A stretch of 64,000 nucleotides of DNA, taken from sequence record MN850584.1; one strand, written 5' to 3'. The notes beneath the pieces are model-generated. The model made no database searches. It saw only the letters and a program-made list of their open reading frames with translations, and was not told the DNA's origin. The position numbers and the translations under genes were made by a program. The DNA is from Escherichia phage arall. Shown here one piece after another: positions 1 through 64,000 of this stretch; within the stretch, counting starts at the first letter, position 1, and every line of letters begins with the position of its first letter.

Positions 1-784
1 AGTACGGCAGCACAGGAGAACAGATAATAGGAAGACCCTTTGCACCTGCTTCCAAAATCTTCAAATTGCTTTTACAGTTGTTGAAGTCATTATCTACTAG
101 GGGAGCAATTGCAATACTGTGACCGTCATACACAGACATATACTCACCTAAATTTTTAATAGCTGGTTTATACTGTGCATTTGGAATTTTACGTTTTATT
201 TTAACCCACTCCGCAGTAGTTAGATACTGACTATTATTTCCAACAGGTGCAGAAGGATACACTTCATACCCTGCAATTGTCAATAGTGTATCATCAAATG
301 TATTAGCTACAAGAGATAAATCAGGCTCATGGCTTGCTCCTCCAGCCCAGATAATAGGTGTGTCAGAACTACGGTCTTTTGTCAAAGTAAATTGACCTTC
401 GTCGTAAGGTAGTGCGTTTCTAATAACGACAACATTACGATTTAAATGACGAATTTTGTAAGCTAGGTATTCTGTTGTTACAGTAACCACATCTGCTAAC
501 TTAATCATCTCTACAATAGTCTTTGAGTGATTAGTAAATACGCCAGCCATATAATGTTCAGGATTAAGCGAATAAAAATCATCTAAATCAACAATAATCT
601 TAACACCTTGTGCCTTCAGGCGTTTAACTTCGTCTGATCCACGAGAATACACTCTATTAAAAACTAAAACGTCTTTCTTAGGTTTAAACGTATTTCCAGC
701 AAATGGCATTACAATACGATGGTAATCACAACCACTGCCTAACTTATTATCACACTTAAGTACAGGAGTATTAGGATTTACCAT
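1..784 (-). CDS. Glycosyltransferase-like protein, N-terminal part (gene runs off window start)
   Basis: Open minus-strand frame from ATG at 784-782 to position 1, translated by eye; segment KILEAGAKGLPIICS resembles the GT-B family 1/4 EAxAxGxPVI motif. Not in ORF track because no stop lies in window. Confidence 0.4.
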   Translation of the reverse strand, partial: MVNPNTPVLKCDNKLGSGCDYHRIVMPFAGNTFKPKKDVLVFNRVYSRGSDEVKRLKAQGVKIIVDLDDFYSLNPEHYMAGVFTNHSKTIVEMIKLADVVTVTTEYLAYKIRHLNRNVVVIRNALPYDEGQFTLTKDRSSDTPIIWAGGASHEPDLSLVANTFDDTLLTIAGYEVYPSAPVGNNSQYLTTAEWVKIKRKIPNAQYKPAIKNLGEYMSVYDGHSIAIAPLVDNDFNNCKSNLKILEAGAKGLPIICSPVLPY

Positions 785-1457
785 ATTTTTGAGCCTCCTC
801 ATAAGAGATAAAAGTTTTACCATTGCGAAGATCCTCCAGTGATTGTTTATATTGTTCCCAGTTTACACCAATCCCCTGTTCTTTCTCTTCTTTTGACAGA
901 TTCGCAAAAGGTAAAGGATTATCTCCAAACACATCGTCAGGATGGATAAACGCCATAATTCGAATAGGACATGGTACACCGAGAATGCCTCGGTTCAAAC
1001 CTGCCAGTGGAACGCGCTGAATCCACTCTGCATCTTCATATCCATAACCGTGGGTGTATGAGCGGAAATAGCCAGCTTTCTCAATAACTGCACGGGAATA
1101 CATACCAAACTGGCACATACCTAGTTCCCAAATAACCACCTCCCCTTCAATACCTTTTACTTTATCTTTAAAGTATTCAGGCATACCAAAGAAATCCCAA
1201 CCATTTTCCTTTGCCTGTTTTACAAAATATGTTTCCCACCCTGGAACAACAGGATAGCAATCATCATCAAAAATAAACCAGTAGTCATACCCTTCATCAT
1301 AAAACTTTTTCATCAGTTCATTACGGGCATATGCAACACCTTTTCGTTCACGATCATACTGTACAACAAAAGTAGCATTAGGATCAGTCACAAGATAATC
1401 TTTAAGAGGACGCTTACCTACAGTAATAACACCAACACCAATTTTTGTATTTTCCAA
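771..1457 (-). CDS. GT-A fold glycosyltransferase-like protein
   Basis: 228 aa ORF; FIFDDDC (DxD) and YGYEDAEW motifs typical of GT-A enzymes; TTG start preceded by AAGGAG. Confidence 0.55.
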   Translation of the reverse strand: MENTKIGVGVITVGKRPLKDYLVTDPNATFVVQYDRERKGVAYARNELMKKFYDEGYDYWFIFDDDCYPVVPGWETYFVKQAKENGWDFFGMPEYFKDKVKGIEGEVVIWELGMCQFGMYSRAVIEKAGYFRSYTHGYGYEDAEWIQRVPLAGLNRGILGVPCPIRIMAFIHPDDVFGDNPLPFANLSKEEKEQGIGVNWEQYKQSLEDLRNGKTFISYEEAQKYGKS

Positions 1458-1466
1458 AATAACTCC

Positions 1467-2030
1467 TTAAATAATTTTATTCATGTCTTGACAATGTAAA
1501 AGGTGTGAAACAGCTTTTCTAGGATCATCATTACCTAAACGGTAGGTGTGAAATAAATATAACCCACGTAATAAACCTAGCCTTTTGTTGTTAGCATGTA
1601 ATGCTTTAGAGAAAATTATATCAAACTGTATTGATCTTTCCTCAAAAGGAATTTCATTCCACAGACTCTTACGAAAGAGAAGAAAGAATCCTGCTAAGAT
1701 AGCATCTGTAGGTACTTCCTCTATTGAGTTTCCCCATTCTAGATGTGCTCTTTTTGCAATCTCAATGTGGTGTAATATATTCGGATCTTCACTTCTTTCA
1801 TTATTAAATAATTGATATGTTGATCCCAATCTGTTACAAGATGCACCAAGAACATCAAAATCAGGATTTGAACGGACAATTGATTCCAGCCAAGCAGGTT
1901 GTTCTGGAAGAAGAAACATTGTATCAATGTCTCTTAGGCAAATCCAACTATCTTCTGGTAAGACACTTATTGTGTCATTGATACCTTTTCCAATATCTCC
2001 AGAAAGATAGGGAGTTATGTGAAATATCAT
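1467..2030 (-). CDS. Putative glycosyltransferase (GT-A-like)
   Basis: 187 aa ORF with CLRDID DxD-like motif; third consecutive glycosyltransferase-like gene. Confidence 0.4.
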   Translation of the reverse strand: MIFHITPYLSGDIGKGINDTISVLPEDSWICLRDIDTMFLLPEQPAWLESIVRSNPDFDVLGASCNRLGSTYQLFNNERSEDPNILHHIEIAKRAHLEWGNSIEEVPTDAILAGFFLLFRKSLWNEIPFEERSIQFDIIFSKALHANNKRLGLLRGLYLFHTYRLGNDDPRKAVSHLLHCQDMNKII

Positions 2031-2087
2031 ACTCCCTCCGTATTATTACTTTAGCATTTTTAGACTAAAAAGTCCAAATGGTTTTAC

Positions 2088-2282
2088 CTATTGATTACGT
2101 TTTGCGAGTTCCATTTGGATAGCTAAACTGTGATCTCGTGCTTCCATATACTCTTTATATGTTTCATTAAGATGATCACGACAAACATCACGCAGTTTAA
2201 TCAGTTTATCTGTAGGGATACCACTAAGATCATCCCAAGATTTTACAACTTCACCAGTATCATTGATCCCAATGGTTTTCAT
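2088..2282 (-). CDS. Hypothetical protein
   Basis: 64 aa ORF co-oriented in minus-strand block. Confidence 0.4.
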   Translation of the reverse strand: MKTIGINDTGEVVKSWDDLSGIPTDKLIKLRDVCRDHLNETYKEYMEARDHSLAIQMELAKRNQ

Positions 2283-2490
2283 CTACAACCTCCTTAATTG
2301 CTACAGCACAGTTTTTGCAGATACACTGCCCTTTACCTTTAGAAATCTGGATGTAAGGTTCATTTTCATTTTCGCCCTTACGTGAGTCATATATTACAGT
2401 ATTGAAGCACACAACGCAAATATTTTTTAAGATTGTATACTTATCAACTTTCTTTTTTGTTTTAAAGTTAACTTCAATAACATCAGCCAT
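2260..2490 (-). CDS. Small Cys-rich (zinc-ribbon-like) protein
   Basis: ATG at 2490 overlaps upstream stop (ATGA); CxxC...CxxC pattern (CVVC, CICKNC). Confidence 0.45.
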   Translation of the reverse strand: MADVIEVNFKTKKKVDKYTILKNICVVCFNTVIYDSRKGENENEPYIQISKGKGQCICKNCAVAIKEVVDENHWDQ

Positions 2491-2768
2491 CAGTGTAACA
2501 CTCCCAGTATGTTGTTTTGTGACATAACCATAGAACATTCAACATTATCGTGACTACGTGAAAAACGTTCCCAAACATCTTCATCGACTCGTAAAGCTAT
2601 ACAAGGATAGACGTTATCATTGATCATTTCAATTGAATAAACATCCACATTGTCTTCGTCTTCGATGAACATCATTGCAAACTGTTCTAAATGTTTCCTA
2701 ATGTAATGTACATCCTCTTCTGTAAGACCAATAACAAGATAACTTGCAACGATAACGCCATCTTTCAT
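2490..2768 (-). CDS. Hypothetical acidic protein
   Basis: 92 aa ORF in gene block. Confidence 0.5.
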   Translation of the reverse strand: MKDGVIVASYLVIGLTEEDVHYIRKHLEQFAMMFIEDEDNVDVYSIEMINDNVYPCIALRVDEDVWERFSRSHDNVECSMVMSQNNILGVLH

Positions 2769-2778
2769 CTATATCTCC

Positions 2779-3288
2779 TTAGCGATAGAATTGATGTTCT
2801 TTGTAGCGGTACACTAGAACCATATCTTTTTCCCAGTGTGCTCTTATTGTAGATTTTTTAAAGTATAATGCTCCTTTTGTAATATCTAATGCAATTCGTA
2901 ATTCTGGAAAATGGTTATCGAGATAAAGTAGACGTTCTGCTATAGCTTTAGCGTCTTTCCACTTATCGTGTTCCATAACGTTGAATGTCTTTGTGTAAGA
3001 GAATTGTCCTTTCTGAAACAAAACTTCTTTTATAGTATCAGGGAAATATGAATCTTTAGCCCTATTCAATACTACATTACCAACAGCAGACATACCGCGC
3101 TTTCCTTGATTACGACTTTCTGCATAGATTGCACAAGCTAATAGATTTTCTTTACTATCACGCTTTGTACACTTGTGAACTACTTTAGCAGTTTTTACGT
3201 TTGCAGCTTCGGCTTGCGCCACAACAGGTGTAAATGTAAAAGCAGTTAAGGATAGTAACGCAATTGCGACAAAGGTTTTTATTGACAA
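2779..3288 (-). CDS. Secreted SleB-like cell wall hydrolase
   Basis: N-terminal signal peptide (ALLSLTAFTFTPVVAQA); ACAIYAESRNQ...VGNVVLNRAKD...QKGQFS matches cell-wall hydrolase (Hydrolase_2/SleB) signature. Confidence 0.7.
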   Translation of the reverse strand: MSIKTFVAIALLSLTAFTFTPVVAQAEAANVKTAKVVHKCTKRDSKENLLACAIYAESRNQGKRGMSAVGNVVLNRAKDSYFPDTIKEVLFQKGQFSYTKTFNVMEHDKWKDAKAIAERLLYLDNHFPELRIALDITKGALYFKKSTIRAHWEKDMVLVYRYKEHQFYR

Positions 3289-3380
3289 ACTTGCCTCCTA
3301 TTTTGTTAAACGAACTTTTATTGTAACACAGAAGAGGCTATTTTGCAAGTGGAGGGGGACTATCCCCCTCTTACACTCTG

Positions 3381-3983
3381 TTAGATATTGTAAACCTTTG
3401 TATGAGTTACTACACCATCTTCTACAAAATCAATACGTTCTTGATCCGTGACTAGTGCAGACAACACTTTAAATTTAATTTTTACACGTTCAAAAGCTGG
3501 TTGACCATCTTTAAGATAATTATGTTCGGTTGTCACTGTCTTGTTTACAAAATCAACTTTTGCTTTACCGTTTTCGCGTAGGTGGAATGTTTTTCCTGCT
3601 TTATACACAATTTCAACATTACCTTCGAGAGTAATTCCTTCAAAAAGTTCACCCTCTTCTTCATTTTCTTCGCTTTTGAACAGACGACGAAACTCTTCCA
3701 TATCAAGATAAACAACATCTTCAGAATAACTATCAGTAAGGTATGTCTTACCATCCATTAACCCGAAATATTGCCAGATCGCAGAATAAACATCACTAGT
3801 TGATCCAAGGGTATCTCTGAGTTTAGTTCCACGGATTACTTCATAAACTTCAAAATTGAAACCAGACTGCAAAGCATCAAACAGCACATCACTAACTTCT
3901 AAAGCATAATCTTCATTGTTGTCAATATCTACAAGAAAATTGCCGCTACGAATAAGTTTTTGACCTTCTAAAGTAATACTCAT
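3381..3983 (-). CDS. Hypothetical protein
   Basis: 200 aa ORF in gene block. Confidence 0.55.
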   Translation of the reverse strand: MSITLEGQKLIRSGNFLVDIDNNEDYALEVSDVLFDALQSGFNFEVYEVIRGTKLRDTLGSTSDVYSAIWQYFGLMDGKTYLTDSYSEDVVYLDMEEFRRLFKSEENEEEGELFEGITLEGNVEIVYKAGKTFHLRENGKAKVDFVNKTVTTEHNYLKDGQPAFERVKIKFKVLSALVTDQERIDFVEDGVVTHTKVYNI

Positions 3984-4035
3984 TGTTTTCTCCTCTTCTA
4001 TTTAAAATATGCGCCCCGAAGGGCACTATGATTTA

Positions 4036-4632
4036 TTACTCGAACCAATCGTCGCCAGCGCCAAACGCTTTAACTACATCATAAATGTCAAGTCCAGCTT
4101 TACCTACACCATATGCTTTCAGTTTCCATTCACTATCTTCCCGCACCAGGGAGGCAACGTGGCAAATGGTATTACCTGCAAGTTCTGGAGCCAAGAAGTC
4201 AAAATCCAGCAGTTCAACGTTACGTTCATCATCGAAGATTTTAAGGAAACCTTCGGTAGCGTGACCAAGGCGTTTCTTACCCGTTTCGTCATCAATAGTA
4301 ATTACGAATGCAATTTCCTGTGCTTCAGCAGAGATATTATCCAGTGTAACATCAATCTGCTCCATTTGTCCTACACCGTCACGAACATCTTCACCTGCAA
4401 AAGTAGAACGTTCAGGGTCAAATTTCTGTGCGTAGCATACCAGGTGGCGAGGAGACAACAGTTCCGGCAGACCAGATGCATTGTGTCGGCAAATCAGAGC
4501 ACTAACATCCAGATCCAGTTTTTCGTTAGATTTCCAAGAGAATTCCAGACGAATGCGTTTCAGTGCTGGTGCAATCTTTTTCAGAGAAACTTTTTCGCTA
4601 GAACCTTTTTTCAGGGAAATTTTCTGAGTCAT
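4036..4632 (-). CDS. TerD-domain protein (tellurite resistance TerD/TerE/KlaB family)
   Basis: ISLKKG...VSLKK N-terminus, DLDVSA, AFVITIDD and SEWKLKAYGVGKAGL segments align by eye with E. coli TerD. Confidence 0.8.
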   Translation of the reverse strand: MTQKISLKKGSSEKVSLKKIAPALKRIRLEFSWKSNEKLDLDVSALICRHNASGLPELLSPRHLVCYAQKFDPERSTFAGEDVRDGVGQMEQIDVTLDNISAEAQEIAFVITIDDETGKKRLGHATEGFLKIFDDERNVELLDFDFLAPELAGNTICHVASLVREDSEWKLKAYGVGKAGLDIYDVVKAFGAGDDWFE

Positions 4633-4704
4633 AATTTATTATCTCCTTTGTTGTTAATTTACGTTATCTATTTTACTAATCTTTTCTACAAAGTCAAGCG
4701 TTTT

Positions 4705-5499
4705 TTACGCTTTTGCTCCGAATTTTTTAACCCACTCGCCAAACTCTTCGGATAGCAGTTTATCGTAAAGTTCTTCGTCAGACAAGGACAAATCTGCAAT
4801 ACCGATAAAGTCAACGTTATCGTATTCTTTTGCCAAGTCTTTCAGGAATTTAAAGTTTGCATTACCTACACCAACCATAAACCAGTAAACAGGAGTGTTG
4901 CGGTGTTTGTTCAGCAAACTACGTACTGCTGAAGTATCCATGTTCTCCCCGTCAGTTTGGAAGAAAATCATTGCAGGAGTACGATCAACTTGTGCATCAG
5001 TATCTACAACCTGTTCTACAACAGTACGTGTAACTTCTACAAGTTCTTTTTTACCAGTTAGTTTAGCAAGGAAACCCTTAGCCGGAACTTCTTCATACTC
5101 AACGACTTCGCGTGTAATATTTTTCATAGGTACACTACCGAAGTATGTATCATAGATCTCTTGCATTACTGGAGCATAAGCTGTACCACCATTGATGCAA
5201 ACGTTAGACATACAAGAGCCGACATAATCATCATATACATCAGCCGTAGCAGGAGGCAGTTCAAAAGAAGAACTATTGAAAGCCCACATGTCAATCTGTG
5301 CATTATCATCAAACTTCATACCAAACGGCAGCAGCTTACCTACAAAATCACTAACAGTGCCATCACGATACAGCTCACACATACTACCCGAAATATCTAA
5401 GGCGCTACCGACACGAAGAACAACATCGTTAATCTTTTTCTTACGCAGAGATACGGTAAGAGTTTCTTGACGTTTTTTAAGACTGATTTTATTGGACAT
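4705..5499 (-). CDS. vWA-domain protein (TerY/TerF-like)
   Basis: MIDAS-like LDISGSM motif; TerD-like ISLKK...VSLRKK leader; adjacent to TerD gene. Confidence 0.6.
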   Translation of the reverse strand: MSNKISLKKRQETLTVSLRKKKINDVVLRVGSALDISGSMCELYRDGTVSDFVGKLLPFGMKFDDNAQIDMWAFNSSSFELPPATADVYDDYVGSCMSNVCINGGTAYAPVMQEIYDTYFGSVPMKNITREVVEYEEVPAKGFLAKLTGKKELVEVTRTVVEQVVDTDAQVDRTPAMIFFQTDGENMDTSAVRSLLNKHRNTPVYWFMVGVGNANFKFLKDLAKEYDNVDFIGIADLSLSDEELYDKLLSEEFGEWVKKFGAKA

Positions 5500-5500
5500 A

Positions 5501-5770
5501 TTATTTCTCCTTTCTGAGTGTAATGTTAGTAACTTCTAAATCCACTTCTACCATTTCTGTATCATACGAAATACAGCTAAGTTGACCTCTTTGCGAACCG
5601 TTCAGACACATTGCTTGGTTTGTATTAACTTTAATAAACACTAAGTTTCTGAATGTATCTAAACCAGAATCTTGATAGGCAACATAATATACAAATGTAT
5701 CACCTGCGTCAAGTTCTCCAAAACATTTAGGTTCATCTGATTTGTCGTCTTTGATATTAAATTTAAGCAC
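5501..5770 (-). CDS. Hypothetical protein
   Basis: 89 aa ORF in block. Confidence 0.45.
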   Translation of the reverse strand: MLKFNIKDDKSDEPKCFGELDAGDTFVYYVAYQDSGLDTFRNLVFIKVNTNQAMCLNGSQRGQLSCISYDTEMVEVDLEVTNITLRKEK

Positions 5771-6326
5771 TGTCTTCTCCTTTACCTGCTCTCAAGCCTA
5801 AATAGAAAGCCTCTCTGGTGATCTTTTGCAACTCGTTTAAAGAGATAGTTACAACTAAATCATCTTCAATTTCTAGCTTTGAGTCTTCTTCTGTCTCAAT
5901 GCAAGTATTATGCACTTTGTGGTAAGGATTGTCAACACGTTTAAATTTATTATTTTCAGTGCTGAAGAAGCAATCTGGATCTTCTTCCCCATCACCCCAA
6001 CCCTGGTTAGGATCTTCTTCAGATCTTTCTGTTGGGATCTCGCCTGTAAAGTGCTCTTCTAATACCAGAGCAATCCCATCTCCAAGATCGGAAGAGAACA
6101 TCAAATTACAAACTTCTTCCCAAGGCATAGACCACTTAAATCTTTTACGATTGCCATGTTTATCTTCTTCGTTAGAGAAAACACTACCATAACTATCATA
6201 ATTCCCATACATCTCTTCGACAACCTTACCACCTTTCAAAAGAAATAGGTAGCAAGGAGAGCCATCGAAAGAGGTAGAAAGAGCAGCATTACCAGACTCT
6301 TTGCACAAGAAACTAAAACACCCCAT
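5763..6326 (-). CDS. Hypothetical acidic protein
   Basis: 187 aa ORF in block. Confidence 0.5.
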   Translation of the reverse strand: MGCFSFLCKESGNAALSTSFDGSPCYLFLLKGGKVVEEMYGNYDSYGSVFSNEEDKHGNRKRFKWSMPWEEVCNLMFSSDLGDGIALVLEEHFTGEIPTERSEEDPNQGWGDGEEDPDCFFSTENNKFKRVDNPYHKVHNTCIETEEDSKLEIEDDLVVTISLNELQKITREAFYLGLRAGKGEDSA

Positions 6327-6526
6327 TATACACCAGCCTTAAGATCAATTAAAGCCAAAGTTGTTTCAGAGTGTGTTTGCTCGTCTACAGGTGCAGTCAT
6401 ATGATAATACAAAAAATCTTCGGCATCATACCAATCTGATTCTTGACCTTGTTTCCAACCATCAATGAAAGCATCTTCCATAATGGTTTGCAATTCTTCA
6501 CGAGTTAAGTGAATATCTTTACTCAT
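6326..6526 (-). CDS. Hypothetical protein
   Basis: 66 aa ORF, start/stop overlap with neighbours. Confidence 0.4.
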   Translation of the reverse strand: MSKDIHLTREELQTIMEDAFIDGWKQGQESDWYDAEDFLYYHMTAPVDEQTHSETTLALIDLKAGV

Positions 6527-6759
6527 TACACATTCTCCTCTTTTACCAATTCCATCGTTGAATTGTCAAAACCATCTTTAGAAGAATAGGTATAGACAGA
6601 ACGTAGTTCTCGCAGGACAGTGAATACATTAGGATCATCTAACCAAGCATCCTGGAGGAGAACATAACGATCTTCATTGTCATACTGAACAGCAATCATA
6701 GAACCAGACAGTTTGTAAATTTTAATATTCATAATATATTTCTCCTTAAAGTAGACCAC
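6526..6759 (-). CDS. Hypothetical protein
   Basis: 77 aa ORF in block. Confidence 0.4.
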   Translation of the reverse strand: MVYFKEKYIMNIKIYKLSGSMIAVQYDNEDRYVLLQDAWLDDPNVFTVLRELRSVYTYSSKDGFDNSTMELVKEENV

Positions 6760-7849
6760 GTTTAACAGTTTGAATCATACCATCTTCAAGAGATTGCACT
6801 TCTTGAATGTAATCAATACGAGCAGCACGGGCTTCAGTGTTGATTCGGTTAGTTTCTTCCAACATTTTAACTAAGTTTTCTTGATCACGACGCAATGTTT
6901 CAATATCCAATACTTGACGATTAGCAAGTTGTGTAGCTTCAATCTGGTTTTGTGCAGCCAGATCACTACCCATTGCAATAGCAGCATTAAATTCATTCAG
7001 TACGTTGTTCTGTGTATCGGCTGCTTTCTTCTGGCGTAGACTTTCAATATACATAGAAAAGTTTGCAGAGTAAGCAGGAATAACATTATTCACAATATTA
7101 CGGGCTGATCGCATCAAACTTGCAGATACTTTCTGCATACTTTGTACACGTGGCCCCATCTGAACACATAGTAAGCGTAGGGCTTTCAGGTCTGCAATAC
7201 GAATTTCAAGCAGATCCATAGTATCACGAGTACGTTGACGCTCTTCTACCTCATTTTCAGGTAGTGTATTAAGGCGAATTTCTTCTTTTTCATAAGTAGC
7301 TGTTAGAAGCTCTATATCCCTGTTTAAGCTAAGGGCATATTTTGCAATAGCCTCTTCTAAACGTTGCAGATATCGTAAAGAATCTTCTTCTTTTTTCAAG
7401 TCTGTTTGGAGTGTCTTTACCAAACCTTCAATACGGTTATTGATGGTGTCAAATTCTCCAAACAAATCTTCTTTCATACCTAAAACTTTCTTAACTAGTT
7501 TACCTAAACCTTTAGATTGTTTAATAGAGTTAGGATCAAGTTGCTTTGCTTGCTTAATAAGTGCAGTTAAACGTTCACTCATTTCATCTCCCTGAGATGA
7601 ACGCTGGTGTTTAAGCACTTCAGCATTAAGGTTACGAAGAGTAAGTCCTGCATCAGCACCAACCTGTTCAATCTCTTCACGAGACATTGGAGGCAGCATT
7701 TGTACAGGGCGTGCAACAGCAGGGGCATATACAGGGCTTGCATCCATAGCACTTGGAGCAAACAAAGACTTACTTTTTTCTGTTGTTGCCGTGAATACAC
7801 TCATTTCAGACGGTTTGCTTTTTACGGCACTGATAAAAGGACTGGACAT
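6746..7849 (-). CDS. TelA/KlaA-like toxic-anion-resistance protein (tentative)
   Basis: 367 aa, strongly coiled-coil, size and context match TelA, which pairs with TerD-like KlaB in kilA-type operons; assignment is by context and composition. Confidence 0.4.
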   Translation of the reverse strand: MSSPFISAVKSKPSEMSVFTATTEKSKSLFAPSAMDASPVYAPAVARPVQMLPPMSREEIEQVGADAGLTLRNLNAEVLKHQRSSQGDEMSERLTALIKQAKQLDPNSIKQSKGLGKLVKKVLGMKEDLFGEFDTINNRIEGLVKTLQTDLKKEEDSLRYLQRLEEAIAKYALSLNRDIELLTATYEKEEIRLNTLPENEVEERQRTRDTMDLLEIRIADLKALRLLCVQMGPRVQSMQKVSASLMRSARNIVNNVIPAYSANFSMYIESLRQKKAADTQNNVLNEFNAAIAMGSDLAAQNQIEATQLANRQVLDIETLRRDQENLVKMLEETNRINTEARAARIDYIQEVQSLEDGMIQTVKRGLL

Positions 7850-7917
7850 TCAATTTCCTCCATATTCTTTAGTAGATGGTGATACCTCTGTACCACCATC
7901 ATAACACAAATTAAGTA

Positions 7918-8769
7918 TTAAACAAACATATCTAAATAATTTGTAGTAATAAATGCTCCATCTGCTTCCAGATTAACATAACCCGTGGTATTAGCAGTTA
8001 AGAAATCCAGATCGAAGGACTCTTTAACACCCCGTACCTCAACACGAGAGATATCGAATACAGGTAGTGTAACAGCCTCTTCGTGCAATACCGTACCTTT
8101 GTAGGTTGCCTTAATGATAAACTTGATATTACCTGTTCCAGCATCATATAAAACACTTTCAAACCCTTTGAGAGTATATTTATCACCAGAAGTGAAGTGC
8201 AAAGTTGCTTTGTTTACAGTACGTTTCTTACGAGGAGTTCCTTTCACACATTTATGATCACTACGTTTTTTGTATTTAGGAATGAATACAAACGATACAC
8301 TCTCAAGAAAGGTATCAACATCAAGGATTTTAATATCCTCTGTTGCAGCAAATTTTGAAGTCGTTGCATCAAAATGCTTTTCCCTGCGATCATACATAAA
8401 GATATCAAACCGATCTTCTAAATCAAACAAATTATGTATTTTAATTTCAGAATGCTTGCGCATTGCAGCAACCTTGAACTCTTCAAAACGTGGGTGTTCT
8501 ACAAGTTCTTCAAGTTTTACACCAAAGATAGTATATTGCTTCGAAGTCTTTTCTGGTGTTGGCATTACAGAAGCATAGTCCCCGATTGCGCTCTTAAAGC
8601 AAAATTGTTCTTGACCTGTATTTTTACCAACGAATTTACAGTATTCGTCATCGTGCATACTTTCCTTGGTAGTACCAACAAACTCAAAACCATCTTTATT
8701 CTTCTCAAGGATTTCTTGATTAAAGATCCAACCTTCCAGGCGATATACTTTACCAACTTCTAGTTTCAT
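7918..8769 (-). CDS. Hypothetical protein
   Basis: 283 aa ORF in block. Confidence 0.55.
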   Translation of the reverse strand: MKLEVGKVYRLEGWIFNQEILEKNKDGFEFVGTTKESMHDDEYCKFVGKNTGQEQFCFKSAIGDYASVMPTPEKTSKQYTIFGVKLEELVEHPRFEEFKVAAMRKHSEIKIHNLFDLEDRFDIFMYDRREKHFDATTSKFAATEDIKILDVDTFLESVSFVFIPKYKKRSDHKCVKGTPRKKRTVNKATLHFTSGDKYTLKGFESVLYDAGTGNIKFIIKATYKGTVLHEEAVTLPVFDISRVEVRGVKESFDLDFLTANTTGYVNLEADGAFITTNYLDMFV

Positions 8770-8804
8770 CTGTTTCTCCTTCTTATTTAATCTGTATTAA
8801 ATTA

Positions 8805-9395
8805 TTAACGACGACGTGAGCTACTAAAACTACGTTTCGACGAAGAATAACTTTTCGAAGACTTACTATAAGAGCTAATAGGGCTTGAGTAAGACTTACG
8901 AGCAGAGTAATCACTATTCACTTTTGTTGTTGACGGGCGTGAATACGTTTGTACACTTTGCTGCTTAATTGTGTTTTGTTTAGTGGTTGTATATGTATTT
9001 CCTTGTTTATCATAAAAACTATGCTTTTGTGTTGTATATGCTTTACTGTTAGTTGTAGGAGCAGCGTTGTTATTAATAATTGTTGTGCTGCTACCACCAT
9101 CTCTATAACCGCCACCGCCACTATTACCACTCAACATATGACCAAGAAGCATACCTGTAGCAAACTCACCTACACCAGACGAACCACTGCCGCCTCCTTG
9201 CACAACAACTGTTGAAGGTTGTGCAGGTGCTGCTTGAACAACTTGAGGTGCAGGCTGGTTTACATATTGTTCATCTACCATCTGATTTGGTGTTTGTTGG
9301 TAACGTTGATTTTGTACATTTTCAGAATCATCACAACCTACCAGCAATGCACTACCTAAAACAACTGCAACAATAAAAGATTTAATGTTTTTCAT
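8805..9395 (-). CDS. Lipoprotein with Gly/Ser/Tyr-rich low-complexity region
   Basis: ATG at 9395; signal peptide plus lipobox (LLVGC); glycine-zipper and S/T/Y-rich tail. Confidence 0.55.
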   Translation of the reverse strand: MKNIKSFIVAVVLGSALLVGCDDSENVQNQRYQQTPNQMVDEQYVNQPAPQVVQAAPAQPSTVVVQGGGSGSSGVGEFATGMLLGHMLSGNSGGGGYRDGGSSTTIINNNAAPTTNSKAYTTQKHSFYDKQGNTYTTTKQNTIKQQSVQTYSRPSTTKVNSDYSARKSYSSPISSYSKSSKSYSSSKRSFSSSRRR

Positions 9396-9588
9396 TTGTA
9401 ACCCTCTCATTTAAAGTCTCAACACAATTTTTAAAATCCCTAGAGAAACAATACATCTGTTCTCCGTTCCTGTTGATAGTAATTGTATGGTTATCAATAT
9501 ATGTTGTCAAGATAAAAATCAAACAAAACAACCCTAGAGCAAAACAAATATTTTCAAACAGAATCCAAAGAACACGTAAAACCACCAT
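9382..9588 (-). CDS. Small putative membrane protein
   Basis: 68 aa ORF with hydrophobic N-terminus; overlaps start of downstream gene. Confidence 0.3.
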   Translation of the reverse strand: MVVLRVLWILFENICFALGLFCLIFILTTYIDNHTITINRNGEQMYCFSRDFKNCVETLNERVTNEKH

Positions 9589-9628
9589 CAGATCACCTCA
9601 ACAAAGCCCCCCGAAGGGGCTTAATGAA

Positions 9629-10606
9629 TTAAGCAACAGTCTGGTCTTCTTTTTCAGGGAAGATTAAACTTGCAAGAACACCCAGCCCAAGAGTACCTAA
9701 CACAATATACATACTGATCGTCGGGTCAATGTGTGCTGGCAGGAAACTCATTTTTGCGTGCAGAGTTTCTGCAAACGGATGATACATCAGTTTTACACCA
9801 ACAAATACCAGGACTACGATAACTGCTTTCTCCAGATGAACCAAATACTTCAGTGCAACACTAAGAACAAAGAACAGAGCACGTAAACCTAAGATTGCAC
9901 AGAGCATCGAAGAGAACACCAGCAGAGGTTCTTGTGTCACTGCAATTACTGCTGGAACAGAGTCTACTGCAAAGATTACGTCAACCATTTCCATTACAAA
10001 CACACAAACCAGAGCCGGAGTTGCTACACGAACACCATTTTTTATTGTGAAGAACTTCTCACCATTCATCTGATCAGATACAGGGAACAGCTTACGAACA
10101 ATGCGAGTAGCCCAGTGTTTAGAGTAATCAACTTCTGCATCATCATCCCCAGCGAATACCATTTTAGCCGCACAGAAAAGGATGACAGCACCGAAGAAGA
10201 TATTAACATACCAGCCCAAACTCAACAAGTAAGTACCTACTGCTACAAACACACCTCGGAAGACAATCGCACCTGCAATACCCCAAAGTAGAATTTTGTG
10301 CTGCAAGTGTGTGCTTTTAATACCAAAACTTGCGAAGACTGCCACAAATACTACTAAGTTATCTACAGAAAGAGATTTCTCCAACACATACCCACTCAAG
10401 AACAAGCTCGCAAAATCAGCACCGTGTTGGAAGTATACAAAACCATAGTAGGCTAATGATACCCCAATCCAGAAAATTGACCAGCCAATTGCAGATTTAA
10501 ATGAAATTTCTTTGTTTTCTCTGTGTCCAAAGAAGTCAATACAAATCGACAAGACTAAAATACCCACTAAAACAACCACATCAATAATTGGGAAACCCAG
10601 TTGCAT
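9629..10606 (-). CDS. TerC-family integral membrane protein
   Basis: Multi-pass membrane protein with LSVDNLVVF TerC signature. Confidence 0.8.
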   Translation of the reverse strand: MQLGFPIIDVVVLVGILVLSICIDFFGHRENKEISFKSAIGWSIFWIGVSLAYYGFVYFQHGADFASLFLSGYVLEKSLSVDNLVVFVAVFASFGIKSTHLQHKILLWGIAGAIVFRGVFVAVGTYLLSLGWYVNIFFGAVILFCAAKMVFAGDDDAEVDYSKHWATRIVRKLFPVSDQMNGEKFFTIKNGVRVATPALVCVFVMEMVDVIFAVDSVPAVIAVTQEPLLVFSSMLCAILGLRALFFVLSVALKYLVHLEKAVIVVLVFVGVKLMYHPFAETLHAKMSFLPAHIDPTISMYIVLGTLGLGVLASLIFPEKEDQTVA

Positions 10607-10683
10607 TCTTTTCTCCTCTTTAATGCGGAGGACAATCCTCCGCTCTATGTCTTATACTATAAACTGTTTTTAAAGAAAGTCAA

Positions 10684-10932
10684 CTAGTTCAGTTCTGTAA
10701 TTTTAAGTTTATCTTCTTTGTTAATGATAGGGAAAGCTACAGCATCACCTACGTCATCAATAAAGCAAATAGCAAGACCACCTTCCACTTTGCTAATCTG
10801 ACCATTAAAGGCGTGATACGGGGCAGGAACTTGATCTCCATCTTCAAGGAGAATAGCCTCGTAAACCTTGCCGATAGTACAATCACGAGTGTTTCTAAAT
10901 TTTTCAAGCACTTCAACATTTACTTTACGCAT
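10684..10932 (-). CDS. Hypothetical protein
   Basis: 82 aa ORF in block. Confidence 0.45.
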   Translation of the reverse strand: MRKVNVEVLEKFRNTRDCTIGKVYEAILLEDGDQVPAPYHAFNGQISKVEGGLAICFIDDVGDAVAFPIINKEDKLKITELN

Positions 10933-10946
10933 ATAAAAATCCTCTC

Positions 10947-11153
10947 TTATTTGTTAGATTGAAAGATACCACGGAGTACCGCAAGAATGAACGTCACACA
11001 GACTACACTCCAAAACGTTACAGGAACATGATGCCAGTCTAAGCCGATAATGTCAATCATATAGTTGTATGCTAAAAGCAGTAGCCAACTAGGGATTAAC
11101 ACAATCAAAAACACAACAATAAAACAACCTAATACTGCTAAAACACCTGCCAT
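10947..11153 (-). CDS. Small membrane protein
   Basis: 68 aa, two hydrophobic segments. Confidence 0.45.
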   Translation of the reverse strand: MAGVLAVLGCFIVVFLIVLIPSWLLLLAYNYMIDIIGLDWHHVPVTFWSVVCVTFILAVLRGIFQSNK

Positions 11154-11162
11154 ACTTTCTCC

Positions 11163-11879
11163 TTATTTCAGTTTGTAAACAATTACATTTAAACCTTTGT
11201 TTACTAGAGTTTCTTCGATCATAAGTTTTACAATATTCCAAGAACCTCCAGCCAAACCACAACCAAGCATTGGTAAACCTACAATTTTACCGCCTGAAGA
11301 TACAACATCGTCTCCCATACTATCTAACGCATTGTAGATAGCTTCATAATTCAGGTCACGCTTACCTTCCTCACGACGACTATAACCATATTGTCCATAT
11401 AAATTATAAATTGTCAAATTGTTTTCTGTATACTTAGTAAACGTACCTAATTTTTTATAATCACCACGTTTAGTGGCACAATCTGCTTTAAACGCACCAG
11501 GCCACTTGCTTTTAATTTTTGGTGCAATACCACTACCCATAGTGCAAAAACAGTTACAGCAGTGTGCTATAGCGTCTATATCGCCTCTCTCGGCTGCTGC
11601 TAAAAGATCACCGTATACCTCAATGATACCTGCTAGATAACTTGTTACAATTTCATCTTCCCAGTACATTTGCTCTACACCACCGATCAGTGCAAAGTTT
11701 TGTGTAAGGCGATCATCAATATAGTTAAGACCTGAAACATACACAGCATATTCATCCTGTGCTGTAATACCTTGTACACGAATTCTTAAGACACCATCTT
11801 TATCTGTTGCTACACGCCCAAAATCTTTTTCTGTAATATTGGTGATAGGATCTCCGAAAGTCATTACTTTATTAGACAT
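11163..11879 (-). CDS. Macro-domain protein (putative ADP-ribose binding/hydrolase)
   Basis: ATG at 11879 overlapping upstream stop; GDIDAIAHCCNC...GSGIA...VGLPMLGCGLAGG follows macro-domain motif order. Confidence 0.5.
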   Translation of the reverse strand: MSNKVMTFGDPITNITEKDFGRVATDKDGVLRIRVQGITAQDEYAVYVSGLNYIDDRLTQNFALIGGVEQMYWEDEIVTSYLAGIIEVYGDLLAAAERGDIDAIAHCCNCFCTMGSGIAPKIKSKWPGAFKADCATKRGDYKKLGTFTKYTENNLTIYNLYGQYGYSRREEGKRDLNYEAIYNALDSMGDDVVSSGGKIVGLPMLGCGLAGGSWNIVKLMIEETLVNKGLNVIVYKLK

Positions 11880-12729
11880 AATAATCCCCTTTAACATTAG
11901 ATTTGTTGATAATGTTGCTTTCAAAAAATTGACGTAGGAAATCAAAGTTCTCTTTATATTTTTCAATGTTATTGTAGCCTTCTGCAAGGCAACCAAAGAA
12001 CAGTTGTTCTACATAATACAAAGGAAGCTGTGAAAGTGCAATTTTAAAATCAACTTCGCTTTGACTCATTAGATACTTAATAGGACGAACCAAACATTTA
12101 GCATCAGTTTCTTGCTTAATCATTTTAATAAAAGCTGCCAGGTTATTGATATAGTTGAAGTTAAGTGCAGCTTCGGTATTGGCTTCTGTACCTTCATACT
12201 TTGCAAAGTACAGGAAAAACGTATCGTTTTCAACACCTTCTTTGTCTAAAATTTCAATAAGTTTTTCTTCGTGCGTTCCTGTAATATTAACATCATCAAT
12301 GAAAATCAGAGTTTTATTACCCCAGAAATCACGATTGATAGAGAAAGTGTCACCATCGATCAAAGCCTTACGATCTTCTTTGCTAAGAAATCCATAATCA
12401 TTGATATAGCTCACTTTACGATGAACGATATCCCACTCCACTGCTTTACCTCCTTTGATAGAGATTAGGTAGTTGAGGTGATCTACAAAATGTTCAGATA
12501 ACACTGTAGCTGCATTTTTCACATAGTTATATGGAGATGGAATAACAACAAAACTTTCATTTACCAGTCGTTCTTCATACTTGGAAAAGAAACTTTCAGC
12601 CAGAATGCGTCCCATTCTTTTTGCTGCTTGGTTACTACCAAACTTTAGTTTGGAATAATCTGCAATGTTAAATTTTGCTTCCTTCAGGTTAGTAAAAGTA
12701 TTAGCAAAATGTTGAATTTGATTACGCAT
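11872..12729 (-). CDS. Type I phosphoribosyltransferase-fold protein
   Basis: KTLIFIDDVNITGTHEE matches the PRPP-binding loop of type I PRTases; unusual N- and C-terminal extensions. Confidence 0.55.
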   Translation of the reverse strand: MRNQIQHFANTFTNLKEAKFNIADYSKLKFGSNQAAKRMGRILAESFFSKYEERLVNESFVVIPSPYNYVKNAATVLSEHFVDHLNYLISIKGGKAVEWDIVHRKVSYINDYGFLSKEDRKALIDGDTFSINRDFWGNKTLIFIDDVNITGTHEEKLIEILDKEGVENDTFFLYFAKYEGTEANTEAALNFNYINNLAAFIKMIKQETDAKCLVRPIKYLMSQSEVDFKIALSQLPLYYVEQLFFGCLAEGYNNIEKYKENFDFLRQFFESNIINKSNVKGDYYV

Positions 12730-13378
12730 TAATAAGTTCCTCTTTTTTAAGTTTAGCCAACAAGTCTTCTGGATTAATAATATGACAGAACTTCATCCCT
12801 ATGTCAACAGCTTTTCCATCATAAATCAAACTATCCCCAACGTGTAAAATCTCCTCTGGTGCGAGATCAAACGTTACCATTTCATCAAAAGAGAGTTTAA
12901 AAAACCTAGGATCTGGTTTACACAAGCAAAACTCATCAGAAAAATGCATAAAGTCAAATGGTAATTTTGTCAAGCCAGAATATACAGCTAAGAAACTACC
13001 AGGTACAAAATTGGTATTGCTTTTAATACTCAAAGAATAGGTTGAACTTAGCTCTTCCAACTTCTTGCAAAGTTCAGGGTTTAATATTGGAGGATGTTTT
13101 ATAAACATTGCTAAACAGTCTCTTTTTAACCCATCTACTTTATCAAGATCAATGTTCAAATGAGCAGAAAGTGTTTCCCAAGCATTTCTAGATGTTCCAC
13201 AAATGCCTTTTTCTGCTCTTAAATCCAGGAGAGTTTTTACTTCTTTATATACGGTAGCTGCTTCTACCTCAGAACAAGAGGCATACTCGGCAATAACCTT
13301 GTTGCGTTCTTCTGCATACAAAGGATTAGCAGTAATAAGAGTATTCCATACATCAAAAGAAATATGCTTAACAGTCAT
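12722..13378 (-). CDS. HAD-superfamily hydrolase-like protein
   Basis: ISFDVWNTL (motif I-like), KPDP (motif III), HVGDSLIYDGKA (motif IV); ATG at 13378; overlaps downstream gene. Confidence 0.55.
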   Translation of the reverse strand: MTVKHISFDVWNTLITANPLYAEERNKVIAEYASCSEVEAATVYKEVKTLLDLRAEKGICGTSRNAWETLSAHLNIDLDKVDGLKRDCLAMFIKHPPILNPELCKKLEELSSTYSLSIKSNTNFVPGSFLAVYSGLTKLPFDFMHFSDEFCLCKPDPRFFKLSFDEMVTFDLAPEEILHVGDSLIYDGKAVDIGMKFCHIINPEDLLAKLKKEELINA

Positions 13379-13547
13379 TTTTAATCCTCCGTCCAAAAGA
13401 ATATCATCTGCTTAATTTTATTGATCTCTTGATGTAGTAACTTTCCAGCATGTGATTGATCTTTAATATTGACAGCAAGAATTTCAAGCTCCGTTAGTTT
13501 TTCTTGGATAGCTTTATATTCATCATCTGTAAGCATTTTCTTCCCCT

Positions 13548-13751
13548 TTAGAATGGTAATCTTTGTATGTCACTTATCCCCACACCAAGAAGTCTAGCAA
13601 TATCCTTATCTAAAAGCAACTCTTTTTGTTCTAAAATGTTAATCAGATCTCCTAATACTTCTTTAATGTCACGATCATTTTTAGCAACGTGACCACCTGC
13701 GGTATCAACTTTATCTTTAAAAACAAAATAATGATCCATAATACCCTCCAT
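13548..13751 (-). CDS. Hypothetical protein
   Basis: 67 aa ORF. Confidence 0.4.
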   Translation of the reverse strand: MEGIMDHYFVFKDKVDTAGGHVAKNDRDIKEVLGDLINILEQKELLLDKDIARLLGVGISDIQRLPF

Positions 13752-13785
13752 ATAAATAAAGGAGGCTTTCGCCTCCTTTTATCAC

Positions 13786-14946
13786 TTAGTAAGAACGACC
13801 ACCAAACACATACTCTGTGTAGTTTTTACGTTCTTTGTTTTTAATAACAACTTCAATGTTGTTACCTTTATCATCGGTGAACATAAAGTGATAGCCGTCA
13901 CCACCCATTGTACGAATGTGTTTTTCATCATACGTTAGCAAGATACGGTCTACACCCCAGTAGTAGTCACCTTCTTCATCTTTATCTTCTACGGTAACAA
14001 TCCCTTCCATTTCAGGAAGATGCTCTTCACCTAGTTTATGGTCTACAGCTACAACATAACGATTACCGCTAAACAAACCTTGTGCTGTCATACCGTCAAT
14101 ATCGGTATCTGACGAAACATCTCCTGTACGATCTACACCGTTAACTTTCAGAAGTTTAACCTCTTTTGCAGCATAGCGGTGTTCAGTAATACTGATACCC
14201 ATCAATGCAAGTGCATCAGAGAATTTGTCATTAGGGTAACGGTTAAGTTCTTCTACTAATGACTGAACAATATCAAAGTTCAAATCCACGGAGAGATTAT
14301 AAAGCGTTTCAAAATCTGGTAAGAAGGCTTTGTTCTCCAGATTTTTAGCCAGATAATCATCCATAGTAGCTTTAGGTAGTTTCTTATAGCTAAAACTGTA
14401 GAAAATACGGCTAGGACGATTACGCAAAAATTCTGATACATAACCATCATTTTTAGTCAATACAAACAGTTTGTCGTAGCCACCAACACCATCCAGCAGG
14501 GTAAGCAAACCATCTTGTGCATCTTTTTCAGCATACAGTTTATCAAATTCATCGATCATAATCATCACAGGTTGTGTGATTTTAGACATAAAATTGATAA
14601 AGCCTTCACCATTAAAAGCACTACCGATAGAAATAGTAGGAATACCCATTTCACGAAGAGCAGAAGACAGCATTTTAGCTTGCAAAGTTTTACCGCTACC
14701 TTTCGTACCTTCAAGGAGAACACCTGTGTTTTTACCTTTGCGGCTAAGGAACGTTTTGATAATACGTTCTGATTTATCATCAGTATCACCGTATGTTACT
14801 GAAGGGACTTCCATATCGTTTTTAGGATACAGGAAGAACTCACCACTTTGAGTAACACCTACACCAAAAGTTCCTGCTGGAATTTCTTCAATATCTGTAC
14901 CAGATTTCTGACGCAGAAAGATTTGATTGCCGAATACTGTAAACAT
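13786..14946 (-). CDS. AAA+/P-loop ATPase-like protein (paralog of 30965-32092)
   Basis: Walker A GTKGSGKT and Walker B MIMIDEFD; clearly alignable with the plus-strand ORF at 30965-32092. Confidence 0.6.
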   Translation of the reverse strand: MFTVFGNQIFLRQKSGTDIEEIPAGTFGVGVTQSGEFFLYPKNDMEVPSVTYGDTDDKSERIIKTFLSRKGKNTGVLLEGTKGSGKTLQAKMLSSALREMGIPTISIGSAFNGEGFINFMSKITQPVMIMIDEFDKLYAEKDAQDGLLTLLDGVGGYDKLFVLTKNDGYVSEFLRNRPSRIFYSFSYKKLPKATMDDYLAKNLENKAFLPDFETLYNLSVDLNFDIVQSLVEELNRYPNDKFSDALALMGISITEHRYAAKEVKLLKVNGVDRTGDVSSDTDIDGMTAQGLFSGNRYVVAVDHKLGEEHLPEMEGIVTVEDKDEEGDYYWGVDRILLTYDEKHIRTMGGDGYHFMFTDDKGNNIEVVIKNKERKNYTEYVFGGRSY

Positions 14947-14966
14947 AGTTTTCTCCTCTATTTAAT

Positions 14967-15437
14967 TTAGTCAGATTCCCAAATGTTGTCTTTCTTAACC
15001 CACATTCGTTGATTATCTGAACCTCTATAACGTTTCGTTGTTGGTTGATTCATATCATACTTACCATCTATCACTATGTCAACCAGTTTTTTAATTTTCT
15101 CTGGAATTTCTTCAAAAAGATATCCTGTATATAAGACAATATCTTTTTTGTTTCCAAAACAATCTCTTACCTTCTCAAGAACATACTCTACAGTGTCAAT
15201 GTTCTCTTTGTCAAGAGGTTCACCACCTAAAACTGTTAATCCTTTAATGAAAGGTCGAGATAAATCTTCCAAGATAAGATCTAATGTTTCAGCAGTGAAC
15301 TCTTGTCCGTAGTTATACGACCAGGCTTTCTGGTTAAAGCAGCCACGGCAACCGTGGCTACAACCGCTCACCCACAAAGAGCATCTTACACCGTCACCGT
15401 TGAGCATGTCAACAGGTTCATATCCGGCGTAATTCAA
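14967..15437 (-). CDS. nrdG: Anaerobic ribonucleotide reductase activating protein (radical SAM)
   Basis: CSHGCRGC cysteine motif, about 156 aa, immediately downstream of nrdD. Confidence 0.85.
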   Translation of the reverse strand: MNYAGYEPVDMLNGDGVRCSLWVSGCSHGCRGCFNQKAWSYNYGQEFTAETLDLILEDLSRPFIKGLTVLGGEPLDKENIDTVEYVLEKVRDCFGNKKDIVLYTGYLFEEIPEKIKKLVDIVIDGKYDMNQPTTKRYRGSDNQRMWVKKDNIWESD

Positions 15438-16375
15438 AAGTGTTTCTCCCTTTCTAGTACCTCTTGCATTTTACCTTTATTATAAGGGCGAGAGTTAGGG
15501 GCAGAAAGGTATCCTGACACTCTTCTGATCACAGATATGGATTCTTCTTCGTGATTACCGCAACTTGGACACTCGAAGCCTTTAGCTGTTGCCTTAAATT
15601 CACCATGAAAACCACATTTGAAACACTGATCTACAGGTTGGTTCACGCCAAAATAAGGGATTTTGTTGTAGGCATAATCTACAAGAGTTTCCAGTGCTTG
15701 CAAGTTATTTTTAAGGTTCGGTGTTTCTACATAACCTATGTTCCCACCATTACTAATTTGTGCAAAACCTTCCTCATAATCCCACTTTTGGAACGGGGTA
15801 GTGTGCATCCATACAGGTTGATGGAAAGAGTTTGTCAAGTAGTCACGATCAATAGAGCCAGGATAGCGATCATTTAACGCTTTGGCAAATTTATAGCACA
15901 AGGATTCTGCTGGTGTTCCATACAAACTAAAAGCTAAACCAGAACGTTCTTTAAATGTGCAACAGATATCCTTCATATATTGAAGGATGTTTTTACCCAT
16001 TGCTTTTGGATTGGTGTTACCTGGGTATAAAATCTCCATAGCTTCTGCTAAACCTACATAACCGATACTAATAGAGGCATAACCACCTTCGAATAGCTTA
16101 CCAATCTCTTCATTAGCTTCTAGTCGAGCTAAAGCCCCTTCCATAAACAATGTAGGGTTTTGAGATGCTTTGGTATGTCTAATACGGTTAACACGTAGCA
16201 TATGTGCCTTATACGCCATCTCCATATGTTGTTCCAACAGTTCAGTAAATAAGATGCCCTTTTCACGGGACTCTGCTGCAATGATAGGTAAGTTTAAAGA
16301 AACTACGCCTAAGTTGAAACGACCATCATATTTTTCACCTTGCTCTGTTGCATAGTATGACAAGAAACTTCTACA
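15434..16375 (-). CDS. nrdD: Anaerobic ribonucleoside-triphosphate reductase, exon 2
   Basis: Begins CRSFL..., contains C-terminal zinc-ribbon cysteines (CFKCG...CPSCG) and ends with the RVSGYL glycyl-radical-region motif; upstream part of the track ORF is intron sequence. Confidence 0.85.
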   Translation of the reverse strand, partial: CRSFLSYYATEQGEKYDGRFNLGVVSLNLPIIAAESREKGILFTELLEQHMEMAYKAHMLRVNRIRHTKASQNPTLFMEGALARLEANEEIGKLFEGGYASISIGYVGLAEAMEILYPGNTNPKAMGKNILQYMKDICCTFKERSGLAFSLYGTPAESLCYKFAKALNDRYPGSIDRDYLTNSFHQPVWMHTTPFQKWDYEEGFAQISNGGNIGYVETPNLKNNLQALETLVDYAYNKIPYFGVNQPVDQCFKCGFHGEFKATAKGFECPSCGNHEEESISVIRRVSGYLSAPNSRPYNKGKMQEVLEREKHF

Positions 16376-17144
16376 CATTATGTTCAAAGTGGCTCGCAAG
16401 GCCACTCCCGCACCATTACGTGCTGCTGCATGTCACCATGCAGATCAGACTATATCTTCATGCTTAAAGCATGTCTACCATTTGGGGTGTCATAGGCTTA
16501 CACCCTACGCTGCTACATTCATCACAGCTAGTCGTTAGGCATTTCGTAACAGAACTCATAATCATAATTATTTGGTGCTCCGCGCTTTAAGATTGCAGAT
16601 ATTCTTTTTCTGTCCAACCCTAAAGCGTCAGCACAACATCTCAGACTTTTAAAGTAAAAAACTTCACCAGTAGCCTTATGAGTAGCTTTTACACTGTGAC
16701 ACCTTGTGTAGAAAGCATAACAGTTATTATCGTAACCCTCTTGCGTGTTGTCTGGACAAGATCCCCACTCAAGATTGTATACACTGTTGTCTTTCCTATT
16801 GTCACCTTTATGCTTCACATAAGGTAAATTGTCTGGATTGGGTAAAAACGCTTCAGCTACAAGTCTGTGCACCCGAAAGCAAACAGTTTTCTTGTTTTTA
16901 CGTATTCTGACAAGTTGGTATCCTGTGTTTATTTCTTCCCACGAGCGAAGGATTCTTTCATCCTTATACCTGGTACAATAAACATTTCCAAGCTCGTCAA
17001 TTTCATACCCTTCAAAATCACGAATTTGTTTTCTCATACCAGTACCCCCTTCTTCTGTGTTGGGAGTTCTGTTACGTTTAGCACGGGATTGTCTCGTTGA
17101 GAGTTCCCCCGTTTAGGCAGATTTTACATGAGCAGTTATAGTTT
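16376..17144 (-). mobile_element. Group I intron interrupting nrdD, carrying an HNH endonuclease ORF
   Basis: Exon 1 frame stops 2 codons after ...VTSMG; exon 2 resumes CRSFL; intron has the group I core recalled from T4 td-type introns (CTAAACGGGG...GACAATCCCGTGCTAAA), exon ends in U, intron ends in G. Confidence 0.75.
16528..17037 (-). CDS. HNH homing endonuclease (intron-encoded)
   Basis: VHRLVAEAF...VKHKGDNRKDNSVYNLEW matches the HNH_3 motif; lies inside the nrdD intron. Confidence 0.8.
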   Translation of the reverse strand: MRKQIRDFEGYEIDELGNVYCTRYKDERILRSWEEINTGYQLVRIRKNKKTVCFRVHRLVAEAFLPNPDNLPYVKHKGDNRKDNSVYNLEWGSCPDNTQEGYDNNCYAFYTRCHSVKATHKATGEVFYFKSLRCCADALGLDRKRISAILKRGAPNNYDYEFCYEMPND

Positions 17145-18002
17145 ACCCATGCTTGTGACGCGACCATCTGAAGATCCTGTAACTTCTTTGTTTAAAGGTA
17201 CAGAGATAAAATCAGGATAAATGCGTTCAGCACAACACTCCATTGCCAGTTGCTTCAAATCATAGTTTGGATCGCCAGCTTTCATGTTAACACCATCTTC
17301 CAAGAAGAAGATAACTTTAGGAAACACAGGAGTTACCCTATCTTTTCCTAATCCTTGTTTGTGCACCATTAGGTAGTTTTTAGTGATCATTCTACCAAAA
17401 GCAGAGGTATCCAAACCTAAACTAATTGTTATAAAAGGTGACTGACCATTTACACTCATTAGAGTGTTCACCTGGTAGATTAAAGTTTGCATTGCATCAT
17501 AGACCTGTTTATCTACCATACGCATAGCAATATCATAATCGCCAACATCGGCATATATTTTATTAAAACTTGCTTTAACGTATTGACTAAGCCCAGTATC
17601 AACATGTGCACAAGTTTGTCCACCATATTGGCTAGAAGCTACTGCTTGAATAATTTGAGTTAGGACAGTAGTCGCTACACCGATAGATTTTGGTTTTTCA
17701 ATATGTGCATTACCAATACGGAAACCGTTCTCAAGCATATCTTGGTAATTTACCAGGCAACAATTAGTTAAAGGTGAGAGTAAATAATCTAAATCGTGAA
17801 TGTGACCATACCCACTTTTATGCCATTCTGCCAGATCTTCCGGTAAAATATGGGTCATTGCCATGTGCTTGCTTAGGATACCTGCTAGTAAGTCTCGGTG
17901 AGTATTAACAATCATTGCAGGTTTGTTTGCATTTTCACGAGTAAATTCTTCGGATGTTTGTTCGAGGAATCCGATTACATCCTCATATAGTTTTTGGGTC
18001 AT
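17145..18002 (-). CDS. nrdD: Anaerobic ribonucleoside-triphosphate reductase, exon 1
   Basis: 286 aa N-terminal NrdD portion ending ...EVTGSSDGRVTSMG; exon1+exon2 about 600 aa, typical NrdD size. Confidence 0.85.
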
Positions 18003-18091
18003 TAATCCTCCGTGGAAAATAAAAGCCAGCTTAATGCTGGCTTTAGGGTGGATCTTTATTTTAAATCTTTTTCGTAAGATTGTCCTTGATC

Positions 18092-19042
18092 TTAGTCAAG
18101 GTTTTTGGTAATACGTGTACAACCGTCAGAAGTCAAACCGTCAACTTGAGTTTCCCAAGTGCCATGAATATTTCGGAACAATGTTGTTACACCTTTTGGT
18201 TCATTAATAATGATTGCCATAACAAGTTTAGGATCGATAACAGACATAATCTTTTCCTCAATACCCTCTGTAATAACATTATTGCGCACAATATTAATTG
18301 CATCTTCTTGTACAGTAAGAGCACTTACATTCTTAAGAGTATATACCTGCTGTGTAGTGTAAATGATACGAACATAGCTTACAGAACGAGTAGGCACAGG
18401 TTTACGCGGTCGGCGAAAACGTGGTTTTGGTGAAGATTCAGTCTTACTTTCATTTTTTGAATAATACTCCTCAAACAGTTTAGTAAATGTTTTTACATCA
18501 ACTACAAACCGATCTTTCCTATATGGAGAATTCTTATGTGCACCATTAATACCACTGTTTTCATCGAAGAAAGTAATGTTTTCTTCAGTTGAATACATTA
18601 GATAATGATCTGCATTTTTCCAATGTGGTTGTGGACAACGAGGATTACAAACGGAAAGCAGATAACTAATATCTTCTTCCGTGGCATCAGTATCCAGGAA
18701 ACACGTATTATGCACAGTCAGTTGTACTTTTTCAGCCATATCTTTTTCTTTATCCTCTTTAGCAAGATATTCAGTACGAATAATCTCCAGAAAACCTTCA
18801 GGTGTTACTTCCATAAATTTATATTCAGGATGAAGCTCCATATATTCAAATCCACAACCATCTAATTGCTGTAGGAAGTTAGGGTAGAAGAACAAATCAT
18901 TAACACTGTGAATCAGATCATTGATTTCTGCTTCAGTTGTGTAACCAAAACTCTTGTGAATTGCTTCGTTAAGAATATGCAGGATACCCATCTCTTCTGC
19001 TGCTTTTTTAACTTCCAGTTTATTAGCGTAAAATGCAATCAT
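18092..19042 (-). CDS. Hypothetical protein
   Basis: 316 aa ORF. Confidence 0.55.
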   Translation of the reverse strand: MIAFYANKLEVKKAAEEMGILHILNEAIHKSFGYTTEAEINDLIHSVNDLFFYPNFLQQLDGCGFEYMELHPEYKFMEVTPEGFLEIIRTEYLAKEDKEKDMAEKVQLTVHNTCFLDTDATEEDISYLLSVCNPRCPQPHWKNADHYLMYSTEENITFFDENSGINGAHKNSPYRKDRFVVDVKTFTKLFEEYYSKNESKTESSPKPRFRRPRKPVPTRSVSYVRIIYTTQQVYTLKNVSALTVQEDAINIVRNNVITEGIEEKIMSVIDPKLVMAIIINEPKGVTTLFRNIHGTWETQVDGLTSDGCTRITKNLD

Positions 19043-19059
19043 TATGTTCTCCTTCTAAA

Positions 19060-19494
19060 TTAGTTTAAAATTTCTTTGGCAATGGTAGAAGCAAGTTTTC
19101 CATCATATTGATTAGGATACTCTGCTTTAAGGTGTTTCATCATATCTGGCATTTTCTTGCCTGTCAAGGCAAATTCTTCAGCAATCGCTCGAAGGTCATC
19201 TTCAGATAGCATTTCTGGTAAATATTTTTCCAGGGTGGTGATATCCCGCATAGCTCGCTCACATTTGCTAATGGAGGCATTAACTTTCTTAAGCGAGTCT
19301 AGTTCCTCTTTAGCGTGTGCAATACCAATCTTAACAATGTTAATCATAATATCATCTTCTGATTTATTCAGATTTGCCTTTTGAGTACGAGCAAGGTCAA
19401 ACTCACCAATAATATTAGTTAACAAAGCAAAAGCACCCTTATCGGTTGTACGTGCTAAGATACGATCTGCTTTCATTTGTGTCACAATAGACAT
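19060..19494 (-). CDS. GatB/YqeY-domain protein
   Basis: 144 aa; YLPEMLSEDDLRAIAEE...DGKLASTIAKEIL resembles YqeY-family C-terminus. Confidence 0.55.
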   Translation of the reverse strand: MSIVTQMKADRILARTTDKGAFALLTNIIGEFDLARTQKANLNKSEDDIMINIVKIGIAHAKEELDSLKKVNASISKCERAMRDITTLEKYLPEMLSEDDLRAIAEEFALTGKKMPDMMKHLKAEYPNQYDGKLASTIAKEILN

Positions 19495-19506
19495 TCTATT
19501 CTCCTC

Positions 19507-20079
19507 TTATTTGCCAATGCTTTGAATCTTATTTACAACACGGTTTATTGCCAGTGAAGCCCTAGGCTCCGCAATACCTGTTGCATAGATATAAGGATGA
19601 CCTTTTGGAGACTCCCTCATACCGAATGAACCTAATTCTAAACCATATTCATCCTCTACGTCAACCCCAATATTAGTGGGTACTAAATATGTTTTAACTC
19701 CATAATAAGTAGAGAAGAAACAGCGCATAGAGTTAGCATACTCTTCAATTGTAGCATCAGGGTAGAACTCAATCAACTCCAATTTCAAGAAAATATTAAA
19801 ATGGGTATCATCTAAATTTTCTTCTGTACGGTAACATGGCGTTAGTGCCATATACGGATTACCTGCTGCAAATTCAAAACCATCCTTCTCCATTTGCAGG
19901 AAAGATTGTTCTGCACTAGCTACATAGTATTTACCGTTAGGATGCCCTAATGGGCGATCCTCTTTATTTTCTGGTAGTGTGTACGCCAGTATATCAGCAT
20001 CCACGAGATATGGAACTTCTAACATTTGTGCAAATCGACCATAGTACTCAATAGCTTGAGCTATTACTGCAACATTCAT
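19507..20079 (-). CDS. Hypothetical protein
   Basis: 190 aa ORF. Confidence 0.55.
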   Translation of the reverse strand: MNVAVIAQAIEYYGRFAQMLEVPYLVDADILAYTLPENKEDRPLGHPNGKYYVASAEQSFLQMEKDGFEFAAGNPYMALTPCYRTEENLDDTHFNIFLKLELIEFYPDATIEEYANSMRCFFSTYYGVKTYLVPTNIGVDVEDEYGLELGSFGMRESPKGHPYIYATGIAEPRASLAINRVVNKIQSIGK

Positions 20080-20327
20080 GATCGACCTCCATTGCGGAAT
20101 GCACGTTTAGTAATGTTTGACATAGTGATCAAATCTTGAAGCGTCATATCAGGAAAATGCTGTTCAAGAACACCTTCAACAGCGCCTACAATATCTGATA
20201 ACTCAATAAGTTGCATCAGCTTGCAATCTTGATCAATAGCATCTTGAAGTTCATAAAGCTCTTCTTGAATCTTAGCAACAGAACCATATTCCTCTTTGCT
20301 AATCTCCTTCAAATGATACCCTGCCAC
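20076..20327 (-). CDS. Small acidic helical protein (possibly MazG-like NTP pyrophosphatase)
   Basis: 83 aa; EELYELQDA...ELSDIVGAVE resembles the EExxE...D pattern of all-alpha NTP-PPases; weak. Confidence 0.35.
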   Translation of the reverse strand: MAGYHLKEISKEEYGSVAKIQEELYELQDAIDQDCKLMQLIELSDIVGAVEGVLEQHFPDMTLQDLITMSNITKRAFRNGGRS

Positions 20328-20337
20328 TTTAACCCCC

Positions 20338-23112
20338 TTAGTTTACCAGTTTATTTATATCTGGTAAAAGATTTATTTCACCTAAGAAATCACCTTCACC
20401 TTCCTCTAGCCAACTCTCATATGCTTGTGCATGATTATAGTTACCATCAAAAGAATCTGCAACAAATTTTTCTACAGTTTTTCGAGATGTGCCAGCGCCA
20501 AATACACCAAGTTTAATACCATTGATCGGTAAAGTGGTGCTTGTGGGTACTTTCTCTGTTGCAACACGGTTGATATCTATAATCTCCTGTACGGTTGTAT
20601 TCCATTGTAAGCATTTAACACAACGGGTGTGCGCTACATACAGTAGGTTTCGCTCTGCCTCTTCCAGTCCTACCCATTCACCAGTCTTTTTATCATAGTT
20701 GGAAGGAAAATCATTAGCAACAATAACCTGATCCCACTCCAAACCTTTAGACTTGTGTGCTGTAGTAAGTGTGACTTTTGCTGTAGGAGAATTTCTATGC
20801 GTTCTAAGTGTATGTGCTATAGTGTTTGCCTTACCAGAAACTACGATGTTTAACAAGCGTTTAGCATCTGGATCAGCCTCTGCACACTCAACAAATTCAT
20901 CCCAGTCTGCGTAAGGTAATACAGTTTCATGTTTTACTTTCTCAATATCTCCTCTCCGAAGAGCATTAACACTATCTACCATAGAGATAAAATCCCTGGT
21001 ATCTACGTTAATAATAATTTCTTCCCCATCTGCAATACGATCCATTGCCTCCATAAGCAAGGTTAAATTCTTGCGAAAGATGATAGTGTAAGGTTTTGTA
21101 TAGTCTACAACATCTGATTTGTAGCTACCTACTACAGTATCAAAGCCTTTACCAACCAAAGGGTGACGCAAAGGTTCTTTATCGCTTAAAATCATATTGG
21201 CAATGTTTGCCACTTTGGGGCCAAAACGGAAGCAAGCAGTTAATGGAAGCTCTGCCCCATACTTAGCTGTTTCAATCATCATATTAGAGCTACCTCTAAA
21301 TTGATAAATGCAGTTGTGGCTAAGAATTTCATTGCCAAAGAAGTTAGCAGTATCCTCTACTTCAATATCATAATAGATACCCTCACTATCTACAATGTCC
21401 ACAATCTCTTCTGCCGTTACAGTATCACCATCTTTTACCAACACAGACATGCCTTTAAACAAACCCGCTGCCGGAATTAAGTTATATTTGGCACTGTTCA
21501 CAGAGGACATGCATTCTTTTAAAGATGCAAACGGAACTATTTCAAGGATCTTTTGTGCAAAACTCAATGCTTCACGATAAGAATTGAAATATTTACGTAC
21601 ACGGTAACGACCTTCCAATTTAGCAGCACTTACGCTTACACCTGCTTTAATCAGTGAAGAATAGATCGGCATTTCACTTTCTGTCCACTCAAAACTAACT
21701 TGTGTTCCTTTACAACTTTGTGCTCGCAAAGTCACTGTTAGCATTTTTCTTTCATCTACTGCACAATTGATGCTGTGCCAGTGTGGATAAGCAAAATGAT
21801 AATCTTTATCCTCTAAAAGTTTAAAACCATTTTGTCCGAATTGTTCAAAGATGTTATTGATCCTTTCTTGATTAATGCCGCGTGAACTTGCTTCAAATAC
21901 ACAAGTAGGAATGCCATATTGTAAACTGTATGCCATTTCTTTTTCCATAGCAGCTTCACGGTTTTCAACAATATCCAACACCCATAATTTCTGTGCTTTT
22001 TCAGAACGTGTACGTTGCCCCAGTTTAGAAAAACCTTCTTTATCATCGAATTTGTTAGTGATCCCTACTCGGAAACCTAAATCTTTCCTCCACATTAGGT
22101 ATACCACCATCTGATCATCTTTCAGAACATAGGATGAAGCCCAAATACGATGGTTATGTGTCATATCTAAAGTTTTACCTGTGGCAGTAATAATATTCCT
22201 ACCTTTTGTACGTGTAGATAAAGTCTTATTTGTTACTTTTCTAAATGTAACTTTACCATTAGAGTAAGACTCTACCTTATCACCGATTTGCAGGTCTTTC
22301 ATTGTAACCTGACCATTCTCGGTATTAAGTACCGTGTTTTCCGACACACATTGGAATTCATCGCCCACTACCACAATTTGTTTTGCAGATTTAGCATTTC
22401 GCAGAATAGACAAGAATGCAGGGTTAACATCCTGGAATTCATCACCAAAAATAATATCATAACCAAGATCAGCACCAGACAATTCAAACAATTTTACATA
22501 GGTGTCATGCGTCATCAAAGTATCTGTATTAGGATCAATGCGCTCTCGCCACAATTGTTTTGCATACTTAACTACTTCTGTAATTAGTTTGTGTTCGTTA
22601 ATACCTTTTCTTTTAATATCTGCAAGATGTACACTAGGAAAATGTTTACGGCTGATAAAAGGATCATCCGAAAATTCAAACTTACCTACGGTTTGTTTGA
22701 TCATTAAACCAATCATAGCACGAGTTAACAGTGTTTTCCCTCGTTTATCAATAAGATTATTAATCTTAAATTTCTTTGCTATCTCGCTACCTGTACCTGC
22801 AACGTTAACATACTGTCCTTCTGGTCGTGACAGTTTTGCACGTAAACGATGATCCAGGAATTGATAGCAAATAGAATGCAATGTACGGCATTCTACATTT
22901 AGTGGCATCTTACGTCGTGCTTCTTCTGCCATGCTTTTATTGAAAGCTAAGTAAAGAATGCGATCTTCTGTACTGTTAGCCAGCAAATAAAGTGTTGACG
23001 TTTTGCCTGATCCAGATTTAGCTTGGATAGTTAAAAAGCGATGGTCTGGAAAAGCCTCCTTAATAGCTGTTTGCTCTTCTGTTGGAGTGAAGCTCAACTC
23101 TTTCTTAGCCAT
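20338..23112 (-). CDS. UvrD/Rep-like SF1 DNA helicase interrupted by an intein
   Basis: Walker A AKSGSGKTS, motif II FGDEFQD, motif III VGDEFQ|CIYQFRG split by insert, motif VI TTAHKSKGLEWD; likely ATG start at 23112. Confidence 0.8.
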   Translation of the reverse strand: MAKKELSFTPTEEQTAIKEAFPDHRFLTIQAKSGSGKTSTLYLLANSTEDRILYLAFNKSMAEEARRKMPLNVECRTLHSICYQFLDHRLRAKLSRPEGQYVNVAGTGSEIAKKFKINNLIDKRGKTLLTRAMIGLMIKQTVGKFEFSDDPFISRKHFPSVHLADIKRKGINEHKLITEVVKYAKQLWRERIDPNTDTLMTHDTYVKLFELSGADLGYDIIFGDEFQDVNPAFLSILRNAKSAKQIVVVGDEFQCVSENTVLNTENGQVTMKDLQIGDKVESYSNGKVTFRKVTNKTLSTRTKGRNIITATGKTLDMTHNHRIWASSYVLKDDQMVVYLMWRKDLGFRVGITNKFDDKEGFSKLGQRTRSEKAQKLWVLDIVENREAAMEKEMAYSLQYGIPTCVFEASSRGINQERINNIFEQFGQNGFKLLEDKDYHFAYPHWHSINCAVDERKMLTVTLRAQSCKGTQVSFEWTESEMPIYSSLIKAGVSVSAAKLEGRYRVRKYFNSYREALSFAQKILEIVPFASLKECMSSVNSAKYNLIPAAGLFKGMSVLVKDGDTVTAEEIVDIVDSEGIYYDIEVEDTANFFGNEILSHNCIYQFRGSSNMMIETAKYGAELPLTACFRFGPKVANIANMILSDKEPLRHPLVGKGFDTVVGSYKSDVVDYTKPYTIIFRKNLTLLMEAMDRIADGEEIIINVDTRDFISMVDSVNALRRGDIEKVKHETVLPYADWDEFVECAEADPDAKRLLNIVVSGKANTIAHTLRTHRNSPTAKVTLTTAHKSKGLEWDQVIVANDFPSNYDKKTGEWVGLEEAERNLLYVAHTRCVKCLQWNTTVQEIIDINRVATEKVPTSTTLPINGIKLGVFGAGTSRKTVEKFVADSFDGNYNHAQAYESWLEEGEGDFLGEINLLPDINKLVN
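21313..22350 (-). mobile_element. Intein (about 346 aa) within helicase motif III
   Basis: Insert starts with Cys (CVSENTVL...), has block B TxxH (MTHNH) and ends ...FFGNEILSHN followed by Cys; flanks rejoin as GDEFQ-CIYQFRG. Confidence 0.7.
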
Positions 23113-23113
23113 T

Positions 23114-23590
23114 TCAACCTCTCTTAATTTGTTTAACAAGCATAGGAACAAAATCTCGTTTTAAAATTTGTTCAATAATATGATCAGGTAGCTGTTGGAA
23201 ATTATAATTAAAAGCTACTGTCTCACCTTTAGGTGTTTCTACCCGCACATATAACATGTTACGAAGTTTATCCACTTGTGCTGTGTATTCTAAACCATGT
23301 AATTGATGCATTGCAAACATCAAATCATCAGTTTCAGTTTGGAATCTATCATTTGCTTGCATTAAGGACAAGGTAAAAGGTAGATTTTCCCTAAGAGCCA
23401 CCTTCTTAGGAACTAGTGAAGGAAAATACTCACCAATAACTTCCTGTGTAAGCTGGATACACTCTTTTTCAAGTTGGTTTTGTTCCTTAAGTTCACAAAC
23501 ACTTTTTTGTAAAGTGTTAACCTCTTTTTGCAAAGCTGCTAGTTGAGCACTTAACTTTCTTTTTTGATTACGACCAAAACGTTTAGACAT
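23114..23590 (-). CDS. Hypothetical coiled-coil protein
   Basis: 158 aa ORF. Confidence 0.5.
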   Translation of the reverse strand: MSKRFGRNQKRKLSAQLAALQKEVNTLQKSVCELKEQNQLEKECIQLTQEVIGEYFPSLVPKKVALRENLPFTLSLMQANDRFQTETDDLMFAMHQLHGLEYTAQVDKLRNMLYVRVETPKGETVAFNYNFQQLPDHIIEQILKRDFVPMLVKQIKRG

Positions 23591-23598
23591 ATTTCCCC

Positions 23599-24114
23599 CT
23601 AGTAAAACCCTTTAACAATCTGTATTAACTCGGCACAACGGTTGACCAACTTTTCCTCATACAATACACGTTGTGGCATATGTTGTATAATATACTCCAT
23701 TTGCTCATGCCATGTCCACTTTTCTTTTTTGTCCGGGATAACATCACTAGCACGAGAATTATCTTTTAATGTTTGTATAATCCAATTGCTTGGAAAGTGC
23801 TCTCCACCTTTCTTAAATGGTTTATAGTGGCCTAGAGTGAATTGAGAATCCCCTGTTAGAGCACCCAATTTATTTAGATGGATAATCAAACTACGAAACA
23901 CATAGTATTCATAGATGTTATCCACCGTATAGCAAGCATAATATTTCAAGATGCCCTTATCTCGCGGATACTTACCAACATCCAGATTGCACCAGTTGAC
24001 ATTTTCTGGATCATAGTGGTGTTCCTTAAGCCATATTTCTCTTTCATCAAAGTCTGGATATATTACCGCTCTGCTTACAGAGTCAACAAGTGGAGATTGA
24101 GCATCAAAAAACAT
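23599..24114 (-). CDS. Hypothetical protein
   Basis: 171 aa ORF. Confidence 0.5.
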   Translation of the reverse strand: MFFDAQSPLVDSVSRAVIYPDFDEREIWLKEHHYDPENVNWCNLDVGKYPRDKGILKYYACYTVDNIYEYYVFRSLIIHLNKLGALTGDSQFTLGHYKPFKKGGEHFPSNWIIQTLKDNSRASDVIPDKKEKWTWHEQMEYIIQHMPQRVLYEEKLVNRCAELIQIVKGFY

Positions 24115-24135
24115 TATATTTTCCTTATTGGTTTG

Positions 24136-24501
24136 TTAAACGTTTTCTAAATCTTTTAAGGCATTACCCAACGTTAGAACAATAACATCGTTTGCTGCCT
24201 CTTCCCCATTGATATTGGTGAAATTTGGTGTGACAAAAGTAACCATATAAAACTCGTCCACCTGGAAGATAGCAATAACACCATCCATCTTAACATCTTG
24301 ACGAAAGGAAAAACCAAGCATCTTCTCTTGCAAAGGCATATCCCCTTCCTTCATTACTGCCAGGGAGTTTTCAGGAATGTTATATTTATCTGCTCCGATG
24401 TAGATGTACGTAATGTTATCTTTATCGTGATGATACAGGGTTGCTTTTTCCATATCTAAACCTGACAGATCAAATACGTTAATTTCTTGTGTAGTCTTCA
24501 T
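24136..24501 (-). CDS. Hypothetical protein
   Basis: Internal ATG (MKTTQEINVF) chosen to limit overlap with upstream gene. Confidence 0.45.
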   Translation of the reverse strand: MKTTQEINVFDLSGLDMEKATLYHHDKDNITYIYIGADKYNIPENSLAVMKEGDMPLQEKMLGFSFRQDVKMDGVIAIFQVDEFYMVTFVTPNFTNINGEEAANDVIVLTLGNALKDLENV

Positions 24502-24865
24502 AAATATCCTCCCAAATCCAATAATCATCTGTGTAAGTAGGATGCCTTTTATCCCACTCTGTTCTAGCCCAAGCAACCGCTGCTACCAACACATCACCAT
24601 GACAAGGTTGAGGTGCGCAGAAGCAAACTAAGTCTTTCCCTTCTAATTCTAACAAATCCTCAAGAGTGATTTTACCACAACGAATTTGTTCCCACAACCA
24701 CTCTTTATATCTTTGTATAGTTGATCCTCGTGGTTCATCATCCTTTAACTTAAAAGGATTTGCAAACTTTGAGGCTTTTAACCCCATATGAGGCATAGCT
24801 CTGCCAATGTAAACTGCACCTTCAGGTATTACTTTACCTAAGTGGTAAAAATTTAATACTTTCAT
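24479..24865 (-). CDS. DUF4326-like protein
   Basis: MKVLNFYHLGK...ANPF...CFCAPQPCHGDVL pattern; ATG at 24865. Confidence 0.5.
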   Translation of the reverse strand: MKVLNFYHLGKVIPEGAVYIGRAMPHMGLKASKFANPFKLKDDEPRGSTIQRYKEWLWEQIRCGKITLEDLLELEGKDLVCFCAPQPCHGDVLVAAVAWARTEWDKRHPTYTDDYWIWEDIYEDYTRN

Positions 24866-24866
24866 A

Positions 24867-25217
24867 TTAACCCAAACACATCTGTGCAATCAAGCCCTGT
24901 ATAAATTTATTAGCTTCTTTACTGTCGTAGTCAGTCTCTTCTGGATATCCATCTTCATCGTACACAACTGTACCTTCAATATACCCTGCCTCAATTAAGG
25001 CGCGGATCATATCAAATTGCCAGCATGAGTTACCAAATGGACGTTTACCATTAAAACACTCTTCTTCTCTCCATAACGTAGAGAGTAGTTGTCGGAAATA
25101 TTCCCGTACAGTGACAGTACCAAGATCTGAATCCTCAAACATAACATCCAGGGCATCAGGATTGCTTTTCTCTACATAAGGGATATATTTAACACCGTTA
25201 ATAGTTACATCAAGCAT
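24867..25217 (-). CDS. Hypothetical protein
   Basis: 116 aa ORF. Confidence 0.5.
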   Translation of the reverse strand: MLDVTINGVKYIPYVEKSNPDALDVMFEDSDLGTVTVREYFRQLLSTLWREEECFNGKRPFGNSCWQFDMIRALIEAGYIEGTVVYDEDGYPEETDYDSKEANKFIQGLIAQMCLG

Positions 25218-25580
25218 TTATTTCTCCTTATCATCATATTCTAAGAACATATCTGCACGATATGCTTTACGCTCTTCAAACTTAGCAGGATCTACAACAA
25301 TAAGCAATACAAGGTTAATATCTAAATACTTCTTAACAAATAGAAATAAATCTTTTCCACAGTTAAAACCTACACCAGTATAGGCATCCCCATATTGATC
25401 TACTGATTTAATCTTCTTACTAACCGTACACTCTATGCTATTCTTTTCTTCTTGGTATAAGGCTTTCCCACCCCAATATGTAAAGAATTTAGTACCGTCA
25501 GCACCAAGTTTAAAACCCTCTGTTGCATGTCCCGCAAATGAAAGTAAGCATAACCAAGTGATCATCAGGTACTTTAGCAT
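25218..25580 (-). CDS. Putative secreted protein
   Basis: ATG at 25580 gives N-terminal signal peptide (MLKYLMITWLCLLSFAGHA). Confidence 0.5.
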   Translation of the reverse strand: MLKYLMITWLCLLSFAGHATEGFKLGADGTKFFTYWGGKALYQEEKNSIECTVSKKIKSVDQYGDAYTGVGFNCGKDLFLFVKKYLDINLVLLIVVDPAKFEERKAYRADMFLEYDDKEK

Positions 25581-25581
25581 T

Positions 25582-26064
25582 TTAACCACCCAATTGCAAA
25601 TGTTTAGAAAGAACAATATCCCACTGATCACCACAACCGTTATCTATGCGGAACATAATGTACGTATCATCTTCTTCTACGACATATAATACCTCATAGG
25701 AATTACAACAGCCTTCCCAATTTTTAACAGCTTCTGGTGTATCATGTGTAAAAATTTCATTACCATCATATGACCAAAACAAAGGGGTAAGGTTTTCGAA
25801 GGTCAGTGAAGTAGGGTTTACTTCATCTTTAACTGCTTCCTCATATTCTTTATGCGTTTGTACTGCTTTAGTTAGTGTACTCATGTCTATCTCCTTTTCT
25901 CCTTCTTGACTATGGAGGATAGCAAACTCTCTAAACTCCACTTCACGCCATGTTTTCAGGTAGTGCTTTATAATTTTATCAACATCTGCCTGTTCAACAT
26001 TACTTTTCAAGCAATAGTAATCATGGTCTTCGCCCATTCTACCCCATATGCTATACATTGTCAT
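25582..26064 (-). CDS. Hypothetical protein
   Basis: 160 aa ORF. Confidence 0.5.
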   Translation of the reverse strand: MTMYSIWGRMGEDHDYYCLKSNVEQADVDKIIKHYLKTWREVEFREFAILHSQEGEKEIDMSTLTKAVQTHKEYEEAVKDEVNPTSLTFENLTPLFWSYDGNEIFTHDTPEAVKNWEGCCNSYEVLYVVEEDDTYIMFRIDNGCGDQWDIVLSKHLQLGG

Positions 26065-26332
26065 CTGATTGATCCTTTACATTGTTCTTGGCATACACAG
26101 GAATAACATCGTCGTGATCTTTATTACTTTCATCTGTTAAAGCCCAAAACAATTTACCTGCTGGATGTTTAAAGATGTAAGCAATAGGTTCCTCTTCCTG
26201 GGCTTCTTTGCTACGGATACCATCCCGCCAGGCAAGCCAAGTGTAGATCATCACTTCTTGACGTTCTTCTTCGTTAGGCCACATATGTGGTGGAAAGTTT
26301 TTATCAAACCATTGCTTAAATTCTTCAGTCAT
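26051..26332 (-). CDS. Hypothetical protein
   Basis: 93 aa ORF. Confidence 0.45.
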   Translation of the reverse strand: MTEEFKQWFDKNFPPHMWPNEEERQEVMIYTWLAWRDGIRSKEAQEEEPIAYIFKHPAGKLFWALTDESNKDHDDVIPVYAKNNVKDQSDDNV

Positions 26333-26342
26333 AGTCTACTCC

Positions 26343-26507
26343 TTAACGTACAAAGTTAACCTCTGCTTCTTTCAGCTTTGACACTTCTACATAACCACCA
26401 TGATCATCTTTAATCCATTCTTTTCCTTTACGGATGATAACAGGATATGTAGAGTGAGTAAGTTTAGGTACAGATCTTTTTGTTTTAGTGATAGAAATGT
26501 TTTGCAT
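26343..26507 (-). CDS. Small hypothetical protein (about 54 aa)
   Basis: ATG preceded by AAGGAG at 6 nt spacing; below ORF-track size cutoff; translated by eye. Confidence 0.35.
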   Translation of the reverse strand: MQNISITKTKRSVPKLTHSTYPVIIRKGKEWIKDDHGGYVEVSKLKEAEVNFVR

Positions 26508-26567
26508 AGTAGTCTCCTTAGTAAATTTTACAAAGAGTCTAGATTATTTAGTAGATAGAGTCAATAA

Positions 26568-26834
26568 CTAATTACTGTTAGATCTGTATTCTGTCTTCCA
26601 TTCACAATGGTAAACTTCAACAGGTTCTAACTTCCAATGTTCAGGAACTAATTCAGGACAATATCTACAAAAGAGAAATAGATAGATAACTAAGACAGGT
26701 ATTAAATAGTAAAATGGTATACGATCATAACCATACTTACGAGATAACATGTAGACGTATAGATAGGGTATAACAATTAATCCTATAACTATAAGTAAGA
26801 AGAGAAGTATAAACCTTAGTGTAGTAACATCCAT
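26568..26834 (-). CDS. Small membrane protein
   Basis: 88 aa, two hydrophobic helices. Confidence 0.45.
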   Translation of the reverse strand: MDVTTLRFILLFLLIVIGLIVIPYLYVYMLSRKYGYDRIPFYYLIPVLVIYLFLFCRYCPELVPEHWKLEPVEVYHCEWKTEYRSNSN

Positions 26835-26998
26835 AGTATTCTCCTATACAGTAATATACTCTGTTCCTGCCCCTCCATGAGTGACAGGAACAATATCTAT
26901 AGAGAATACTAACTCGCTTCGCTCGTCACCTTTCAGGTTTAGGGTAGCATGTTTTTCTGAAAAAGTCAATACTCTCCACAAAACTTTACAAAATACTT

Positions 26999-27271
26999 TT
27001 ACATAGGTACAACAGAGTCTGTTTTGAAGTCGTACATATGATTTACACCTGTGATTTTTGACATAGAGATTGCACGTTTAGCACCTGCAATTACCTGGTC
27101 TGTCTTCTTAATCTCTTCACGGAACTTACGTACAGTTAAAGAGAAGAAACGATGATCCATCCATTGACGATTCACACGATCACGCTTGAAGTGACGGAAA
27201 TCTTCAATCTGTTTATTGCGCAATCGGCGCAGTACATGCAATAGTTGATAGTAAGGGTGTTTATTTTTCAT
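26999..27271 (-). CDS. Hypothetical basic protein
   Basis: 90 aa ORF. Confidence 0.45.
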   Translation of the reverse strand: MKNKHPYYQLLHVLRRLRNKQIEDFRHFKRDRVNRQWMDHRFFSLTVRKFREEIKKTDQVIAGAKRAISMSKITGVNHMYDFKTDSVVPM

Positions 27272-27274
27272 AAA

Positions 27275-27703
27275 TTATTCTCCAAATCGAAAATCGTCAA
27301 TATCATCAAACCATACACAATGGCGAGTCCTTTCTTTTTCTGTTGCAGACATTGTTTCAACAGCTTTAGGACTAAGCACAACAGGAATGTAACGAACAGG
27401 TCGTTCATAATAGTAGCCATACTTTTCTGTATTAGCTGCCTCAAAGACTTTACGGCGTTCTTCAAGATCTTCTATGGTGAATCCTACCATATAACCATCA
27501 TGTTTGCTACCCCATCCTTCCTCACTTTCAACAATCGGGATATAAAAGCCGTTACGAGTCCCTGACACTGGTTTTTCTTGAGCCTGAAGGCAAGCCTCCC
27601 ATCCTGCTTTAAAGACGTTATAGAGCGATTTACGCACATTATGAGTGCCGCTTTCGCTTGCTGGATATAGTTCATTAAATTTGTCTTGAATTTGTTGTGT
27701 CAT
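27275..27703 (-). CDS. Hypothetical protein
   Basis: 142 aa ORF. Confidence 0.5.
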   Translation of the reverse strand: MTQQIQDKFNELYPASESGTHNVRKSLYNVFKAGWEACLQAQEKPVSGTRNGFYIPIVESEEGWGSKHDGYMVGFTIEDLEERRKVFEAANTEKYGYYYERPVRYIPVVLSPKAVETMSATEKERTRHCVWFDDIDDFRFGE

Positions 27704-27846
27704 ACTCGCCCCTTAGTGATTATTTGACCAGCTAAACAAATAGCTTGTAGTACAATAAAGAAGTAGCCTAATTTTACACTACCCAATACCCAAAATGCAA
27801 TGTTTGCAAACAAACAAAAAGCAATATTAAGTCTAAAGAATAACAT

Positions 27847-28047
27847 TTAATCCCCTTCATATTTAGGTAAAGGCATATATGCCACAATAGGAGGGTAATC
27901 AAAGTGAAAATGATGGTTCACCACAATAATCTTACCAGACATACTTTTATGCACTTCACAATACCCTTTTTCACCATCTTCCATTACCACCACATACTCA
28001 CCTAGTGGGATATCGTATGGATCTTCTACTTTTACCCATTCTGTCAT
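27847..28047 (-). CDS. Hypothetical protein
   Basis: 66 aa ORF. Confidence 0.4.
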   Translation of the reverse strand: MTEWVKVEDPYDIPLGEYVVVMEDGEKGYCEVHKSMSGKIIVVNHHFHFDYPPIVAYMPLPKYEGD

Positions 28048-28058
28048 TTTGGAAACAC

Positions 28059-28313
28059 CTATTGTCCATCTTCATGCATTTGTAGTAAAGTTTCACAGAT
28101 TTCATACACATCTTGGTATGTTACAACTGAGAGATCAGAGTCTTGATCTTCGACAAGCATAGCACAAAGAGCTTTAATATCAATACCTTTACAATGTTCC
28201 GTAGCTATACGGTACATTTCACCATCCTCCCAAACAATTGGTTGCGGAAGCAAAACGTCTGTACCATCTTCACAAGTTACAATGTAATCTGCAATATTAT
28301 CACGAATTTTCAT
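28059..28313 (-). CDS. Hypothetical acidic protein
   Basis: 84 aa ORF. Confidence 0.4.
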   Translation of the reverse strand: MKIRDNIADYIVTCEDGTDVLLPQPIVWEDGEMYRIATEHCKGIDIKALCAMLVEDQDSDLSVVTYQDVYEICETLLQMHEDGQ

Positions 28314-28567
28314 TGTACTACCCCCTTAAATCCAGATGTGCTGCCAGTTTTAACTTTTGCTTTAAGATGTTCCAACTCTACCATAGGTGTTGCTACTTGT
28401 ATAGGATTTTCCTCAACCTTATGAATATAATATTCATAATAAGCATACTTACCAATAGAGTGCAGATACTTAATTGCATGTTCAGGCGAATCTGCTTCGA
28501 CATACCCTAAATCTTTTGTGGTACGACCTTCGCAATCACCTTCGGTAGTTACATGATAAAGTGTCAT
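28310..28567 (-). CDS. Hypothetical protein
   Basis: 85 aa ORF. Confidence 0.4.
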   Translation of the reverse strand: MTLYHVTTEGDCEGRTTKDLGYVEADSPEHAIKYLHSIGKYAYYEYYIHKVEENPIQVATPMVELEHLKAKVKTGSTSGFKGVVQ

Positions 28568-28716
28568 AAAACCTCCTCATAGTAAGGTAAAGCCTTGATC
28601 AGTTGTTCTGAAGTGCCATTTTGCACCCACGTAACCCCGTTGTCAACAGAAACATACCCTTTTTTGTCAATAAATTTACGCAGACAGCCAGTGAACTTAT
28701 TTTTGTAGATAACCAT
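28564..28716 (-). CDS. Small hypothetical protein (about 50 aa)
   Basis: ATG with AAGGAG 5 nt upstream; stop overlaps next ATG (ATGA); translated by eye. Confidence 0.35.
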   Translation of the reverse strand: MVIYKNKFTGCLRKFIDKKGYVSVDNGVTWVQNGTSEQLIKALPYYEEVL

Positions 28717-28728
28717 GTTCACTCCTTG

Positions 28729-29082
28729 TTACATCCACAGATTATGAAAATACTTAGCAAACAAAATGCGACCTTCTAAACGATCTTGCCGCTGTTTTTC
28801 ATTAACCTCTTCTGGTGGAGTTGAGTCCTTAAAAGAAGACTCCATTTTTTCAAGAATTTCTAACCAGTGTTCTGCTGCTCGTTCTTCCATATAAGGTAGA
28901 TAGTCACCTTTAGCGTGTGGGTACATCCGACGAAGTAACCCACTAGGAATTTTAACATTGTTTGTGGCTATCACTTTTGCACGATATGCAGAAAGTGCAT
29001 TGTAGATCAGTTTACTTAGTGTCACATCTAGATCAAGAAGATCACTCTCTTCAAATTGAATTTCATCGTGTACAATTTTCAT
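28729..29082 (-). CDS. Hypothetical protein
   Basis: 117 aa ORF. Confidence 0.45.
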   Translation of the reverse strand: MKIVHDEIQFEESDLLDLDVTLSKLIYNALSAYRAKVIATNNVKIPSGLLRRMYPHAKGDYLPYMEERAAEHWLEILEKMESSFKDSTPPEEVNEKQRQDRLEGRILFAKYFHNLWM

Positions 29083-29093
29083 ATCACTCTCCT

Positions 29094-29384
29094 TTATAGT
29101 AAAACACGTTTTGCACTGCTTGGTGCATTGTCGAACATGTTTATCACTTTGTCAAGTTTGTGTATTAACTCGTTCGTAATGTTCCACTCTTTGTATGATC
29201 TCCATTGTTTCTTATTCTCACCTACCTGGTGTAAAACTTTGATGGGTGCATTCAAACGTACATTGCGTTCTTTGTCCTCTTCAAAAGAGGCTAACCATTT
29301 TTCGTTATGCCCATGAACAGCAATAATAATGCCAAAACCATCAAAAGTTTCTGTAATATTCTTAGTTGCTAGTGTGATGTTCAT
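29094..29384 (-). CDS. Hypothetical protein
   Basis: 96 aa ORF; first gene of the minus block at the strand-switch. Confidence 0.45.
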   Translation of the reverse strand: MNITLATKNITETFDGFGIIIAVHGHNEKWLASFEEDKERNVRLNAPIKVLHQVGENKKQWRSYKEWNITNELIHKLDKVINMFDNAPSSAKRVLL

Positions 29385-29443
29385 ATCTAACCTCTTTTGT
29401 TACGATGCACACAGAGTACCAGAAATTAATTTCAGATCAAGTA

Positions 29444-29471
29444 TTGACATACTGTTTTATTGTGCTAATCT
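29444..29471 (+). promoter_or_regulatory. Sigma70-like promoter (TTGACA-16-TAATCT) at the divergent strand-switch
   Basis: Read from sequence; drives plus-strand block starting 29504. Confidence 0.4.
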
Positions 29472-29503
29472 TAATGCATACACAAATGAGAGGAGATAAA
29501 CGA

Positions 29504-30055
29504 ATGCAAAACACCAATCTGACTTGGATAGAAGCCAAAGAAGCAATGTTAAAAGGCAAACGCGTTAAACATAAATACTTTTGCGAAGGAGAATGGTTTG
29601 AAATGCGTAACCGATCCCTTGTAGATGAAAAAGGGAATGACATGGAACAATGGTTCAAAAATGAAATTTGGCAGGGGACAGGTTGGTCTATAGTTGAAGA
29701 GCAGCCTAGCCCAAGCGCACTGTTTAGCCCTATTATGTATCGCGTTATCGGTGCTTTAGTTGTTGATCACGGAATTGCAGTGGAAAAAGAATGCTGGGAA
29801 AAGGTATCTTTTTTCAACCTGGCTTCTTATGCAAAAAGCCATATGCACTTGTTTGAAGAAGGGGATGAATTTGTTCTTCGTATGCGATATGGCAAAGAAT
29901 TCAGATTACCACTTGATAATGATGTAGACACTGTTGTAAAATGGTTAGCAGAGCATTACGCTTACGATGCAATTTGTGGTCGCAGCTTCGGCAACGAACG
30001 CTGGGACATGATTTGTGAAAAATATGATTTTGAGCCAGAGTACGGAGTTTTATAA
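29504..30055 (+). CDS. Hypothetical protein with possible N-terminal DUF2829 (Tad2-like) segment
   Basis: ATG at 29504 with GAGGAG upstream; LTWIEAKEAMLKGKRVKHKYFCEGEWF resembles the W-x-EA-x-K-G-K-x-V-R pattern of DUF2829; weak. Confidence 0.5.
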   Translation: MQNTNLTWIEAKEAMLKGKRVKHKYFCEGEWFEMRNRSLVDEKGNDMEQWFKNEIWQGTGWSIVEEQPSPSALFSPIMYRVIGALVVDHGIAVEKECWEKVSFFNLASYAKSHMHLFEEGDEFVLRMRYGKEFRLPLDNDVDTVVKWLAEHYAYDAICGRSFGNERWDMICEKYDFEPEYGVL

Positions 30056-30306
30056 TGTTAAGTATCAAACCTAAAATGATAACAGAAGACGAAGCAGACT
30101 TTATTTTCAAATGTGGACGTGTATGGAGAGAATTCACAAAAGGGAATGAAGTGGTTGTTGTTGTCGAACACAAGATATCTATCCAGGATCTGTTTGGACA
30201 ATATGTTGATGTTATTAAATTAGGTATTGACAAGGGTTTAGTTGAGGTGTTAACATTAGATCAAGTTGAAGCAGAGCACCTCGATAAAGTGGTGGTTGAA
30301 TTTTAA
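30055..30306 (+). CDS. Hypothetical protein
   Basis: 83 aa ORF. Confidence 0.45.
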   Translation: MLSIKPKMITEDEADFIFKCGRVWREFTKGNEVVVVVEHKISIQDLFGQYVDVIKLGIDKGLVEVLTLDQVEAEHLDKVVVEF

Positions 30307-30326
30307 AATACAGACGGGAGAAAGGT

Positions 30327-30500
30327 ATGAGTTTCTTTGTTACAGTATTTATGGCTATCTGGATTGTAGTCTCACTCGTTCTTTTCCTGGTGGGTTGTCT
30401 GGAAGAGATTAAGAAAGCGGTTATTTGCGGTTTCTTTGGCTTTATTATCTCTCCTGCCTGGATGTGGTTCTTCATTATGATTGGTTTCCTTAAAAGGTAA
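30327..30500 (+). CDS. Small membrane protein (57 aa)
   Basis: ATG after AGGT; two hydrophobic segments; below track cutoff. Confidence 0.35.
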   Translation: MSFFVTVFMAIWIVVSLVLFLVGCLEEIKKAVICGFFGFIISPAWMWFFIMIGFLKR

Positions 30501-30514
30501 GTGAGGAATAAAGA

Positions 30515-30952
30515 ATGAGTAAAACAAACGCAATCGCAGATAAAGCAACGGATGTACTTCTGAACATGGTTAACGTCACTATTCAAACAATGAGTGATGT
30601 TGTGGAGTTTGGAAAACAACAAATTCCAGAAGTAATCCATCAATTATTAGTGTGGAAAGCAGTATCCGCAGGTTTATGGCAACTTTTTAGTATTTGCTTT
30701 ATGTTTATTACTTTTATTGCTGTGCGGAACCTCGTAAAAGCAATTAAAGATAAAGAATGCCTGTGGTCACGAGATCGCTATGGTGAAGTATCTGCTTTAC
30801 CTATTGTTGGTCTTGTTGTCTGTGCTTTCTTTTTCTTTTTAGGATTTGTTATTTTCTTTTCGAATTTTGATTGGCTAAAAATTATTATTGCACCAAAAGT
30901 GTATCTGATTGAATTTGCTGCTGATTTAATTCGTTCATCTCAACAAAGATAA
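30515..30952 (+). CDS. Membrane protein
   Basis: 145 aa with two long hydrophobic helices. Confidence 0.5.
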   Translation: MSKTNAIADKATDVLLNMVNVTIQTMSDVVEFGKQQIPEVIHQLLVWKAVSAGLWQLFSICFMFITFIAVRNLVKAIKDKECLWSRDRYGEVSALPIVGLVVCAFFFFLGFVIFFSNFDWLKIIIAPKVYLIEFAADLIRSSQQR

Positions 30953-30964
30953 AAGGGGGTTAAA

Positions 30965-32092
30965 ATGAAATACACGATTTATGGTGATATTGTAAGTGTA
31001 AATAAAGATATGGGCGTGGAATCTAACTATCTTCCACCTGGATTCTATACTGTTAGTCGTGATCCCCTTGGCAATTACTTTTTAAGCCGTGGTAATCTAA
31101 CAGGTGTACCGGATGTTCTGTATGGTGAAACAGAAAAACGAGCAAATCACGTTATTCGTACATTCCATCGCCGGAGTGCACAAGGTAAAAATACAGGTTT
31201 GCTCCTGACAGGAACTAAGGGCAGTGGTAAAACTATGTTAGCCAAACTCATTAGTCGTGACCTTGTAGAAGAAGGTATTCCAACTATTATGGTTACTCAA
31301 GCCTACAGTGATGCTAATTTCATTGAACTTATTAGCAAGATCACAGACAAAGCAGTCATTATTTTTGACGAGTTTGATAAAGTATATGAGAAGAAACAAG
31401 ATCAAGAAGCACTTCTCACTTTGTTAGATGGTACTGGCAGTGGTAATAAACTGTTTATTCTGACTAAAAACAGTGGTTTTATCTCTGAATTCTTTTTAAA
31501 TCGTCCTAGTCGTGTGTTTTATAATTTTAATTATGATAAAATCTCACTAGAAACTATGATTGACTATTTAGATAAAAACCTGGATAACAAAGCACACTTT
31601 GATAATTTCCAAAGACTTTGGGATGTAAGTTTAGAGTTGTCCTTTGATGTGATCCAAGGTATAGTAGAAGAACTTAATTTCTATCCTGATTTATCCTTTA
31701 AAGAATGCATCTCTATGATGGGCGTTTCTTTGGGTGGTGGTAATAAATGGGATATCAGCAGCGTTGTTATTAATGGAAAACTTCAGAAAGTTAGCTGGGT
31801 ATCTAGTTGGCATAACTTCACACCTGCAATCTTTTTAGGTGGTTCGTGCACACTAGACGTGTACTTGTCATCTCCAAGTGATGCAGACTCTAAAGAAGCC
31901 CTTGCTAATAGCTCTTACGTGGTTTTTGATGATGAAGGCGATGCTCGAATTCCATTGAATGCGACAAAAATGAAAGCAGATCTTATTACAGGCGGTAAAA
32001 TCGTTGTGTTTAGTGATGATCCAGAAGATTCTTTCCGTATTGTTCTGGAACCAACTATCACCAATGGTGCAACTTTGGCAAGTGTGTTTTAA
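30965..32092 (+). CDS. AAA+/P-loop ATPase-like protein (paralog of 13786-14946)
   Basis: Walker A GTKGSGKT, Walker B IIFDEFD; collinear similarity to minus-strand paralog. Confidence 0.6.
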   Translation: MKYTIYGDIVSVNKDMGVESNYLPPGFYTVSRDPLGNYFLSRGNLTGVPDVLYGETEKRANHVIRTFHRRSAQGKNTGLLLTGTKGSGKTMLAKLISRDLVEEGIPTIMVTQAYSDANFIELISKITDKAVIIFDEFDKVYEKKQDQEALLTLLDGTGSGNKLFILTKNSGFISEFFLNRPSRVFYNFNYDKISLETMIDYLDKNLDNKAHFDNFQRLWDVSLELSFDVIQGIVEELNFYPDLSFKECISMMGVSLGGGNKWDISSVVINGKLQKVSWVSSWHNFTPAIFLGGSCTLDVYLSSPSDADSKEALANSSYVVFDDEGDARIPLNATKMKADLITGGKIVVFSDDPEDSFRIVLEPTITNGATLASVF

Positions 32093-32106
32093 GTAAGCCA
32101 GCAAAT

Positions 32107-32131
32107 AAAAACCCGCTTCGGCGGGTTTTCT
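32107..32131 (+). terminator. Rho-independent terminator
   Basis: AACCCGC-TTCG-GCGGGTT hairpin followed by TTTTCTTG; identical hairpin recurs at 57026. Confidence 0.6.
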
Positions 32132-32166
32132 TGCATTAATGCCAGATTTAATAAGAGGAGTAGTAG

Positions 32167-33360
32167 ATGGCAGCACCAAAATCATGGGAACAATATAAAG
32201 AAGAGTGTCAACCTATTGCGAATAATAAAGGGATTGAGATCCTAGGATATGTTGAACCGTTTATAGGTTGTGATACGAAAATGATTCTACGCTGTAGGCA
32301 GGAACATGAATGGAAGACTTGTAGTATTAGTAATTTCAAGCACGGTAACAGTTGTCCTATCTGTTCTGGTAAGAAGCCGTTAACATGGGAAACAGAATTG
32401 CCGATCTTGGAAGAGATAGCACAGAAGAAGGGGTATCAGGTGTTAGGGTACGTTGGAGAATGGAAAGGGAATAAAACAAAACTTGATTTGTTGTGCCATT
32501 GTGGGAATAGATGGCAAAGTACAGCAATTCATCAATTTAAAGGCGGTCGAGGTTGTCCACAATGTAGGGGGGAGAATACAAGGAAGGCACTAACAATGTC
32601 CGACGATCAACATATTGCAGATTTCTTTTCTACAGGGAAATTTAAGGAAGGCACTATCTTCACTAACACAGGAACACGGAGTAAAGGATGCAGGCATAGT
32701 ATCTGGATGGTTGAATGTCCTGTTTGCTCTCATGATGAATATGTTCAAGCAGGTGTTTGTGATGGTAAATTTTACTCTGAAGGAAATAACCTTAAACGAG
32801 GGTGCATTCCGTGTCGTTGTGGGAACTATCGGTATACAGAAGACCAGATCACCTATAGGGTAAAAAAGGAAGTAGAAGGGCAAGGGTATGTCTGGGTAGG
32901 TTGGATCGGTAAACCGTCTAGAAGTCACGGTAAGTTTAAATATCTTTGTCTTGTGCATGGGGAACAGACAGGGAGGGCTAATAACTTATTAAGCCTCGGT
33001 CAAGGTTGTCCACAGTGTGCTGGTCATAATCAACAGCAATTATATATTAATATTGTTAAAGATAATGATATTATAGTGGCTCTTAAGTTTGGTATAGCTA
33101 AAGATAGTGATAGGCGATTAAATAGTCAAAATAGTTGTAATATGTTTTTTATGGAGCGTATTTGTTTATATGATTTTAGCACAGTGAAACAATGTAAGGC
33201 TGCTGAAAGAGCTATAAAGAAAAAATTAAAAACTGGTATTTTAACGGAAAGAGAGTTGAAAGACGGTTATACAGAAACAGTAAGTGTTTCTGATTTGGAA
33301 AATCTTCAAGAAATTATTACACAACATGGTGGCAAATTAGTATATAATAAGGAGATGTAA
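32167..33360 (+). CDS. Zinc-ribbon repeat protein with C-terminal T5orf172/GIY-YIG-like domain (putative free-standing homing endonuclease)
   Basis: Four repeated modules each ending in a CPxC zinc ribbon (CPICSG, GCPQCRG, CPVCSH, GCPQCAG); C-terminal YINIVKDNDIIVALKFGIAKD...RR resembles T5orf172 domain. Confidence 0.45.
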   Translation: MAAPKSWEQYKEECQPIANNKGIEILGYVEPFIGCDTKMILRCRQEHEWKTCSISNFKHGNSCPICSGKKPLTWETELPILEEIAQKKGYQVLGYVGEWKGNKTKLDLLCHCGNRWQSTAIHQFKGGRGCPQCRGENTRKALTMSDDQHIADFFSTGKFKEGTIFTNTGTRSKGCRHSIWMVECPVCSHDEYVQAGVCDGKFYSEGNNLKRGCIPCRCGNYRYTEDQITYRVKKEVEGQGYVWVGWIGKPSRSHGKFKYLCLVHGEQTGRANNLLSLGQGCPQCAGHNQQQLYINIVKDNDIIVALKFGIAKDSDRRLNSQNSCNMFFMERICLYDFSTVKQCKAAERAIKKKLKTGILTERELKDGYTETVSVSDLENLQEIITQHGGKLVYNKEM

Positions 33361-33912
33361 ATGCGGATTACTGATAAGTATGTGTTCTTCTTTTCGGCAA
33401 AAGATGAATTTAGCAACTGGTATCTATCATCTTTTATTGAACCTTTAGCTCCCAAGTATAATAATTCTATCACAAGTTCTGTCGAATTTACTTGTGTGGA
33501 ACAATATATGATGTGGAGAAAAGCATGTTTGTTTTATGATTACAATATTGCATCTTCTATTTTAACCGGAGATCTAAGATATACAGGAGAAAAAGAACAA
33601 GCATATTATAAGCGACTAGGTAGATTAGTTAAAGATTATGATGAAGACACCTGGACTTCTTTACGGGAGAAGATTGTCAAACGTGGTTTGTATCTTAAAT
33701 ACACACAAAATGAAGATCTCAAAAATAAACTTATTGCTTACGCAGATAAGGAGTTCGTAGAGGCAAGCCCTTATGATTCTATTTATGGTATCAAAATGGG
33801 GATGTGGGATCGGGACGTGGAAAATAAGGATTGTTGGAAAGGACAAAATCTTTTAGGAAAATGGCATACAGACCTTGCTGTTTATCTAAAAACACAATCT
33901 GATATTTCCTGA
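33361..33912 (+). CDS. NADAR (DUF1768, YbiA-like) domain protein
   Basis: FFFS..DEFSNWY...EQYMMWRKA...EASPYDSIYGIKMG follows the NADAR pattern. Confidence 0.7.
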   Translation: MRITDKYVFFFSAKDEFSNWYLSSFIEPLAPKYNNSITSSVEFTCVEQYMMWRKACLFYDYNIASSILTGDLRYTGEKEQAYYKRLGRLVKDYDEDTWTSLREKIVKRGLYLKYTQNEDLKNKLIAYADKEFVEASPYDSIYGIKMGMWDRDVENKDCWKGQNLLGKWHTDLAVYLKTQSDIS

Positions 33913-34130
33913 TATTTTGAAAATTTTTATTTTTATAAAAAGGGGTGTGGTTTCATGTACGGAAATCCACCCTCTGAATAATATATCCAGAGTAAATATT
34001 ATTCTGTACTCTGTTAATAAAGTATTTAATTTGTTTGTTGGACTATGGTATCTGATCTTTAAAAGGTATACTATCTCTTAACTACTACTTATAACAGAAC
34101 AGTAAAATCATTTTTATAAAAAGGATAAAA

Positions 34131-34330
34131 TTATTTAAAGTTTTTACAGATTTTTGGATACAAATTTTGAAAATGAAAAGTTCAAGTTTGGTCAAAATTA
34201 TTTAAAGTTTTTGTACGTATTTCTATCCAGATTTTGAAAATGAAAACTTCAATTTTTTAAAAATTCCCCAGTTTATTTAAAGTTTTTTTGCCTTTTTCCG
34301 TAGAAAAATCAAAAATGAAAAGTTCAATTT
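34131..34330. repeat. Three iteron-like direct repeats (period about 66-75 bp)
   Basis: Each unit has TTATTTAAAGTTTTT followed by (A)TTTTGAAAATGAAAAGTTCAA-like motif (34164-34185, 34231-34252, 34308-34327). Confidence 0.6.
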
Positions 34331-34350
34331 CGTGTTTTTATGGGTGTGCG

Positions 34351-34412
34351 GATGATAATCATTCTCACTAAGAGAATGAGAATCATTAGCAAATGAGAAT
34401 TTTTCTCATTTA
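34351..34412. promoter_or_regulatory. Nested palindromes including two Fur-box-like sites
   Basis: GATGATAATCATTCTCAC and GAGAATGAGAATCATTAGC resemble the Fur consensus GATAATGATAATCATTATC; plus perfect palindrome AAATGAGAA-TTT-TTCTCATTT. Confidence 0.4.
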
Positions 34413-34429
34413 GAGAATAACGCGCAGGG

Positions 34430-34641
34430 GTGGTGTTTGTCTCGCGCTCCCGTGTCCCCTCGCCATACAATAAGAATAGCATAACCAACAACAAAAGCAA
34501 GCGATTATTTTTATCTTTACATTTCTTTACAAATTTATTTTAGACGAGCTACCGGCGATCAACCTTCCAACCAGTGCCCCCTGGTATGTTAGCCCCGCCT
34601 TTACGCCGTGGGGGTGGCGTTTCCTCTTCTGTATGTAAAAC
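34430..34641 (-). ncRNA. Candidate structured non-coding RNA downstream of a minus-strand promoter
   Basis: GC-rich segment in AT-rich context, no ORF, directly downstream of TTGACA-17-TATACT; speculative. Confidence 0.2.
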
Positions 34642-34670
34642 AGTATAAGCCCGATCCCTGGGCTTGTCAA
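34642..34670 (-). promoter_or_regulatory. Sigma70-like promoter (TTGACA-17-TATACT), minus strand
   Basis: Consensus -35 and near-consensus -10; spacer contains GC hairpin AAGCCC-AGGGATC-GGGCTT. Confidence 0.45.
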
Positions 34671-34672
34671 GA

Positions 34673-34939
34673 TTATTTTTTGTTTTCTTGCCAGGATAGG
34701 ACACCTAACCAAAAATACATGTCGCCCCGCGCCCCTGGCGGGATCTTGCTTTCCCCGCCGCCACTGCAAGCCCATAGATAACCATTTACGAACGTATCAA
34801 AGTGATCTATCTCTTCCACCTTATGATTGCCCAGGTTGAGAACGGTTTCAACCTTTAAGCCCGTTGCGCTTGCTACCTGGTGCACCGTGCCGCCTTGCCA
34901 GCCCAATGAGTGCATGAGGTGTAAAGTAGTATTTGTCAT
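34673..34939 (-). CDS. Hypothetical protein (88 aa) in GC-rich island
   Basis: ATG with AAAGGGCG SD-like sequence; own promoter and 5' hairpin upstream; local GC content higher than surroundings. Confidence 0.5.
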   Translation of the reverse strand: MTNTTLHLMHSLGWQGGTVHQVASATGLKVETVLNLGNHKVEEIDHFDTFVNGYLWACSGGGESKIPPGARGDMYFWLGVLSWQENKK

Positions 34940-34961
34940 GGTATCGCCCTTTCTTTGATGT

Positions 34962-34977
34962 GCGCCCTGGTTGGCGC
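34962..34977 (-). promoter_or_regulatory. 5'-UTR hairpin (GCGCC-AACCAG-GGCGC) of minus-strand gene
   Basis: Inverted repeat between promoter and start codon. Confidence 0.35.
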
Positions 34978-34986
34978 GGTAGAAAG

Positions 34987-35015
34987 ATAATAGCCCTTTC
35001 CTTTATAGATAGCAA
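34987..35015 (-). promoter_or_regulatory. Sigma70-like promoter (TTGCTA-17-TATTAT), minus strand
   Basis: Back-to-back with plus promoter at 35056; shared A-tract (35016-35050) could act as UP element for both. Confidence 0.45.
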
Positions 35016-35055
35016 GCAAAAAAAAAGAAATGAAAAAAAGATTAAAAAAAAGGGG

Positions 35056-35084
35056 TTGACGTTCCTCACCTGGTAGCGTATTAT
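35056..35084 (+). promoter_or_regulatory. Sigma70-like promoter (TTGACG-17-TATTAT), first plus-strand early promoter
   Basis: Preceded by long A-tract. Confidence 0.5.
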
Positions 35085-35211
35085 TCATCTTGTCGAGGGG
35101 GGCGAGGCACAACGACAATAAACAAAAGGAGGGCGCAATGTAGGACGGGCAAAGGTGAGGATCTCCATAATCCACCGTCACAATAACATTACTTATAAAA
35201 GGTTGATAACG

Positions 35212-35307
35212 ATGATCAAGAAAGAAAACAGCTTGACGGTTGGAACGATTAACGCTATCATTCTAGCCGTTCCATTTTGGGTTGTAGTAGCGGTTATTAT
35301 CTTTTAA
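35212..35307 (+). CDS. Small hydrophobic peptide (31 aa)
   Basis: ATG 9 nt after AAGG; single TM-like segment; low confidence. Confidence 0.25.
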   Translation: MIKKENSLTVGTINAIILAVPFWVVVAVIIF

Positions 35308-35315
35308 AAATATTC

Positions 35316-35343
35316 TTGACAACGTTTTTTAATCTGATAAGAT
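35316..35343 (+). promoter_or_regulatory. Sigma70-like promoter (TTGACA-16-TAAGAT)
   Basis: Upstream of hairpin and gene 35396. Confidence 0.45.
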
Positions 35344-35353
35344 GTATCACATA

Positions 35354-35373
35354 GGGCGGCAATAGTGCCGCTC
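35354..35373 (+). promoter_or_regulatory. Conserved 5'-UTR hairpin (family member 1)
   Basis: CATAGG-GCGGCA-ATAG-TGCCGC; 40-nt element identical to copy at 38448-38487. Confidence 0.6.
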
Positions 35374-35395
35374 ATAACAGAAGAGAGAAATAATC

Positions 35396-35668
35396 ATGGC
35401 ATCATATAGCGCATCAATGATCGTAATGGGTATCACTGGTAAACCTATGCGCGGTGGCGGATCTTTCGCTAACATCAATATTGATGGGCGTTTATCCCTG
35501 GATGCAGCGATCACCGTGGCACGGGAAACATTTAAAAAAGAATGTAATTTCAATAAACAAGATTATCTCGGTTTCGCTATTGAAAAAACCGCGCGCTTTG
35601 TTGATTATAAAAGCCCGAAAATGGTTGATACTACACTAAAAGCGCAAGATGTAGCATTTTTGCTTTAA
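35396..35668 (+). CDS. Hypothetical early protein
   Basis: 90 aa ORF, ATG start. Confidence 0.55.
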   Translation: MASYSASMIVMGITGKPMRGGGSFANINIDGRLSLDAAITVARETFKKECNFNKQDYLGFAIEKTARFVDYKSPKMVDTTLKAQDVAFLL

Positions 35669-35671
35669 GGC

Positions 35672-35701
35672 TTGACACTGAAAAATAATTTGGTAATATA
35701 T
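35672..35701 (+). promoter_or_regulatory. Sigma70-like promoter (TTGACA-17/18-AATATA)
   Basis: Upstream of hairpin and gene 35755. Confidence 0.45.
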
Positions 35702-35710
35702 ACTACATAG

Positions 35711-35732
35711 GGCGGGGAAATGGTTTCCCGCC
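35711..35732 (+). promoter_or_regulatory. Conserved 5'-UTR hairpin (family member 2)
   Basis: GGCGGGGAA-ATGG-TTTCCCGCC, 9-bp stem. Confidence 0.6.
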
Positions 35733-35754
35733 AAATCAAAGAAAGGGTAACACA

Positions 35755-36117
35755 ATGAGCAAGCAAATCAATACTATCATGTTAAACCTGGTATCTTTCC
35801 GCGACGACGTGAAAAATCTTCCACGTGATGCAGTGGATGCACGTATCGAAAGCTATCGCTCACAGATCGCAACGCTACCGCTAAAACGTGATCAACATGC
35901 CGCTAATATGATGCTTAATGCTATGCTTAAAAAGATGATTCAATGTGATCTTACCCTGGCTTATGAATATGCTGGCGATCTCTTTGTAACATATAGCAAG
36001 CCCGTACCAGGTATGAGCACAACCGAAGAATTGCATGCCTTAAATCTGCGACAAGATGCATGGGATAACATGCGCCGTGTTATGGTATGGGTAGAAAGCG
36101 GTAAAATTTACGAATAA
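35755..36117 (+). CDS. Hypothetical early protein
   Basis: 120 aa ORF. Confidence 0.55.
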   Translation: MSKQINTIMLNLVSFRDDVKNLPRDAVDARIESYRSQIATLPLKRDQHAANMMLNAMLKKMIQCDLTLAYEYAGDLFVTYSKPVPGMSTTEELHALNLRQDAWDNMRRVMVWVESGKIYE

Positions 36118-36123
36118 AAACGG

Positions 36124-36151
36124 TTGACATTGCACTAAAACCTGATAAGCT
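36124..36151 (+). promoter_or_regulatory. Sigma70-like promoter (TTGACA-16-TAAGCT)
   Basis: Upstream of hairpin 36158. Confidence 0.4.
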
Positions 36152-36157
36152 ATCTTA

Positions 36158-36178
36158 AAGCGGGAATAGTTCCCGCTT
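36158..36178 (+). promoter_or_regulatory. Conserved 5'-UTR hairpin (family member 3)
   Basis: AAGCGGGAA-TAG-TTCCCGCTT, 9-bp stem, 3-nt loop. Confidence 0.6.
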
Positions 36179-36195
36179 ACATAGGATAAAACTTT

Positions 36196-36342
36196 ATGAA
36201 ACAATATGTAATGAGTATTCACACCAAAAACGGCGCTACTGTTACGACTCCGGCACGGTTTGCACTTGTAAACCGTTGCAAGAGACTAAAACGAGAGCTA
36301 AAAAACAACCGTGCAACGGGCTTTAAACGCTGGGGAGGATAA
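36196..36342 (+). CDS. Small basic protein (48 aa)
   Basis: ATG downstream of hairpin; below track cutoff. Confidence 0.4.
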   Translation: MKQYVMSIHTKNGATVTTPARFALVNRCKRLKRELKNNRATGFKRWGG

Positions 36343-36344
36343 TC

Positions 36345-36605
36345 TTGTTTTTTCTAAAAGTTTTTGATAATGTGATCGCTTTTGAACATGCTGCAACGTT
36401 CAACCTGGCGAGATACGCTATCAGGTTTAAAGATAATGTTTATCCCCGTGCTGGTGGCGGTTACACTATCTTTAATCATCGTAACGCTCAATTAACGGAT
36501 ATAACGAATCCAGATCCTGGAGTGTATCGCATAGGTTGGCTACCGTCAAAAGACGCGGCAAGCATGTTTAAGGTATGTAAACTACTAACAGAAGAGGCAA
36601 ATTAG
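36345..36605 (+). CDS. Hypothetical protein (start uncertain, TTG or GTG)
   Basis: 86 aa ORF with no in-frame ATG near 5' end. Confidence 0.4.
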   Translation: MFFLKVFDNVIAFEHAATFNLARYAIRFKDNVYPRAGGGYTIFNHRNAQLTDITNPDPGVYRIGWLPSKDAASMFKVCKLLTEEAN

Positions 36606-36606
36606 C

Positions 36607-37161
36607 ATGGGGCGTGAGTATGTGATCCAGTCCTGGGTAAAGCATGACGCTAATGATCCGCGCATAATACCAGATGACATGATCGATCACATGGTAGGGT
36701 ATAGCGGGGAGCAGATAGGAAATCGAGCGGCAAAGAGCAACGGCAACACAAAGGCGCGATCCGTTCGCCCTGGTTGGCTGGCAAATGGTAACGCTGACAT
36801 TACAAGCGCCGCAGATCCAAGCGATGACGCTAAAAATAATCCCTTATACAGCATTGATCCGGCTTTTAAGGTGTTAGAAGAATATCCCGCTAAATTAGCC
36901 GCACTAGATAAAGCATACGAAGAAAAACGGGTGGCATGGACTGTATACAACACCGCTAAAATGGTGCTAGATGCAAAATTGATTAAAGCCCAGGAGAAGA
37001 TCAATAAACTTGTTACCATAGCGCAAGAGGAAGACCAGGACGACCAGGAGGAAGAGGAAGAAATCATGCCTATCCTGGAAGAGGAAGAGATCCAGCCATA
37101 CATGCCGACGGAAGAGGAAAAAAGACAAGCCTTAAAAAATTACGAAAATTGTATTGTGTAA
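36607..37161 (+). CDS. Hypothetical protein with acidic C-terminal tail
   Basis: 184 aa ORF. Confidence 0.55.
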   Translation: MGREYVIQSWVKHDANDPRIIPDDMIDHMVGYSGEQIGNRAAKSNGNTKARSVRPGWLANGNADITSAADPSDDAKNNPLYSIDPAFKVLEEYPAKLAALDKAYEEKRVAWTVYNTAKMVLDAKLIKAQEKINKLVTIAQEEDQDDQEEEEEIMPILEEEEIQPYMPTEEEKRQALKNYENCIV

Positions 37162-37164
37162 GGC

Positions 37165-37193
37165 TTGACATATGCAAACAAGCCCCGTAATAT
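37165..37193 (+). promoter_or_regulatory. Sigma70-like promoter (TTGACA-17-TAATAT), first of tandem pair
   Basis: Followed by hairpin but no ORF before second promoter. Confidence 0.4.
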
Positions 37194-37207
37194 GTACCAC
37201 ATAAAGC

Positions 37208-37220
37208 GGGGCAACGCCCC
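37208..37220 (+). promoter_or_regulatory. 5'-UTR-type hairpin (family member 4)
   Basis: GGGGC-AAC-GCCCC. Confidence 0.4.
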
Positions 37221-37242
37221 ATAAGGTGAAATAAAAAATCAC

Positions 37243-37270
37243 TTGACACCTGAAATCAGTAAGCTATAAT
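37243..37270 (+). promoter_or_regulatory. Consensus sigma70 promoter (TTGACA-16-TATAAT)
   Basis: Perfect -35 and -10 hexamers. Confidence 0.6.
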
Positions 37271-37307
37271 GCTTATATAAATTAAAGCGTTACTAAGGAA
37301 TAAAATC

Positions 37308-37673
37308 ATGGCTAAAAATATCAATGTTTCTGCTTATGCTACCCTGGCTAACACTGCTAAAATTGAACTATCCAGCATTGAAGCGGTACATATTAGCGCC
37401 CGTCGCTGGTTTCAAAAGTCTTATGGTAATACTTATTTCTCTTTGATGGTTGACGTTGAGATCGGCGGTAAATTGGTCGAAGTGGTTAACGTTCCGTTTC
37501 AATATGGTTATGGTGATCATTTTGATACCGTCGCCCTGGAAGAGTTTAGCAAGGTTATCAACCTGGAAGGTAAAGACTTTTCAAATTATGCTTACCTTTC
37601 CCGTTTTTGCCGTGACAATGGGATCGCTGTATACAGTCATGCAAGCGATGTTAAACGTAAAAAAGATTTATAA
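37308..37673 (+). CDS. Hypothetical early protein
   Basis: 121 aa ORF. Confidence 0.55.
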   Translation: MAKNINVSAYATLANTAKIELSSIEAVHISARRWFQKSYGNTYFSLMVDVEIGGKLVEVVNVPFQYGYGDHFDTVALEEFSKVINLEGKDFSNYAYLSRFCRDNGIAVYSHASDVKRKKDL

Positions 37674-37679
37674 AAAGCA

Positions 37680-37707
37680 TTGACAGCACGAATAAAAAGC
37701 ATATAAT
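37680..37707 (+). promoter_or_regulatory. Consensus sigma70 promoter (TTGACA-16-TATAAT)
   Basis: Perfect hexamers. Confidence 0.6.
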
Positions 37708-37720
37708 ACTTATATCGAGA

Positions 37721-37737
37721 GCGGGAATAGTTCCCGC
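37721..37737 (+). promoter_or_regulatory. Conserved 5'-UTR hairpin (family member 5)
   Basis: GCGGGAA-TAG-TTCCCGC. Confidence 0.6.
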
Positions 37738-37761
37738 CTCACTGAAAAAGAGATTAACATC

Positions 37762-38001
37762 ATGGCTAAATCTAAAATGTACAACGGTCACAAAAATAAA
37801 ACTCATTGGAATGTAAGCCTTTGGATCAACAACGATGAAGGTTTTTATAATCTTGCGCGTGAATTTATCGCAGCTAACACCAATAAGAATGACGCAGCGC
37901 GTGATATGATGTTATTTCTTGAAAGTATGGATCAAGATAAAACGCCAGACGGATTCAAGTTCAGTAAAACCGCGATCCGTGCCGCTATGGTTGGAATGTA
38001 A
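37762..38001 (+). CDS. Hypothetical early protein
   Basis: 79 aa ORF. Confidence 0.5.
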   Translation: MAKSKMYNGHKNKTHWNVSLWINNDEGFYNLAREFIAANTNKNDAARDMMLFLESMDQDKTPDGFKFSKTAIRAAMVGM

Positions 38002-38014
38002 AGGAGACATAAAA

Positions 38015-38095
38015 ATGAAACATCGTTCGACCTATCTCACAAAACGTTTTAGCTTAGATCATAAATTGGGCTACTACGGAAGAAATAGAAAATAA
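38015..38095 (+). CDS. Small basic peptide (26 aa)
   Basis: AAGGAG 8 nt upstream of ATG; very short. Confidence 0.25.
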   Translation: MKHRSTYLTKRFSLDHKLGYYGRNRK

Positions 38096-38096
38096 T

Positions 38097-38124
38097 TTGA
38101 CAACGTTTTAAATTAGTGTAAGAT
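38097..38124 (+). promoter_or_regulatory. Sigma70-like promoter (TTGACA-16-TAAGAT)
   Basis: Upstream of hairpin 38136. Confidence 0.45.
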
Positions 38125-38135
38125 ATATCACATAA

Positions 38136-38156
38136 GGCGGGAAATGGTTTCCCGCC
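38136..38156 (+). promoter_or_regulatory. Conserved 5'-UTR hairpin (family member 6)
   Basis: GGCGGGAA-ATGG-TTTCCCGCC; near-identical to member 2. Confidence 0.6.
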
Positions 38157-38178
38157 AAATCAAAGAAAGGTTATAATT

Positions 38179-38406
38179 ATGGCTATCGTTATTGTTCGCG
38201 TATCCGGTACGGTTGGAAGCTCCCAGGTAGTAGCAGTTATCACAGAGAAGAAAGGGGATGATCTTCACTCTTCCTTGAATAGCTGGGCGGTCGCTAATTT
38301 TGGTCAGTGGTCGAGCGTCGAGTATATCGAATCCTACCAGGTGCCAACGATTAGCCTGACCGATCTCAACGTTGATCGTCTGTTATGCCTGGATGAATTA
38401 ATCTGA
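38179..38406 (+). CDS. Hypothetical early protein
   Basis: 75 aa ORF. Confidence 0.5.
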   Translation: MAIVIVRVSGTVGSSQVVAVITEKKGDDLHSSLNSWAVANFGQWSSVEYIESYQVPTISLTDLNVDRLLCLDELI

Positions 38407-38415
38407 AAAAGATTG

Positions 38416-38443
38416 TTGACACGGGAAAGAAAAAGAGTAAACT
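38416..38443 (+). promoter_or_regulatory. Sigma70-like promoter (TTGACA-16-TAAACT)
   Basis: Upstream of hairpin 38454. Confidence 0.4.
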
Positions 38444-38453
38444 GTATTACATA

Positions 38454-38473
38454 GGGCGGCAATAGTGCCGCTC
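38454..38473 (+). promoter_or_regulatory. Conserved 5'-UTR hairpin (family member 7)
   Basis: Identical to member 1. Confidence 0.6.
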
Positions 38474-38496
38474 ATAACAGAAGAGAGATTATCACG

Positions 38497-38712
38497 ATGG
38501 CTAATATCCGCACACTGTTAAAAAATGCAAAGCAAGTTTTATTTTCAGATGACGAATATTTTAATAAAGATATCACAGGCGTGAAAAATCTTAAAGATGT
38601 GAAAGATGTGATAGGTATTCGCGGATCTTTACGTAAAGGTGACACATACGGTAACAAGGTGCAATATAAGTTAGATCAGTTTTATGATTTTACTTTGACA
38701 ATTATTTCATAA
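38497..38712 (+). CDS. Hypothetical early protein
   Basis: 71 aa ORF. Confidence 0.5.
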   Translation: MANIRTLLKNAKQVLFSDDEYFNKDITGVKNLKDVKDVIGIRGSLRKGDTYGNKVQYKLDQFYDFTLTIIS

Positions 38713-38718
38713 AACCGC

Positions 38719-38746
38719 TTGCAATCTTAATAAAATAAAGTAAACT
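38719..38746 (+). promoter_or_regulatory. Sigma70-like promoter (TTGCAA-16-TAAACT)
   Basis: Upstream of hairpin 38757. Confidence 0.35.
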
Positions 38747-38756
38747 AAATTCATCA

Positions 38757-38780
38757 AGGCGGTGGAATAGCCCACCGCCT
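38757..38780 (+). promoter_or_regulatory. Conserved 5'-UTR hairpin (family member 8)
   Basis: AGGCGGTGG-AATAGC-CCACCGCCT, 9-10 bp stem, different stem sequence. Confidence 0.55.
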
Positions 38781-38803
38781 AACAAAGAGAAGAGGAAAAT
38801 ATC

Positions 38804-38974
38804 ATGATCACTTTCGCCACCCGTGAAGCCGCTCGCAACGTTGCACGTAAAGTTAACGCCGCCAACCTGGGCGCTACGCTTAAAGCCCCGGTGAAAGATG
38901 AATCAGGTAAATGGATCTTCCCTGGTCTGCGTCACGCTGATAAGCTGGGAACGTTAACGCTAAAAAATAAATAA
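38804..38974 (+). CDS. Small hypothetical protein (56 aa)
   Basis: ATG after AGAGGAAAA; below track cutoff. Confidence 0.45.
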   Translation: MITFATREAARNVARKVNAANLGATLKAPVKDESGKWIFPGLRHADKLGTLTLKNK

Positions 38975-38981
38975 GATCCGC

Positions 38982-39010
38982 TTGACAGTAGCATCATTTA
39001 TAAGTAAAGT
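38982..39010 (+). promoter_or_regulatory. Sigma70-like promoter (TTGACA-17-TAAAGT)
   Basis: Upstream of hairpin 39020. Confidence 0.4.
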
Positions 39011-39019
39011 AACAACAAC

Positions 39020-39040
39020 GGCGGGAAATGGTTTCCCGCC
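39020..39040 (+). promoter_or_regulatory. Conserved 5'-UTR hairpin (family member 9)
   Basis: GGCGGGAAA-TGG-TTTCCCGCC. Confidence 0.6.
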
Positions 39041-39060
39041 ATCAATAAAGAGATAAAATC

Positions 39061-39420
39061 ATGAAATCAGTAAAAGCAATTAAAACCTACATTGTGTCGG
39101 CTATTTCTTTTGAAGGTACTACAACAGAAAAAGAAAAGATCACCGAACTGATGCGCCGTTTTAACTCTGAATACTGGTATCCCGATAATCAAAAACGTTA
39201 CAATTATAACGTGATCAAGGCGATAGCCTCATGGTTACAAGGTTTACCGTCAGACATTAACATCGCCTTTGATTATAACGAGATTGATCATTTATTAATT
39301 GAATGGAAGTACATAAAAGAAACAAGCAAAGAAACAACCGTTACCCGTGAGCGGGAAAATTATTGGTTATATATTGCAAGCATGATCGTAATCCTGGCAA
39401 AACAGCATAACGTGGCGTAA
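39061..39420 (+). CDS. Hypothetical early protein
   Basis: 119 aa ORF. Confidence 0.55.
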   Translation: MKSVKAIKTYIVSAISFEGTTTEKEKITELMRRFNSEYWYPDNQKRYNYNVIKAIASWLQGLPSDINIAFDYNEIDHLLIEWKYIKETSKETTVTRERENYWLYIASMIVILAKQHNVA

Positions 39421-39435
39421 TTAAGAGGAAGAAAC

Positions 39436-39573
39436 ATGAACGCATCACAGCAGATCGAAAAATTCAACCGCAGCAAGGCGCGTAAAGATTGGAACGAAGA
39501 GATCACCAAAAAAGGCGACAAGCGGAACAAAACAAAGAGAGATCGCAGCACAAAAAGATACTGGAACGAATAA
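39436..39573 (+). CDS. Small highly basic protein (45 aa)
   Basis: AAGAGGA SD; Lys/Arg-rich; followed by terminator. Confidence 0.4.
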   Translation: MNASQQIEKFNRSKARKDWNEEITKKGDKRNKTKRDRSTKRYWNE

Positions 39574-39574
39574 C

Positions 39575-39602
39575 AAAAAAGGGCGCAATAAGCGCCCTTT
39601 TA
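39575..39602 (+). terminator. Rho-independent terminator
   Basis: AAAAAAGGGCGC-AATAA-GCGCCCTTTT. Confidence 0.65.
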
Positions 39603-39612
39603 GCTTATATAG

Positions 39613-39654
39613 AGGCTTGTTACCCATAGGCAATGGTAACGCCAGGATAAGCCT
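39613..39654 (+). promoter_or_regulatory. Nested inverted repeats upstream of gene 39693
   Basis: AGGCTT-GTTACC-cataggcaat-GGTAAC-gccaggata-AGCCT. Confidence 0.3.
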
Positions 39655-39692
39655 ATAAATCAACGTTAAACGGCTTTACAGGAGCTTTAAAA

Positions 39693-39875
39693 ATGAAATT
39701 AGACGAAATAAGCAAGGCACTAGCCCAGGGGCAAAGGTTATGCGCCCGATATCGTGATCAATATGGCTTCATAACTAGCGGCGTGATCCTGGGGATTGAA
39801 GGCAATAAGATTTTTATTGACACGTTGAAAAACGTTGTATATAGTGACAATATAATCTCAATAAAACATATATGA
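39693..39875 (+). CDS. Hypothetical protein
   Basis: 60 aa ORF, GGAG SD. Confidence 0.45.
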   Translation: MKLDEISKALAQGQRLCARYRDQYGFITSGVILGIEGNKIFIDTLKNVVYSDNIISIKHI

Positions 39876-39883
39876 GGCAAGAA

Positions 39884-40285
39884 ATGAAAAAATTATTGAT
39901 CGCTGGTTTAATCTCTTTTGGCATGGTTGGAACATCTAGCGCGGCGATATCCTCCACAGTAGCAGAATTAAGCGCCGTTGATGCAATGGAAAACGTCATG
40001 CTTATTAATAATGCGATCCCCGATGAAATCATGGAGGATTCACACATGATCGCTTATGGTGCTGTTACACAACTAACGGCAAAAATAGATAAATCTATTG
40101 TTAACGGCTTAAATGAAGATGTGCCATGTGAAATTATTACCAGTGTGCTGACTACTCAAAATTTTACGCCGTGGTTAAAAAGTATTCAAAAAGTACACAG
40201 TACAGCCGCAGATCGTAGCAATGAAAAACTAGTGTCAGCACTTGCAACGTATACCCTAGCAAAATGCACCGAGATAAAAGATTGA
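39884..40285 (+). CDS. Putative secreted/periplasmic protein
   Basis: Signal peptide MKKLLIAGLISFGMVGTSSA; ATG at 39884 (alternative 39872 overlaps upstream stop). Confidence 0.55.
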   Translation: MKKLLIAGLISFGMVGTSSAAISSTVAELSAVDAMENVMLINNAIPDEIMEDSHMIAYGAVTQLTAKIDKSIVNGLNEDVPCEIITSVLTTQNFTPWLKSIQKVHSTAADRSNEKLVSALATYTLAKCTEIKD

Positions 40286-40310
40286 CAACATAGAAAGCAC
40301 GTTATAAGAT
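40282..40310 (+). promoter_or_regulatory. Sigma70-like promoter (TTGACA-17-TAAGAT)
   Basis: No hairpin in this 5' UTR. Confidence 0.45.
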
Positions 40311-40332
40311 ACACACAACAAAGGAGAACTAC

Positions 40333-40635
40333 ATGAACGGCATAGCTAAAACGTTTTTTCTTTTTTCTGGTGTAAATGATCCATCAATAAAAGTCGATAG
40401 TGTAAAAGAAAACAATACTATCACCGCTAAATTGTTTCAAGATGAAACAAATAACGTGCTAATCATTAATCTTAAAGAAATAACGAAAGGTTATTATACT
40501 ATTGCTTACCATGCGATCTATCATGCGGGTACTAGTGAGGAAGTGCAAACAAGCAACAACGAAAGCGCGGCGCTACCTGGTGATCTGGTGCTGGGCGTTA
40601 TCAGTTTAATTGTCAATGATTTTTTTAAGGAGTAA
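40333..40635 (+). CDS. Hypothetical protein
   Basis: 100 aa ORF, AAGGAG SD. Confidence 0.5.
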   Translation: MNGIAKTFFLFSGVNDPSIKVDSVKENNTITAKLFQDETNNVLIINLKEITKGYYTIAYHAIYHAGTSEEVQTSNNESAALPGDLVLGVISLIVNDFFKE

Positions 40636-40639
40636 AACC

Positions 40640-40735
40640 ATGCCCTATTTACATTTATTTTTCGGTATCTTATTGACAGGATCTTTTTTCTTCTGTATGC
40701 TTGTTTCTATTGTAAACCACGTTTTAAGACATTAA
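40640..40735 (+). CDS. Small hydrophobic peptide (31 aa)
   Basis: AAGGAG 7 nt upstream. Confidence 0.3.
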   Translation: MPYLHLFFGILLTGSFFFCMLVSIVNHVLRH

Positions 40736-40744
40736 GGAAACAGC

Positions 40745-40864
40745 ATGAAAATTATTCCCGTACAGTATAGCGTAATAAATCCAGCATATGAGGAAGGAAG
40801 GAAAACAAGCATGGCTTTATGTTGTATTGCTACTATAGCCATGTTGTTATATATTGTGTTTTAA
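40745..40864 (+). CDS. Small hydrophobic peptide (39 aa)
   Basis: AAGGAA upstream; C-terminal TM segment. Confidence 0.3.
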   Translation: MKIIPVQYSVINPAYEEGRKTSMALCCIATIAMLLYIVF

Positions 40865-40964
40865 TAGGTTTTATAGTTGTACGCTTTAAAGGCTTGACAA
40901 TTTTTTGTTATGCTTTAAAATATATCTTGAAAACGGCAAAGGCCGCAAACAAAAGGGTAAAATT

Positions 40965-41288
40965 ATGAAATCTGTGATCGGTGTTTATTTGGATAACTCT
41001 GATTTTTTCTATCATCGCGCTCGTTTCCTTGATGCGATTGAAATGATAGAATCAGGCTTTAAAGAGTATCGCCTTGCACATGATGACCTAGAAGCATTAC
41101 AGGGCAATAGTGTTTTTACATTGCAAGCGAAAGCACTATGCAAAAGCCGGATCGACATTGCGAGCAAAAAGATAGAACGCGGCATGTCCTGGTTACGCAC
41201 CGCAGAAATCAACATGGGGCAATGGTACGGCGAAAACTTAGAAAATAAACGCACTTTTGTAAATGTAGAAAATCTTAAAGATTATTGA
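40965..41288 (+). CDS. Hypothetical protein
   Basis: ATG at 40965 (track start 40905 is inside the promoter). Confidence 0.5.
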   Translation: MKSVIGVYLDNSDFFYHRARFLDAIEMIESGFKEYRLAHDDLEALQGNSVFTLQAKALCKSRIDIASKKIERGMSWLRTAEINMGQWYGENLENKRTFVNVENLKDY

Positions 41289-41317
41289 TTGACAGCACAC
41301 CTAACAGATAGTATATT
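41289..41317 (+). promoter_or_regulatory. Sigma70-like promoter (TTGACA-17-TATATT)
   Basis: Upstream of hairpin 41330. Confidence 0.5.
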
Positions 41318-41329
41318 GTATCTCATAGA

Positions 41330-41350
41330 GCGGGGAAATGGTTTCCCCGC
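41330..41350 (+). promoter_or_regulatory. Conserved 5'-UTR hairpin (family member 10)
   Basis: GCGGGGAAA-TGG-TTTCCCCGC. Confidence 0.6.
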
Positions 41351-41370
41351 CTTAACAGAAGAGATAAGCT

Positions 41371-41655
41371 ATGAAGATCACAAAAGCACTTTCCAACTAT
41401 GCAGCACGTCGCGGATTATGTTTAACCGTTGAAAATTTAGGGAAAGAAGATTTTTTGTGCTTTTGGGAGCTTGAGAATGATAATGAGTGGATCTTCTCTT
41501 ATTCTATCTGCGAAGATCAAAACGGTTGTTTATTAACCTGGCGCGGTAATATCTATCTACCGGAAGAAATCAAAGAAGAATTACCAGGCACGATCATGAC
41601 TGAGAAACAGCTTAAGGAAGTGATCAATTTTGTAGGGCAAAACATTAAAAAATAA
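41371..41655 (+). CDS. Hypothetical early protein
   Basis: 94 aa ORF. Confidence 0.5.
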   Translation: MKITKALSNYAARRGLCLTVENLGKEDFLCFWELENDNEWIFSYSICEDQNGCLLTWRGNIYLPEEIKEELPGTIMTEKQLKEVINFVGQNIKK

Positions 41656-41656
41656 T

Positions 41657-41685
41657 TTGACACTAGGCAAACAACGTAGTAAAGT
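41657..41685 (+). promoter_or_regulatory. Sigma70-like promoter (TTGACA-17-TAAAGT)
   Basis: Upstream of hairpin 41696. Confidence 0.45.
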
Positions 41686-41695
41686 TTATCACATA

Positions 41696-41718
41696 GGGCG
41701 GGAAATGGTTTCCCGCTC
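41696..41718 (+). promoter_or_regulatory. Conserved 5'-UTR hairpin (family member 11)
   Basis: GCGGGAAA-TGG-TTTCCCGC. Confidence 0.6.
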
Positions 41719-41739
41719 ACAACAGAAGAGAAACAAATC

Positions 41740-41910
41740 ATGATCCCAACTATGTTTTATGTATCGCGCAAAGGTCACAATATTTTTTGGTCTGAAGATT
41801 TAAATGAAGCCATGACGTTTGCCCGTGATCGTGTTGCTATCGGTGGCGTTAACATTACTGTAACCGATGAAAACGGCATTGAATACTATAACGGCGACGA
41901 TGAAGAGTAA
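41740..41910 (+). CDS. Small hypothetical protein (56 aa)
   Basis: ATG after hairpin; below track cutoff. Confidence 0.45.
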   Translation: MIPTMFYVSRKGHNIFWSEDLNEAMTFARDRVAIGGVNITVTDENGIEYYNGDDEE

Positions 41911-41917
41911 TTAATGA

Positions 41918-41939
41918 GGCGGGGGGAGTATTCCCCGCC
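41918..41939 (+). promoter_or_regulatory. Hairpin (family member 12) between co-transcribed genes
   Basis: GGCGGGGGG-AGTA-TTCCCCGCC directly after stop codon, no promoter of its own. Confidence 0.5.
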
Positions 41940-41958
41940 GTCAATAAAGAGGTAAATC

Positions 41959-42228
41959 ATGAAAATATCATTGGACGTTGCAATCAAGGCCATCGAATCC
42001 GGTTACACCCTGGTAAAAGATGATAAGGCTAAAATAGTGCATCATGTTAACAAGGAAACAGGCGAAAGCATGATCACATATAAAGCCGCCTACTTTCTCC
42101 AATCAGTAGCAGATCCGCGCGTACAACGCCAGGTTACAGCGGCTATTGCTAAAAAATTATGTGCTTTACAGGGCACAAGTTTTAACGAGATCGCCCCGTG
42201 TTTTGACTGGTCGAGCTTGAAAAAATAG
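41959..42228 (+). CDS. Hypothetical early protein
   Basis: 89 aa ORF. Confidence 0.5.
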   Translation: MKISLDVAIKAIESGYTLVKDDKAKIVHHVNKETGESMITYKAAYFLQSVADPRVQRQVTAAIAKKLCALQGTSFNEIAPCFDWSSLKK

Positions 42229-42229
42229 T

Positions 42230-42257
42230 TTGATAATATGCTGTTATCTGGTAAAGT
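42230..42257 (+). promoter_or_regulatory. Sigma70-like promoter (TTGATA-16-TAAAGT)
   Basis: Upstream of hairpin 42268. Confidence 0.35.
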
Positions 42258-42267
42258 GTACGACATA

Positions 42268-42291
42268 GGGCGAGGCAATAAGGCAACGCCC
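42268..42291 (+). promoter_or_regulatory. 5'-UTR hairpin variant (family member 13, large loop)
   Basis: GGGCG-(14 nt)-CGCCC. Confidence 0.35.
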
Positions 42292-42310
42292 ATTAATGAG
42301 GGGTAGAATC

Positions 42311-42415
42311 ATGTTAGAGAAAATTTTCACGGTTGTAATAGTGGGCCTGGCGTTATCGGTTGGATTGGTTGCAACTATGGCTAACATGATCCTATCTTCC
42401 CACGGTATCGGCTAA
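42311..42415 (+). CDS. Small membrane peptide (34 aa)
   Basis: Single hydrophobic helix. Confidence 0.3.
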   Translation: MLEKIFTVVIVGLALSVGLVATMANMILSSHGIG

Positions 42416-42429
42416 AAGAGAAACACAAC

Positions 42430-42594
42430 ATGAAAACAGAAATCATTATTGAAATCATCAACGGTTATAAAGAAGCCTTTATTTTTGCCGAACCAGCGAC
42501 GGATAACAATGGGGAATATATTGAGAATCTAGACGATTATGATTTTTCTCCTAGCGCCCTGAAATATACACTACTAACACCGCCAACCGTTTAA
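42430..42594 (+). CDS. Small acidic protein (54 aa)
   Basis: ATG after AAGAG; below track cutoff. Confidence 0.35.
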   Translation: MKTEIIIEIINGYKEAFIFAEPATDNNGEYIENLDDYDFSPSALKYTLLTPPTV

Positions 42595-42671
42595 CTGATG
42601 CAGCTAAATTAATGCCATCGGTGCATGCTTACATTGGTGAAGATAATTTGATTTATATTGAATAAAAAGTA

Positions 42672-42699
42672 TTGACACCGATCCCCAATATGTTATTAT
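42672..42699 (+). promoter_or_regulatory. Sigma70-like promoter (TTGACA-16-TATTAT)
   Basis: Upstream of hairpin 42710. Confidence 0.5.
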
Positions 42700-42709
42700 T
42701 TACCACGTA

Positions 42710-42730
42710 AGCGGGAAATGGTTTCCCGCT
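42710..42730 (+). promoter_or_regulatory. Conserved 5'-UTR hairpin (family member 14)
   Basis: AGCGGGAAA-TGG-TTTCCCGCT. Confidence 0.6.
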
Positions 42731-42753
42731 AGGTAATCAAAAAGGTAAATACT

Positions 42754-43143
42754 ATGCGCAACCTGGTTTCTGTTTCTAACGTTGAAAAATTCCAATCTTT
42801 ACATGGTATCGTTAACAACGTGGCGCCTTTTTTAGTAAACGGCTTGATTGCAAAGATGAAAAATAAACATCATGCGGCATGGTCTGCTTACTGCTTTGAT
42901 AATGATGAAAAAGCGGCTGAAATGATGTTAAATATGCTGTTAGACAGTGTAGAATCATCTTTACCGGAAAACATCGCAGAAGAGATCACCTATCGTTATA
43001 ATATGGCGATCACTTACCAGGAGGTTGCGCAATTCAATATGATGGACGATGACGAACAACAGGATCAGGAAATGTTTTGGGAGTATGCAGATCGTAAATC
43101 GGCTTTTGATGAAAAGTTAGCGATGTATTATAACGAATATTAA
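42754..43143 (+). CDS. Hypothetical early protein
   Basis: 129 aa ORF. Confidence 0.55.
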   Translation: MRNLVSVSNVEKFQSLHGIVNNVAPFLVNGLIAKMKNKHHAAWSAYCFDNDEKAAEMMLNMLLDSVESSLPENIAEEITYRYNMAITYQEVAQFNMMDDDEQQDQEMFWEYADRKSAFDEKLAMYYNEY

Positions 43144-43156
43144 TACACGGTAAAAG

Positions 43157-43184
43157 AAAGGGGCGCACTAAGCGCCCTTTTTTG
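43157..43184 (+). terminator. Rho-independent terminator
   Basis: AAAGGGGCGC-ACTA-AGCGCCCTTTTTT. Confidence 0.65.
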
Positions 43185-43528
43185 TATTCTTTTTTCACAA
43201 TGGAAGCGACACGTAAAGAATAGGCGTAAAGGTGGCGTAAAACCATCTAAAACCGACTGTAACCGCTTAAACAAGGTAGGAATGATTAATCACCTTACCA
43301 GGATGAAAAAGCTGTTATAAAGCTATCTAGGGCGTTTAAAGCACATAGGAAATAATTTGCTTTTTATCTTGCCTTTTATCCTGCTTTTGATTATTATTAT
43401 GGAACGGGCGGCACCTGGGGACAGGGGAAGATAATCACCGGAAGATCCCGCTATATATTAATAGCTAATACCTATTAAACAACAAAACATCAAAGGTATA
43501 AACTATCAAATCTTTACAATTCTACCTA

Positions 43529-43557
43529 TTGACACCGGATCACGCTTACACTATTAT
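43529..43557 (+). promoter_or_regulatory. Sigma70-like promoter (TTGACA-17-TATTAT)
   Basis: No hairpin here. Confidence 0.5.
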
Positions 43558-43603
43558 TTATCACGTAGGGCAAATCATTTTAAACGGTAAACGAGGAATC
43601 ACC

Positions 43604-43987
43604 ATGAGCAATATCATCAACCTGGCAGCGACTGTAAACGGTAAAGATTTTAACGGCGCTGTAGATCGTGATCCTATGTGGTGCTTATCAGTGTTTAAAG
43701 GCGATCTGGTTGAAGTTAGAACAACCGAAGGTTATAGCGACGATTATAAATGCGAGATCCATTTACATAACTGGTACACGGGTAAAACTTATGCGCTGAA
43801 TCATGCGTTTATCGGGAAAATTGAATATCGCGAGATGATCGACGAAGAAACCGGGCAAGATTTTAGCGAAAACGTTTATATTCGTTCAGAAACATTAGCC
43901 GAACGTTTGATCGAGAAAATGAAAGCAAAAAATAAAATTAATTTAACTCATTGGATTGATATAACAAACGATCCAGCTTATCAGTAA
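43604..43987 (+). CDS. Hypothetical protein
   Basis: ATG at 43604 (track start 43529 is the TTG of the -35 hexamer). Confidence 0.55.
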   Translation: MSNIINLAATVNGKDFNGAVDRDPMWCLSVFKGDLVEVRTTEGYSDDYKCEIHLHNWYTGKTYALNHAFIGKIEYREMIDEETGQDFSENVYIRSETLAERLIEKMKAKNKINLTHWIDITNDPAYQ

Positions 43988-44001
43988 ATAACATTCCATA
44001 C

Positions 44002-44029
44002 AAGGGCGCACAAAGCGCCCTTTCTTTTT
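44002..44029 (+). terminator. Rho-independent terminator
   Basis: AAGGGCGC-ACAAA-GCGCCCTTTCTTTTT. Confidence 0.65.
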
Positions 44030-44233
44030 ACCTCAATAAAGATGATAGCTTTTACCTATCAAAAACGTTCACCGAAAAAAGTGAATAGATCGCGGTATCG
44101 AGCTAATCAAGGAGCAGATGAATAACCATACCATGAAGATCATAAGGCGCTTACAACGTGTTTTAGACCGCTTATTTTTAATTTCTTCATGCAACTATCT
44201 GGCAAAAACAGCCTTTTTCTTGTCTTTCCTCTT

Positions 44234-44250
44234 AAATGATAATCATTCTT
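44234..44250. promoter_or_regulatory. Fur-box-like site
   Basis: AAATGATAATCATTCTT; core AATGATAATCATT matches Fur consensus. Confidence 0.35.
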
Positions 44251-44290
44251 ATTTATAGCTGATTATTTATGCAATAAACTGCATAATTCA

Positions 44291-44308
44291 ATAATGATAA
44301 TCATTCTT
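44291..44308. promoter_or_regulatory. Fur-box-like site
   Basis: ATAATGATAATCATTCTT. Confidence 0.35.
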
Positions 44309-44329
44309 AACTTATGACCATCTAACCTA

Positions 44330-44640
44330 TAAAATAATAAGTTATCTAACTAAATTAAAACTAATTATCTTACTTTTATTTATAACTTACTGTTACTATC
44401 TCATTGATAACCTTATATTAAACAACAATAACTAATATAAATCATTACTAAGCTAACTATAATCTATCTAACCCTTAAAACTACAACTATAATCTATCGA
44501 ATTGTTGCACAAAGTAACTATTAAATTGTTAGTAACATTGCTAAATAATTAATATCCTATCTATTTATGATCTAATCTTTACCTTCCTATTTATTACCTA
44601 ACTAATCATTTCATACAGTAATCATTGCATACAGTAACTA
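44330..44640. repeat. G-depleted AT-rich repeat tract
   Basis: Plus strand almost lacks G; repeated CTAACT/AACTATAATCTATC (44454-44467, 44486-44499) and AATCATT-CATACAGTAA (44605-44640) motifs. Confidence 0.5.
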
Positions 44641-44676
44641 TGACAAGAAATATAATTCGCAAGCGTATCATTAGCA

Positions 44677-44845
44677 GCCTATGCCGGACACATAGGCGGC
44701 TAATATTAACGCAACTACACACCCCACATAATAACCATCGGTGATGGTTATTATTTGTGTTTATGTAGCTTGCAACAATTGCAAGCGCAACAATATACAT
44801 GGTATATTGTATTCCCTTACATTGTTGCGGTGCGTTAATATTAGC
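44677..44845. repeat. Cluster of perfect palindromes flanked by an 18-bp inverted repeat
   Basis: Hairpin GCCTATG-ccggaca-CATAGGC (44677-44697); flanking IR GGCTAATATTAACGCAAC / GTTGCG(gtgc)GTTAATATTAGC; internal palindromes ATAACCATC-ggt-GATGGTTAT (44731-44751), CTTGCAA-caa-TTGCAAG (44769-44785), CAATATAC-atg-GTATATTG (44791-44809). Confidence 0.6.
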
Positions 44846-45112
44846 TAATGTTTAGAACATTGGCTATAATATAAGCTGCATATAATAAGCTATACAATAA
44901 TAAACATGGTGAATAATGACCCTGATGATCATAATGCGCCACCCTCCAGGGGGCGCTATGTGTACACAAAAAATCTTTCTTGTCAAGAAAATATTAACAC
45001 TATTGCGCAAAATTATTTACAACTGAATAGATGATTTTTCATACTATTGCCCCTATAACATACCTCATTTGTTGAGCCTACTTTCTTAAAAGCGCAATAA
45101 ATCAGAATTATC

Positions 45113-45141
45113 TTGATTTTTAGGGCGTTTTATAGTATAGA
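45113..45141 (+). promoter_or_regulatory. Candidate promoter (TTGATT-17-TATAGA) with Fur box at predicted start site
   Basis: Weak hexamers; Fur-like 19-mer immediately downstream. Confidence 0.25.
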
Positions 45142-45147
45142 AAATAT

Positions 45148-45166
45148 GCAAATGATAATCATTATC
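45148..45166. promoter_or_regulatory. Fur-box-like operator (best match)
   Basis: GCAAATGATAATCATTATC vs Fur consensus GATAATGATAATCATTATC, 17/19. Confidence 0.45.
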
Positions 45167-45330
45167 AGCTATCTTCCACGGGTGGCACTATTTCACGCCA
45201 GATCATTTCATTTGGCAAGGTGTATATAGATGTTTAGACTTGCCAAGCCATTGATTTACTTAGAATTTATCTGTTTTGTTGTGAGTAGTACCTTTCTTGC
45301 TTAGAAAATAATCAAAAGTCTTATAAGTCA

Positions 45331-45365
45331 TTGAATGATAATGCAAATGATAATTATTCTCATTG
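45331..45365 (+). promoter_or_regulatory. Candidate promoter overlapped by tandem GATAAT Fur-like repeats
   Basis: TTGAATGATAATGCAAATGATAATTATTCTCATTG; -35-like TTGAAT, AT-rich -10 region. Confidence 0.35.
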
Positions 45366-45445
45366 ATATTTGAGGGGGACGGTCGGCAGAAATCGGGGGG
45401 CGCTGAAAATCGCGTTAAGCACCTCTCGCAAGCGAGCAGTGTTTT
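45366..45445 (+). ncRNA. Candidate small RNA (about 80 nt) between Fur-like operator and terminator-like hairpin
   Basis: GC-rich segment with no ORF, ending in CACCTCTCGC-AA-GCGAGCAGTG hairpin followed by TTTT (45420-45445); speculative. Confidence 0.25.
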
Positions 45446-45809
45446 GCGGCAAGTTATTGATATTATTGACTTTACGCTTATGAAAAGGGGGTGTGTCGAA
45501 ATAAATCGGGTATACCGGAAAATTTTTGTGGCATAGATATTTATTTGTCTATATTATGTACAAAGGGGTGTATTAAAAATAATAGGTATATATAGAATAA
45601 TTGATAGGGAAATCCTATACTAAATCCTTCATTAATGATGTTCCTATGTTGCTGTTCTTGTAACAGATGAAAAGACGCTATATGATGTGTGGCATGAGAC
45701 GTAAATTTATAAGATGCAAATAATGCTTGCATTGAATAGAAATGTCTATACACTGTGTTTCATAAGATATGCAATATCGCGCATAACAAACTACTAATGA
45801 GAGGTGTAA

Positions 45810-46127
45810 ATGAGAACCTTAGCTTTGTATATTGATCCTCACTCCATTCGAGAAATGCGAGATGTACAACAGGATTACGAATTCTACCCAGAAATTTGTG
45901 AACGCTATGAAACTATTCTTAGTTCTGTAGAAGATCCAGATACTAGTGAAACAGGTGCTTCCCACTTACTGTGGATGTTGAATGAAATTCAGGATGTGTG
46001 TAATGGTATGTCTGAAACCAAACACCATCGTTGGCTAGGCTATATTCAGGGTGTTATGGTTATGAAAAACCTTATTACAGTGAACGATGAACGTAATGCT
46101 ACACGCCCCGTCTTTAATGGAGCATAA
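45810..46127 (+). CDS. Hypothetical protein
   Basis: 105 aa ORF, ATG with GAGAGG SD. Confidence 0.55.
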   Translation: MRTLALYIDPHSIREMRDVQQDYEFYPEICERYETILSSVEDPDTSETGASHLLWMLNEIQDVCNGMSETKHHRWLGYIQGVMVMKNLITVNDERNATRPVFNGA

Positions 46128-46128
46128 C

Positions 46129-46344
46129 ATGAAAAGCATTCAGGTGTGTATTGAAAATAATTGTGGTTATCTGGGATTGACACACGTTGCTTTCCCTCTT
46201 ATGTTAGATGCCGATATCGCTTACAGCGGAGTTGCTTATGTGTCATTCAAGACAATGAGCCAAGTACCTGGCTGGAAGTGGGGAGTAGTTGATGTTGTTG
46301 AAGGAGAAGATTATGTTTTCCTTCCACACGAATATACTGTTTAA
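46129..46344 (+). CDS. Hypothetical protein
   Basis: ATG at 46129 with GGAG upstream. Confidence 0.5.
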   Translation: MKSIQVCIENNCGYLGLTHVAFPLMLDADIAYSGVAYVSFKTMSQVPGWKWGVVDVVEGEDYVFLPHEYTV

Positions 46345-46359
46345 AGAGAGGAAAAGAAG

Positions 46360-46530
46360 ATGGATAAACAAACTACTGTGTACTTAGTAACAAAGAATAC
46401 CCCAGGCTGGAGCCAATGCAGCACTGTCCCTTACAAGATCTGTGCAACACTAGCACAACGTGCAGAAGCAGAAGTGAATGCCATGCAATACAGCTATGGT
46501 GAGATCATTCCTTTTACTCTTGAACAATAA
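46360..46530 (+). CDS. Small hypothetical protein (56 aa)
   Basis: ATG after GAGAGGAAAAG; below track cutoff. Confidence 0.4.
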   Translation: MDKQTTVYLVTKNTPGWSQCSTVPYKICATLAQRAEAEVNAMQYSYGEIIPFTLEQ

Positions 46531-46541
46531 GGAGTTGTGTA

Positions 46542-46994
46542 ATGTTTGAAATTGGTAAAGTGTATCGTTTTAAGAACGCATCTTATATCCGTAAGTTTGC
46601 TAATGTGTCTGAGTGCAATAGCAGGATTGCTTCTTTCTTAGGTGATTCCTATTTTCGTGTATTAGATGTGGATGACTGGTATGGTGTCACTGCTTTGCAA
46701 TCCTTAGCAGGAGAACAAGAAATTATCGCTCAAAATGAAGGAGACTTTCTTCAGTGTTACACGTTACTTGCAAAAAGTGAGTTTGAGTATTTTGTAGAAG
46801 TCTTAGAGGAAGCACCAAAAAGTAAACACGAAGAGAAATACCTGCTTGTAGTGGATGGAGTTCCGATCATGGAAACCATCTCCCGTGAGGAAGTTGAAAA
46901 AGAGGCAAAACGTTACAAGCTGGATCGTACACAGAGTGTAGTTGAAGTCTATTCTCTTGTTGGTGTTGCAGATATTAATGTGACCATTGTATAA
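46542..46994 (+). CDS. Hypothetical protein
   Basis: 150 aa ORF. Confidence 0.55.
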   Translation: MFEIGKVYRFKNASYIRKFANVSECNSRIASFLGDSYFRVLDVDDWYGVTALQSLAGEQEIIAQNEGDFLQCYTLLAKSEFEYFVEVLEEAPKSKHEEKYLLVVDGVPIMETISREEVEKEAKRYKLDRTQSVVEVYSLVGVADINVTIV

Positions 46995-46997
46995 TAT

Positions 46998-47210
46998 ATG
47001 TGTAATGACAGATACATTCTTCGTGTATCTGATAAGTCTCCTATGTTTGACTGGCGGGGCTGGTGGCTACTAGCTCCGATGCAAGGTCTGACAGACGTGG
47101 AAAAGGAGGCTTATGTGTATACAAAAGAAGAGATAGAAGATAACCTTTATTTGACAGATAACATTAAGAATGGTATCTTTGAGTGTAAATTGAAAGGAGA
47201 GGAAGAATGA
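46998..47210 (+). CDS. Hypothetical protein
   Basis: 70 aa ORF. Confidence 0.45.
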   Translation: MCNDRYILRVSDKSPMFDWRGWWLLAPMQGLTDVEKEAYVYTKEEIEDNLYLTDNIKNGIFECKLKGEEE

Positions 47211-47506
47211 CTATTACAGAAAAACTGCGCTGTATTGCAAAGCAAAGTGGAGAAGGTTTATGGTTTCCTATTGAGGAAATTATTCAGGACTGTTATGATC
47301 AGGCTAAGACTGGCAAATACTCCAAAGCATTTAAACCATCTGTTTTCGGTTTGGATGATTATCCAAAAAATAAACAAGCAAAGAAACGCCAAGTTGATTT
47401 GATTGATCTTGCTATGGAAGCACTACGAGAGCGTGGACTTAGTAAGGTGTATGCTTTAAACACCAAAGAGGGTTTTGTAGATTCAGTGATCGTAGATTGG
47501 CATTAA
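47207..47506 (+). CDS. Hypothetical protein
   Basis: 99 aa ORF, ATGA overlap with upstream. Confidence 0.5.
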   Translation: MTITEKLRCIAKQSGEGLWFPIEEIIQDCYDQAKTGKYSKAFKPSVFGLDDYPKNKQAKKRQVDLIDLAMEALRERGLSKVYALNTKEGFVDSVIVDWH

Positions 47507-47515
47507 GGAGAAACC

Positions 47516-47884
47516 ATGCAAGAGAATAGTAAAGTGTGTAGCATGAAAAGCAGCCCCTATTTGCTACAATTTTATGAGTGGTGGTTAGAACAAGAAGATA
47601 CAAACTTTAGCAAAAAGCATTATGGTCTTTGCACGTGTCTTGTAGACTTTTTGTACAATATTGCTTGGATAAAAGATGTTGAGAATGTATCAAAGCTCCA
47701 ATCCTCTGTACGAGAGGAAATGAAGGAACAATTTAAGAAAGCGGGTTTGAACCATTTACATCCGTTTAATACGGATTTCTCGCACTACTTTACGGAAACA
47801 GAACTAGGCATTGCACACCTTAATAAAGAACGTGTACAATGGGTGATTGATCGTATTCGTGATATGGAGGAATACAATGGTTAA
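47516..47884 (+). CDS. Hypothetical protein (paralog of 48794-49378)
   Basis: Shared LLQFY...HPFN...HLN..R..WV..R pattern with 48794 ORF. Confidence 0.55.
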   Translation: MQENSKVCSMKSSPYLLQFYEWWLEQEDTNFSKKHYGLCTCLVDFLYNIAWIKDVENVSKLQSSVREEMKEQFKKAGLNHLHPFNTDFSHYFTETELGIAHLNKERVQWVIDRIRDMEEYNG

Positions 47885-48086
47885 GTTTAAAACTTTCTGT
47901 GCAATCACTGTTTGTCTTATTCTTGCATACGTGTTATTCTCTAGTATCATTCGTTTAGGTGAGTATATGGCAAGAGAAGCTCGTGAAAGTGAAGCTAAAA
48001 AAGAACAGTGCATCGTGTTAAAGCACCAAAGGGATGCTGAAAAATTTCTTGAACAGGATTGTGGGCGCTATGTGAATTATAATTAG
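47877..48086 (+). CDS. Small membrane-anchored protein (paralog of 52875-53099)
   Basis: ATG at 47877 with GGAGG SD; N-terminal TM; shared KE(K/Q)CI(I/V)LKH...AE.FL...C..Y(I/V).Y with 52875 ORF. Confidence 0.5.
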   Translation: MVKFKTFCAITVCLILAYVLFSSIIRLGEYMAREARESEAKKEQCIVLKHQRDAEKFLEQDCGRYVNYN

Positions 48087-48095
48087 GAGGGAAGT

Positions 48096-48344
48096 ATGTT
48101 AGATATTTTTACCTTTGATCGTGTTGGTACACCGATTACCGAAGAAGAACGTACCAAAATTGAACAAGAATTGGATGCTTTACGTGCGTCTCTTACAGAC
48201 ACAGCCTCACTACAACGTGAAGCTGCACATCTCACAGAGATCACTGGTATTCAGTGGAGCACGGAGTGGGTTGTAATTACAATTGAAGCGGATATTTGGG
48301 GACATGAAGAGACGCTACGTACCGGAGTAGTAACGGTTTGGTGA
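48096..48344 (+). CDS. Hypothetical protein
   Basis: 82 aa ORF. Confidence 0.5.
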   Translation: MLDIFTFDRVGTPITEEERTKIEQELDALRASLTDTASLQREAAHLTEITGIQWSTEWVVITIEADIWGHEETLRTGVVTVW

Positions 48345-48390
48345 TAGATGTTATTCTTTTGTGTTTCTTGATATATAAATAGGAGGGTTT

Positions 48391-48615
48391 ATGGTAAAAC
48401 GTCTGGAATGGGATGCGTGTACTGCTCACGCTTGCCACTGTGATATTGTTGAAGATCCTAATGGAGAGATGGTGTATTATGAAGATTACGAAGCATTGCA
48501 CAATGCTGTGATTGCTTTACTGGATGATATTAGCTCACGCTATCCAGGACAACAATTCACGTGTCCACATATCCAACTATTAGCCGAACTTACGGAGTAT
48601 CCAAGTGTTCCATAA
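48391..48615 (+). CDS. Hypothetical protein
   Basis: 74 aa ORF. Confidence 0.5.
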   Translation: MVKRLEWDACTAHACHCDIVEDPNGEMVYYEDYEALHNAVIALLDDISSRYPGQQFTCPHIQLLAELTEYPSVP

Positions 48616-48793
48616 TATGGGTGTCCCTGAACAACTGCTCTTTATTGTAGGATTAGTAGGCTTATTGGCGGCTGGCGCTAAAGCCGCTTCTCACACGCAT
48701 CACATAATGTTAAGATTTCTGTTCCTACTCCCTTCTATCCTTGTATTATTAGTCATATTGATTGATAACATTTTTCACAATTAAGGAGAGGTT

Positions 48794-49378
48794 ATGAATA
48801 AAATTATACCAAGCAGTTATGAATTATTGCAGTTTTATGTATATTACTTAGACTGGGTTAATAGATCGAATGTTAAAGACAATGCGATGTTTAGTAAAAA
48901 CATCTGTTTAACAGAAAGTATCTTCCGTTATTGGCACACAGGTAGAAAGTGTACACACAGTGAAGCTATGCGCATTGTAGGAGAATATCTGGAGCAATTG
49001 CAAAAAGCAGAGCTACCTGTCCTTCACCCATTCAATGAATCTAAAGAAGAATTAGAACAAGAGTGTAGAGAAGGTAAGTGCCATTTGAATGAAAAACGTA
49101 TCGAATGGGTGAGGCAACGTTTAGCCGATGCAGGAAAGCCTCCTAGTGACTCTGACTATACGTGGTATGATGTAGAGGGTTTAGTTCAAGGTTTTGAGGC
49201 TTGTGCTATAGATAATACCAACTTTGCCAAAGTTTTATGTGAGGCTTATGATCTGGCAGATAAAATCCGAAATCACGGATGGAAACAAGAGCATAAAGAA
49301 TCATATGAACGCCTTGACAAGATTTTCAAACAGATCTATTCTAACCACAAGAAGATGTTCCAAATGGAGGATGTGTAA
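48794..49378 (+). CDS. Hypothetical protein (paralog of 47516-47884)
   Basis: 194 aa ORF. Confidence 0.55.
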   Translation: MNKIIPSSYELLQFYVYYLDWVNRSNVKDNAMFSKNICLTESIFRYWHTGRKCTHSEAMRIVGEYLEQLQKAELPVLHPFNESKEELEQECREGKCHLNEKRIEWVRQRLADAGKPPSDSDYTWYDVEGLVQGFEACAIDNTNFAKVLCEAYDLADKIRNHGWKQEHKESYERLDKIFKQIYSNHKKMFQMEDV

Positions 49379-50064
49379 TGAAAGAGATTATGTTTGAAGG
49401 GCATTGTTACGAAGTTCCAGACAATGCAAATTTCATGGCTCGTGATATCACTGGAGATGTGTTCTGGTTTGAAGATGAACCTATGTTTTCTTCGAACAAA
49501 CACTGGTTTTCACAACAATCTTCTTCGGAAAATATGACTTTTGGCTACGTAGAGCCTAAAGTGCGCTGCAAAGCAGCTTCTTCTTTGGTAAAAATTTCCC
49601 AAGATGATCAAGAAAATACTCAAGATGTTGTTAGTGCGCTACTGAAGTACATTGCAGAACTTGAGAAGAAAATTAAAGAAGCAGAAACTAAGGTGAAAGC
49701 ACGATCAGCAATCATCGAAGCCATGTCTGAACGTATTTTAGAACTAGAAGATTTGTGTGGAGAGGCTTATCAAGTGGTTGGTGCGCTGGCTTGTGAAGCA
49801 CAAATGTTTGAAACTTCAGAACAAGTTTCACATATGTTAGATAATTTGAGTGAATGTAAAATGATTCATGATGATGTATTGCCATTTTGTTGCAATGTTA
49901 ACAAAACAGAGCAAACACAAGATTCAGAAACAGTTTATGTTCCGCTAATGTGTGTTCCAGATCATCTAAAAGGTGTATTCTCTTGTAAATGGTCGCTGTT
50001 GAGCGTTACTAATTGTGGTGAAAACTATTCTGCCAACATTGAATTGCTAAAACACGTTAAATAA
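49378..50064 (+). CDS. Hypothetical protein
   Basis: 228 aa ORF, ATG overlapping upstream stop. Confidence 0.55.
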   Translation: MKEIMFEGHCYEVPDNANFMARDITGDVFWFEDEPMFSSNKHWFSQQSSSENMTFGYVEPKVRCKAASSLVKISQDDQENTQDVVSALLKYIAELEKKIKEAETKVKARSAIIEAMSERILELEDLCGEAYQVVGALACEAQMFETSEQVSHMLDNLSECKMIHDDVLPFCCNVNKTEQTQDSETVYVPLMCVPDHLKGVFSCKWSLLSVTNCGENYSANIELLKHVK

Positions 50065-50074
50065 GGAGAGTAAT

Positions 50075-50479
50075 ATGTGGTCTGTTAAAATCAAATATAA
50101 TGCGCAGTATTATGGTGGAAAGCCTTACGAAGTTGTTATTTGTGACTGTATCTCTAAAGAAGTTGCACAGCTTTGTGGCGCTGGTGTTAGTGAAGCTATG
50201 AACAAAATGCATAACTCTACTGTGCGTTACCTGGATCAAGATATTCCAGAAGATGTAAATGACTATGCTTACGAAATTATTTACAGTGAAGGTAAAAAGC
50301 TCTCTATTGAAGATGCACTTAAAGCACTACCTGCTATGTGCAACCCGACACCAGAAGCAGTTAAAGAGATTTTACCAGAATCCAACCCCGATGAATATGC
50401 CTCTATGGTTGCTTCAGATATGTGGAATCTCTGTCGAGAAACTATGATTAAAAATCTGGTGGAAATGGCGCATGAGTAA
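50075..50479 (+). CDS. Hypothetical protein
   Basis: 134 aa ORF. Confidence 0.55.
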   Translation: MWSVKIKYNAQYYGGKPYEVVICDCISKEVAQLCGAGVSEAMNKMHNSTVRYLDQDIPEDVNDYAYEIIYSEGKKLSIEDALKALPAMCNPTPEAVKEILPESNPDEYASMVASDMWNLCRETMIKNLVEMAHE

Positions 50480-50690
50480 AACGCACTTTATACATCCGTT
50501 TGATCCAAAGAACAAGGCGGTTATACACCGCCGTTGGACTGAAACGCGCATTACAAAATGTCCTGTGCCAGCAGCACAGGAATATAACAAAACATATAAA
50601 GCAGAATTTGTGGAGTACACCTTTGTAAATAACAAAGGGAAGGAGGTTTATGTTCCAGAATACTGCCTTTGGATAAAATGGGAGGAATAA
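50472..50690 (+). CDS. Hypothetical protein
   Basis: 72 aa ORF. Confidence 0.45.
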   Translation: MSKTHFIHPFDPKNKAVIHRRWTETRITKCPVPAAQEYNKTYKAEFVEYTFVNNKGKEVYVPEYCLWIKWEE

Positions 50691-50857
50691 TGCAAACATT
50701 TTTTATCGACAAGTTTAATAAAAATATGAACACGTGGATGGCAACATTCACTATGCAATTTGCGTCATTTAAAGAGGCTCAAGAATGGTGCGATCAGCAC
50801 AAGGATTTTGATTTTTACTATCAAATTAATACAAATCTTTCTCCAGAGGATAAATAA
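50690..50857 (+). CDS. Small hypothetical protein
   Basis: ATG at 50690 with GGGAGG SD, overlapping upstream stop. Confidence 0.45.
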   Translation: MQTFFIDKFNKNMNTWMATFTMQFASFKEAQEWCDQHKDFDFYYQINTNLSPEDK

Positions 50858-50858
50858 T

Positions 50859-51203
50859 ATGTTGGCTGATATTGAAATCCTTATGTACCGCCAAGGTATG
50901 ATCAAAATGTGGCTGGATTCTTTTAGCAACATATACTGCACAGTGCGATCAGCAGAGGAGCGTAAAACGCTTATTTTATCTGCTATTGTTGATAAACAAC
51001 GTTTCTTCAAAGAAGTTTTGCAAACAGGCTTCTCCGATGCAGGAGTAGAGATTGCAACTCTTAGTCTTGGGGTGCTGTCTTACTTGGAATCCGTTGTTTT
51101 ATATGTCTTCTCTTTAGAAGAACACTTGCAATTTGAAGCATTAAAACTTATCTTAGACGCTGCAATTGACATAGAACAAAATCGAATTGATTCTTTTGAA
51201 TAA
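50859..51203 (+). CDS. Hypothetical protein
   Basis: ATG at 50859 just after upstream stop. Confidence 0.5.
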   Translation: MLADIEILMYRQGMIKMWLDSFSNIYCTVRSAEERKTLILSAIVDKQRFFKEVLQTGFSDAGVEIATLSLGVLSYLESVVLYVFSLEEHLQFEALKLILDAAIDIEQNRIDSFE

Positions 51204-51219
51204 AAATAAGGAGAAAACC

Positions 51220-51678
51220 ATGCAAGAGGTTAAACATTATCCACATGGTCGTAGTTTTGTAGCTGTATGGCATGTTCCTGCTCGTAATGAACTGTTTTGT
51301 GCATCTTTTCATTACAAAGATGGACAATATTTCACCTATGACGAGACGATGGATGATTTTATCCCAGAGTGCGATCATGGGTATACACCAATGTTCTTTA
51401 AACGTATGAAAGCTCGTTTCTTCGTTACAGATGTTGATGGTGAACCTACTTGGCACATCGAAGAAGATTGGCAAGATTCTGTGGATATTAAAGAAGCCCC
51501 AGAATGGGCTACACTACTGGTACACGTGAAAACCCCTACCCTTGACATTATGGCGTGGGTTAATCATGATGATACCCATTACCAATACATAAACAGTAGC
51601 ACAGAGATTTCTGGTGAGATTATTGGTCGTTGGAAGCCTACGAATCAGGTTGCTATTGTCGGATATAAGACAGTATAA
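51220..51678 (+). CDS. Hypothetical protein
   Basis: ATG at 51220 with AAGGAG SD. Confidence 0.55.
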   Translation: MQEVKHYPHGRSFVAVWHVPARNELFCASFHYKDGQYFTYDETMDDFIPECDHGYTPMFFKRMKARFFVTDVDGEPTWHIEEDWQDSVDIKEAPEWATLLVHVKTPTLDIMAWVNHDDTHYQYINSSTEISGEIIGRWKPTNQVAIVGYKTV

Positions 51679-51679
51679 T

Positions 51680-51874
51680 ATGAAAAGTAGCGTAGATTGG
51701 GATGATTTATCCGCTTTTGAAAAATGGTTCTTAGGTAGTGGTTGTTATGCAGATGGGGATCTCGAAAGAGATCCTTCTGGAAACTACATTATGCCATTAA
51801 CCCAAGGTTTTTATGAGTGCTGGTGCGCAGCACAAAACAACGTACTGAATAAGGAGACAACACAATGCAATTAA
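51680..51874 (+). CDS. Small hypothetical protein
   Basis: ATG at 51680. Confidence 0.45.
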   Translation: MKSSVDWDDLSAFEKWFLGSGCYADGDLERDPSGNYIMPLTQGFYECWCAAQNNVLNKETTQCN

Positions 51875-52104
51875 ACATCGGACAACCAATTTTTGATGCA
51901 GATACTGGTCAATATGCAGTGATTGTTGCTCGTATGAGCGGTGATGACTTTATTGTTTCAGAACTACTGGAATCAGATCCGCAACTGCGTGTGGTTTGTG
52001 ACCTATATCTTCGAGACGAAAGTGATCGCATTGCACTGAAAGAAGATGGTATGCTTTACTACACCTGGACTAGAGATCCTGGTGTAAAGGAGGTAGAGGT
52101 ATAA
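51865..52104 (+). CDS. Hypothetical protein
   Basis: 79 aa ORF. Confidence 0.5.
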   Translation: MQLNIGQPIFDADTGQYAVIVARMSGDDFIVSELLESDPQLRVVCDLYLRDESDRIALKEDGMLYYTWTRDPGVKEVEV

Positions 52105-52403
52105 TGGTAAGGAATAGGGGTTTACATAAAAGAAGACACCTTACTTACTGGCATCGCAAAGTACATGAACCTGTATCAAAGAAAGAATGGCAATACCTTC
52201 CTTATGGAAAGGAGCGAAGGAAGTATTTGTTAGCTCATTTAAGGGTACATGGTTCGCTTCCTGTTAACAGTAAGTGGCAATTGCAAACAGCTTATGACGA
52301 AGATATGAAATATCTGTTAAAGAGAGGCATTATTTGCCTTGTTAAGATAGGACGATGGAAATCTCGTCAATCTTATATCGTACTTAAACAGGAGAAACGA
52401 TGA
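52104..52403 (+). CDS. Basic protein (possible nucleic-acid binding)
   Basis: 99 aa, Arg/Lys/His-rich. Confidence 0.5.
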   Translation: MVRNRGLHKRRHLTYWHRKVHEPVSKKEWQYLPYGKERRKYLLAHLRVHGSLPVNSKWQLQTAYDEDMKYLLKRGIICLVKIGRWKSRQSYIVLKQEKR

Positions 52404-52651
52404 ATATCAAAGATGTTGTAGCATACGTAGAAGATGAAGTTAAAAACCATACAAGTTTACTGAAAGTAATGGTTGTGGTTAAAGATGGTATTGGACAAGT
52501 AAACGTACAACATGTCTTATCTGACACTGTATATAATGTGTTTGAATGTAAAGAAACACCTCATGGAGTACGTGTGGTTTATATTGATAACAATTTCAAA
52601 GAATGTGTGAGACATACCTTAGAAAATGAACTAAGGATCACAATCTTATGA
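52400..52651 (+). CDS. Hypothetical protein
   Basis: 83 aa ORF. Confidence 0.5.
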   Translation: MNIKDVVAYVEDEVKNHTSLLKVMVVVKDGIGQVNVQHVLSDTVYNVFECKETPHGVRVVYIDNNFKECVRHTLENELRITIL

Positions 52652-52821
52652 GTTATTATGTTGTACCTTATGCCAATAAGTGGAGAGTAAGAGAAACTTG
52701 TTTTCTGTTCTCCTGGTGGGCTACATTCGGAGATGGCTGTGGAAATGATACAGGGAAGCCTGTAGAGTATGACACAAAAGAAGAATGTGAACAGTGGATA
52801 AAATTAACACAAAGATGTTGA
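52648..52821 (+). CDS. Small hypothetical protein (57 aa)
   Basis: ATGA overlap with upstream gene. Confidence 0.35.
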   Translation: MSYYVVPYANKWRVRETCFLFSWWATFGDGCGNDTGKPVEYDTKEECEQWIKLTQRC

Positions 52822-52846
52822 CACGATCTTAACTTCTTGTTAGTAT
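52818..52846 (+). promoter_or_regulatory. Sigma70-like promoter (TTGACA-17-TAGTAT)
   Basis: Upstream of gene 52875. Confidence 0.45.
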
Positions 52847-52874
52847 CAATGTGTACTAACGATAAGGAGGGTTT

Positions 52875-53099
52875 ATGAAGTCTGTAAACAAGTTGCAACA
52901 ATTTTTGTTATCAACAGCAATCTTTTTGCTTTTGTTAATTGGTATTCTGTATGGTGCATCTAACTTATACAATCTACATAATGATGTAGAACAGAATAAA
53001 GAGAAGTGCATCATTCTAAAACACAAGAAACAAGCAGAAGATTTCTTAAAGAATAAGTGTTACAACTACATTGATTATGAGGAGACAAACAATGATTAA
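52875..53099 (+). CDS. Small membrane-anchored protein (paralog of 47877-48086)
   Basis: N-terminal TM; conserved C-terminal motif. Confidence 0.5.
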   Translation: MKSVNKLQQFLLSTAIFLLLLIGILYGASNLYNLHNDVEQNKEKCIILKHKKQAEDFLKNKCYNYIDYEETNND

Positions 53100-53334
53100 A
53101 GAATTAGGTATGCGAGTATACAGTGAGTGGACTCCAAGCAATGGCCCAGGAGTTGTTGCAGCTAAATGTATCAATGGTCGTATTGAGTACCTGGAAGGGT
53201 ATGAAGATAATGAAGAATTAGTAGATTATGCTAAATCTTTTATTGAAGATGATACAGACTTTATTGTATTATATGATACAGGAGAGTTAGAGTATGGATA
53301 TGATGGAGATGGGGATATCTTTGAACTTCAATAA
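53092..53334 (+). CDS. Hypothetical acidic protein
   Basis: ATG at 53092 with GAGGAG SD. Confidence 0.5.
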   Translation: MIKELGMRVYSEWTPSNGPGVVAAKCINGRIEYLEGYEDNEELVDYAKSFIEDDTDFIVLYDTGELEYGYDGDGDIFELQ

Positions 53335-53352
53335 GAGTAGTAAGTAAGGTAT

Positions 53353-53416
53353 AAAGAGTATATAGTTAGTTATAGAGTTAGTAACATTACATATACTCTT
53401 TCCATGTATAACATGG
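53353..53416. repeat. Inverted repeat plus near-palindrome in intergenic gap
   Basis: AAGAGTATAT...ATATACTCTT (10-bp arms) followed by CCATGTATAACATGG. Confidence 0.4.
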
Positions 53417-53541
53417 AATATTCTCTACCTCGCTATCGCTCGGTATATAAGATTAGGGTAGCATGTTTTTTACGAAAAGTAAAACTGTTTATACCGATTG
53501 ATAGCAGGTTTTTAATAGATTCTATCTGTGAGGAGTAGAAA

Positions 53542-53760
53542 GTGTACAAATTATATAAAGGAAAAGATAAGTTTACGGGTAATACATCTGGTTTCTATGT
53601 AACACCACGCGGCGTTGCCGTATTTGATTGGATTCCTGGTACTCCAGATCGTGAAATGATCTCTCTTGTAAAACTGTCGGAACAAGAGTACACTTACGGT
53701 GACATTACAACATTCTATTCTCGTGCAGAAAATCCAAAACTGATTGCGGAGTGGGAATAA
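53542..53760 (+). CDS. Hypothetical protein (GTG start)
   Basis: GAGGAG SD upstream of GTG. Confidence 0.45.
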   Translation: MYKLYKGKDKFTGNTSGFYVTPRGVAVFDWIPGTPDREMISLVKLSEQEYTYGDITTFYSRAENPKLIAEWE

Positions 53761-54023
53761 TGGTTACACGATATGATTTAGAGGTGTACAGCCAAGGTGC
53801 TGCTGGTCAATGTGATATTGTACCAGATCCAGAAGGAGACTATGTTCTTCTTGCTGATTACAACAAGCTAGAAGAAAGACTTCTGGCTGTGTATGCTAAA
53901 GAGAACAAAACAATCTGTCCTTATTGCAATGGAATGGGTTGGGTGGTTGCAGATGTTGGACAAATGTATGAGTGTGTACCTTGTAAAACCACAGGCTTTA
54001 TTGAAAAGGATACTGACAAATGA
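53760..54023 (+). CDS. Cys-containing hypothetical protein
   Basis: ATG at 53760; CPYCNG...CVPC motif suggests zinc ribbon. Confidence 0.5.
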   Translation: MVTRYDLEVYSQGAAGQCDIVPDPEGDYVLLADYNKLEERLLAVYAKENKTICPYCNGMGWVVADVGQMYECVPCKTTGFIEKDTDK

Positions 54024-54268
54024 CTGTAGCAGATAAAATGAGAGAACTGGCAGAAAACGCAGAACTTAACAAAGCAAAGGAGAGTTTACAAAACATCTAC
54101 GCGTATATTGAAAGAGCAGCTAAAGATGGAGACAGAGAAGCCGCTATATACACGCTTTATCCAACTTTTGTAAAAGTTAGTTTGGATGCTGAAGGTTTTT
54201 CAACTTTTATTGATACAGAAACATCTCATTACGATGAAAACTTTACTCGAATAGTTATTCGATGGTAA
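54020..54268 (+). CDS. Hypothetical protein
   Basis: 82 aa ORF. Confidence 0.5.
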   Translation: MTVADKMRELAENAELNKAKESLQNIYAYIERAAKDGDREAAIYTLYPTFVKVSLDAEGFSTFIDTETSHYDENFTRIVIRW

Positions 54269-54373
54269 ATTTCTGATATTTATGCGCCCTGGCTACCTGG
54301 GCGTAATAAATTCAGCTTATATTTGATCCGCGCCTTCGGCGCTTAGGCAAAGCCACGCCACATAGGAGAGTTT

Positions 54374-54784
54374 ATGTTCAAATGGTTAAAAGAGTTTCTA
54401 ACATCTTTGGCAGAACCTAAGCAAGATGTTATTAAAAGCTCTATCACAGGAAAACCGCTTGTTATAGTTACAGGCGTCTTTGGTCATGGGTTTTCTCTTA
54501 AACAAACAGACATAGGTTTACAGGGATGTTTGATTAGTTTTAGAATCACTCAATTAGGAGATAATAGACAAACAATCTTAGACCTTTTCAATGGGGAGTT
54601 TGATGATTATTTATCTAAGAGTGGTAAAGAACGTCTGATCGAACATATAAAACACCGCTATGAGCATGGTGGTTACTACTTAGATACAAAACGTAATGCA
54701 CAAGGTGATCTTGACATAGTTCGTATAGCGTGGGATAATGAATTTAAAACTAAACTTGGTAAACTTCTGGAGGAGTTGTGGTAA
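54374..54784 (+). CDS. Hypothetical protein
   Basis: 136 aa ORF. Confidence 0.55.
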   Translation: MFKWLKEFLTSLAEPKQDVIKSSITGKPLVIVTGVFGHGFSLKQTDIGLQGCLISFRITQLGDNRQTILDLFNGEFDDYLSKSGKERLIEHIKHRYEHGGYYLDTKRNAQGDLDIVRIAWDNEFKTKLGKLLEELW

Positions 54785-54960
54785 ATATTAAAACAGGTGA
54801 TATTGTACGTCTTGCCAGTGAAGAAATGTTAATGACTGTAATGGTATCTACCTATGATACTTGCGAAGTGGTATGGTTTGATGTTAATGAACAACTACAG
54901 AAAGCTACATTTGATAAACGTATGCTTCGTAAAGTTGAAGAAGTGAAGGAGGAAGAATAA
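54778..54960 (+). CDS. Small hypothetical protein (GTG start)
   Basis: 60 aa ORF. Confidence 0.4.
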   Translation: MVNIKTGDIVRLASEEMLMTVMVSTYDTCEVVWFDVNEQLQKATFDKRMLRKVEEVKEEE

Positions 54961-54961
54961 T

Positions 54962-55174
54962 ATGACAATGTTGCTTCGTATGTTTGTGTTTCTTATGTTC
55001 TGGATTATCGTTGGTAACGGTATTGTGTTTTTGATTTTTCCTGAAGTAATGACAGGTAATGAAAATAAGGCAGTGCCTTACATTATGCTTATCGGTTACG
55101 GTATTGGTACACTCGGATTACTGTTTGCTGACTGGTTAGTCAATACTTTGTTCTCTAAGTACAGGAACAACTAA
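54962..55174 (+). CDS. Small membrane protein
   Basis: 70 aa, two TM helices. Confidence 0.45.
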   Translation: MTMLLRMFVFLMFWIIVGNGIVFLIFPEVMTGNENKAVPYIMLIGYGIGTLGLLFADWLVNTLFSKYRNN

Positions 55175-55175
55175 T

Positions 55176-55448
55176 ATGTCGGAAAAATTACCTAATGTTT
55201 TCTTTTGTTTTGTAGATTGTGTTACACAAGAAATTATAGTTGACGAAGAAGGTATGTTTACTTATTTTGCATCTGAAGAAGAGGCAAAACTGTCAGCTAT
55301 GAAATGTATAAGCCAATTGTCAGTACCTGCTGTCAACAGGTTCGGTATTGCACAGGTGTATAAAACAGTAACAGAGTTTACACCAGATCGAAAACTAACT
55401 TTTCTTAACGTTCACTTTGTTTGTAAGTTTAGTGAACTACGACATTAA
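55176..55448 (+). CDS. Hypothetical protein
   Basis: 90 aa ORF. Confidence 0.5.
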   Translation: MSEKLPNVFFCFVDCVTQEIIVDEEGMFTYFASEEEAKLSAMKCISQLSVPAVNRFGIAQVYKTVTEFTPDRKLTFLNVHFVCKFSELRH

Positions 55449-55461
55449 ATCAGGAGTGAAA

Positions 55462-56061
55462 ATGAAAGAATATTGGAGTGGTGAGAAGGGCTTACTAAAG
55501 CCAGGAATGCTTTTGCGAGTAAAGAACATGTTGATCACACAGGATTACATAATGCCTAATCCTGGGGCATTAGTAGAATTCCTTACTGCACGAGATCAAC
55601 CTGGGGTTGGTGAAATGTGGATTGTAACGTGGATATCTCTTGATGGTAAGTTGCGCGTTGCTCCTATCGACCCAAAACATTTGGAATCTCCTTACGCCAG
55701 CATTGATTCTCGGATCATAGATTTGGCTAGAGTTTATAAGGCTAGGACTGGTGTAGAATTAGATGTAGAAATTTTAAATCAATGTATTGACTTCTTACCT
55801 GAAAAAGTGCATAATGCACAACAAGAAGATAGCGGTTTAGAAGTTATTCTTCTGAATGATGGGATGTTCTCTGGTTTGGCATCTGTAGATTTTCCAATAA
55901 CATTAAGATTGTTACCTGGGGAATACGTACTGGATGAAACAACTATTGCTATATCCTCTAAAATTTTAGAACTCATTCCAGGTGCAAGGTGTGTTGGTGA
56001 TACCTCTTCCTTGCTGTTTACTCTGAATGAAGAAGCCATTATAGTTAAAAAGGAGAAGTAA
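55462..56061 (+). CDS. Hypothetical protein
   Basis: ATG at 55462 with AGGAG SD. Confidence 0.55.
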   Translation: MKEYWSGEKGLLKPGMLLRVKNMLITQDYIMPNPGALVEFLTARDQPGVGEMWIVTWISLDGKLRVAPIDPKHLESPYASIDSRIIDLARVYKARTGVELDVEILNQCIDFLPEKVHNAQQEDSGLEVILLNDGMFSGLASVDFPITLRLLPGEYVLDETTIAISSKILELIPGARCVGDTSSLLFTLNEEAIIVKKEK

Positions 56062-56166
56062 ATGATGACGTTTATTGTTGGTGTTGTTGTTGGTTATTTT
56101 GGTCACAAGTACCAGGATGTTATCATCGCTAAAGTTGACGAAGTAATCGAAAAATTTAAACACTAA
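56062..56166 (+). CDS. Small peptide (34 aa)
   Basis: ATG immediately after upstream stop; hydrophobic N-terminus. Confidence 0.3.
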   Translation: MMTFIVGVVVGYFGHKYQDVIIAKVDEVIEKFKH

Positions 56167-56176
56167 TTTTCTAAAA

Positions 56177-56196
56177 GGCTGTACTATTGTGCAGCC
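56177..56196 (+). terminator. Possible terminator hairpin
   Basis: GGCTGTAC-TATT-GTGCAGCC followed by TATCTTT; weak U-tract. Confidence 0.3.
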
Positions 56197-56217
56197 TATC
56201 TTTCAAAGGAGAGTAAA

Positions 56218-56391
56218 ATGTTCAAAGATACCAATTATAAATGTGTACATTGTGGTAAATCTTTTGGTGATCACCAAGCTAAAACATTCAATTGTCCACG
56301 AAAAGGGCGAGGTAGCTTTAAAGGTTTTAATCCATCCCACGTTTATTCTCCCAACTACGAGAAACCAGAAGAAGAAAAATTTGTAATCTGA
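56218..56391 (+). CDS. Small zinc-ribbon-like protein (57 aa)
   Basis: AAGGAGAG SD; CVHCG...CPRKG cysteine pairs. Confidence 0.4.
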   Translation: MFKDTNYKCVHCGKSFGDHQAKTFNCPRKGRGSFKGFNPSHVYSPNYEKPEEEKFVI

Positions 56392-56400
56392 GGAGGCAAT

Positions 56401-56688
56401 ATGGAACTAGTACAAGAAGTTTATGAAAAACTAAAAGAAGAGAATCTTGATTGGCCTGAACATGCTCTTATTGTCGTCAAAGATACTAATGGTGAAATAA
56501 AATTCTCAAGTGTAAGTGAAGACGATGTTGTTTTAAGTCCTACAGGATATTATATGAGAGGTGTTACGTGCCTATTCAACACCAAAGTGTATCCTGAAGT
56601 TAAACTTAGTTACGGTGAACCTGATCATCCAGAAATCGTTACACGTAATGAATATGAAAATTATTATTTTGCTCGTGAAAGCAAATAA
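56401..56688 (+). CDS. Hypothetical protein
   Basis: 95 aa ORF. Confidence 0.5.
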   Translation: MELVQEVYEKLKEENLDWPEHALIVVKDTNGEIKFSSVSEDDVVLSPTGYYMRGVTCLFNTKVYPEVKLSYGEPDHPEIVTRNEYENYYFARESK

Positions 56689-56696
56689 GGAAAGCT

Positions 56697-57020
56697 ATGC
56701 AAAAAATAAACACTGGTTCTCGTCCTAAACAGAAGCAAACAAAAGCAAGGGTATCTTATGTTGACAACTCTTGTTATAATTTCAAAAATGTTAAAGAAGT
56801 TATCATTGATGAAAAAGAAGGTTTGATTCACATTTCATCTGAACGTTTGAAAGGTAGTGTTACTCTTCGTGAGAATGTATCTATACCTATGAAAGTTGTG
56901 GCTACACTCTGTGTTGATAAACCAGATGTTGTTAACTACTATGTGTTCCGTGATAGTTGTATTTCATTACATAATAAGATTTTTAAATCTTCGCACGTTA
57001 AAACAAAACACATTGTATAA
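56697..57020 (+). CDS. Hypothetical protein
   Basis: 107 aa ORF. Confidence 0.5.
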   Translation: MQKINTGSRPKQKQTKARVSYVDNSCYNFKNVKEVIIDEKEGLIHISSERLKGSVTLRENVSIPMKVVATLCVDKPDVVNYYVFRDSCISLHNKIFKSSHVKTKHIV

Positions 57021-57025
57021 CACAT

Positions 57026-57047
57026 AAACCCGCTTCGGCGGGTTTTC
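57026..57047 (+). terminator. Rho-independent terminator
   Basis: AAACCCGC-TTCG-GCGGGTTTTCTTG; same hairpin as 32107. Confidence 0.6.
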
Positions 57048-57094
57048 TTGTATGTGTGTTTTTATTTGTCTTAGCATAAACAATAGGAGGTATT

Positions 57095-57316
57095 ATGTCT
57101 GTAGTTGTAGAAGGTAGTATTGGTTTCTTAGTAGATAACCCTCACCCTTTCGTGGTTAAGGTTCATATTCAAGAAAAGGTAAGCAACAATACGTGGTTGT
57201 GCTTGTTAGATAGTAAGATACACTCTTATACAGAGGTTTATCTTCACACTTGGCAAATTGGTACGATAACAGCAGAGGATGAATTGATAATTGAACTATA
57301 TGAACGAGATCTGTAG
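57095..57316 (+). CDS. Hypothetical protein
   Basis: 73 aa ORF; last gene of plus block. Confidence 0.5.
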   Translation: MSVVVEGSIGFLVDNPHPFVVKVHIQEKVSNNTWLCLLDSKIHSYTEVYLHTWQIGTITAEDELIIELYERDL

Positions 57317-57397
57317 ATGACTTTATTAGAGAGTATCGTAGTGTTAATCATCTTTATCATTGTTGTCATAGGATATTTTACAGAAGACTAAAATAAA

Positions 57398-57430
57398 GCC
57401 CCTAGAATCGCTTCTAGGGGCTTTTGTTTG
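57398..57430. terminator. Bidirectional rho-independent terminator at convergence point
   Basis: 11-bp perfect stem AGCCCCTAGAA-tcgc-TTCTAGGGGCT with T-runs on both strands. Confidence 0.6.
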
Positions 57431-57491
57431 CATTAGATAGGGAAACGTATTACTAAAATAAAAAGTGCGTTAGAATGCGTTACAGGAGGTT

Positions 57492-57749
57492 TTAAGAATG
57501 CATAAAATCTTCTTCAGGGCAGGTTGAGAGATAAGAGATGCACGTTGGGACAACAACAACATTATCTTTAAGGTTTGCAACCAAGCCTTTTGTGATTCCA
57601 GCCACTGCCCCGTTAATATCTGCTTGACGGATACCAAAACCTTGTTGTGCGGATAGATAACAAAATCCCTCACCTTTCTGTTGATTATTATTGAAGTAAT
57701 AAACGTAGTGCATCATAAAATGGTCTTTAACGATTTGTTCTGTGGTCAT
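57492..57749 (-). CDS. Hypothetical protein
   Basis: 85 aa ORF. Confidence 0.45.
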   Translation of the reverse strand: MTTEQIVKDHFMMHYVYYFNNNQQKGEGFCYLSAQQGFGIRQADINGAVAGITKGLVANLKDNVVVVPTCISYLSTCPEEDFMHS

Positions 57750-57792
57750 AATATTCTCCTATAAGAAAAGGGGCTTTCGCCCCTTGGTCAAG

Positions 57793-58605
57793 TTACTTAG
57801 TCAAATGATCTTCTATCATTTTTATGAAAGCAGGATTGCTAAAAGCATCTGCTGCCTTTTCTCTGTAAACAAAGACTCCTCTATCTTCGTAAAGAAGAGT
57901 TTCTTCGTAATTAATTCCTGGGTTAACAACAATCATTTTTGTACCCATATTAAGTGCAGGGAATAATTCCCAATTAAAATTGATAACTTGGTTTGAACAT
58001 CCTACTACAACAACCAAATCTTGCATGGTCAAAGTATCAAACAAGTGAGCCATATCTGCATACAAAGGTGCAGCCTCACCAAAAAATACAACATTAGGCT
58101 TCACCCAGTTATAATCATCTATGTTTATACTATTGTAACCAATATCTACCAGTGTTTTGTAATCTCCAGGATGCATACGGTAAACTACTTCAGGAAGATA
58201 CCCGTGCACGTGAATAACAGAATCCCTGTCCACACCTGCTCGCTCTAGTAGATCATCAACGTTTGTTGTCAAGTTTACTACTTGGTTAGGATATTCCTTA
58301 AACCACTTTGCTATTTGAATATGTGCAGCATTAGGTTGTACATCTTTAAGCTCAACACGTCTTTTGTTATAAAATTCGTGTGTTTTGGCATACAAGTCCA
58401 TACCGTTCTCGTCTACACCACCGACCACTGGAAGATCTGGAGATGTTCTCACACGATAACCTGCTTGGAAAGCTCCAATATCGCAGACCTCTTCTAAGTC
58501 ATATTCTTCCCATAAGGCACGACCACTATCTGTGTCTGTTCGGAACGTTCGAATCCCACTGTCTGCACTTAAACCTGCGCCACTAACAAAAATTACTCTT
58601 CGCAT
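57793..58605 (-). CDS. Sir2-family (sirtuin-like) protein lacking the zinc-binding module
   Basis: GAGLSADSGIRTFR, TTNVDDLLERAG, VHG, KPNVVFFGE and VVGCS motifs in sirtuin order; no CxxC...CxxC. Confidence 0.75.
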   Translation of the reverse strand: MRRVIFVSGAGLSADSGIRTFRTDTDSGRALWEEYDLEEVCDIGAFQAGYRVRTSPDLPVVGGVDENGMDLYAKTHEFYNKRRVELKDVQPNAAHIQIAKWFKEYPNQVVNLTTNVDDLLERAGVDRDSVIHVHGYLPEVVYRMHPGDYKTLVDIGYNSINIDDYNWVKPNVVFFGEAAPLYADMAHLFDTLTMQDLVVVVGCSNQVINFNWELFPALNMGTKMIVVNPGINYEETLLYEDRGVFVYREKAADAFSNPAFIKMIEDHLTK

Positions 58606-58616
58606 TCAATATCCTC

Positions 58617-59147
58617 TTAGTAATCATCATCCCAAGAAGATGCGTCGTAACGCTCTTCCTCTTCGAAATCCCAATTAATTTCTACTCCAAAATCTAAAAA
58701 CAATTTAACAATGTTTTCTGTAGAGTAGTATTTATCATAAGCATTAGCTAGTTCCCAATACTTGTCACTCAATTTTTTATATTTAGGATCATTATAGTCA
58801 TAATCTACTTTATAACCATAATCATACATCTCTTGTTTAGCTTTAAGCATAGCTTCTGGTGTAAGAAGATTAGGGAACGGACGATTTCTTTCTTTTAACT
58901 TAGAAGCAATCCAGTTTGCAACATTCGCCACTTCACCATCTCGATTATCACCTAAACAACTTGCATAATCTCCATCTTCGTAAGTGCCTAAATCCCCACA
59001 GACCACATGTACAATACTTGAATACGATCCACACGTTTCACAATCTGAAAAAGTGTCTACTGTTGTAATATCAATAGATAAAACTGGTAAAGCCATAGCT
59101 TCTTTCACACAAGCCTCCTCATATAATAACATATCATCAAAACCCAT
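58617..59147 (-). CDS. Hypothetical acidic protein
   Basis: ATG at 59147 with GGAGG upstream (track start is TTG). Confidence 0.5.
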   Translation of the reverse strand: MGFDDMLLYEEACVKEAMALPVLSIDITTVDTFSDCETCGSYSSIVHVVCGDLGTYEDGDYASCLGDNRDGEVANVANWIASKLKERNRPFPNLLTPEAMLKAKQEMYDYGYKVDYDYNDPKYKKLSDKYWELANAYDKYYSTENIVKLFLDFGVEINWDFEEEERYDASSWDDDY

Positions 59148-59201
59148 ATATCCTCCACACAAATAAAGCCCCTGATTGGGGCTTTGGTTAAGTTTTATGG
59201 A

Positions 59202-59813
59202 TTATACCAGACTTTTAAGGTACTTGTCAAGGGCTTCTTGATCACCTTGACAAACATAGCAACGGAAGTCTTGAGCAGAAGGTTCTTTGTCCTCGTCCCA
59301 ATCCCAATAAACAGTACCTTTATAACGTGAACCTGGGAACTCGAAATATGCCACATGAGTAATATGGTGTGGGCCACCCCAAAATTCTGTAAAAGTAAAT
59401 TGAGGATACGCTGCTTTAACTGTATTCTCAAACCAAGTTTTACGATCTAATGCTTCGTTTATAAAATAAGCATGGCGTTCCATTTCATCCCAATCTTTCC
59501 AAACGCATTTTTCATCCAGAGAAAAAACAAAATCTTCACTGTTAAAATCGTCTGTATCTGATTCCAAAATATCATAATCATGTGCACTAGGTATCCACCA
59601 TCCAGCTTCTAATAGTGCTTTTGCAGGTACAAAACCTTTTTCAGCATATTGATCAAATTCTTTTACTCTACGTACAGTGCAGTATTCATCTTCACCACCA
59701 ATGTCCAGCAGACAAGCACCTTTGCGTCTTGCTGCAAGACCATGTGTATCAAAAACTACAACACTACCTTCACCATCTTCACGATCTACTTGATATGCAA
59801 CTTTTTGAGTCAT
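59202..59813 (-). CDS. Hypothetical protein
   Basis: 203 aa ORF. Confidence 0.5.
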   Translation of the reverse strand: MTQKVAYQVDREDGEGSVVVFDTHGLAARRKGACLLDIGGEDEYCTVRRVKEFDQYAEKGFVPAKALLEAGWWIPSAHDYDILESDTDDFNSEDFVFSLDEKCVWKDWDEMERHAYFINEALDRKTWFENTVKAAYPQFTFTEFWGGPHHITHVAYFEFPGSRYKGTVYWDWDEDKEPSAQDFRCYVCQGDQEALDKYLKSLV

Positions 59814-59936
59814 ATTACCCCCAATGTATATGGGAAATTAACCAAAAGATAAATTCCCAAAAACACCAACCAAGAAAAGTTAATGGAATTATAAAAGCTA
59901 TCAGAGCAGTCTTCCAGCCTTTCCACAATGTTTCCA

Positions 59937-60926
59937 CTATTCCTCCATACATTTAAGAATATGTGCAATGACAGGTATAGTCCAACCGTTGCCTAACATC
60001 TTATATGCTTGTGTGTTACTACTCACTTTAAAGTAATCATCTGGAACACCTTGTAAGCGGCAACACTCTTTAACCGTTAACTTTCTGTAATGTACGCCTT
60101 CACTCAATTTTTCAAAGGCATCTAGATATCTTCCAGGTGGAATGTAAGCTAATAGTACGTCTTTCGGCACAGTCGTGAGGCAACGAGTTTTTTCACTGTC
60201 CTGAACTTCCAAACAATGTACCAAACGATCAGTTTTAGATGTACTACGTTTGCCATTCTCATTAATTCTACGCCCATATATTGCTGCCGGATAAAAAACC
60301 AGTTGTCTGCGACTCTTTTCAAAATACTGTTCTATATTACCACCTTTGGCATAATTTGCATCTATGCAATAAGCCTTATCTCTGTCTACAATACTATCAT
60401 CTTCAATAATATCTTGCAACACTTCATTGGTAATCTCCCAGGGTTTTATTTCCCAGTTGCACCAGTATAAACGTTGTCTATTCTGTGCCGTGAAATCTGC
60501 GGAGTTAATGAATACGGGATCAACACCTAAGTAACTTGTGATCACGTTTTCCCACTCCACTTTCATCTTAACGTTTTCAAGCATGAACTTAACATTAGGA
60601 TTAAACTTTTTAATATGTTCAAGAATTTCAACATATTCGAAGAATAGCTTAGATCGCGGATCTTGAAAGTTCAAACCCTTACCAGAAGAAGAGAAGCCTT
60701 GACACGGACTACCACCTAACAAAAGATCAATTTCTCCCCACGGGATATCCCATTCTCTCCATTTTGTAACATCACCTAACTGAATAATATCTGGAAAATT
60801 TGCTTGGCTTTCAGCTATGGCAAATTTGTCTAATTCTGAAGCATAATATGTATCTACTTCAATACCTGCACTTTTTAGCGCAAGCATTCCTCCTGACATA
60901 CCATCAAAAAGACTTAAAACTTTCAT
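59937..60926 (-). CDS. DNA (cytosine-5)-methyltransferase
   Basis: Motif I LSLFDGMSGG, motif IV GGSPCQGFS, motif VI ENV, motif X GNGWTIPV. Confidence 0.85.
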   Translation of the reverse strand: MKVLSLFDGMSGGMLALKSAGIEVDTYYASELDKFAIAESQANFPDIIQLGDVTKWREWDIPWGEIDLLLGGSPCQGFSSSGKGLNFQDPRSKLFFEYVEILEHIKKFNPNVKFMLENVKMKVEWENVITSYLGVDPVFINSADFTAQNRQRLYWCNWEIKPWEITNEVLQDIIEDDSIVDRDKAYCIDANYAKGGNIEQYFEKSRRQLVFYPAAIYGRRINENGKRSTSKTDRLVHCLEVQDSEKTRCLTTVPKDVLLAYIPPGRYLDAFEKLSEGVHYRKLTVKECCRLQGVPDDYFKVSSNTQAYKMLGNGWTIPVIAHILKCMEE

Positions 60927-60928
60927 TA

Positions 60929-61339
60929 TTACTTCTTCTCCTTAACACTAGCTGGTAATTCTGCCTTGAGGCAGAAGTTTAAACGGTAAGCCTCATTCTC
61001 ATTTAAAAGTACAGATTCACACGATAACCAGAACAAGAGATCCTCAATACCAGGGCTGTTAAGCCAACAGTGCAGAAGAGAATGTTGTTCTATATCAATG
61101 TAATTTAGTAACAAGGCTTGTAAGGCGTAACTAGTTCCTGTCGTTTTTGCTTTTTCAAGGATGATATTGTGTTTACTAACAACTTTCTTCTTAAGACCAA
61201 ACCATTTATTAACAACAACAGTCTCTTCTTGTAGTTGTTTTCTTATTTTCTCACATTCTTTAACTACAATCTGCATCTTATCCACTGCTGATTGAAGTTG
61301 TTCTTTTGTTGGGTTTACAAAATAGTCACTATAGTACAT
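60929..61339 (-). CDS. Hypothetical protein
   Basis: 136 aa ORF. Confidence 0.5.
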   Translation of the reverse strand: MYYSDYFVNPTKEQLQSAVDKMQIVVKECEKIRKQLQEETVVVNKWFGLKKKVVSKHNIILEKAKTTGTSYALQALLLNYIDIEQHSLLHCWLNSPGIEDLLFWLSCESVLLNENEAYRLNFCLKAELPASVKEKK

Positions 61340-61398
61340 GCTAATCTTCTCCTCTTCTGTTTTTCTGTAGTTTATTCGAAAAAACTGGTGTTGTCAAC

Positions 61399-61421
61399 AA
61401 AAAACCCGCCGAAGCGGGTTT
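61399..61421 (-). terminator. Rho-independent terminator (minus strand)
   Basis: On minus strand AACCCGC-TTCG-GCGGGTTTTTTG; same stem as plus-strand terminators at 32107 and 57026. Confidence 0.55.
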
Positions 61422-61424
61422 ATA

Positions 61425-61682
61425 TTATTCTACAGGAACTTCTTCACCAAGAGAAACTTCTAAACGGAATGCTTTACTTTCAATACACTCACTACCTTTT
61501 AGAAAATCAAATTGCACTATAGACTGACTTAATAGGATAGATAGAATCACATCACAATCTTCACTAGGAGCTAGATGTTTGTATTCTTCCTTCAAGGTAA
61601 CATCATAAAAACATAAATCCCCTACTCCTAGTTCATCCCATCCTTCCCACGCATCTACAAAGTTAAACTCTAAACCTTTCAT
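61425..61682 (-). CDS. Hypothetical protein
   Basis: 85 aa ORF. Confidence 0.45.
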   Translation of the reverse strand: MKGLEFNFVDAWEGWDELGVGDLCFYDVTLKEEYKHLAPSEDCDVILSILLSQSIVQFDFLKGSECIESKAFRLEVSLGEEVPVE

Positions 61683-62203
61683 ACAACCTCCTCGTAGTTG
61701 TTATTGTGTTTTACTGTCTCAACATACAATAAAGATTCCATCTGTAATACATTACCAGAAATAATAAACCCGTAAGCCATTTCAGATGTGTCTATATCAT
61801 ATGCCCCGTCTTCCGGTTTAGCAAAGTGTAAAACTATTTCATCTGGGTTTTCTTCATCCCATAGTTTAGAAATTTTCCGAACCAGAATGTTAGCTAAAAT
61901 AGTTGACATTCGGGATAAAGCTGTATCCTCGTATCTTTTAAAACCTAACCAATAGAGGTTAAGAATTTCTACTTCTTCTTGTGTTAAGTTTTTGTCTAAA
62001 GTAATCAGATCTGTAGGATACATCGTTTTTGTTGAACCTACTGTTACAAAACCTGGAGTGTTATGAAAAACAATCTTAACTTTATCACGTATAAAGTTTA
62101 AACCTTGTGCCTCAACTATATATTGTATTGTAGGTACAATATCGTTTGTTACATCAATAAAACTATCTTTAATGACGCTTATATTATTTCTGGACAAGAC
62201 CAT
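61679..62203 (-). CDS. Hypothetical protein
   Basis: 174 aa ORF. Confidence 0.5.
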   Translation of the reverse strand: MVLSRNNISVIKDSFIDVTNDIVPTIQYIVEAQGLNFIRDKVKIVFHNTPGFVTVGSTKTMYPTDLITLDKNLTQEEVEILNLYWLGFKRYEDTALSRMSTILANILVRKISKLWDEENPDEIVLHFAKPEDGAYDIDTSEMAYGFIISGNVLQMESLLYVETVKHNNNYEEVV

Positions 62204-62762
62204 TCTCCTCTAAAATAGGCTTAATAAATTCGAAAATTTGTTTTTTACTTTTATCTCGAATATTAAAACAAGGAACATTAAACTTTTTAGCCAACATCCA
62301 AGCTGTTCTTGTACCACCTAAAGGATCTCCATTTTTATCTGTATTTGCACAAGCTAAAAGAAAACAAGATGGTTTTGGATTCTCAAGATCTCTTCCAAGA
62401 ACTTGGTGGATATTTCTTTGATGTAATTTTTTAGCACCTTGAGATAATCTGTCCCAAGCTGGATGCAATTCTTTTGCATATTGCAAGGTTAGAGCATAGT
62501 TTACACTATCTGGTCTGTCAAGAACAATAACCTCTCCCTCTATTTCATTACCTTTAAACGAGAGCCAAGGGATGTATATTTCTTTCTTTGTATTGTTCCC
62601 ACTATCATATACCCCGCATTCAAATGCGGAATCTGCACCTTCTGCTTTACCAGATCGCAAAATGAACCATGTAGATAACCATTTTGCAACAGATACCATA
62701 GTATCCCATTCTTCGTCTGTAATATCTCTGCTACCAACACCTGTGTAGAATAAATCGCTCAT
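62184..62762 (-). CDS. SLOG-superfamily (DprA/Smf-like) Rossmann-fold protein (tentative)
   Basis: ATG at 62762; YTGVGSRDIT...SGKAEGADSAFE resembles the GSR...G.A.G.D pattern of DprA/SLOG domains; weak. Confidence 0.35.
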   Translation of the reverse strand: MSDLFYTGVGSRDITDEEWDTMVSVAKWLSTWFILRSGKAEGADSAFECGVYDSGNNTKKEIYIPWLSFKGNEIEGEVIVLDRPDSVNYALTLQYAKELHPAWDRLSQGAKKLHQRNIHQVLGRDLENPKPSCFLLACANTDKNGDPLGGTRTAWMLAKKFNVPCFNIRDKSKKQIFEFIKPILEENGLVQK

Positions 62763-62772
62763 GGTTTTCTCC

Positions 62773-63093
62773 TTAACAAGTAATATTGGGAGTAACAATT
62801 GGATTAACAATTGGAGTAATAGGGTACGTAAACCAAGGGCTTCCAATTTCCCAAGGATAATAAGGTCTACGAGGATCGTATGGAGGAGTTACTTCAGGCT
62901 TTTTCCAAATCTCCGCTAATTGTTTCTTCCATTTATCCCTTGCTGTCTCATTATCTTCATCCAACTGTTCATCATTATCTTTTATTTCTGGTTTTGGAAA
63001 TAAAAGCTCTTTGACTAATTCAACATCTTCCGTCTCAATAGTAGTTTCTTTCGTAAGTTCTCCTACTGTTTCTTTAATTGTGATTTTATACAT
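62773..63093 (-). CDS. Pro-rich hypothetical protein
   Basis: 106 aa ORF. Confidence 0.4.
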   Translation of the reverse strand: MYKITIKETVGELTKETTIETEDVELVKELLFPKPEIKDNDEQLDEDNETARDKWKKQLAEIWKKPEVTPPYDPRRPYYPWEIGSPWFTYPITPIVNPIVTPNITC

Positions 63094-63836
63094 TAGTCCT
63101 CCTCTAAAGTAGAATAAAATTGTAACGTATTTGAATCATCAAAATATGCAAAGGTTAAATTACCATTGAAGCAAGATCCTGTGTCCATATATACCCTATT
63201 ACTGCTAATCACAGGTTTAGGAACATAAGAATGCCCGTGAAATACATAATCTACTCCTGAAACCCTAGGAAGAAGAATCCCTTCAAGTGCGCAATCTATC
63301 ATATCACGATCCCACATTAAAGATTCTGTGAATTGAGAAACTTGCTCTTTATTCATATTCAAACAAAATGGCAAAACTTCTGTCACTGGTAAATGTTCCA
63401 AAACTGAAGGATACCCACCGTGAATAAAGCCTAGTTTCATATTACGATAATTGACAACAAGTACAACAGGTAAATCTTCTAGCATCAAAGCAAGAGCAGT
63501 TGCACCCTCTTCTCCACACTCGTCTAGAACTGTATGGCCTCCGTTCTGAAACCAACATTCGTAATATCGTCTATCACCTTCTAACAACCCTTTAATCATC
63601 ATATCTTCATGATTTCCACGAATACCATAACGATTTAGCTTTCTGGTGAATTCAACAACACAACGAAAATTCTGCTTGCCGCGATCTGTAAGATCTCCTA
63701 AAGATACAACAACATCTTGATCTCGGATACCTAAAGTATTAACACCTTTCTGGTACAAATCAAAGCAACCATGTAAATCACCAATAATAAACAGGTCTTG
63801 ATCATCTTTTACACTAATTTCTTGATATACTAACAT
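63093..63836 (-). CDS. PPP-family metallophosphatase (Ser/Thr protein phosphatase-like)
   Basis: GDLHGC, GDLTDRG and GNHE motifs in canonical order; ATG at 63836. Confidence 0.8.
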   Translation of the reverse strand: MLVYQEISVKDDQDLFIIGDLHGCFDLYQKGVNTLGIRDQDVVVSLGDLTDRGKQNFRCVVEFTRKLNRYGIRGNHEDMMIKGLLEGDRRYYECWFQNGGHTVLDECGEEGATALALMLEDLPVVLVVNYRNMKLGFIHGGYPSVLEHLPVTEVLPFCLNMNKEQVSQFTESLMWDRDMIDCALEGILLPRVSGVDYVFHGHSYVPKPVISSNRVYMDTGSCFNGNLTFAYFDDSNTLQFYSTLEED

Positions 63837-64000
63837 CAACTCTCCTCAAAATCCATAAGTATAAAGATATTAACTTTACCTTCTATATTATGTTCTACAA
63901 CAAGATCTGCAAATTCTTTGTAGGCTTTTTCTTCTATTTGTTCAATGTGAGACGCTACATCTTTGTATATAGCGTCACCATCTACTTTAACAAGGAGGAA
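63836..64000 (-). CDS. Hypothetical protein, C-terminal fragment (gene starts beyond window end)
   Basis: Open minus-strand frame ending at TGA overlapping downstream ATG (ATGA). Confidence 0.35.
   Translation of the reverse strand, partial: FLLVKVDGDAIYKDVASHIEQIEEKAYKEFADLVVEHNIEGKVNIFILMDFEES

What the first reader, a model, noticed from the sequence alone, without database searches (positions are those of the whole stretch)
29504..30055. Possible DUF2829 (Tad2-like) segment at the N-terminus of the first plus-strand gene
Residues LTWIEAKEAMLKGKRVKHKYFCEGEWF resemble the conserved core of DUF2829 proteins, some of which sequester immune signalling nucleotides. Here it would be fused to an extra C-terminal domain. 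The match is short and low-confidence.
Basis: inference. Interest (0 to 1): 0.35.

Follow-up and report, generated by a model that had tools for sequence, protein, structure and literature searches.

The report
Minimal Tad2-like domain fused to unknown domain
The first rightward gene of this phi92-like E. coli phage encodes a 183-residue protein: a stripped-down distant relative of the phage anti-immunity "sponge" Tad2 joined to a second domain of unknown fold, which makes it a plausible but untested immune-evasion gene.

Summary
Window 29504-30055 (+) is a real 183-aa gene (= phi92 gp217 / Bas60 bas60_0105, "hypothetical") and the first plus-strand gene after a long minus-strand block. It has two independent modules.

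**N-domain (aa 1-65).**
- No Pfam PF11195 hit, even at E<=10; its relatives reach at most 15.5 bits against a cut-off of 25.
- The confident AF2 model (pLDDT 90.5) matches only Tad2 crystal structures in the PDB. The top 9 hits have TM 0.61-0.72; all other hits are <=0.36.
- It matches BFVD proteins labelled DUF2829 at E 2e-4.
- Profile-profile comparison with true Tad2 gives 88% probability, score 33.9 against 10.2±2.4 for shuffles.
- phrog_2709 bridges this protein and SPO1 Tad2.
- It is therefore a remote, minimal Tad2-like domain. It lacks the alpha2 insertion, and most invariant Tad2 ligand residues (N26, S76, Q77, T78, D79) are replaced.

**C-domain (aa 73-183).** The model is confident, but it has no relative in PDB or Pfam.

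**Origin of the fusion.** In sister lineages the two modules are separate genes. The fusion coincides with an inversion.

**Function.** Sponge function is plausible by analogy, but untested. Bas60 remains CBASS-sensitive. I rate it a new variant of a known kind, of moderate interest.

The parts
29504..30055 (+). Whole gene: 183 aa plus stop (= phi92 gp217, Bas60 bas60_0105)
   Evidence: ORF and RBS. 98% identical to phi92 gp217. Annotated CDS in PaulScherrer, EC.P2 and VivaForever. Purifying selection, dN/dS about 0.1-0.5 on small counts.
29504..29698 (+). N-domain, aa 1-65: minimal Tad2-like fold (alpha1, then a beta1-beta2-beta3 hairpin sheet, short beta4, alpha3, beta5)
   Evidence: AF2 pLDDT 90.5. 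Foldseek PDB top 9 hits are all Tad2, TMq 0.61-0.72. BFVD hits to DUF2829/Tad2-like proteins at E 2e-4 to 1e-3. hhalign against the PF11195 family gives 88%, E 2.9e-6. phrog_2709 bridges it to SPO1 Tad2.
29519..29599 (+). This is the only part that aligns to Tad2 with confidence at sequence level.
   Evidence: hhalign aligns aa 2-27 to SPO1 Tad2 aa 1-26, with F26 opposite W25 and C27 opposite N26. Column conservation.
29699..29719 (+). Linker, aa 66-72 (EQPSPSA), variable between alleles
   Evidence: Lies between the PHROG domain boundaries. pLDDT is lower at the end of the N-domain model. Substitutions E66D, P68S and P70S occur among alleles.
29720..30052 (+). C-domain, aa 73-183: alpha, five beta strands, two alpha helices; unknown family (phrog_11295). 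Conserved K111-S112-H113, R128-Y129, G159-R160, W167.
   Evidence: phrog_11295 at E 9.5e-50. Alignment A4. AF2 pLDDT 94.2, pTM 0.88. No convincing PDB fold match, best TMq 0.45. No Pfam or PDB sequence match. Not related to Tad2 or the N-domain by hhalign, probability below 1%.
29385..29503 (.). Divergent intergenic region between the minus-strand block and this gene. RBS AGGAG at 29491-29495. Possible sigma70 promoter: TTGACA 29444-29449, 16-nt spacer with TG, TAATCT 29466-29471.
   Evidence: Read directly from the sequence. The consensus scan did not report this promoter because only 3 of 6 positions match in the -10 hexamer, so it is inference only.
30055..30306 (+). Downstream 83-aa gene whose start overlaps the stop (TAATG). 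It is conserved next to the C-domain gene in Phapecoctavirus (gp104).
   Evidence: 76% identical to gp104; phrog_4868, function unknown.

Best explanation
The gene encodes a two-module accessory protein that heads the rightward transcription unit, at a divergent intergenic region.

Module 1 (aa 1-65) is a remote, minimal homolog of the Tad2 (DUF2829) sponge fold. It keeps helix alpha1, the beta-sheet, alpha3 and the terminal strand. It also keeps the structural and aromatic positions A11, G18, F26 (opposite Tad2 W25), W50 (opposite W73) and W61 (opposite W85). The 24-residue alpha2 insertion of Tad2 is replaced by a tight hairpin. The polar ligand residues of Tad2 (N26, S76, Q77, T78, D79) are replaced by a different conserved set (E30, E42, G44, W56, Q57). 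By topology, this set sits in the same loops that form the Tad2 pocket.

Module 2 (aa 73-183) is a well-folded alpha/beta domain of a small, phage-restricted family with no known relative.

Shown here: the two-domain anatomy, the Tad2-like fold, the remote homology, and the origin of the fusion. The two modules are separate genes in Phapecoctavirus and in Klebsiella phage KP13-26. In Justusliebigvirus they are joined at an inversion breakpoint that coincides with the domain boundary.

Inferred: by analogy with Tad2 and with known sponge-sponge fusions, the protein most likely acts early in infection as an oligomeric small-molecule binder. On this reading it would sequester a host immune or ADP-ribose/nucleotide-derived signal other than the canonical Tad2 ligands, with the C-domain supplying a second binding or processing activity.
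For: Fold: AF2 pLDDT 90.5. The Foldseek PDB top 9 are all Tad2 (SPO1 8wje/8sme/8smf/8smg, ModTad2 9eib) with TMq 0.61-0.72, and the next hits are <=0.36. BFVD gives significant hits to proteins labelled DUF2829/Tad2-like, for example A0A8S5RI74 (63 aa, E 2.2e-4, 32% identity).

Sequence:
- hhalign of the N-domain family against 49 PF11195 proteins gives 88.3%, E 2.9e-6.
- The score is 33.9 against 10.2±2.4 for shuffled columns, with 0 of 120 reaching it.
- The top PDB sequence hit of the profile is SptTad2, colinear at both ends.
- phrog_2709 is hit by this protein (E 8e-5) and by SPO1 Tad2 over its full length (E 9e-10).
- 5 of 34 relatives touch PF11195 weakly.

Module independence and fusion. 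A relative with two tandem N-domains (P0016) fits a module that works as a pair.

Accessory, mobile character: about 407 phage records across unrelated genera, always among small early/middle genes.

Precedent: Tad2 is often fused to other sponges, and new sponges have been found that way (bioRxiv 10.1101/2025.07.12.664507). Tad2 homologs differ widely in ligand (bioRxiv 10.1101/2025.08.24.671296). A NADAR (ADP-ribose-processing) gene lies in the same rightward gene block at 33361-33912.
Against: - There is no Pfam PF11195 hit for the protein at E<=10. The best relative scores 15.5 bits against a gathering score of 25. An HMM built from canonical Tad2 does not find the ORF.
- Confident sequence alignment covers only 26 columns.
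- The residues invariant in Tad2 that bind gcADPR (N26, G27, K28, S76, Q77, T78, D79; papers) are not conserved in this family.
- The alpha2 element that forms the Tad2 dimer interface is absent, so tetramer formation and inter-protomer pockets are unproven.
- The conserved aromatic residues could simply be the hydrophobic core of a 62-residue domain.
- Bas60, which carries a ~98% identical gene (3 of 183 residues differ), is used in the literature as a phage restricted by a 3'3'-cGAMP CBASS, with cGAMP accumulating. The native gene therefore does not neutralise that signal.
- No PADLOC or anti-defence annotation.
- No binding, oligomer or phenotype data exist.
Confidence: 0.4

Rival explanations
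1. The N-domain is a true Tad2-fold relative that has been repurposed and no longer binds small molecules. It would instead serve as a protein-binding or oligomerisation module that targets or scaffolds whatever is fused to it (the C-domain here, a basic KGKGHNKLKKGKKK tail in sister phages). On this reading the protein is a host-takeover factor unrelated to signal sequestration.
For: Loss of nearly all polar ligand residues and of the alpha2 insertion. The same domain is fused to several unrelated partners and positions: N-terminal, C-terminal, and tandem. Bas60 is not protected from cGAMP CBASS.
Against: Most family members are stand-alone proteins of 60-65 aa, so the domain must be functional on its own. 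Its family-specific invariant residues (E30, E42, G44, W56, Q57) are polar or aromatic and lie in the loops that form the pocket in Tad2 (the mapping is by topology only).
Confidence: 0.3
2. The functional core is the C-domain, either as an enzyme or as a new ligand-binding family, and the Tad2-like N-domain is an accessory. The fusion would then be a recent accident of an inversion with no joint mechanism.
For: The C-domain is more conserved within the genus, 98-99% against 91-97% for the N-domain. It is stand-alone in most phages. It has conserved loop residues suggestive of an active or binding site: K-S-H, R-Y and G-R. The fusion is confined to one genus.
Against: The fusion is maintained intact, under purifying selection, in about 31 sequenced genomes. 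The two genes lie in the same small locus in the split lineages, which suggests some functional link. There is no hint of any catalytic family.
Confidence: 0.2
3. The similarity to Tad2 is convergent or due to chance: a small alpha plus beta-meander domain that happens to resemble Tad2, with no common ancestry.
For: Foldseek PDB E-values are 0.2-1.9, not significant on their own. The Pfam HMM is silent. The confident sequence alignment covers only 26 columns.
Against: Only Tad2 chains reach TM above 0.6, and everything else is <=0.36. BFVD hits to DUF2829-labelled proteins are significant. The hhalign score is about 10 SD above shuffled controls. Both families share phrog_2709 hits. Both ends match SptTad2 colinearly.
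Confidence: 0.07

Closest known systems
Tad2 (Thoeris anti-defense 2; Pfam PF11195 / DUF2829), e.g. SPO1 gp34.65, HgmTad2/AcrIIA7, SptTad2, MoTad2
   Same: - Same overall fold: N-terminal helix, antiparallel sheet, short alpha3 and a terminal strand.
- Conserved A, G and aromatic positions: A11/A10, G18/G17, F26/W25, W50/W73, W61/W85.
- Small, phage-encoded, patchily distributed, and found both alone and in fusions.
   Different: - About 62 aa instead of about 85-100, with no beta2-beta3 insertion or alpha2. That element is the SPO1 dimer interface and the HgmTad2 cyclic-dinucleotide site.
- The invariant Tad2 motifs W-N-G-K-N-M and S-Q-T-D-V-L-A-E-D-W are replaced by F-[TC]-x-x-E and W-x-x-G-E-x-W-Q-x-x-G-W.
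- It scores below the Pfam threshold.
- Ligand and oligomeric state are unknown.
Short (60-63 aa) viral proteins that UniProt labels DUF2829 (e.g. A0A8S5RI74; Klebsiella phage KpS110 A0A2K9VAK2)
   Same: Similar length and predicted structure (TMq 0.66-0.71; E 2e-4 for the first). They show that minimal Tad2-like domains already sit at the edge of the Pfam family.
   Different: Those reach the InterPro/Pfam annotation and this family does not. None of them has been characterised experimentally, as far as the papers read here show.
Sponge-sponge fusion proteins (Acb4-Tad2 of Pasteurella phage Pm86; Tad2-Sequestin/PF21825)
   Same: A Tad2-type domain is joined by a linker to a second small domain that also exists as a stand-alone phage protein.
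   Different: Here the partner domain matches no known sponge: not Acb4 PF13876, not Sequestin PF21825, and no PDB analog. The Tad2-type domain is non-canonical. No anti-defence phenotype is known.
Phapecoctavirus gp098 / gp103 and Klebsiella phage KP13-26 00282 / 00288 (split orthologs)
   Same: The N-domain is 59% identical (gp098 aa 1-69). The C-domain is 60% identical (gp103) and 37% identical (KP13-26). They lie in the same genomic neighbourhood.
   Different: They are separate genes on opposite strands. In those phages the N-domain carries an unrelated ~75-aa tail that ends in a basic KGxGHNKLxKxKKK motif.

Membership tests
Pfam PF11195 (Tad2-like / DUF2829) | Scores at or above the curated gathering threshold (25 bits) of the PF11195 HMM | tested here: not met
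   No hit at all for the protein at E<=10. 5 of 34 relatives hit weakly, best E 0.0028. P0041 scores 15.5 bits against a cut-off of 25, on the N-terminal half only.
Pfam PF11195 (Tad2-like / DUF2829) | Tad2 fold (alpha1 plus a five-stranded antiparallel sheet with alpha3) | tested here: met
   AF2 pLDDT 90.5. The Foldseek PDB top 9 hits are all Tad2, TMq 0.61-0.72, with a sharp gap to the rest. BFVD hits to DUF2829-labelled proteins at E 2e-4 to 1e-3.
Pfam PF11195 (Tad2-like / DUF2829) | Detectable sequence homology at profile level | tested here: met
   hhalign 88.3%, E 2.9e-6 over 26 columns. Score 33.9 against shuffles of 10.2±2.4, 0 of 120 reaching it. phrog_2709 bridge. The signal is limited to alpha1/beta1; the C-terminal half aligns only weakly.
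Tad2 sponges (functional family) | Conserved ligand-contact residues: W25-N26(-G27) and W73, S76, T78, D79 (SPO1 numbering) | tested here: not met
   In the Tad2 alignment these positions are 97-100% conserved. In the N-domain family only the aromatic positions persist (F26 100%, W50 72%). N26 becomes T/C/S, and the SQTD motif is absent. Residue roles are taken from the papers.
Tad2 sponges (functional family) | beta2-beta3 insertion with alpha2 (V-shaped dimer interface; cyclic-dinucleotide pocket in HgmTad2) | tested here: not met
   The model has a tight hairpin (strands 32-35 and 38-41) where Tad2 has residues 36-59.
Tad2 sponges (functional family) | Homotetramer with ligand pockets between protomers | not testable with these tools
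   No multimer prediction or coordinates were available. The only indirect hint is a relative with two tandem N-domains.
Tad2 sponges (functional family) | Binds and sequesters an immune signalling nucleotide and rescues phage from Thoeris, CBASS or Pycsar | not testable with these tools
   No experiment was possible. Indirect negative for one ligand: Bas60, which carries the gene, is restricted by a 3'3'-cGAMP CBASS.
Sponge-sponge fusions (Tad2-Acb4, Tad2-Sequestin) | The partner domain belongs to a known sponge family (PF13876, PF21825, Tad1, Acb2, Lockin) | tested here: not met
   Pfam scan of 11 C-domain family members finds none of these families. No PDB sequence or fold match. hhalign against Tad2 gives below 1%.
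Sponge-sponge fusions (Tad2-Acb4, Tad2-Sequestin) | Both fused modules also occur as stand-alone phage proteins | tested here: met
   Stand-alone N-domain proteins of 60-65 aa and stand-alone C-domain proteins of ~110 aa.

The most novel reading that the evidence does not exclude
The N-domain family is found in about 400 sequenced enterobacterial phage genomes and is invisible to Pfam. It could be a minimal Tad2-derived sponge with a re-tooled pocket (F26/E30/E42/W50/W56/Q57) that captures a signalling molecule no known sponge covers. The C-domain (phrog_11295; conserved K-S-H, R-Y, G-R) would then be a previously unrecognised second sponge or signal-processing family. It would have been revealed, Rosetta-stone fashion, by its fusion to a Tad2-like domain in Justusliebigvirus.
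Probability: 0.18. Interest if true: 0.7.

Novelty: new variant of a known kind. Interest (0 to 1): 0.42.

Why it matters
Tad2 is the most widespread and most functionally versatile family of phage "sponges" for bacterial immune signals. A stripped-down branch below database thresholds would have two consequences:
- It is common in Klebsiella, Escherichia, Salmonella and Citrobacter phages, including therapeutic-type myoviruses, so current counts of anti-signalling genes in these phages would be underestimates.
- Its altered pocket residues point to a different, possibly unknown, ligand.

The fusion partner is a compact, confidently folded domain with no known relative. By the published logic that sponges fuse to sponges, it is a concrete candidate for a new anti-defence family.

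Both modules are small and easy to express, and phi92 and the BASEL phage Bas60 are available, so the hypothesis can be tested directly. If the protein binds nothing, it becomes an example of the Tad2 fold re-used for another purpose.

Tried and rejected
- **Direct family scans of the protein.** Pfam, NCBIfam and PADLOC gave nothing.
- **Single-sequence search of the PDB.** Only noise.
- **K-mer based homolog searches.** They returned only phi92 gp217 and a dozen close N-domain relatives without Pfam labels.
- **A joint full-length alignment for structure prediction.** MAFFT misaligned the C-domain-only sequences, so the domains were modelled separately. There is no full-length or multimer model.
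- **Three long repeat proteins among the HMMER hits (P0004, P0020, P0024).** They are spurious low-complexity or repeat matches (WSIVASPN-type repeats) and were dropped.
- **An apparent BLAST extension of the KP13-26 N-domain protein into the C-domain.** This is over-extension, and the C-domain HMM does not match that tail.
- **C-domain as a second Tad2-like domain.** Rejected: hhalign probability is below 1% and there is no Tad2 among its fold hits.
- **TadIV-1 (T4 vs.3), Sequestin, Lockin and Acb5.** Checked in the literature. As described there, Sequestin and TadIV-1 are alpha-helical folds unlike either domain here, and neither module matched any known sponge family (Pfam, PDB) in the searches run here.
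- **Positive selection on the N-domain.** Not supported.
- **Paralogs or a canonical Tad2 elsewhere in the 64-kb window.** None.
- **The sigma70 scan.** It found no promoter in the intergenic region. The TTGACA / extended -10 candidate was read by eye only.

Full report
**1. What is there**

The window is from a phi92-like E. coli myovirus. The 3 kb around the finding is 98-99% identical to Justusliebigvirus phages (Nernie, muut, alia, PaulScherrer/Bas60).

The ORF begins at ATG 29504, with AGGAG 8 nt upstream, and ends with the stop at 30053-30055. It encodes 183 aa and is 98% identical to phi92 gp217. In every annotated relative it is 'hypothetical protein'.

All genes from about 19.5 kb up to 29384 are on the minus strand, so this is indeed the first plus-strand gene, at a divergent 119-bp intergenic region.

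**2. Two modules**

PHROGs split the protein cleanly:
- aa 1-69 match phrog_22208 and phrog_3474 (E 7e-27 and 1e-25).
- aa 73-182 match phrog_11295 (E 9.5e-50).
- All three families have unknown function.

tblastn finds the N-module in 407 phage records: Klebsiella, Escherichia, Salmonella, Citrobacter, Erwinia and others, with genomes from 54 to 290 kb. It finds the C-module in 134 records, almost all Stephanstirmvirinae.

An exhaustive HMMER search of 1.8 billion representatives gave 47 hits:
- N-module relatives are mostly stand-alone proteins of 60-65 aa.
- Some N-modules carry unrelated extensions, one sits at a C-terminus (P0046), and one is a tandem pair (P0016, domains 1-67 and 82-145).
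- C-module relatives are stand-alone proteins of about 110 aa.

**3. Is the N-module DUF2829/Tad2-like?**

*Negative results first*
- Pfam gives no hit for the protein even at E<=10. NCBIfam and PADLOC are also silent.
- Among 34 relatives, five touch PF11195 weakly (best E 0.0028). The one I inspected scores 15.5 bits against a gathering score of 25, covering only the N-terminal half of the model.
- An HMM I built from 49 bona fide PF11195 proteins does not find the ORF.

*Positive results*
- A profile of the N-module family searched against all PDB sequences has a Tad2 (SptTad2, 8wjd) as its top hit. Both ends match colinearly, but E is only 0.08.
- The AF2 model from the 33-sequence alignment is confident (pLDDT 90.5, pTM 0.76). 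Its elements are helix 8-16, strands 20-23, 32-35 and 38-41, helix 55-58, and strand 61-64.
- Foldseek against the PDB returns Tad2 chains as ranks 1-9 (SPO1 Tad2 8wje/8sme/8smf/8smg, Myroides Tad2 9eib). TMq is 0.61-0.72 and probability 0.60-0.94, and nothing else exceeds TM 0.36. The E-values (0.2-1.9) are not significant alone for a 67-residue query, but the separation is sharp.
- Against BFVD there are significant matches to proteins that UniProt labels DUF2829 or Tad2-like: A0A8S5RI74 (63 aa, E 2.2e-4, 32% identity) and A0A8S5P724 (E 1.2e-3).
- I recovered SPO1 Tad2 (gp34.65) from its genome. Its residue numbering agrees with the published W25, N26, W73 and D79. I then collected its PF11195 homologs.
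- hhalign of the two family profiles gives 88.3% probability, E 2.9e-6.
- The score is 33.9 against 10.2±2.4 for 120 column-shuffled controls (maximum 19.5), and 13.4 for the reversed profile.
- phrog_2709 is matched by this protein (E 8e-5) and by SPO1 Tad2 over its whole length (E 9e-10).

Together these results support remote homology and a shared fold. I put that at about 0.8.

**4. How it differs from Tad2**

The confident alignment covers only helix alpha1 and strand beta1 (aa 2-27 opposite Tad2 aa 1-26).

| Family | Invariant or near-invariant residues |
|---|---|
| Tad2 (SPO1 numbering) | F7, G8, A10, K15, G17, R22, G24, W25, N26, G27, K28, M30, T65, A66, P72, W73, L74, A75, S76, Q77, T78, D79, L81, A82, E83, D84, W85 |
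| N-module (this protein's numbering) | A11, G18, F26 (100%), E30, E42, G44, W56, G60, W61; W50 and Q57 are at 72% |

- **Preserved.** The structural and aromatic positions are kept: A11/A10, G18/G17, F26/W25, W50/W73 and W61/W85.
- **Not preserved.** The polar residues that contact gcADPR or its waters in SPO1 and HgmTad2 are not kept. These are N26 (N22), S76, T78 and D79 (S90/T92/D93); their roles are taken from the papers.
- **Missing insertion.** Tad2 residues 36-59 form alpha2 and the V-shaped dimer interface in SPO1, and the cyclic-dinucleotide pocket in HgmTad2. Here a tight hairpin replaces them.
- **Location of the new invariants.** By topology, the family-specific invariants fall in the beta1-beta2, beta3-beta4 and beta4-alpha3 loops and in alpha3. 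These are the elements that build the Tad2 pocket. This mapping is an inference, because no coordinates were available.

The domain is best described as a minimal, divergent Tad2-like domain. It is not a canonical member.

**5. The C-module**

- The 11-sequence alignment shows conserved K111-S112-H113, R128-Y129, G159-R160 and W167.
- The AF2 model is confident (pLDDT 94.2, pTM 0.88): helix, five strands, two helices. The conserved polar residues lie in loops.
- No Pfam family, no PDB sequence match, and no convincing PDB fold match; the best is TMq 0.45, to a piece of a Mediator subunit.
- It is not related to Tad2 or to the N-module (hhalign below 1%).
- Its function is unknown.

**6. Origin of the fusion**

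In Phapecoctavirus Ro121c4YLVW, gene order around the divergent point is as follows:
- gp098 (144 aa) carries the N-module (59% identical) plus an unrelated basic-ended tail. It lies on one strand.
- The C-module is stand-alone gp103 (60% identical), on the other strand.
- gp099 to gp102 lie between them.

In the window, the homologs of gp101 and gp099 (28729-29082 and 29094-29384) are on the minus strand. The N-module reads directly into the C-module, followed by the gp104 homolog (30055-30306).

The two arrangements differ by an inversion of the block gp098 to gp101, and one breakpoint coincides with the domain boundary.

The more distant Klebsiella phage KP13-26 also has the split arrangement. 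The fusion is therefore probably derived in Justusliebigvirus.

About 31 genomes keep it intact. Pairwise dN/dS is about 0.1-0.5 (one N-domain pair 0.86, one C-domain pair 0.00) for both halves, on very small counts, with no sign of positive selection.

**7. Context**

- Neighbours are small genes of unknown function. Further along the rightward block are an AAA ATPase (30965-32092), a CapR/T5orf172 endonuclease-like gene (32167-33360) and a NADAR-domain gene (33361-33912).
- Stand-alone N-module genes in a T4-like Moonvirus and in a Mooglevirus also sit in clusters of small early/middle genes next to replication and nucleotide-metabolism genes.
- There is no paralog and no canonical Tad2 elsewhere in the window.

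**8. Mechanism**

*Shown:* anatomy, fold, remote homology, and the evolutionary origin of the fusion.

*Inferred:* function. The following points bear on it:
- Tad2 proteins are tetrameric sponges whose homologs vary widely in ligand: 3'cADPR, His-ADPR, N7-cADPR, cyclic dinucleotides and cUMP/cCMP (bioRxiv 10.1101/2025.08.24.671296; PMC10680739).
- Sponge domains are frequently fused to other sponges, and this has been used to discover new ones (bioRxiv 10.1101/2025.07.12.664507).
- By analogy, the most likely role is early sequestration of a small-molecule signal by a re-tooled pocket, with the C-module as a second binding or processing unit.
- Against this: the ligand residues and the dimer element are lost, and no oligomer evidence exists.
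- Bas60, which carries the gene, is used as a phage restricted by a 3'3'-cGAMP CBASS, with cGAMP accumulating. That ligand at least is not neutralised at native expression.

I give the sponge-type mechanism about 0.4. A repurposed, non-sponge Tad2 fold gets about 0.3, a C-module-centred function about 0.2, and chance resemblance below 0.1.

**9. Verdict**

- Novelty: a new variant of a known kind, namely a minimal Tad2-like branch below database thresholds fused to an uncharacterised domain.
- Interest is moderate (0.42). The hypothesis is cheap to test and could reveal a new ligand specificity or a new anti-defence module, but at present nothing is surprising beyond remote homology.

Noticed in passing
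window 27847-30306 compared with L004 (NC_052654) 2362-5566 and L005 (OP617743) 3658-6826: Justusliebigvirus differs from Phapecoctavirus by an inversion of the block homologous to gp098-gp101. One breakpoint falls exactly at the domain boundary of the fusion gene. Klebsiella phage KP13-26 has the split arrangement too.
   Followed up: yes
window 33361-33912 (+): A NADAR-domain protein (PF08719, E 2.5e-36; annotated 'YbiA-like N-glycosidase' in Bas60) lies in the same rightward gene block. NADAR proteins process ADP-ribose adducts, so this could be another counter-defence gene.
   Followed up: partly
window 32167-33360 (+): A 397-aa protein with four CapR repeats, a weak treble-clef zinc finger match (E 1.6e-4, below the Pfam cut-off) and a T5orf172 domain; phrog_681 'endonuclease'. 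It is probably a homing endonuclease-like mobile gene. The PaulScherrer counterpart is longer (1404 nt).
   Followed up: no
window 29082-29094, compared with L001 6786-7070: PaulScherrer carries an extra 285-nt gene (bas60_0103, homolog of Phapecoctavirus gp100) between the homologs of 28729-29082 and 29094-29384. It is absent from this window, so there is gene-content variation right next to the finding.
   Followed up: partly
window 29094-29384 (-): The divergently transcribed neighbour belongs to Pfam DUF7325 (E 4e-19). Function unknown.
   Followed up: no
L004 4202-4636 (gp098); L005 3658-4104; proteins P0003, P0012, P0013: Split-form N-domain proteins share an unrelated ~75-aa tail that ends in a strongly basic, conserved motif (KGKGHNKLKKGKKK / KGRGHNKLQKRKKK). 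This may be a nucleic-acid- or membrane-binding tail.
   Followed up: no
protein P0016 (175 aa, metagenomic): Two tandem copies of the N-domain in one polypeptide (aa 1-67 and 82-145). This hints that the domain functions as a pair.
   Followed up: partly
window 20338-23151 (-): A 937-aa ORF at the position where PaulScherrer annotates an intein-containing UvrD/Rep helicase. I did not check whether this window's copy carries the intein.
   Followed up: no
window 29444-29471 (+): A perfect -35 hexamer TTGACA, a 16-nt spacer with TG, then TAATCT, upstream of the gene. It is a possible host-sigma70 early promoter of the extended -10 type. The consensus scan missed it.
   Followed up: partly
proteins P0004, P0020, P0024: Long repeat proteins (5991, 521 and 741 aa) scored E 1e-19 to 3e-6 against the query through many short repeated stretches (e.g. 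WNGTAWSIVASPN). These are spurious matches and a caution for automated family building.
   Followed up: yes

What the first reader, a model, noticed from the sequence alone, without database searches (positions are those of the whole stretch)
32167..33360. Zinc-ribbon repeat protein with T5orf172/GIY-YIG-like domain: likely selfish endonuclease
Four tandem modules each end in a CPxC zinc ribbon and are followed by a T5orf172-like nuclease segment. The gene sits between a terminator and the NADAR gene, an intergenic position typical of free-standing homing endonucleases.
Basis: partly seen in the sequence, partly recalled or inferred. Interest (0 to 1): 0.35.

Follow-up and report, generated by a model that had tools for sequence, protein, structure and literature searches.

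The report
Phage endonuclease with swappable zinc-finger modules
This gene of a phi92-like E. coli phage encodes a known type of probable "selfish" DNA-cutting enzyme, a T5orf172 nuclease domain behind four CapR-type zinc-finger DNA-reading modules; it is ordinary as a kind, but its reading modules are gained, lost and swapped between phages while the cutting domain and neighbouring genes barely change.

Summary
Window 32167..33360 (+) is a 397-aa ORF with four tandem cysteine-rich modules and a C-terminal T5orf172 domain. It lies between an intrinsic terminator and a NADAR gene. Each module alone passes Pfam's threshold for the CapR homology domain; T5orf172 passes narrowly. The architecture is the one described for putative T5orf172 homing endonucleases of vibriophage ICP1 (Barth 2023; Netter 2021), and RefSeq already calls the orthologs "endonuclease".

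The catalytic-type residues (Y293, K307, G309, R317, E347, E370) are invariant in about 117 homologs, and the nuclease domain is under purifying selection.

No empty site exists in about 55 close relatives (0 of 80 records). Klebsiella-phage relatives and 76 of 80 IMG/VR loci with the same ATPase lack the gene.

Within the genus the flanks and the nuclease domain are 90–100% identical. The DNA-binding array is a mosaic (32–100% nt identity) with 3, 4 or 5 modules. Two modules are closer to a different genus than to phi92.

Verdict: a new member of a known kind. It is probably a sequence-specific nuclease of homing-endonuclease type, but homing itself is unproven.

The parts
30965..32092 (+). 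Upstream neighbour: AAA+ ATPase gene (375 aa), 100% aa-identical across the genus. It anchors the locus.
   Evidence: Pfam AAA 1.5e-9, PHROG 2376 6.6e-108; dN about 0 and dS 0.05-0.10 against six relatives.
32101..32134 (+). Intrinsic-terminator-type hairpin (core stem 32108-32116 / 32121-32129, loop TTCG, then CTTGC) between the ATPase and the endonuclease gene.
   Evidence: Sequence; fold with 9-bp GC-rich core stem, -18 kcal/mol for the 78-nt stretch; annotated 'terminator' in phages Paula and PATM. The simple scanner did not list it.
32153..32160 (+). Shine-Dalgarno AAGAGGAG, 6 nt before the ATG at 32167.
   Evidence: Sequence; phi92 annotates an RBS at the same place.
32167..33360 (+). 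The gene: 397-aa CapR x4 + T5orf172 protein (stop codon included).
   Evidence: 100% aa identity to Escherichia phage vB_vPM_PD06 'endonuclease'.
32167..32382 (+). Module M1 (aa 1-72), type A: C43, H47/C52 ... C63-P-I-C66.
   Evidence: CapR PF21817 32.2 bits alone. Most divergent module: 46-58% aa against same-genus alleles, dS >= 1. Absent from 3-module alleles.
32383..32592 (+). Module M2 (aa 73-142), type A: C110-H-C112 ... C130-P-Q-C133.
   Evidence: CapR 56.9 bits alone; Cys nearly invariant in 49 homologs.
32593..32832 (+). Module M3 (aa 143-222), type B: C184-P-V-C187 ... C213-I-P-C216-R-C218. Its CxxC...CxC layout resembles the experimentally tested zinc finger of PLE CapR.
   Evidence: CapR 48.4 bits alone; C184 and C218 invariant; CapR CxxC<-24-26->CxC motif and Cys-to-Ser EMSA in PMC8096241. 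78% aa to phAPEC8 but 41% to phi92.
32833..33030 (+). Module M4 (aa 223-288), type A: C261, H264 ... C281-P-Q-C284.
   Evidence: CapR 30.1 bits alone; 69% aa to phAPEC8 but 47% to phi92.
33031..33357 (+). T5orf172 (GIY-YIG-clan) nuclease-type domain (aa 289-397). Invariant residues: Y293, K307, G309, R317, E347, G367, E370.
   Evidence: Pfam T5orf172 25.1 bits against cut-off 20; residues invariant in 117/117 aligned domains; AF2 model pLDDT 94.2, pTM 0.87, beta-beta-alpha-beta-alpha topology; BFVD matches; omega 0.19-0.36, dS equal to the flanks.
32180..33020 (+). Hypervariable mosaic stretch (the whole DNA-binding array), inside otherwise 97-100% identical DNA.
   Evidence: 60-nt sliding identity against six same-genus phages: 32-100% in blocks, with sharp edges about 15 codons after the ATG and at the M4|T5orf172 boundary.
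33349..33354 (+). Shine-Dalgarno AAGGAG of the NADAR gene, embedded in the last codons of the endonuclease gene (...AAGGAG ATG TAA ATG).
   Evidence: Sequence; the phi92 record annotates the RBS there.
33361..33912 (+). Downstream neighbour: NADAR gene (183 aa).
   Evidence: Pfam NADAR 2.5e-36; 98-99% aa identity in the genus.

Best explanation
The gene encodes a free-standing, homing-endonuclease-type, sequence-specific DNA nuclease of the T5orf172/CapR-repeat family. Four beads-on-a-string zinc-finger modules (layout A-A-B-A) would together read an extended DNA site. The C-terminal T5orf172 domain would cut nearby, using the Tyr/Arg/Glu set of the GIY-YIG clan (Y293, R317, E370). The gene has been inserted between the terminator of a highly conserved AAA+ ATPase gene and the NADAR gene, and it has gone to fixation in E. 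coli phi92-like phages. Its specificity-determining array keeps changing in two ways: unequal recombination between the repeated modules gives 3-, 4- and 5-module alleles, and module blocks are imported from diverged alleles, including those of the sister genus. The nuclease domain and the flanks are inherited with the genome. Shown here: domain content, conserved residues, selection pattern, mosaicism, distribution. Inferred: zinc binding, DNA binding, cleavage, and any homing or gene-conversion activity.
For: Architecture: four CapR domains plus T5orf172, each above the Pfam threshold; PHROG 681 'endonuclease' 4.3e-84. The same architecture is described for putative HEGs of ICP1 and other phages, including repeated CapR domains and in-frame repeat deletion or duplication (PMC10448857; PMC8096241). 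A T5orf172 domain is a proven nuclease in ICP1 Odn, where activity is lost in E180A, the equivalent of I-TevI E75 (PMC8263062). Here K307, G309, R317, E347, G367 and E370 are invariant in 117/117 aligned domains, and Y293 in 110/110. The domain shows omega 0.19-0.36 with dS 0.09-0.18, the same as the flanks. The domain model is confident (pLDDT 94.2) and matches 68 viral predicted structures at E<=1e-3, some named 'Homing endonuclease', 'GIY-YIG domain' or 'T5 Orf172'. The top PDB ranks are GIY-YIG nucleases Slx1, HIGLE and UvrC. Patchy distribution typical of mobile genes: tblastn hits in 478 phage records from Escherichia, Vibrio, Aeromonas, Klebsiella, Salmonella and Bacillus phages, often several places per genome. 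The gene is absent from this locus in Klebsiella relatives whose ATPase is closer (74-75% aa) than that of Phapecoctavirus (64%), which has it. Only 4 of 80 IMG/VR ATPase loci carry it. Module dynamics: alleles of 325-465 aa with A-B-A-T, A-A-B-A-T and A-A-A-B-A-T layouts; mosaic nucleotide identity; module dS from 0.04 to saturation against flank dS of 0.05-0.17; M3 and M4 are 78% and 69% identical to phAPEC8 but 41% and 47% to phi92.
Against: No empty site exists among ~55 close relatives, so no ongoing homing can be read from the data. A divergent homolog sits at the same place in the sister genus with divergence similar to the flanks (60%/48% against 64%/59% aa), which also fits plain long-term vertical residence. 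Homing has not been demonstrated for any CapR/T5orf172 gene. The link to canonical GIY-YIG enzymes is weak in my own tests: no PDB hit at E<=0.001, hhalign against I-TevI negative, and the Pfam T5orf172 match covers only profile positions 10-69 of 101. No target site could be identified. The similarity of the two junctions is just the phage's usual RBS.
Confidence: 0.6

Rival explanations
1. A domesticated or weaponised nuclease rather than a selfish one. Like ICP1 Odn, the phage keeps it because it cuts a competitor (co-infecting related phages, a satellite or another mobile element, or host DNA). The arms race with changing targets would drive the turnover of the DNA-reading modules.
For: The gene is fixed at one locus in all sampled genus members, yet the nuclease domain remains under purifying selection with all key residues kept. 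The classical homing cycle predicts decay after fixation. Variation is concentrated exactly in the specificity-determining array. There is precedent: Odn is a T5orf172 nuclease whose DNA-binding part was swapped in to target the PLE origin.
Against: No target is known. There is no PADLOC or NCBIfam hit. Module omega is 0.2-0.8, not above 1 overall, and the high module dS points to recombination rather than point-mutation-driven positive selection. One relative (ECGD1) appears to carry a frameshifted copy, suggesting dispensability. No satellite of these phages is known to me (own knowledge).
Confidence: 0.22
2. A DNA-binding regulator (CapR-like repressor or autoregulator) that no longer cuts DNA. 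The T5orf172 domain would serve only as a DNA-binding or structural domain.
For: PLE CapR, founder of the Pfam family, is a transcriptional repressor derived from such endonucleases. I-TevI doubles as an autorepressor (discussed in PMC8096241). The gene is embedded in an operon-like array, and the RBS of the next gene lies inside it.
Against: A pure regulator would not need the Tyr/Arg/Glu set, yet it is conserved in every one of ~117 homologs. A regulator of a conserved phage promoter should have a conserved DNA-binding part, not alleles with 3-5 modules at 40-90% identity beside 97-100% identical flanks.
Confidence: 0.1
3. A decaying remnant without function, with variation due to relaxed constraint alone.
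For: Possible frameshift in ECGD1; module omega up to about 0.8.
Against: Intact ORFs in nearly all relatives despite many in-frame rearrangements. All zinc-ligand Cys and catalytic-type residues are conserved. T5-domain omega is 0.19-0.36. Module dS far above flank dS cannot come from relaxed constraint.
Confidence: 0.03

Closest known systems
ICP1 T5orf172 putative homing endonucleases with CapR-type DNA-binding domains (gp174, gp165, gp121, gp53, gp130; Netter 2021 PMC8096241; Barth 2023 PMC10448857)
   Same: Same two Pfam families in the same order, zinc-finger CapR module(s) N-terminal and T5orf172 C-terminal. Direct tblastn similarity, 32-34% over aa 87-323, E about 1e-26. Repeated DNA-binding modules, in-frame loss or gain by recombination between repeats, and DNA-binding parts and nuclease domains with different histories are all described there and seen here.
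   Different: Different phage lineage (Stephanstirmvirinae coliphages, not mentioned in that paper). Here there is a single copy per genome, with no paralog in the 64-kb window and one place in the PD06 genome, not an expanded family. It is fixed at one locus rather than variably present. The array is longer (four modules, two subtypes, layout (A)n-B-A). The divergence boundaries lie inside the gene, not in neighbouring essential genes.
PLE CapR (capsid-operon repressor of the Vibrio cholerae satellite PLE)
   Same: The module fold and family (PF21817 is named after it). M3 has the CxxC...CxC cysteine layout that was mutated in CapR and shown to be needed for DNA binding.
   Different: CapR is a satellite-encoded repressor with a demonstrated regulatory role. 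The window protein is phage-encoded, has four modules, and has a T5orf172 domain with all catalytic-type residues conserved.
ICP1 Odn (gp88), origin-directed nuclease
   Same: T5orf172 nuclease domain with the catalytic Arg and Glu. It is the one member with proven cleavage. It shows that the DNA-binding part can be exchanged to retarget the nuclease.
   Different: Odn uses a RepA_N-like DNA-binding domain, not CapR modules. It is variably present (alternating with CRISPR-Cas) and has a known target (PLE ori iterons).
I-TevI and T4 Seg free-standing GIY-YIG homing endonucleases
   Same: 'Beads on a string' logic: a small nuclease domain tethered to modular DNA-binding elements that include a zinc finger. 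Free-standing position between genes, after a terminator, with its own RBS (established knowledge for T4 seg/mob genes).
   Different: Domain order is reversed (nuclease N-terminal in I-TevI). There is no detectable sequence similarity (hhalign probability 0.4%) and only non-significant fold matches to GIY-YIG structures. I-TevI has one zinc finger plus a helix and an HTH, not an array of four zinc-finger modules.

Membership tests
Pfam CapR homology domain (PF21817) | Score above the curated gathering threshold (24.2 bits) | tested here: met
   131.7 bits for the whole protein, 4 stretches. Each module alone scores 32.2, 56.9, 48.4 and 30.1 bits.
Pfam CapR homology domain (PF21817) | Two pairs of zinc-ligand Cys/His (CxxC ... 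CxC or a variant) conserved in each module | tested here: met
   C43, C63, C66, C110, C130, C133, C184, C218, C261, C281 and C284 are invariant or at least 90% conserved in 49 homologs. Zinc binding itself is not testable here.
Pfam T5orf172 (PF10544), GIY-YIG clan | Score above the curated gathering threshold (20 bits) | tested here: met
   22.1 bits in the whole protein, 25.1 bits for the domain alone. The match is narrow, covering profile positions 10-69 of 101. The related MUG113 model is below its threshold.
Pfam T5orf172 (PF10544), GIY-YIG clan | Conserved Tyr (first strand), Gly (second strand), Arg (first helix) and catalytic Glu | tested here: met
   Y293 110/110; K307, G309, R317, E347, G367 and E370 117/117. 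Their placement on strand 1, strand 2, helix 1 and before helix 3 is taken from the AF2 model. Equating E370 with I-TevI E75 / Odn E180 is inferred from position, not from an alignment.
GIY-YIG nuclease superfamily (fold level) | Significant structural similarity to a solved GIY-YIG domain | tested here: inconclusive
   GIY-YIG nucleases (Slx1 6sei/6seh/7cq2/7cq4, At-HIGLE 7wme, UvrC 1yd5/1ycz) take most top ranks, but the best E is 0.58 and TM is 0.3-0.56. hhalign against the I-TevI catalytic domain is negative (the I-TevI sequence was verified). BFVD hits include one named 'GIY-YIG domain-containing protein'.
Homing endonuclease gene (functional class) | Presence/absence polymorphism at the same site among otherwise similar genomes | tested here: not met
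   Among close relatives, 0 of 80 records match the empty junction. Absence is seen only in relatives with 74-75% or lower ATPase identity, where the whole downstream region differs.
Homing endonuclease gene (functional class) | Patchy distribution and different genomic contexts across unrelated genomes | tested here: met
   Homologs occur in 478 phage records of many host genera, with up to 4 places per genome. FKP3 carries a T5orf172 gene elsewhere on the other strand. 76 of 80 ATPase loci lack it.
Homing endonuclease gene (functional class) | Site-specific cleavage of the cognate gene-less allele, and super-Mendelian inheritance in crosses | not testable with these tools
   Needs biochemistry and phage crosses. 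Not shown for any CapR/T5orf172 gene according to PMC10448857.

The most novel reading that the evidence does not exclude
The locus may be a fixed 'specificity cassette' rather than a classical come-and-go homing gene. A constant nuclease domain is coupled to an array of DNA-reading modules that is reshuffled among co-infecting E. coli phages of two genera, by module gain/loss and block exchange. Alleles with different arrays may cut each other's variable region or other loci of rival phages. That would drive gene conversion, which would explain both the mosaic confined to the array and the continued selection on the nuclease after fixation. This would be a phage analogue of rapidly evolving zinc-finger arrays such as PRDM9.
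Probability: 0.2. Interest if true: 0.55.

Novelty: new member of a known kind. Interest (0 to 1): 0.3.

Why it matters
As a kind it is already described and already annotated as "endonuclease", so the gene alone adds little. The value lies in the natural allele series. Dozens of almost identical coliphage genomes (BASEL phages, phi92 and others, all growing on E. coli K-12) differ at this locus mainly in which and how many zinc-finger modules are attached to an invariant nuclease domain. That makes it a tractable system for three open questions about the T5orf172/CapR family. First, do these proteins really home? Second, how does each module contribute to target recognition? Third, does module shuffling retarget the enzyme? 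The modular reader-plus-nuclease layout could also interest people who design programmable nucleases.

Tried and rejected
1. Internal repeats by BLASTP self-comparison gave nothing. The modules are too diverged and were resolved only with profiles.
2. Paralogs in the window: none (tblastn).
3. The whole-chain Foldseek search against the PDB was uninformative for a five-domain flexible model. The domain-only search gave GIY-YIG nucleases at the top, but none significant.
4. A sequence search of the PDB with the family profile returned only a chance RING-finger hit at E 4.9.
5. hhalign of the family profile against the I-TevI catalytic domain showed no similarity.
6. The idea of a target-site duplication or direct repeat flanking the gene came from BLAST extending across my artificial junction. 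I rejected it because the shared AATAAG(G)AG..ATG is the phage's usual RBS, with AAGGAG N4-10 ATG occurring 35 times in the window.
7. NCBIfam and PADLOC gave no hit for the protein.
8. Rfam on 29000-37000 gave no hit, and there are no tRNAs in the window.
9. The promoter/terminator scanner neither listed the obvious terminator nor found a promoter in the 74-nt spacer. How the gene is transcribed remains open; read-through is a guess.
10. The first related-loci run with a single ATPase sequence returned only 4 loci. It was repeated with an alignment.
11. Positive selection was not demonstrated. Module omega is 0.2-0.8, with one value of 1.47 that rests on very few changes.
Full report
**1. What is there**

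The window is part of a phi92-like E. coli myovirus (Stephanstirmvirinae, genus Justusliebigvirus). The 3.6 kb around the finding is 98.5% identical to phage vB_vPM_PD06, and the protein is 100% identical to the PD06 product.

- It follows the stop codon of a 375-aa AAA+ ATPase gene (30965..32092).
- A GC-rich hairpin, AAAACCCGC-TTCG-GCGGGTTTT at 32108-32129, lies in between. Related records annotate it as a terminator.
- A strong Shine-Dalgarno, AAGAGGAG, sits at 32153-32160.
- The stop codon is followed at once by the ATG of a NADAR gene (33361..33912; Pfam 2.5e-36). That gene's own Shine-Dalgarno (AAGGAG, 33349-33354) lies inside the last codons of the ORF.

**2. Domain anatomy**

Pfam finds four stretches of the CapR homology domain (PF21817, E 1.1e-38) and a C-terminal T5orf172 domain (PF10544, 22.1 bits against a cut-off of 20).

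Scanned separately, each of the four modules passes the CapR threshold of 24.2 bits:

| Module | Residues | CapR score (bits) |
|---|---|---|
| M1 | 1-72 | 32.2 |
| M2 | 73-142 | 56.9 |
| M3 | 143-222 | 48.4 |
| M4 | 223-288 | 30.1 |

The C-terminal part alone scores 25.1 bits for T5orf172. PHROGs places the protein in phrog_681 'endonuclease' (4.3e-84).

The cysteine motifs are CPIC 63, CPQC 130, CPVC 184, CIPC 213 (+C218) and CPQC 281.

Profile typing separates two module subtypes:
- Type A (M1, M2, M4) has C-x(1-3)-[CH] ... CPxC.
- Type B (M3) has CPxC ... CxPCxC. This is the layout of the zinc finger mutated in PLE CapR (C43/46/72/74S abolishes DNA binding; PMC8096241).

An AlphaFold model built on 49 homologs is confident at domain level (mean pLDDT 92.5). 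Its pTM is 0.56, as expected for beads on a string.

**3. The nuclease domain**

In a 49-sequence alignment reaching down to about 22% identity, the invariant positions of the C-terminal domain are Y293, G309, R317, E347, G367 and E370.

Across all 118 database homologs plus the window protein, 116 of the 119 have the domain. Among the aligned domains, K307, G309, R317, E347, G367 and E370 are conserved in 117/117, and Y293 in 110/110.

The domain-only model (pLDDT 94.2, pTM 0.87) has the order strand-strand-helix-strand-helix ... helix-strand. The Tyr lies on strand 1, K-F-G on strand 2, the Arg at the start of helix 1, and E370 just before the last helix. This is the arrangement reported for GIY-YIG-clan domains and for Odn. 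Odn is the one T5orf172 protein with demonstrated nuclease activity, and that activity is lost in E180A (PMC8263062).

My own attempts to tie the domain to solved GIY-YIG structures were only weakly positive:
- Slx1, At-HIGLE and UvrC N-terminal domains occupy most of the top PDB ranks, but none is significant (best E 0.58).
- A profile-versus-sequence comparison with the I-TevI catalytic domain found nothing. The I-TevI sequence was recalled from memory and verified at 100% against T4.
- Against predicted viral structures there are 68 matches at E <= 1e-3 (TM 0.7-0.98). These include proteins named 'Homing endonuclease', 'GIY-YIG domain-containing protein' and 'Bacteriophage T5 Orf172 ... domain-containing protein'.

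**4. Is it known?**

Yes, as a kind. CapR is the capsid-operon repressor of the V. cholerae satellite PLE. Netter et al. showed that it is related to the N-terminal zinc-finger domains of a set of ICP1 proteins with C-terminal T5orf172 domains, which they interpreted as homing endonucleases.

Barth et al. 2023 then described T5orf172 HEGs in many phages. They reported that 41.5% of these genes have CapR domains, often repeated. They also reported that recombination between repeats produces in-frame deletions and duplications, and that DNA-binding and nuclease parts can have different histories.

The window protein hits the ICP1 genes directly (32-34% identity, E about 1e-26). That paper does not mention phi92- or phAPEC8-like phages, and it states that homing of these genes has not been verified experimentally. 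RefSeq already labels the orthologs 'endonuclease', and UniRef labels them 'CapR homology domain-containing protein'.

**5. Presence/absence**

Among close relatives the gene is fixed.
- A synthetic gene-less junction (200 bp from each side) is matched contiguously by 0 of 80 records, including 55 with at least 90% identity.
- A 2-kb version spans 2979-3399 bp in every listed relative.
- The gene always starts 74 nt after the ATPase stop and always abuts NADAR.
- The sister genus Phapecoctavirus has a homolog at the same upstream junction, followed by two extra small ORFs before NADAR.

At greater distance the gene is absent.
- Klebsiella phages FKP3 and KP2025, and IMG/VR contig L018, have ATPases 74-75% identical to ours. 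That is closer than Phapecoctavirus (64-67%).
- They nevertheless carry unrelated genes downstream and no CapR/T5orf172 gene at this site.
- FKP3 has a T5orf172 gene elsewhere, on the other strand.
- In a scan of 80 ATPase-encoding IMG/VR loci, only the four E. coli-phage-type loci carry the gene.

This distribution needs either a loss in the Klebsiella-phage branch, or gain or exchange among phages that share E. coli as host.

**6. The variable part**

Seven alleles from the genus differ by whole modules:

| Allele length (aa) | Layout |
|---|---|
| 325, 329 | A-B-A-T |
| 390-403 (includes the window) | A-A-B-A-T |
| 465 | A-A-A-B-A-T |

Among 118 database homologs, (A)n-B-A-T with n = 1-4 dominates (76 proteins). 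Other layouts also occur: B-A-B-A-T, A3-4-T, and one tandem fusion of two whole genes.

Nucleotide identity to six same-genus phages follows a sharp pattern:
- It is 97-100% up to the start codon.
- It drops within about 15 codons.
- It stays blocky (32-100%) through the array.
- It returns to 90-98% exactly at the M4|T5orf172 boundary and continues so into NADAR.

Nei-Gojobori estimates:

| Segment | dS | omega |
|---|---|---|
| Flanking genes | 0.05-0.17 | <= 0.07 |
| T5orf172 domain | 0.09-0.18 | 0.19-0.36 |
| CapR modules | 0.04 to saturated, differing by module and by phage | 0.2-0.8 |

Synonymous divergence many times that of the flanks cannot be produced by selection on the protein. It means that module blocks come from diverged sources.

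Consistent with that, the window's M3 and M4 are 78% and 69% identical to phAPEC8. phAPEC8 belongs to a different genus; its T5 domain is only 49% identical and its flanks 64% and 59%. Against phi92, of the same genus (T5 domain 92%, flanking ATPase 100%), M3 and M4 are only 41% and 47% identical. The window's M1 DNA is found at 99-100% in the PD06, PD211, Eryne and muut records and at 88.5% in PD114. Its next best matches are Phapecoctavirus alleles at about 73%.

**7. Interpretation**

The best-supported reading is a sequence-specific nuclease of the homing-endonuclease type. A four-module zinc-finger reader is tethered to a T5orf172 cutter. The gene is inserted next to a highly conserved gene and is now fixed. 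Its reader array evolves by unequal recombination and block exchange (confidence about 0.6).

What is shown: the architecture, the conservation of ligand and catalytic-type residues, purifying selection on the nuclease domain, the mosaic, and the distribution. What is inferred: zinc and DNA binding, cleavage, and homing.

The main rival (about 0.22) is that the nuclease is retained because it benefits the phage. It would then be an Odn-like weapon against co-infecting relatives or other elements. That would explain why the catalytic domain has not decayed after fixation and why variation is confined to the specificity part.

A non-cutting CapR-like regulator (about 0.1) fits poorly with universal conservation of the catalytic-type residues and with a hypervariable DNA-binding part. 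A dead remnant (about 0.03) is contradicted by the selection pattern. One relative (ECGD1) does show a frameshift at the M3|M4 boundary, which may be real or a sequencing error.

**8. Verdict**

The gene is a new member of a known kind. Interest is modest (0.3). Its main value is that it offers a natural allele series, in easily handled coliphages, for testing how CapR module arrays specify targets and whether T5orf172 genes home at all.

Noticed in passing
window 34127-34331: Three tandem direct repeats of about 63-75 bp (TTATTTAAAGTTTTT ... GAAAATGAAAAGTTCAA; 71-83% alike) lie in an ORF-poor stretch (about 33913-35150) downstream of NADAR. Related records annotate them only as 'repeat_region'. 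There is no Rfam match. They could be reiterated promoters or operators, or iterons.
   Followed up: partly
window 33361-33912: Besides Pfam NADAR, the NADAR protein matches the PADLOC candidate-defence model PDC-M42C (1.5e-34). Related records annotate it variously as 'YbiA-like N-glycosidase' or 'GTP cyclohydrolase II'.
   Followed up: no
L013 (Enterobacteria phage ECGD1, KU522583) 401-1572: The orthologous gene is split into two overlapping CDSs by a frameshift at the M3|M4 boundary (...YTED | QITYRV...). It is either a decayed allele or a sequencing error.
   Followed up: partly
protein P0027 (669 aa, metagenomic): Its layout is A-B-A-T-A-B-A-T: two complete CapR/T5orf172 genes fused head to tail in one ORF. 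This implies tandem duplication of the whole gene in some phage.
   Followed up: no
L009 (Klebsiella phage FKP3) 389-1339, minus strand: This relative lacks the gene after the ATPase. It carries a T5orf172-domain 'endonuclease' about 2 kb upstream on the opposite strand, and a DNA methyltransferase where the window has the endonuclease.
   Followed up: partly
window about 29000-29400: The GC-skew sign change and the switch from minus-strand to plus-strand ORFs mark a divergent transcription boundary. The plus-strand block that contains the finding runs to about 57.7 kb, with a short reversal near 34.5-35 kb and at 44-45 kb.
   Followed up: no
window 30965-32092: The AAA+ ATPase is 100% identical at the protein level in six same-genus phages (dN about 0) while dS is 0.05-0.10, which is unusually strong constraint. 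It is annotated inconsistently across records as ATPase, 'FtsH-like protease', 'Zn metalloprotease' or 'replicative helicase'.
   Followed up: no
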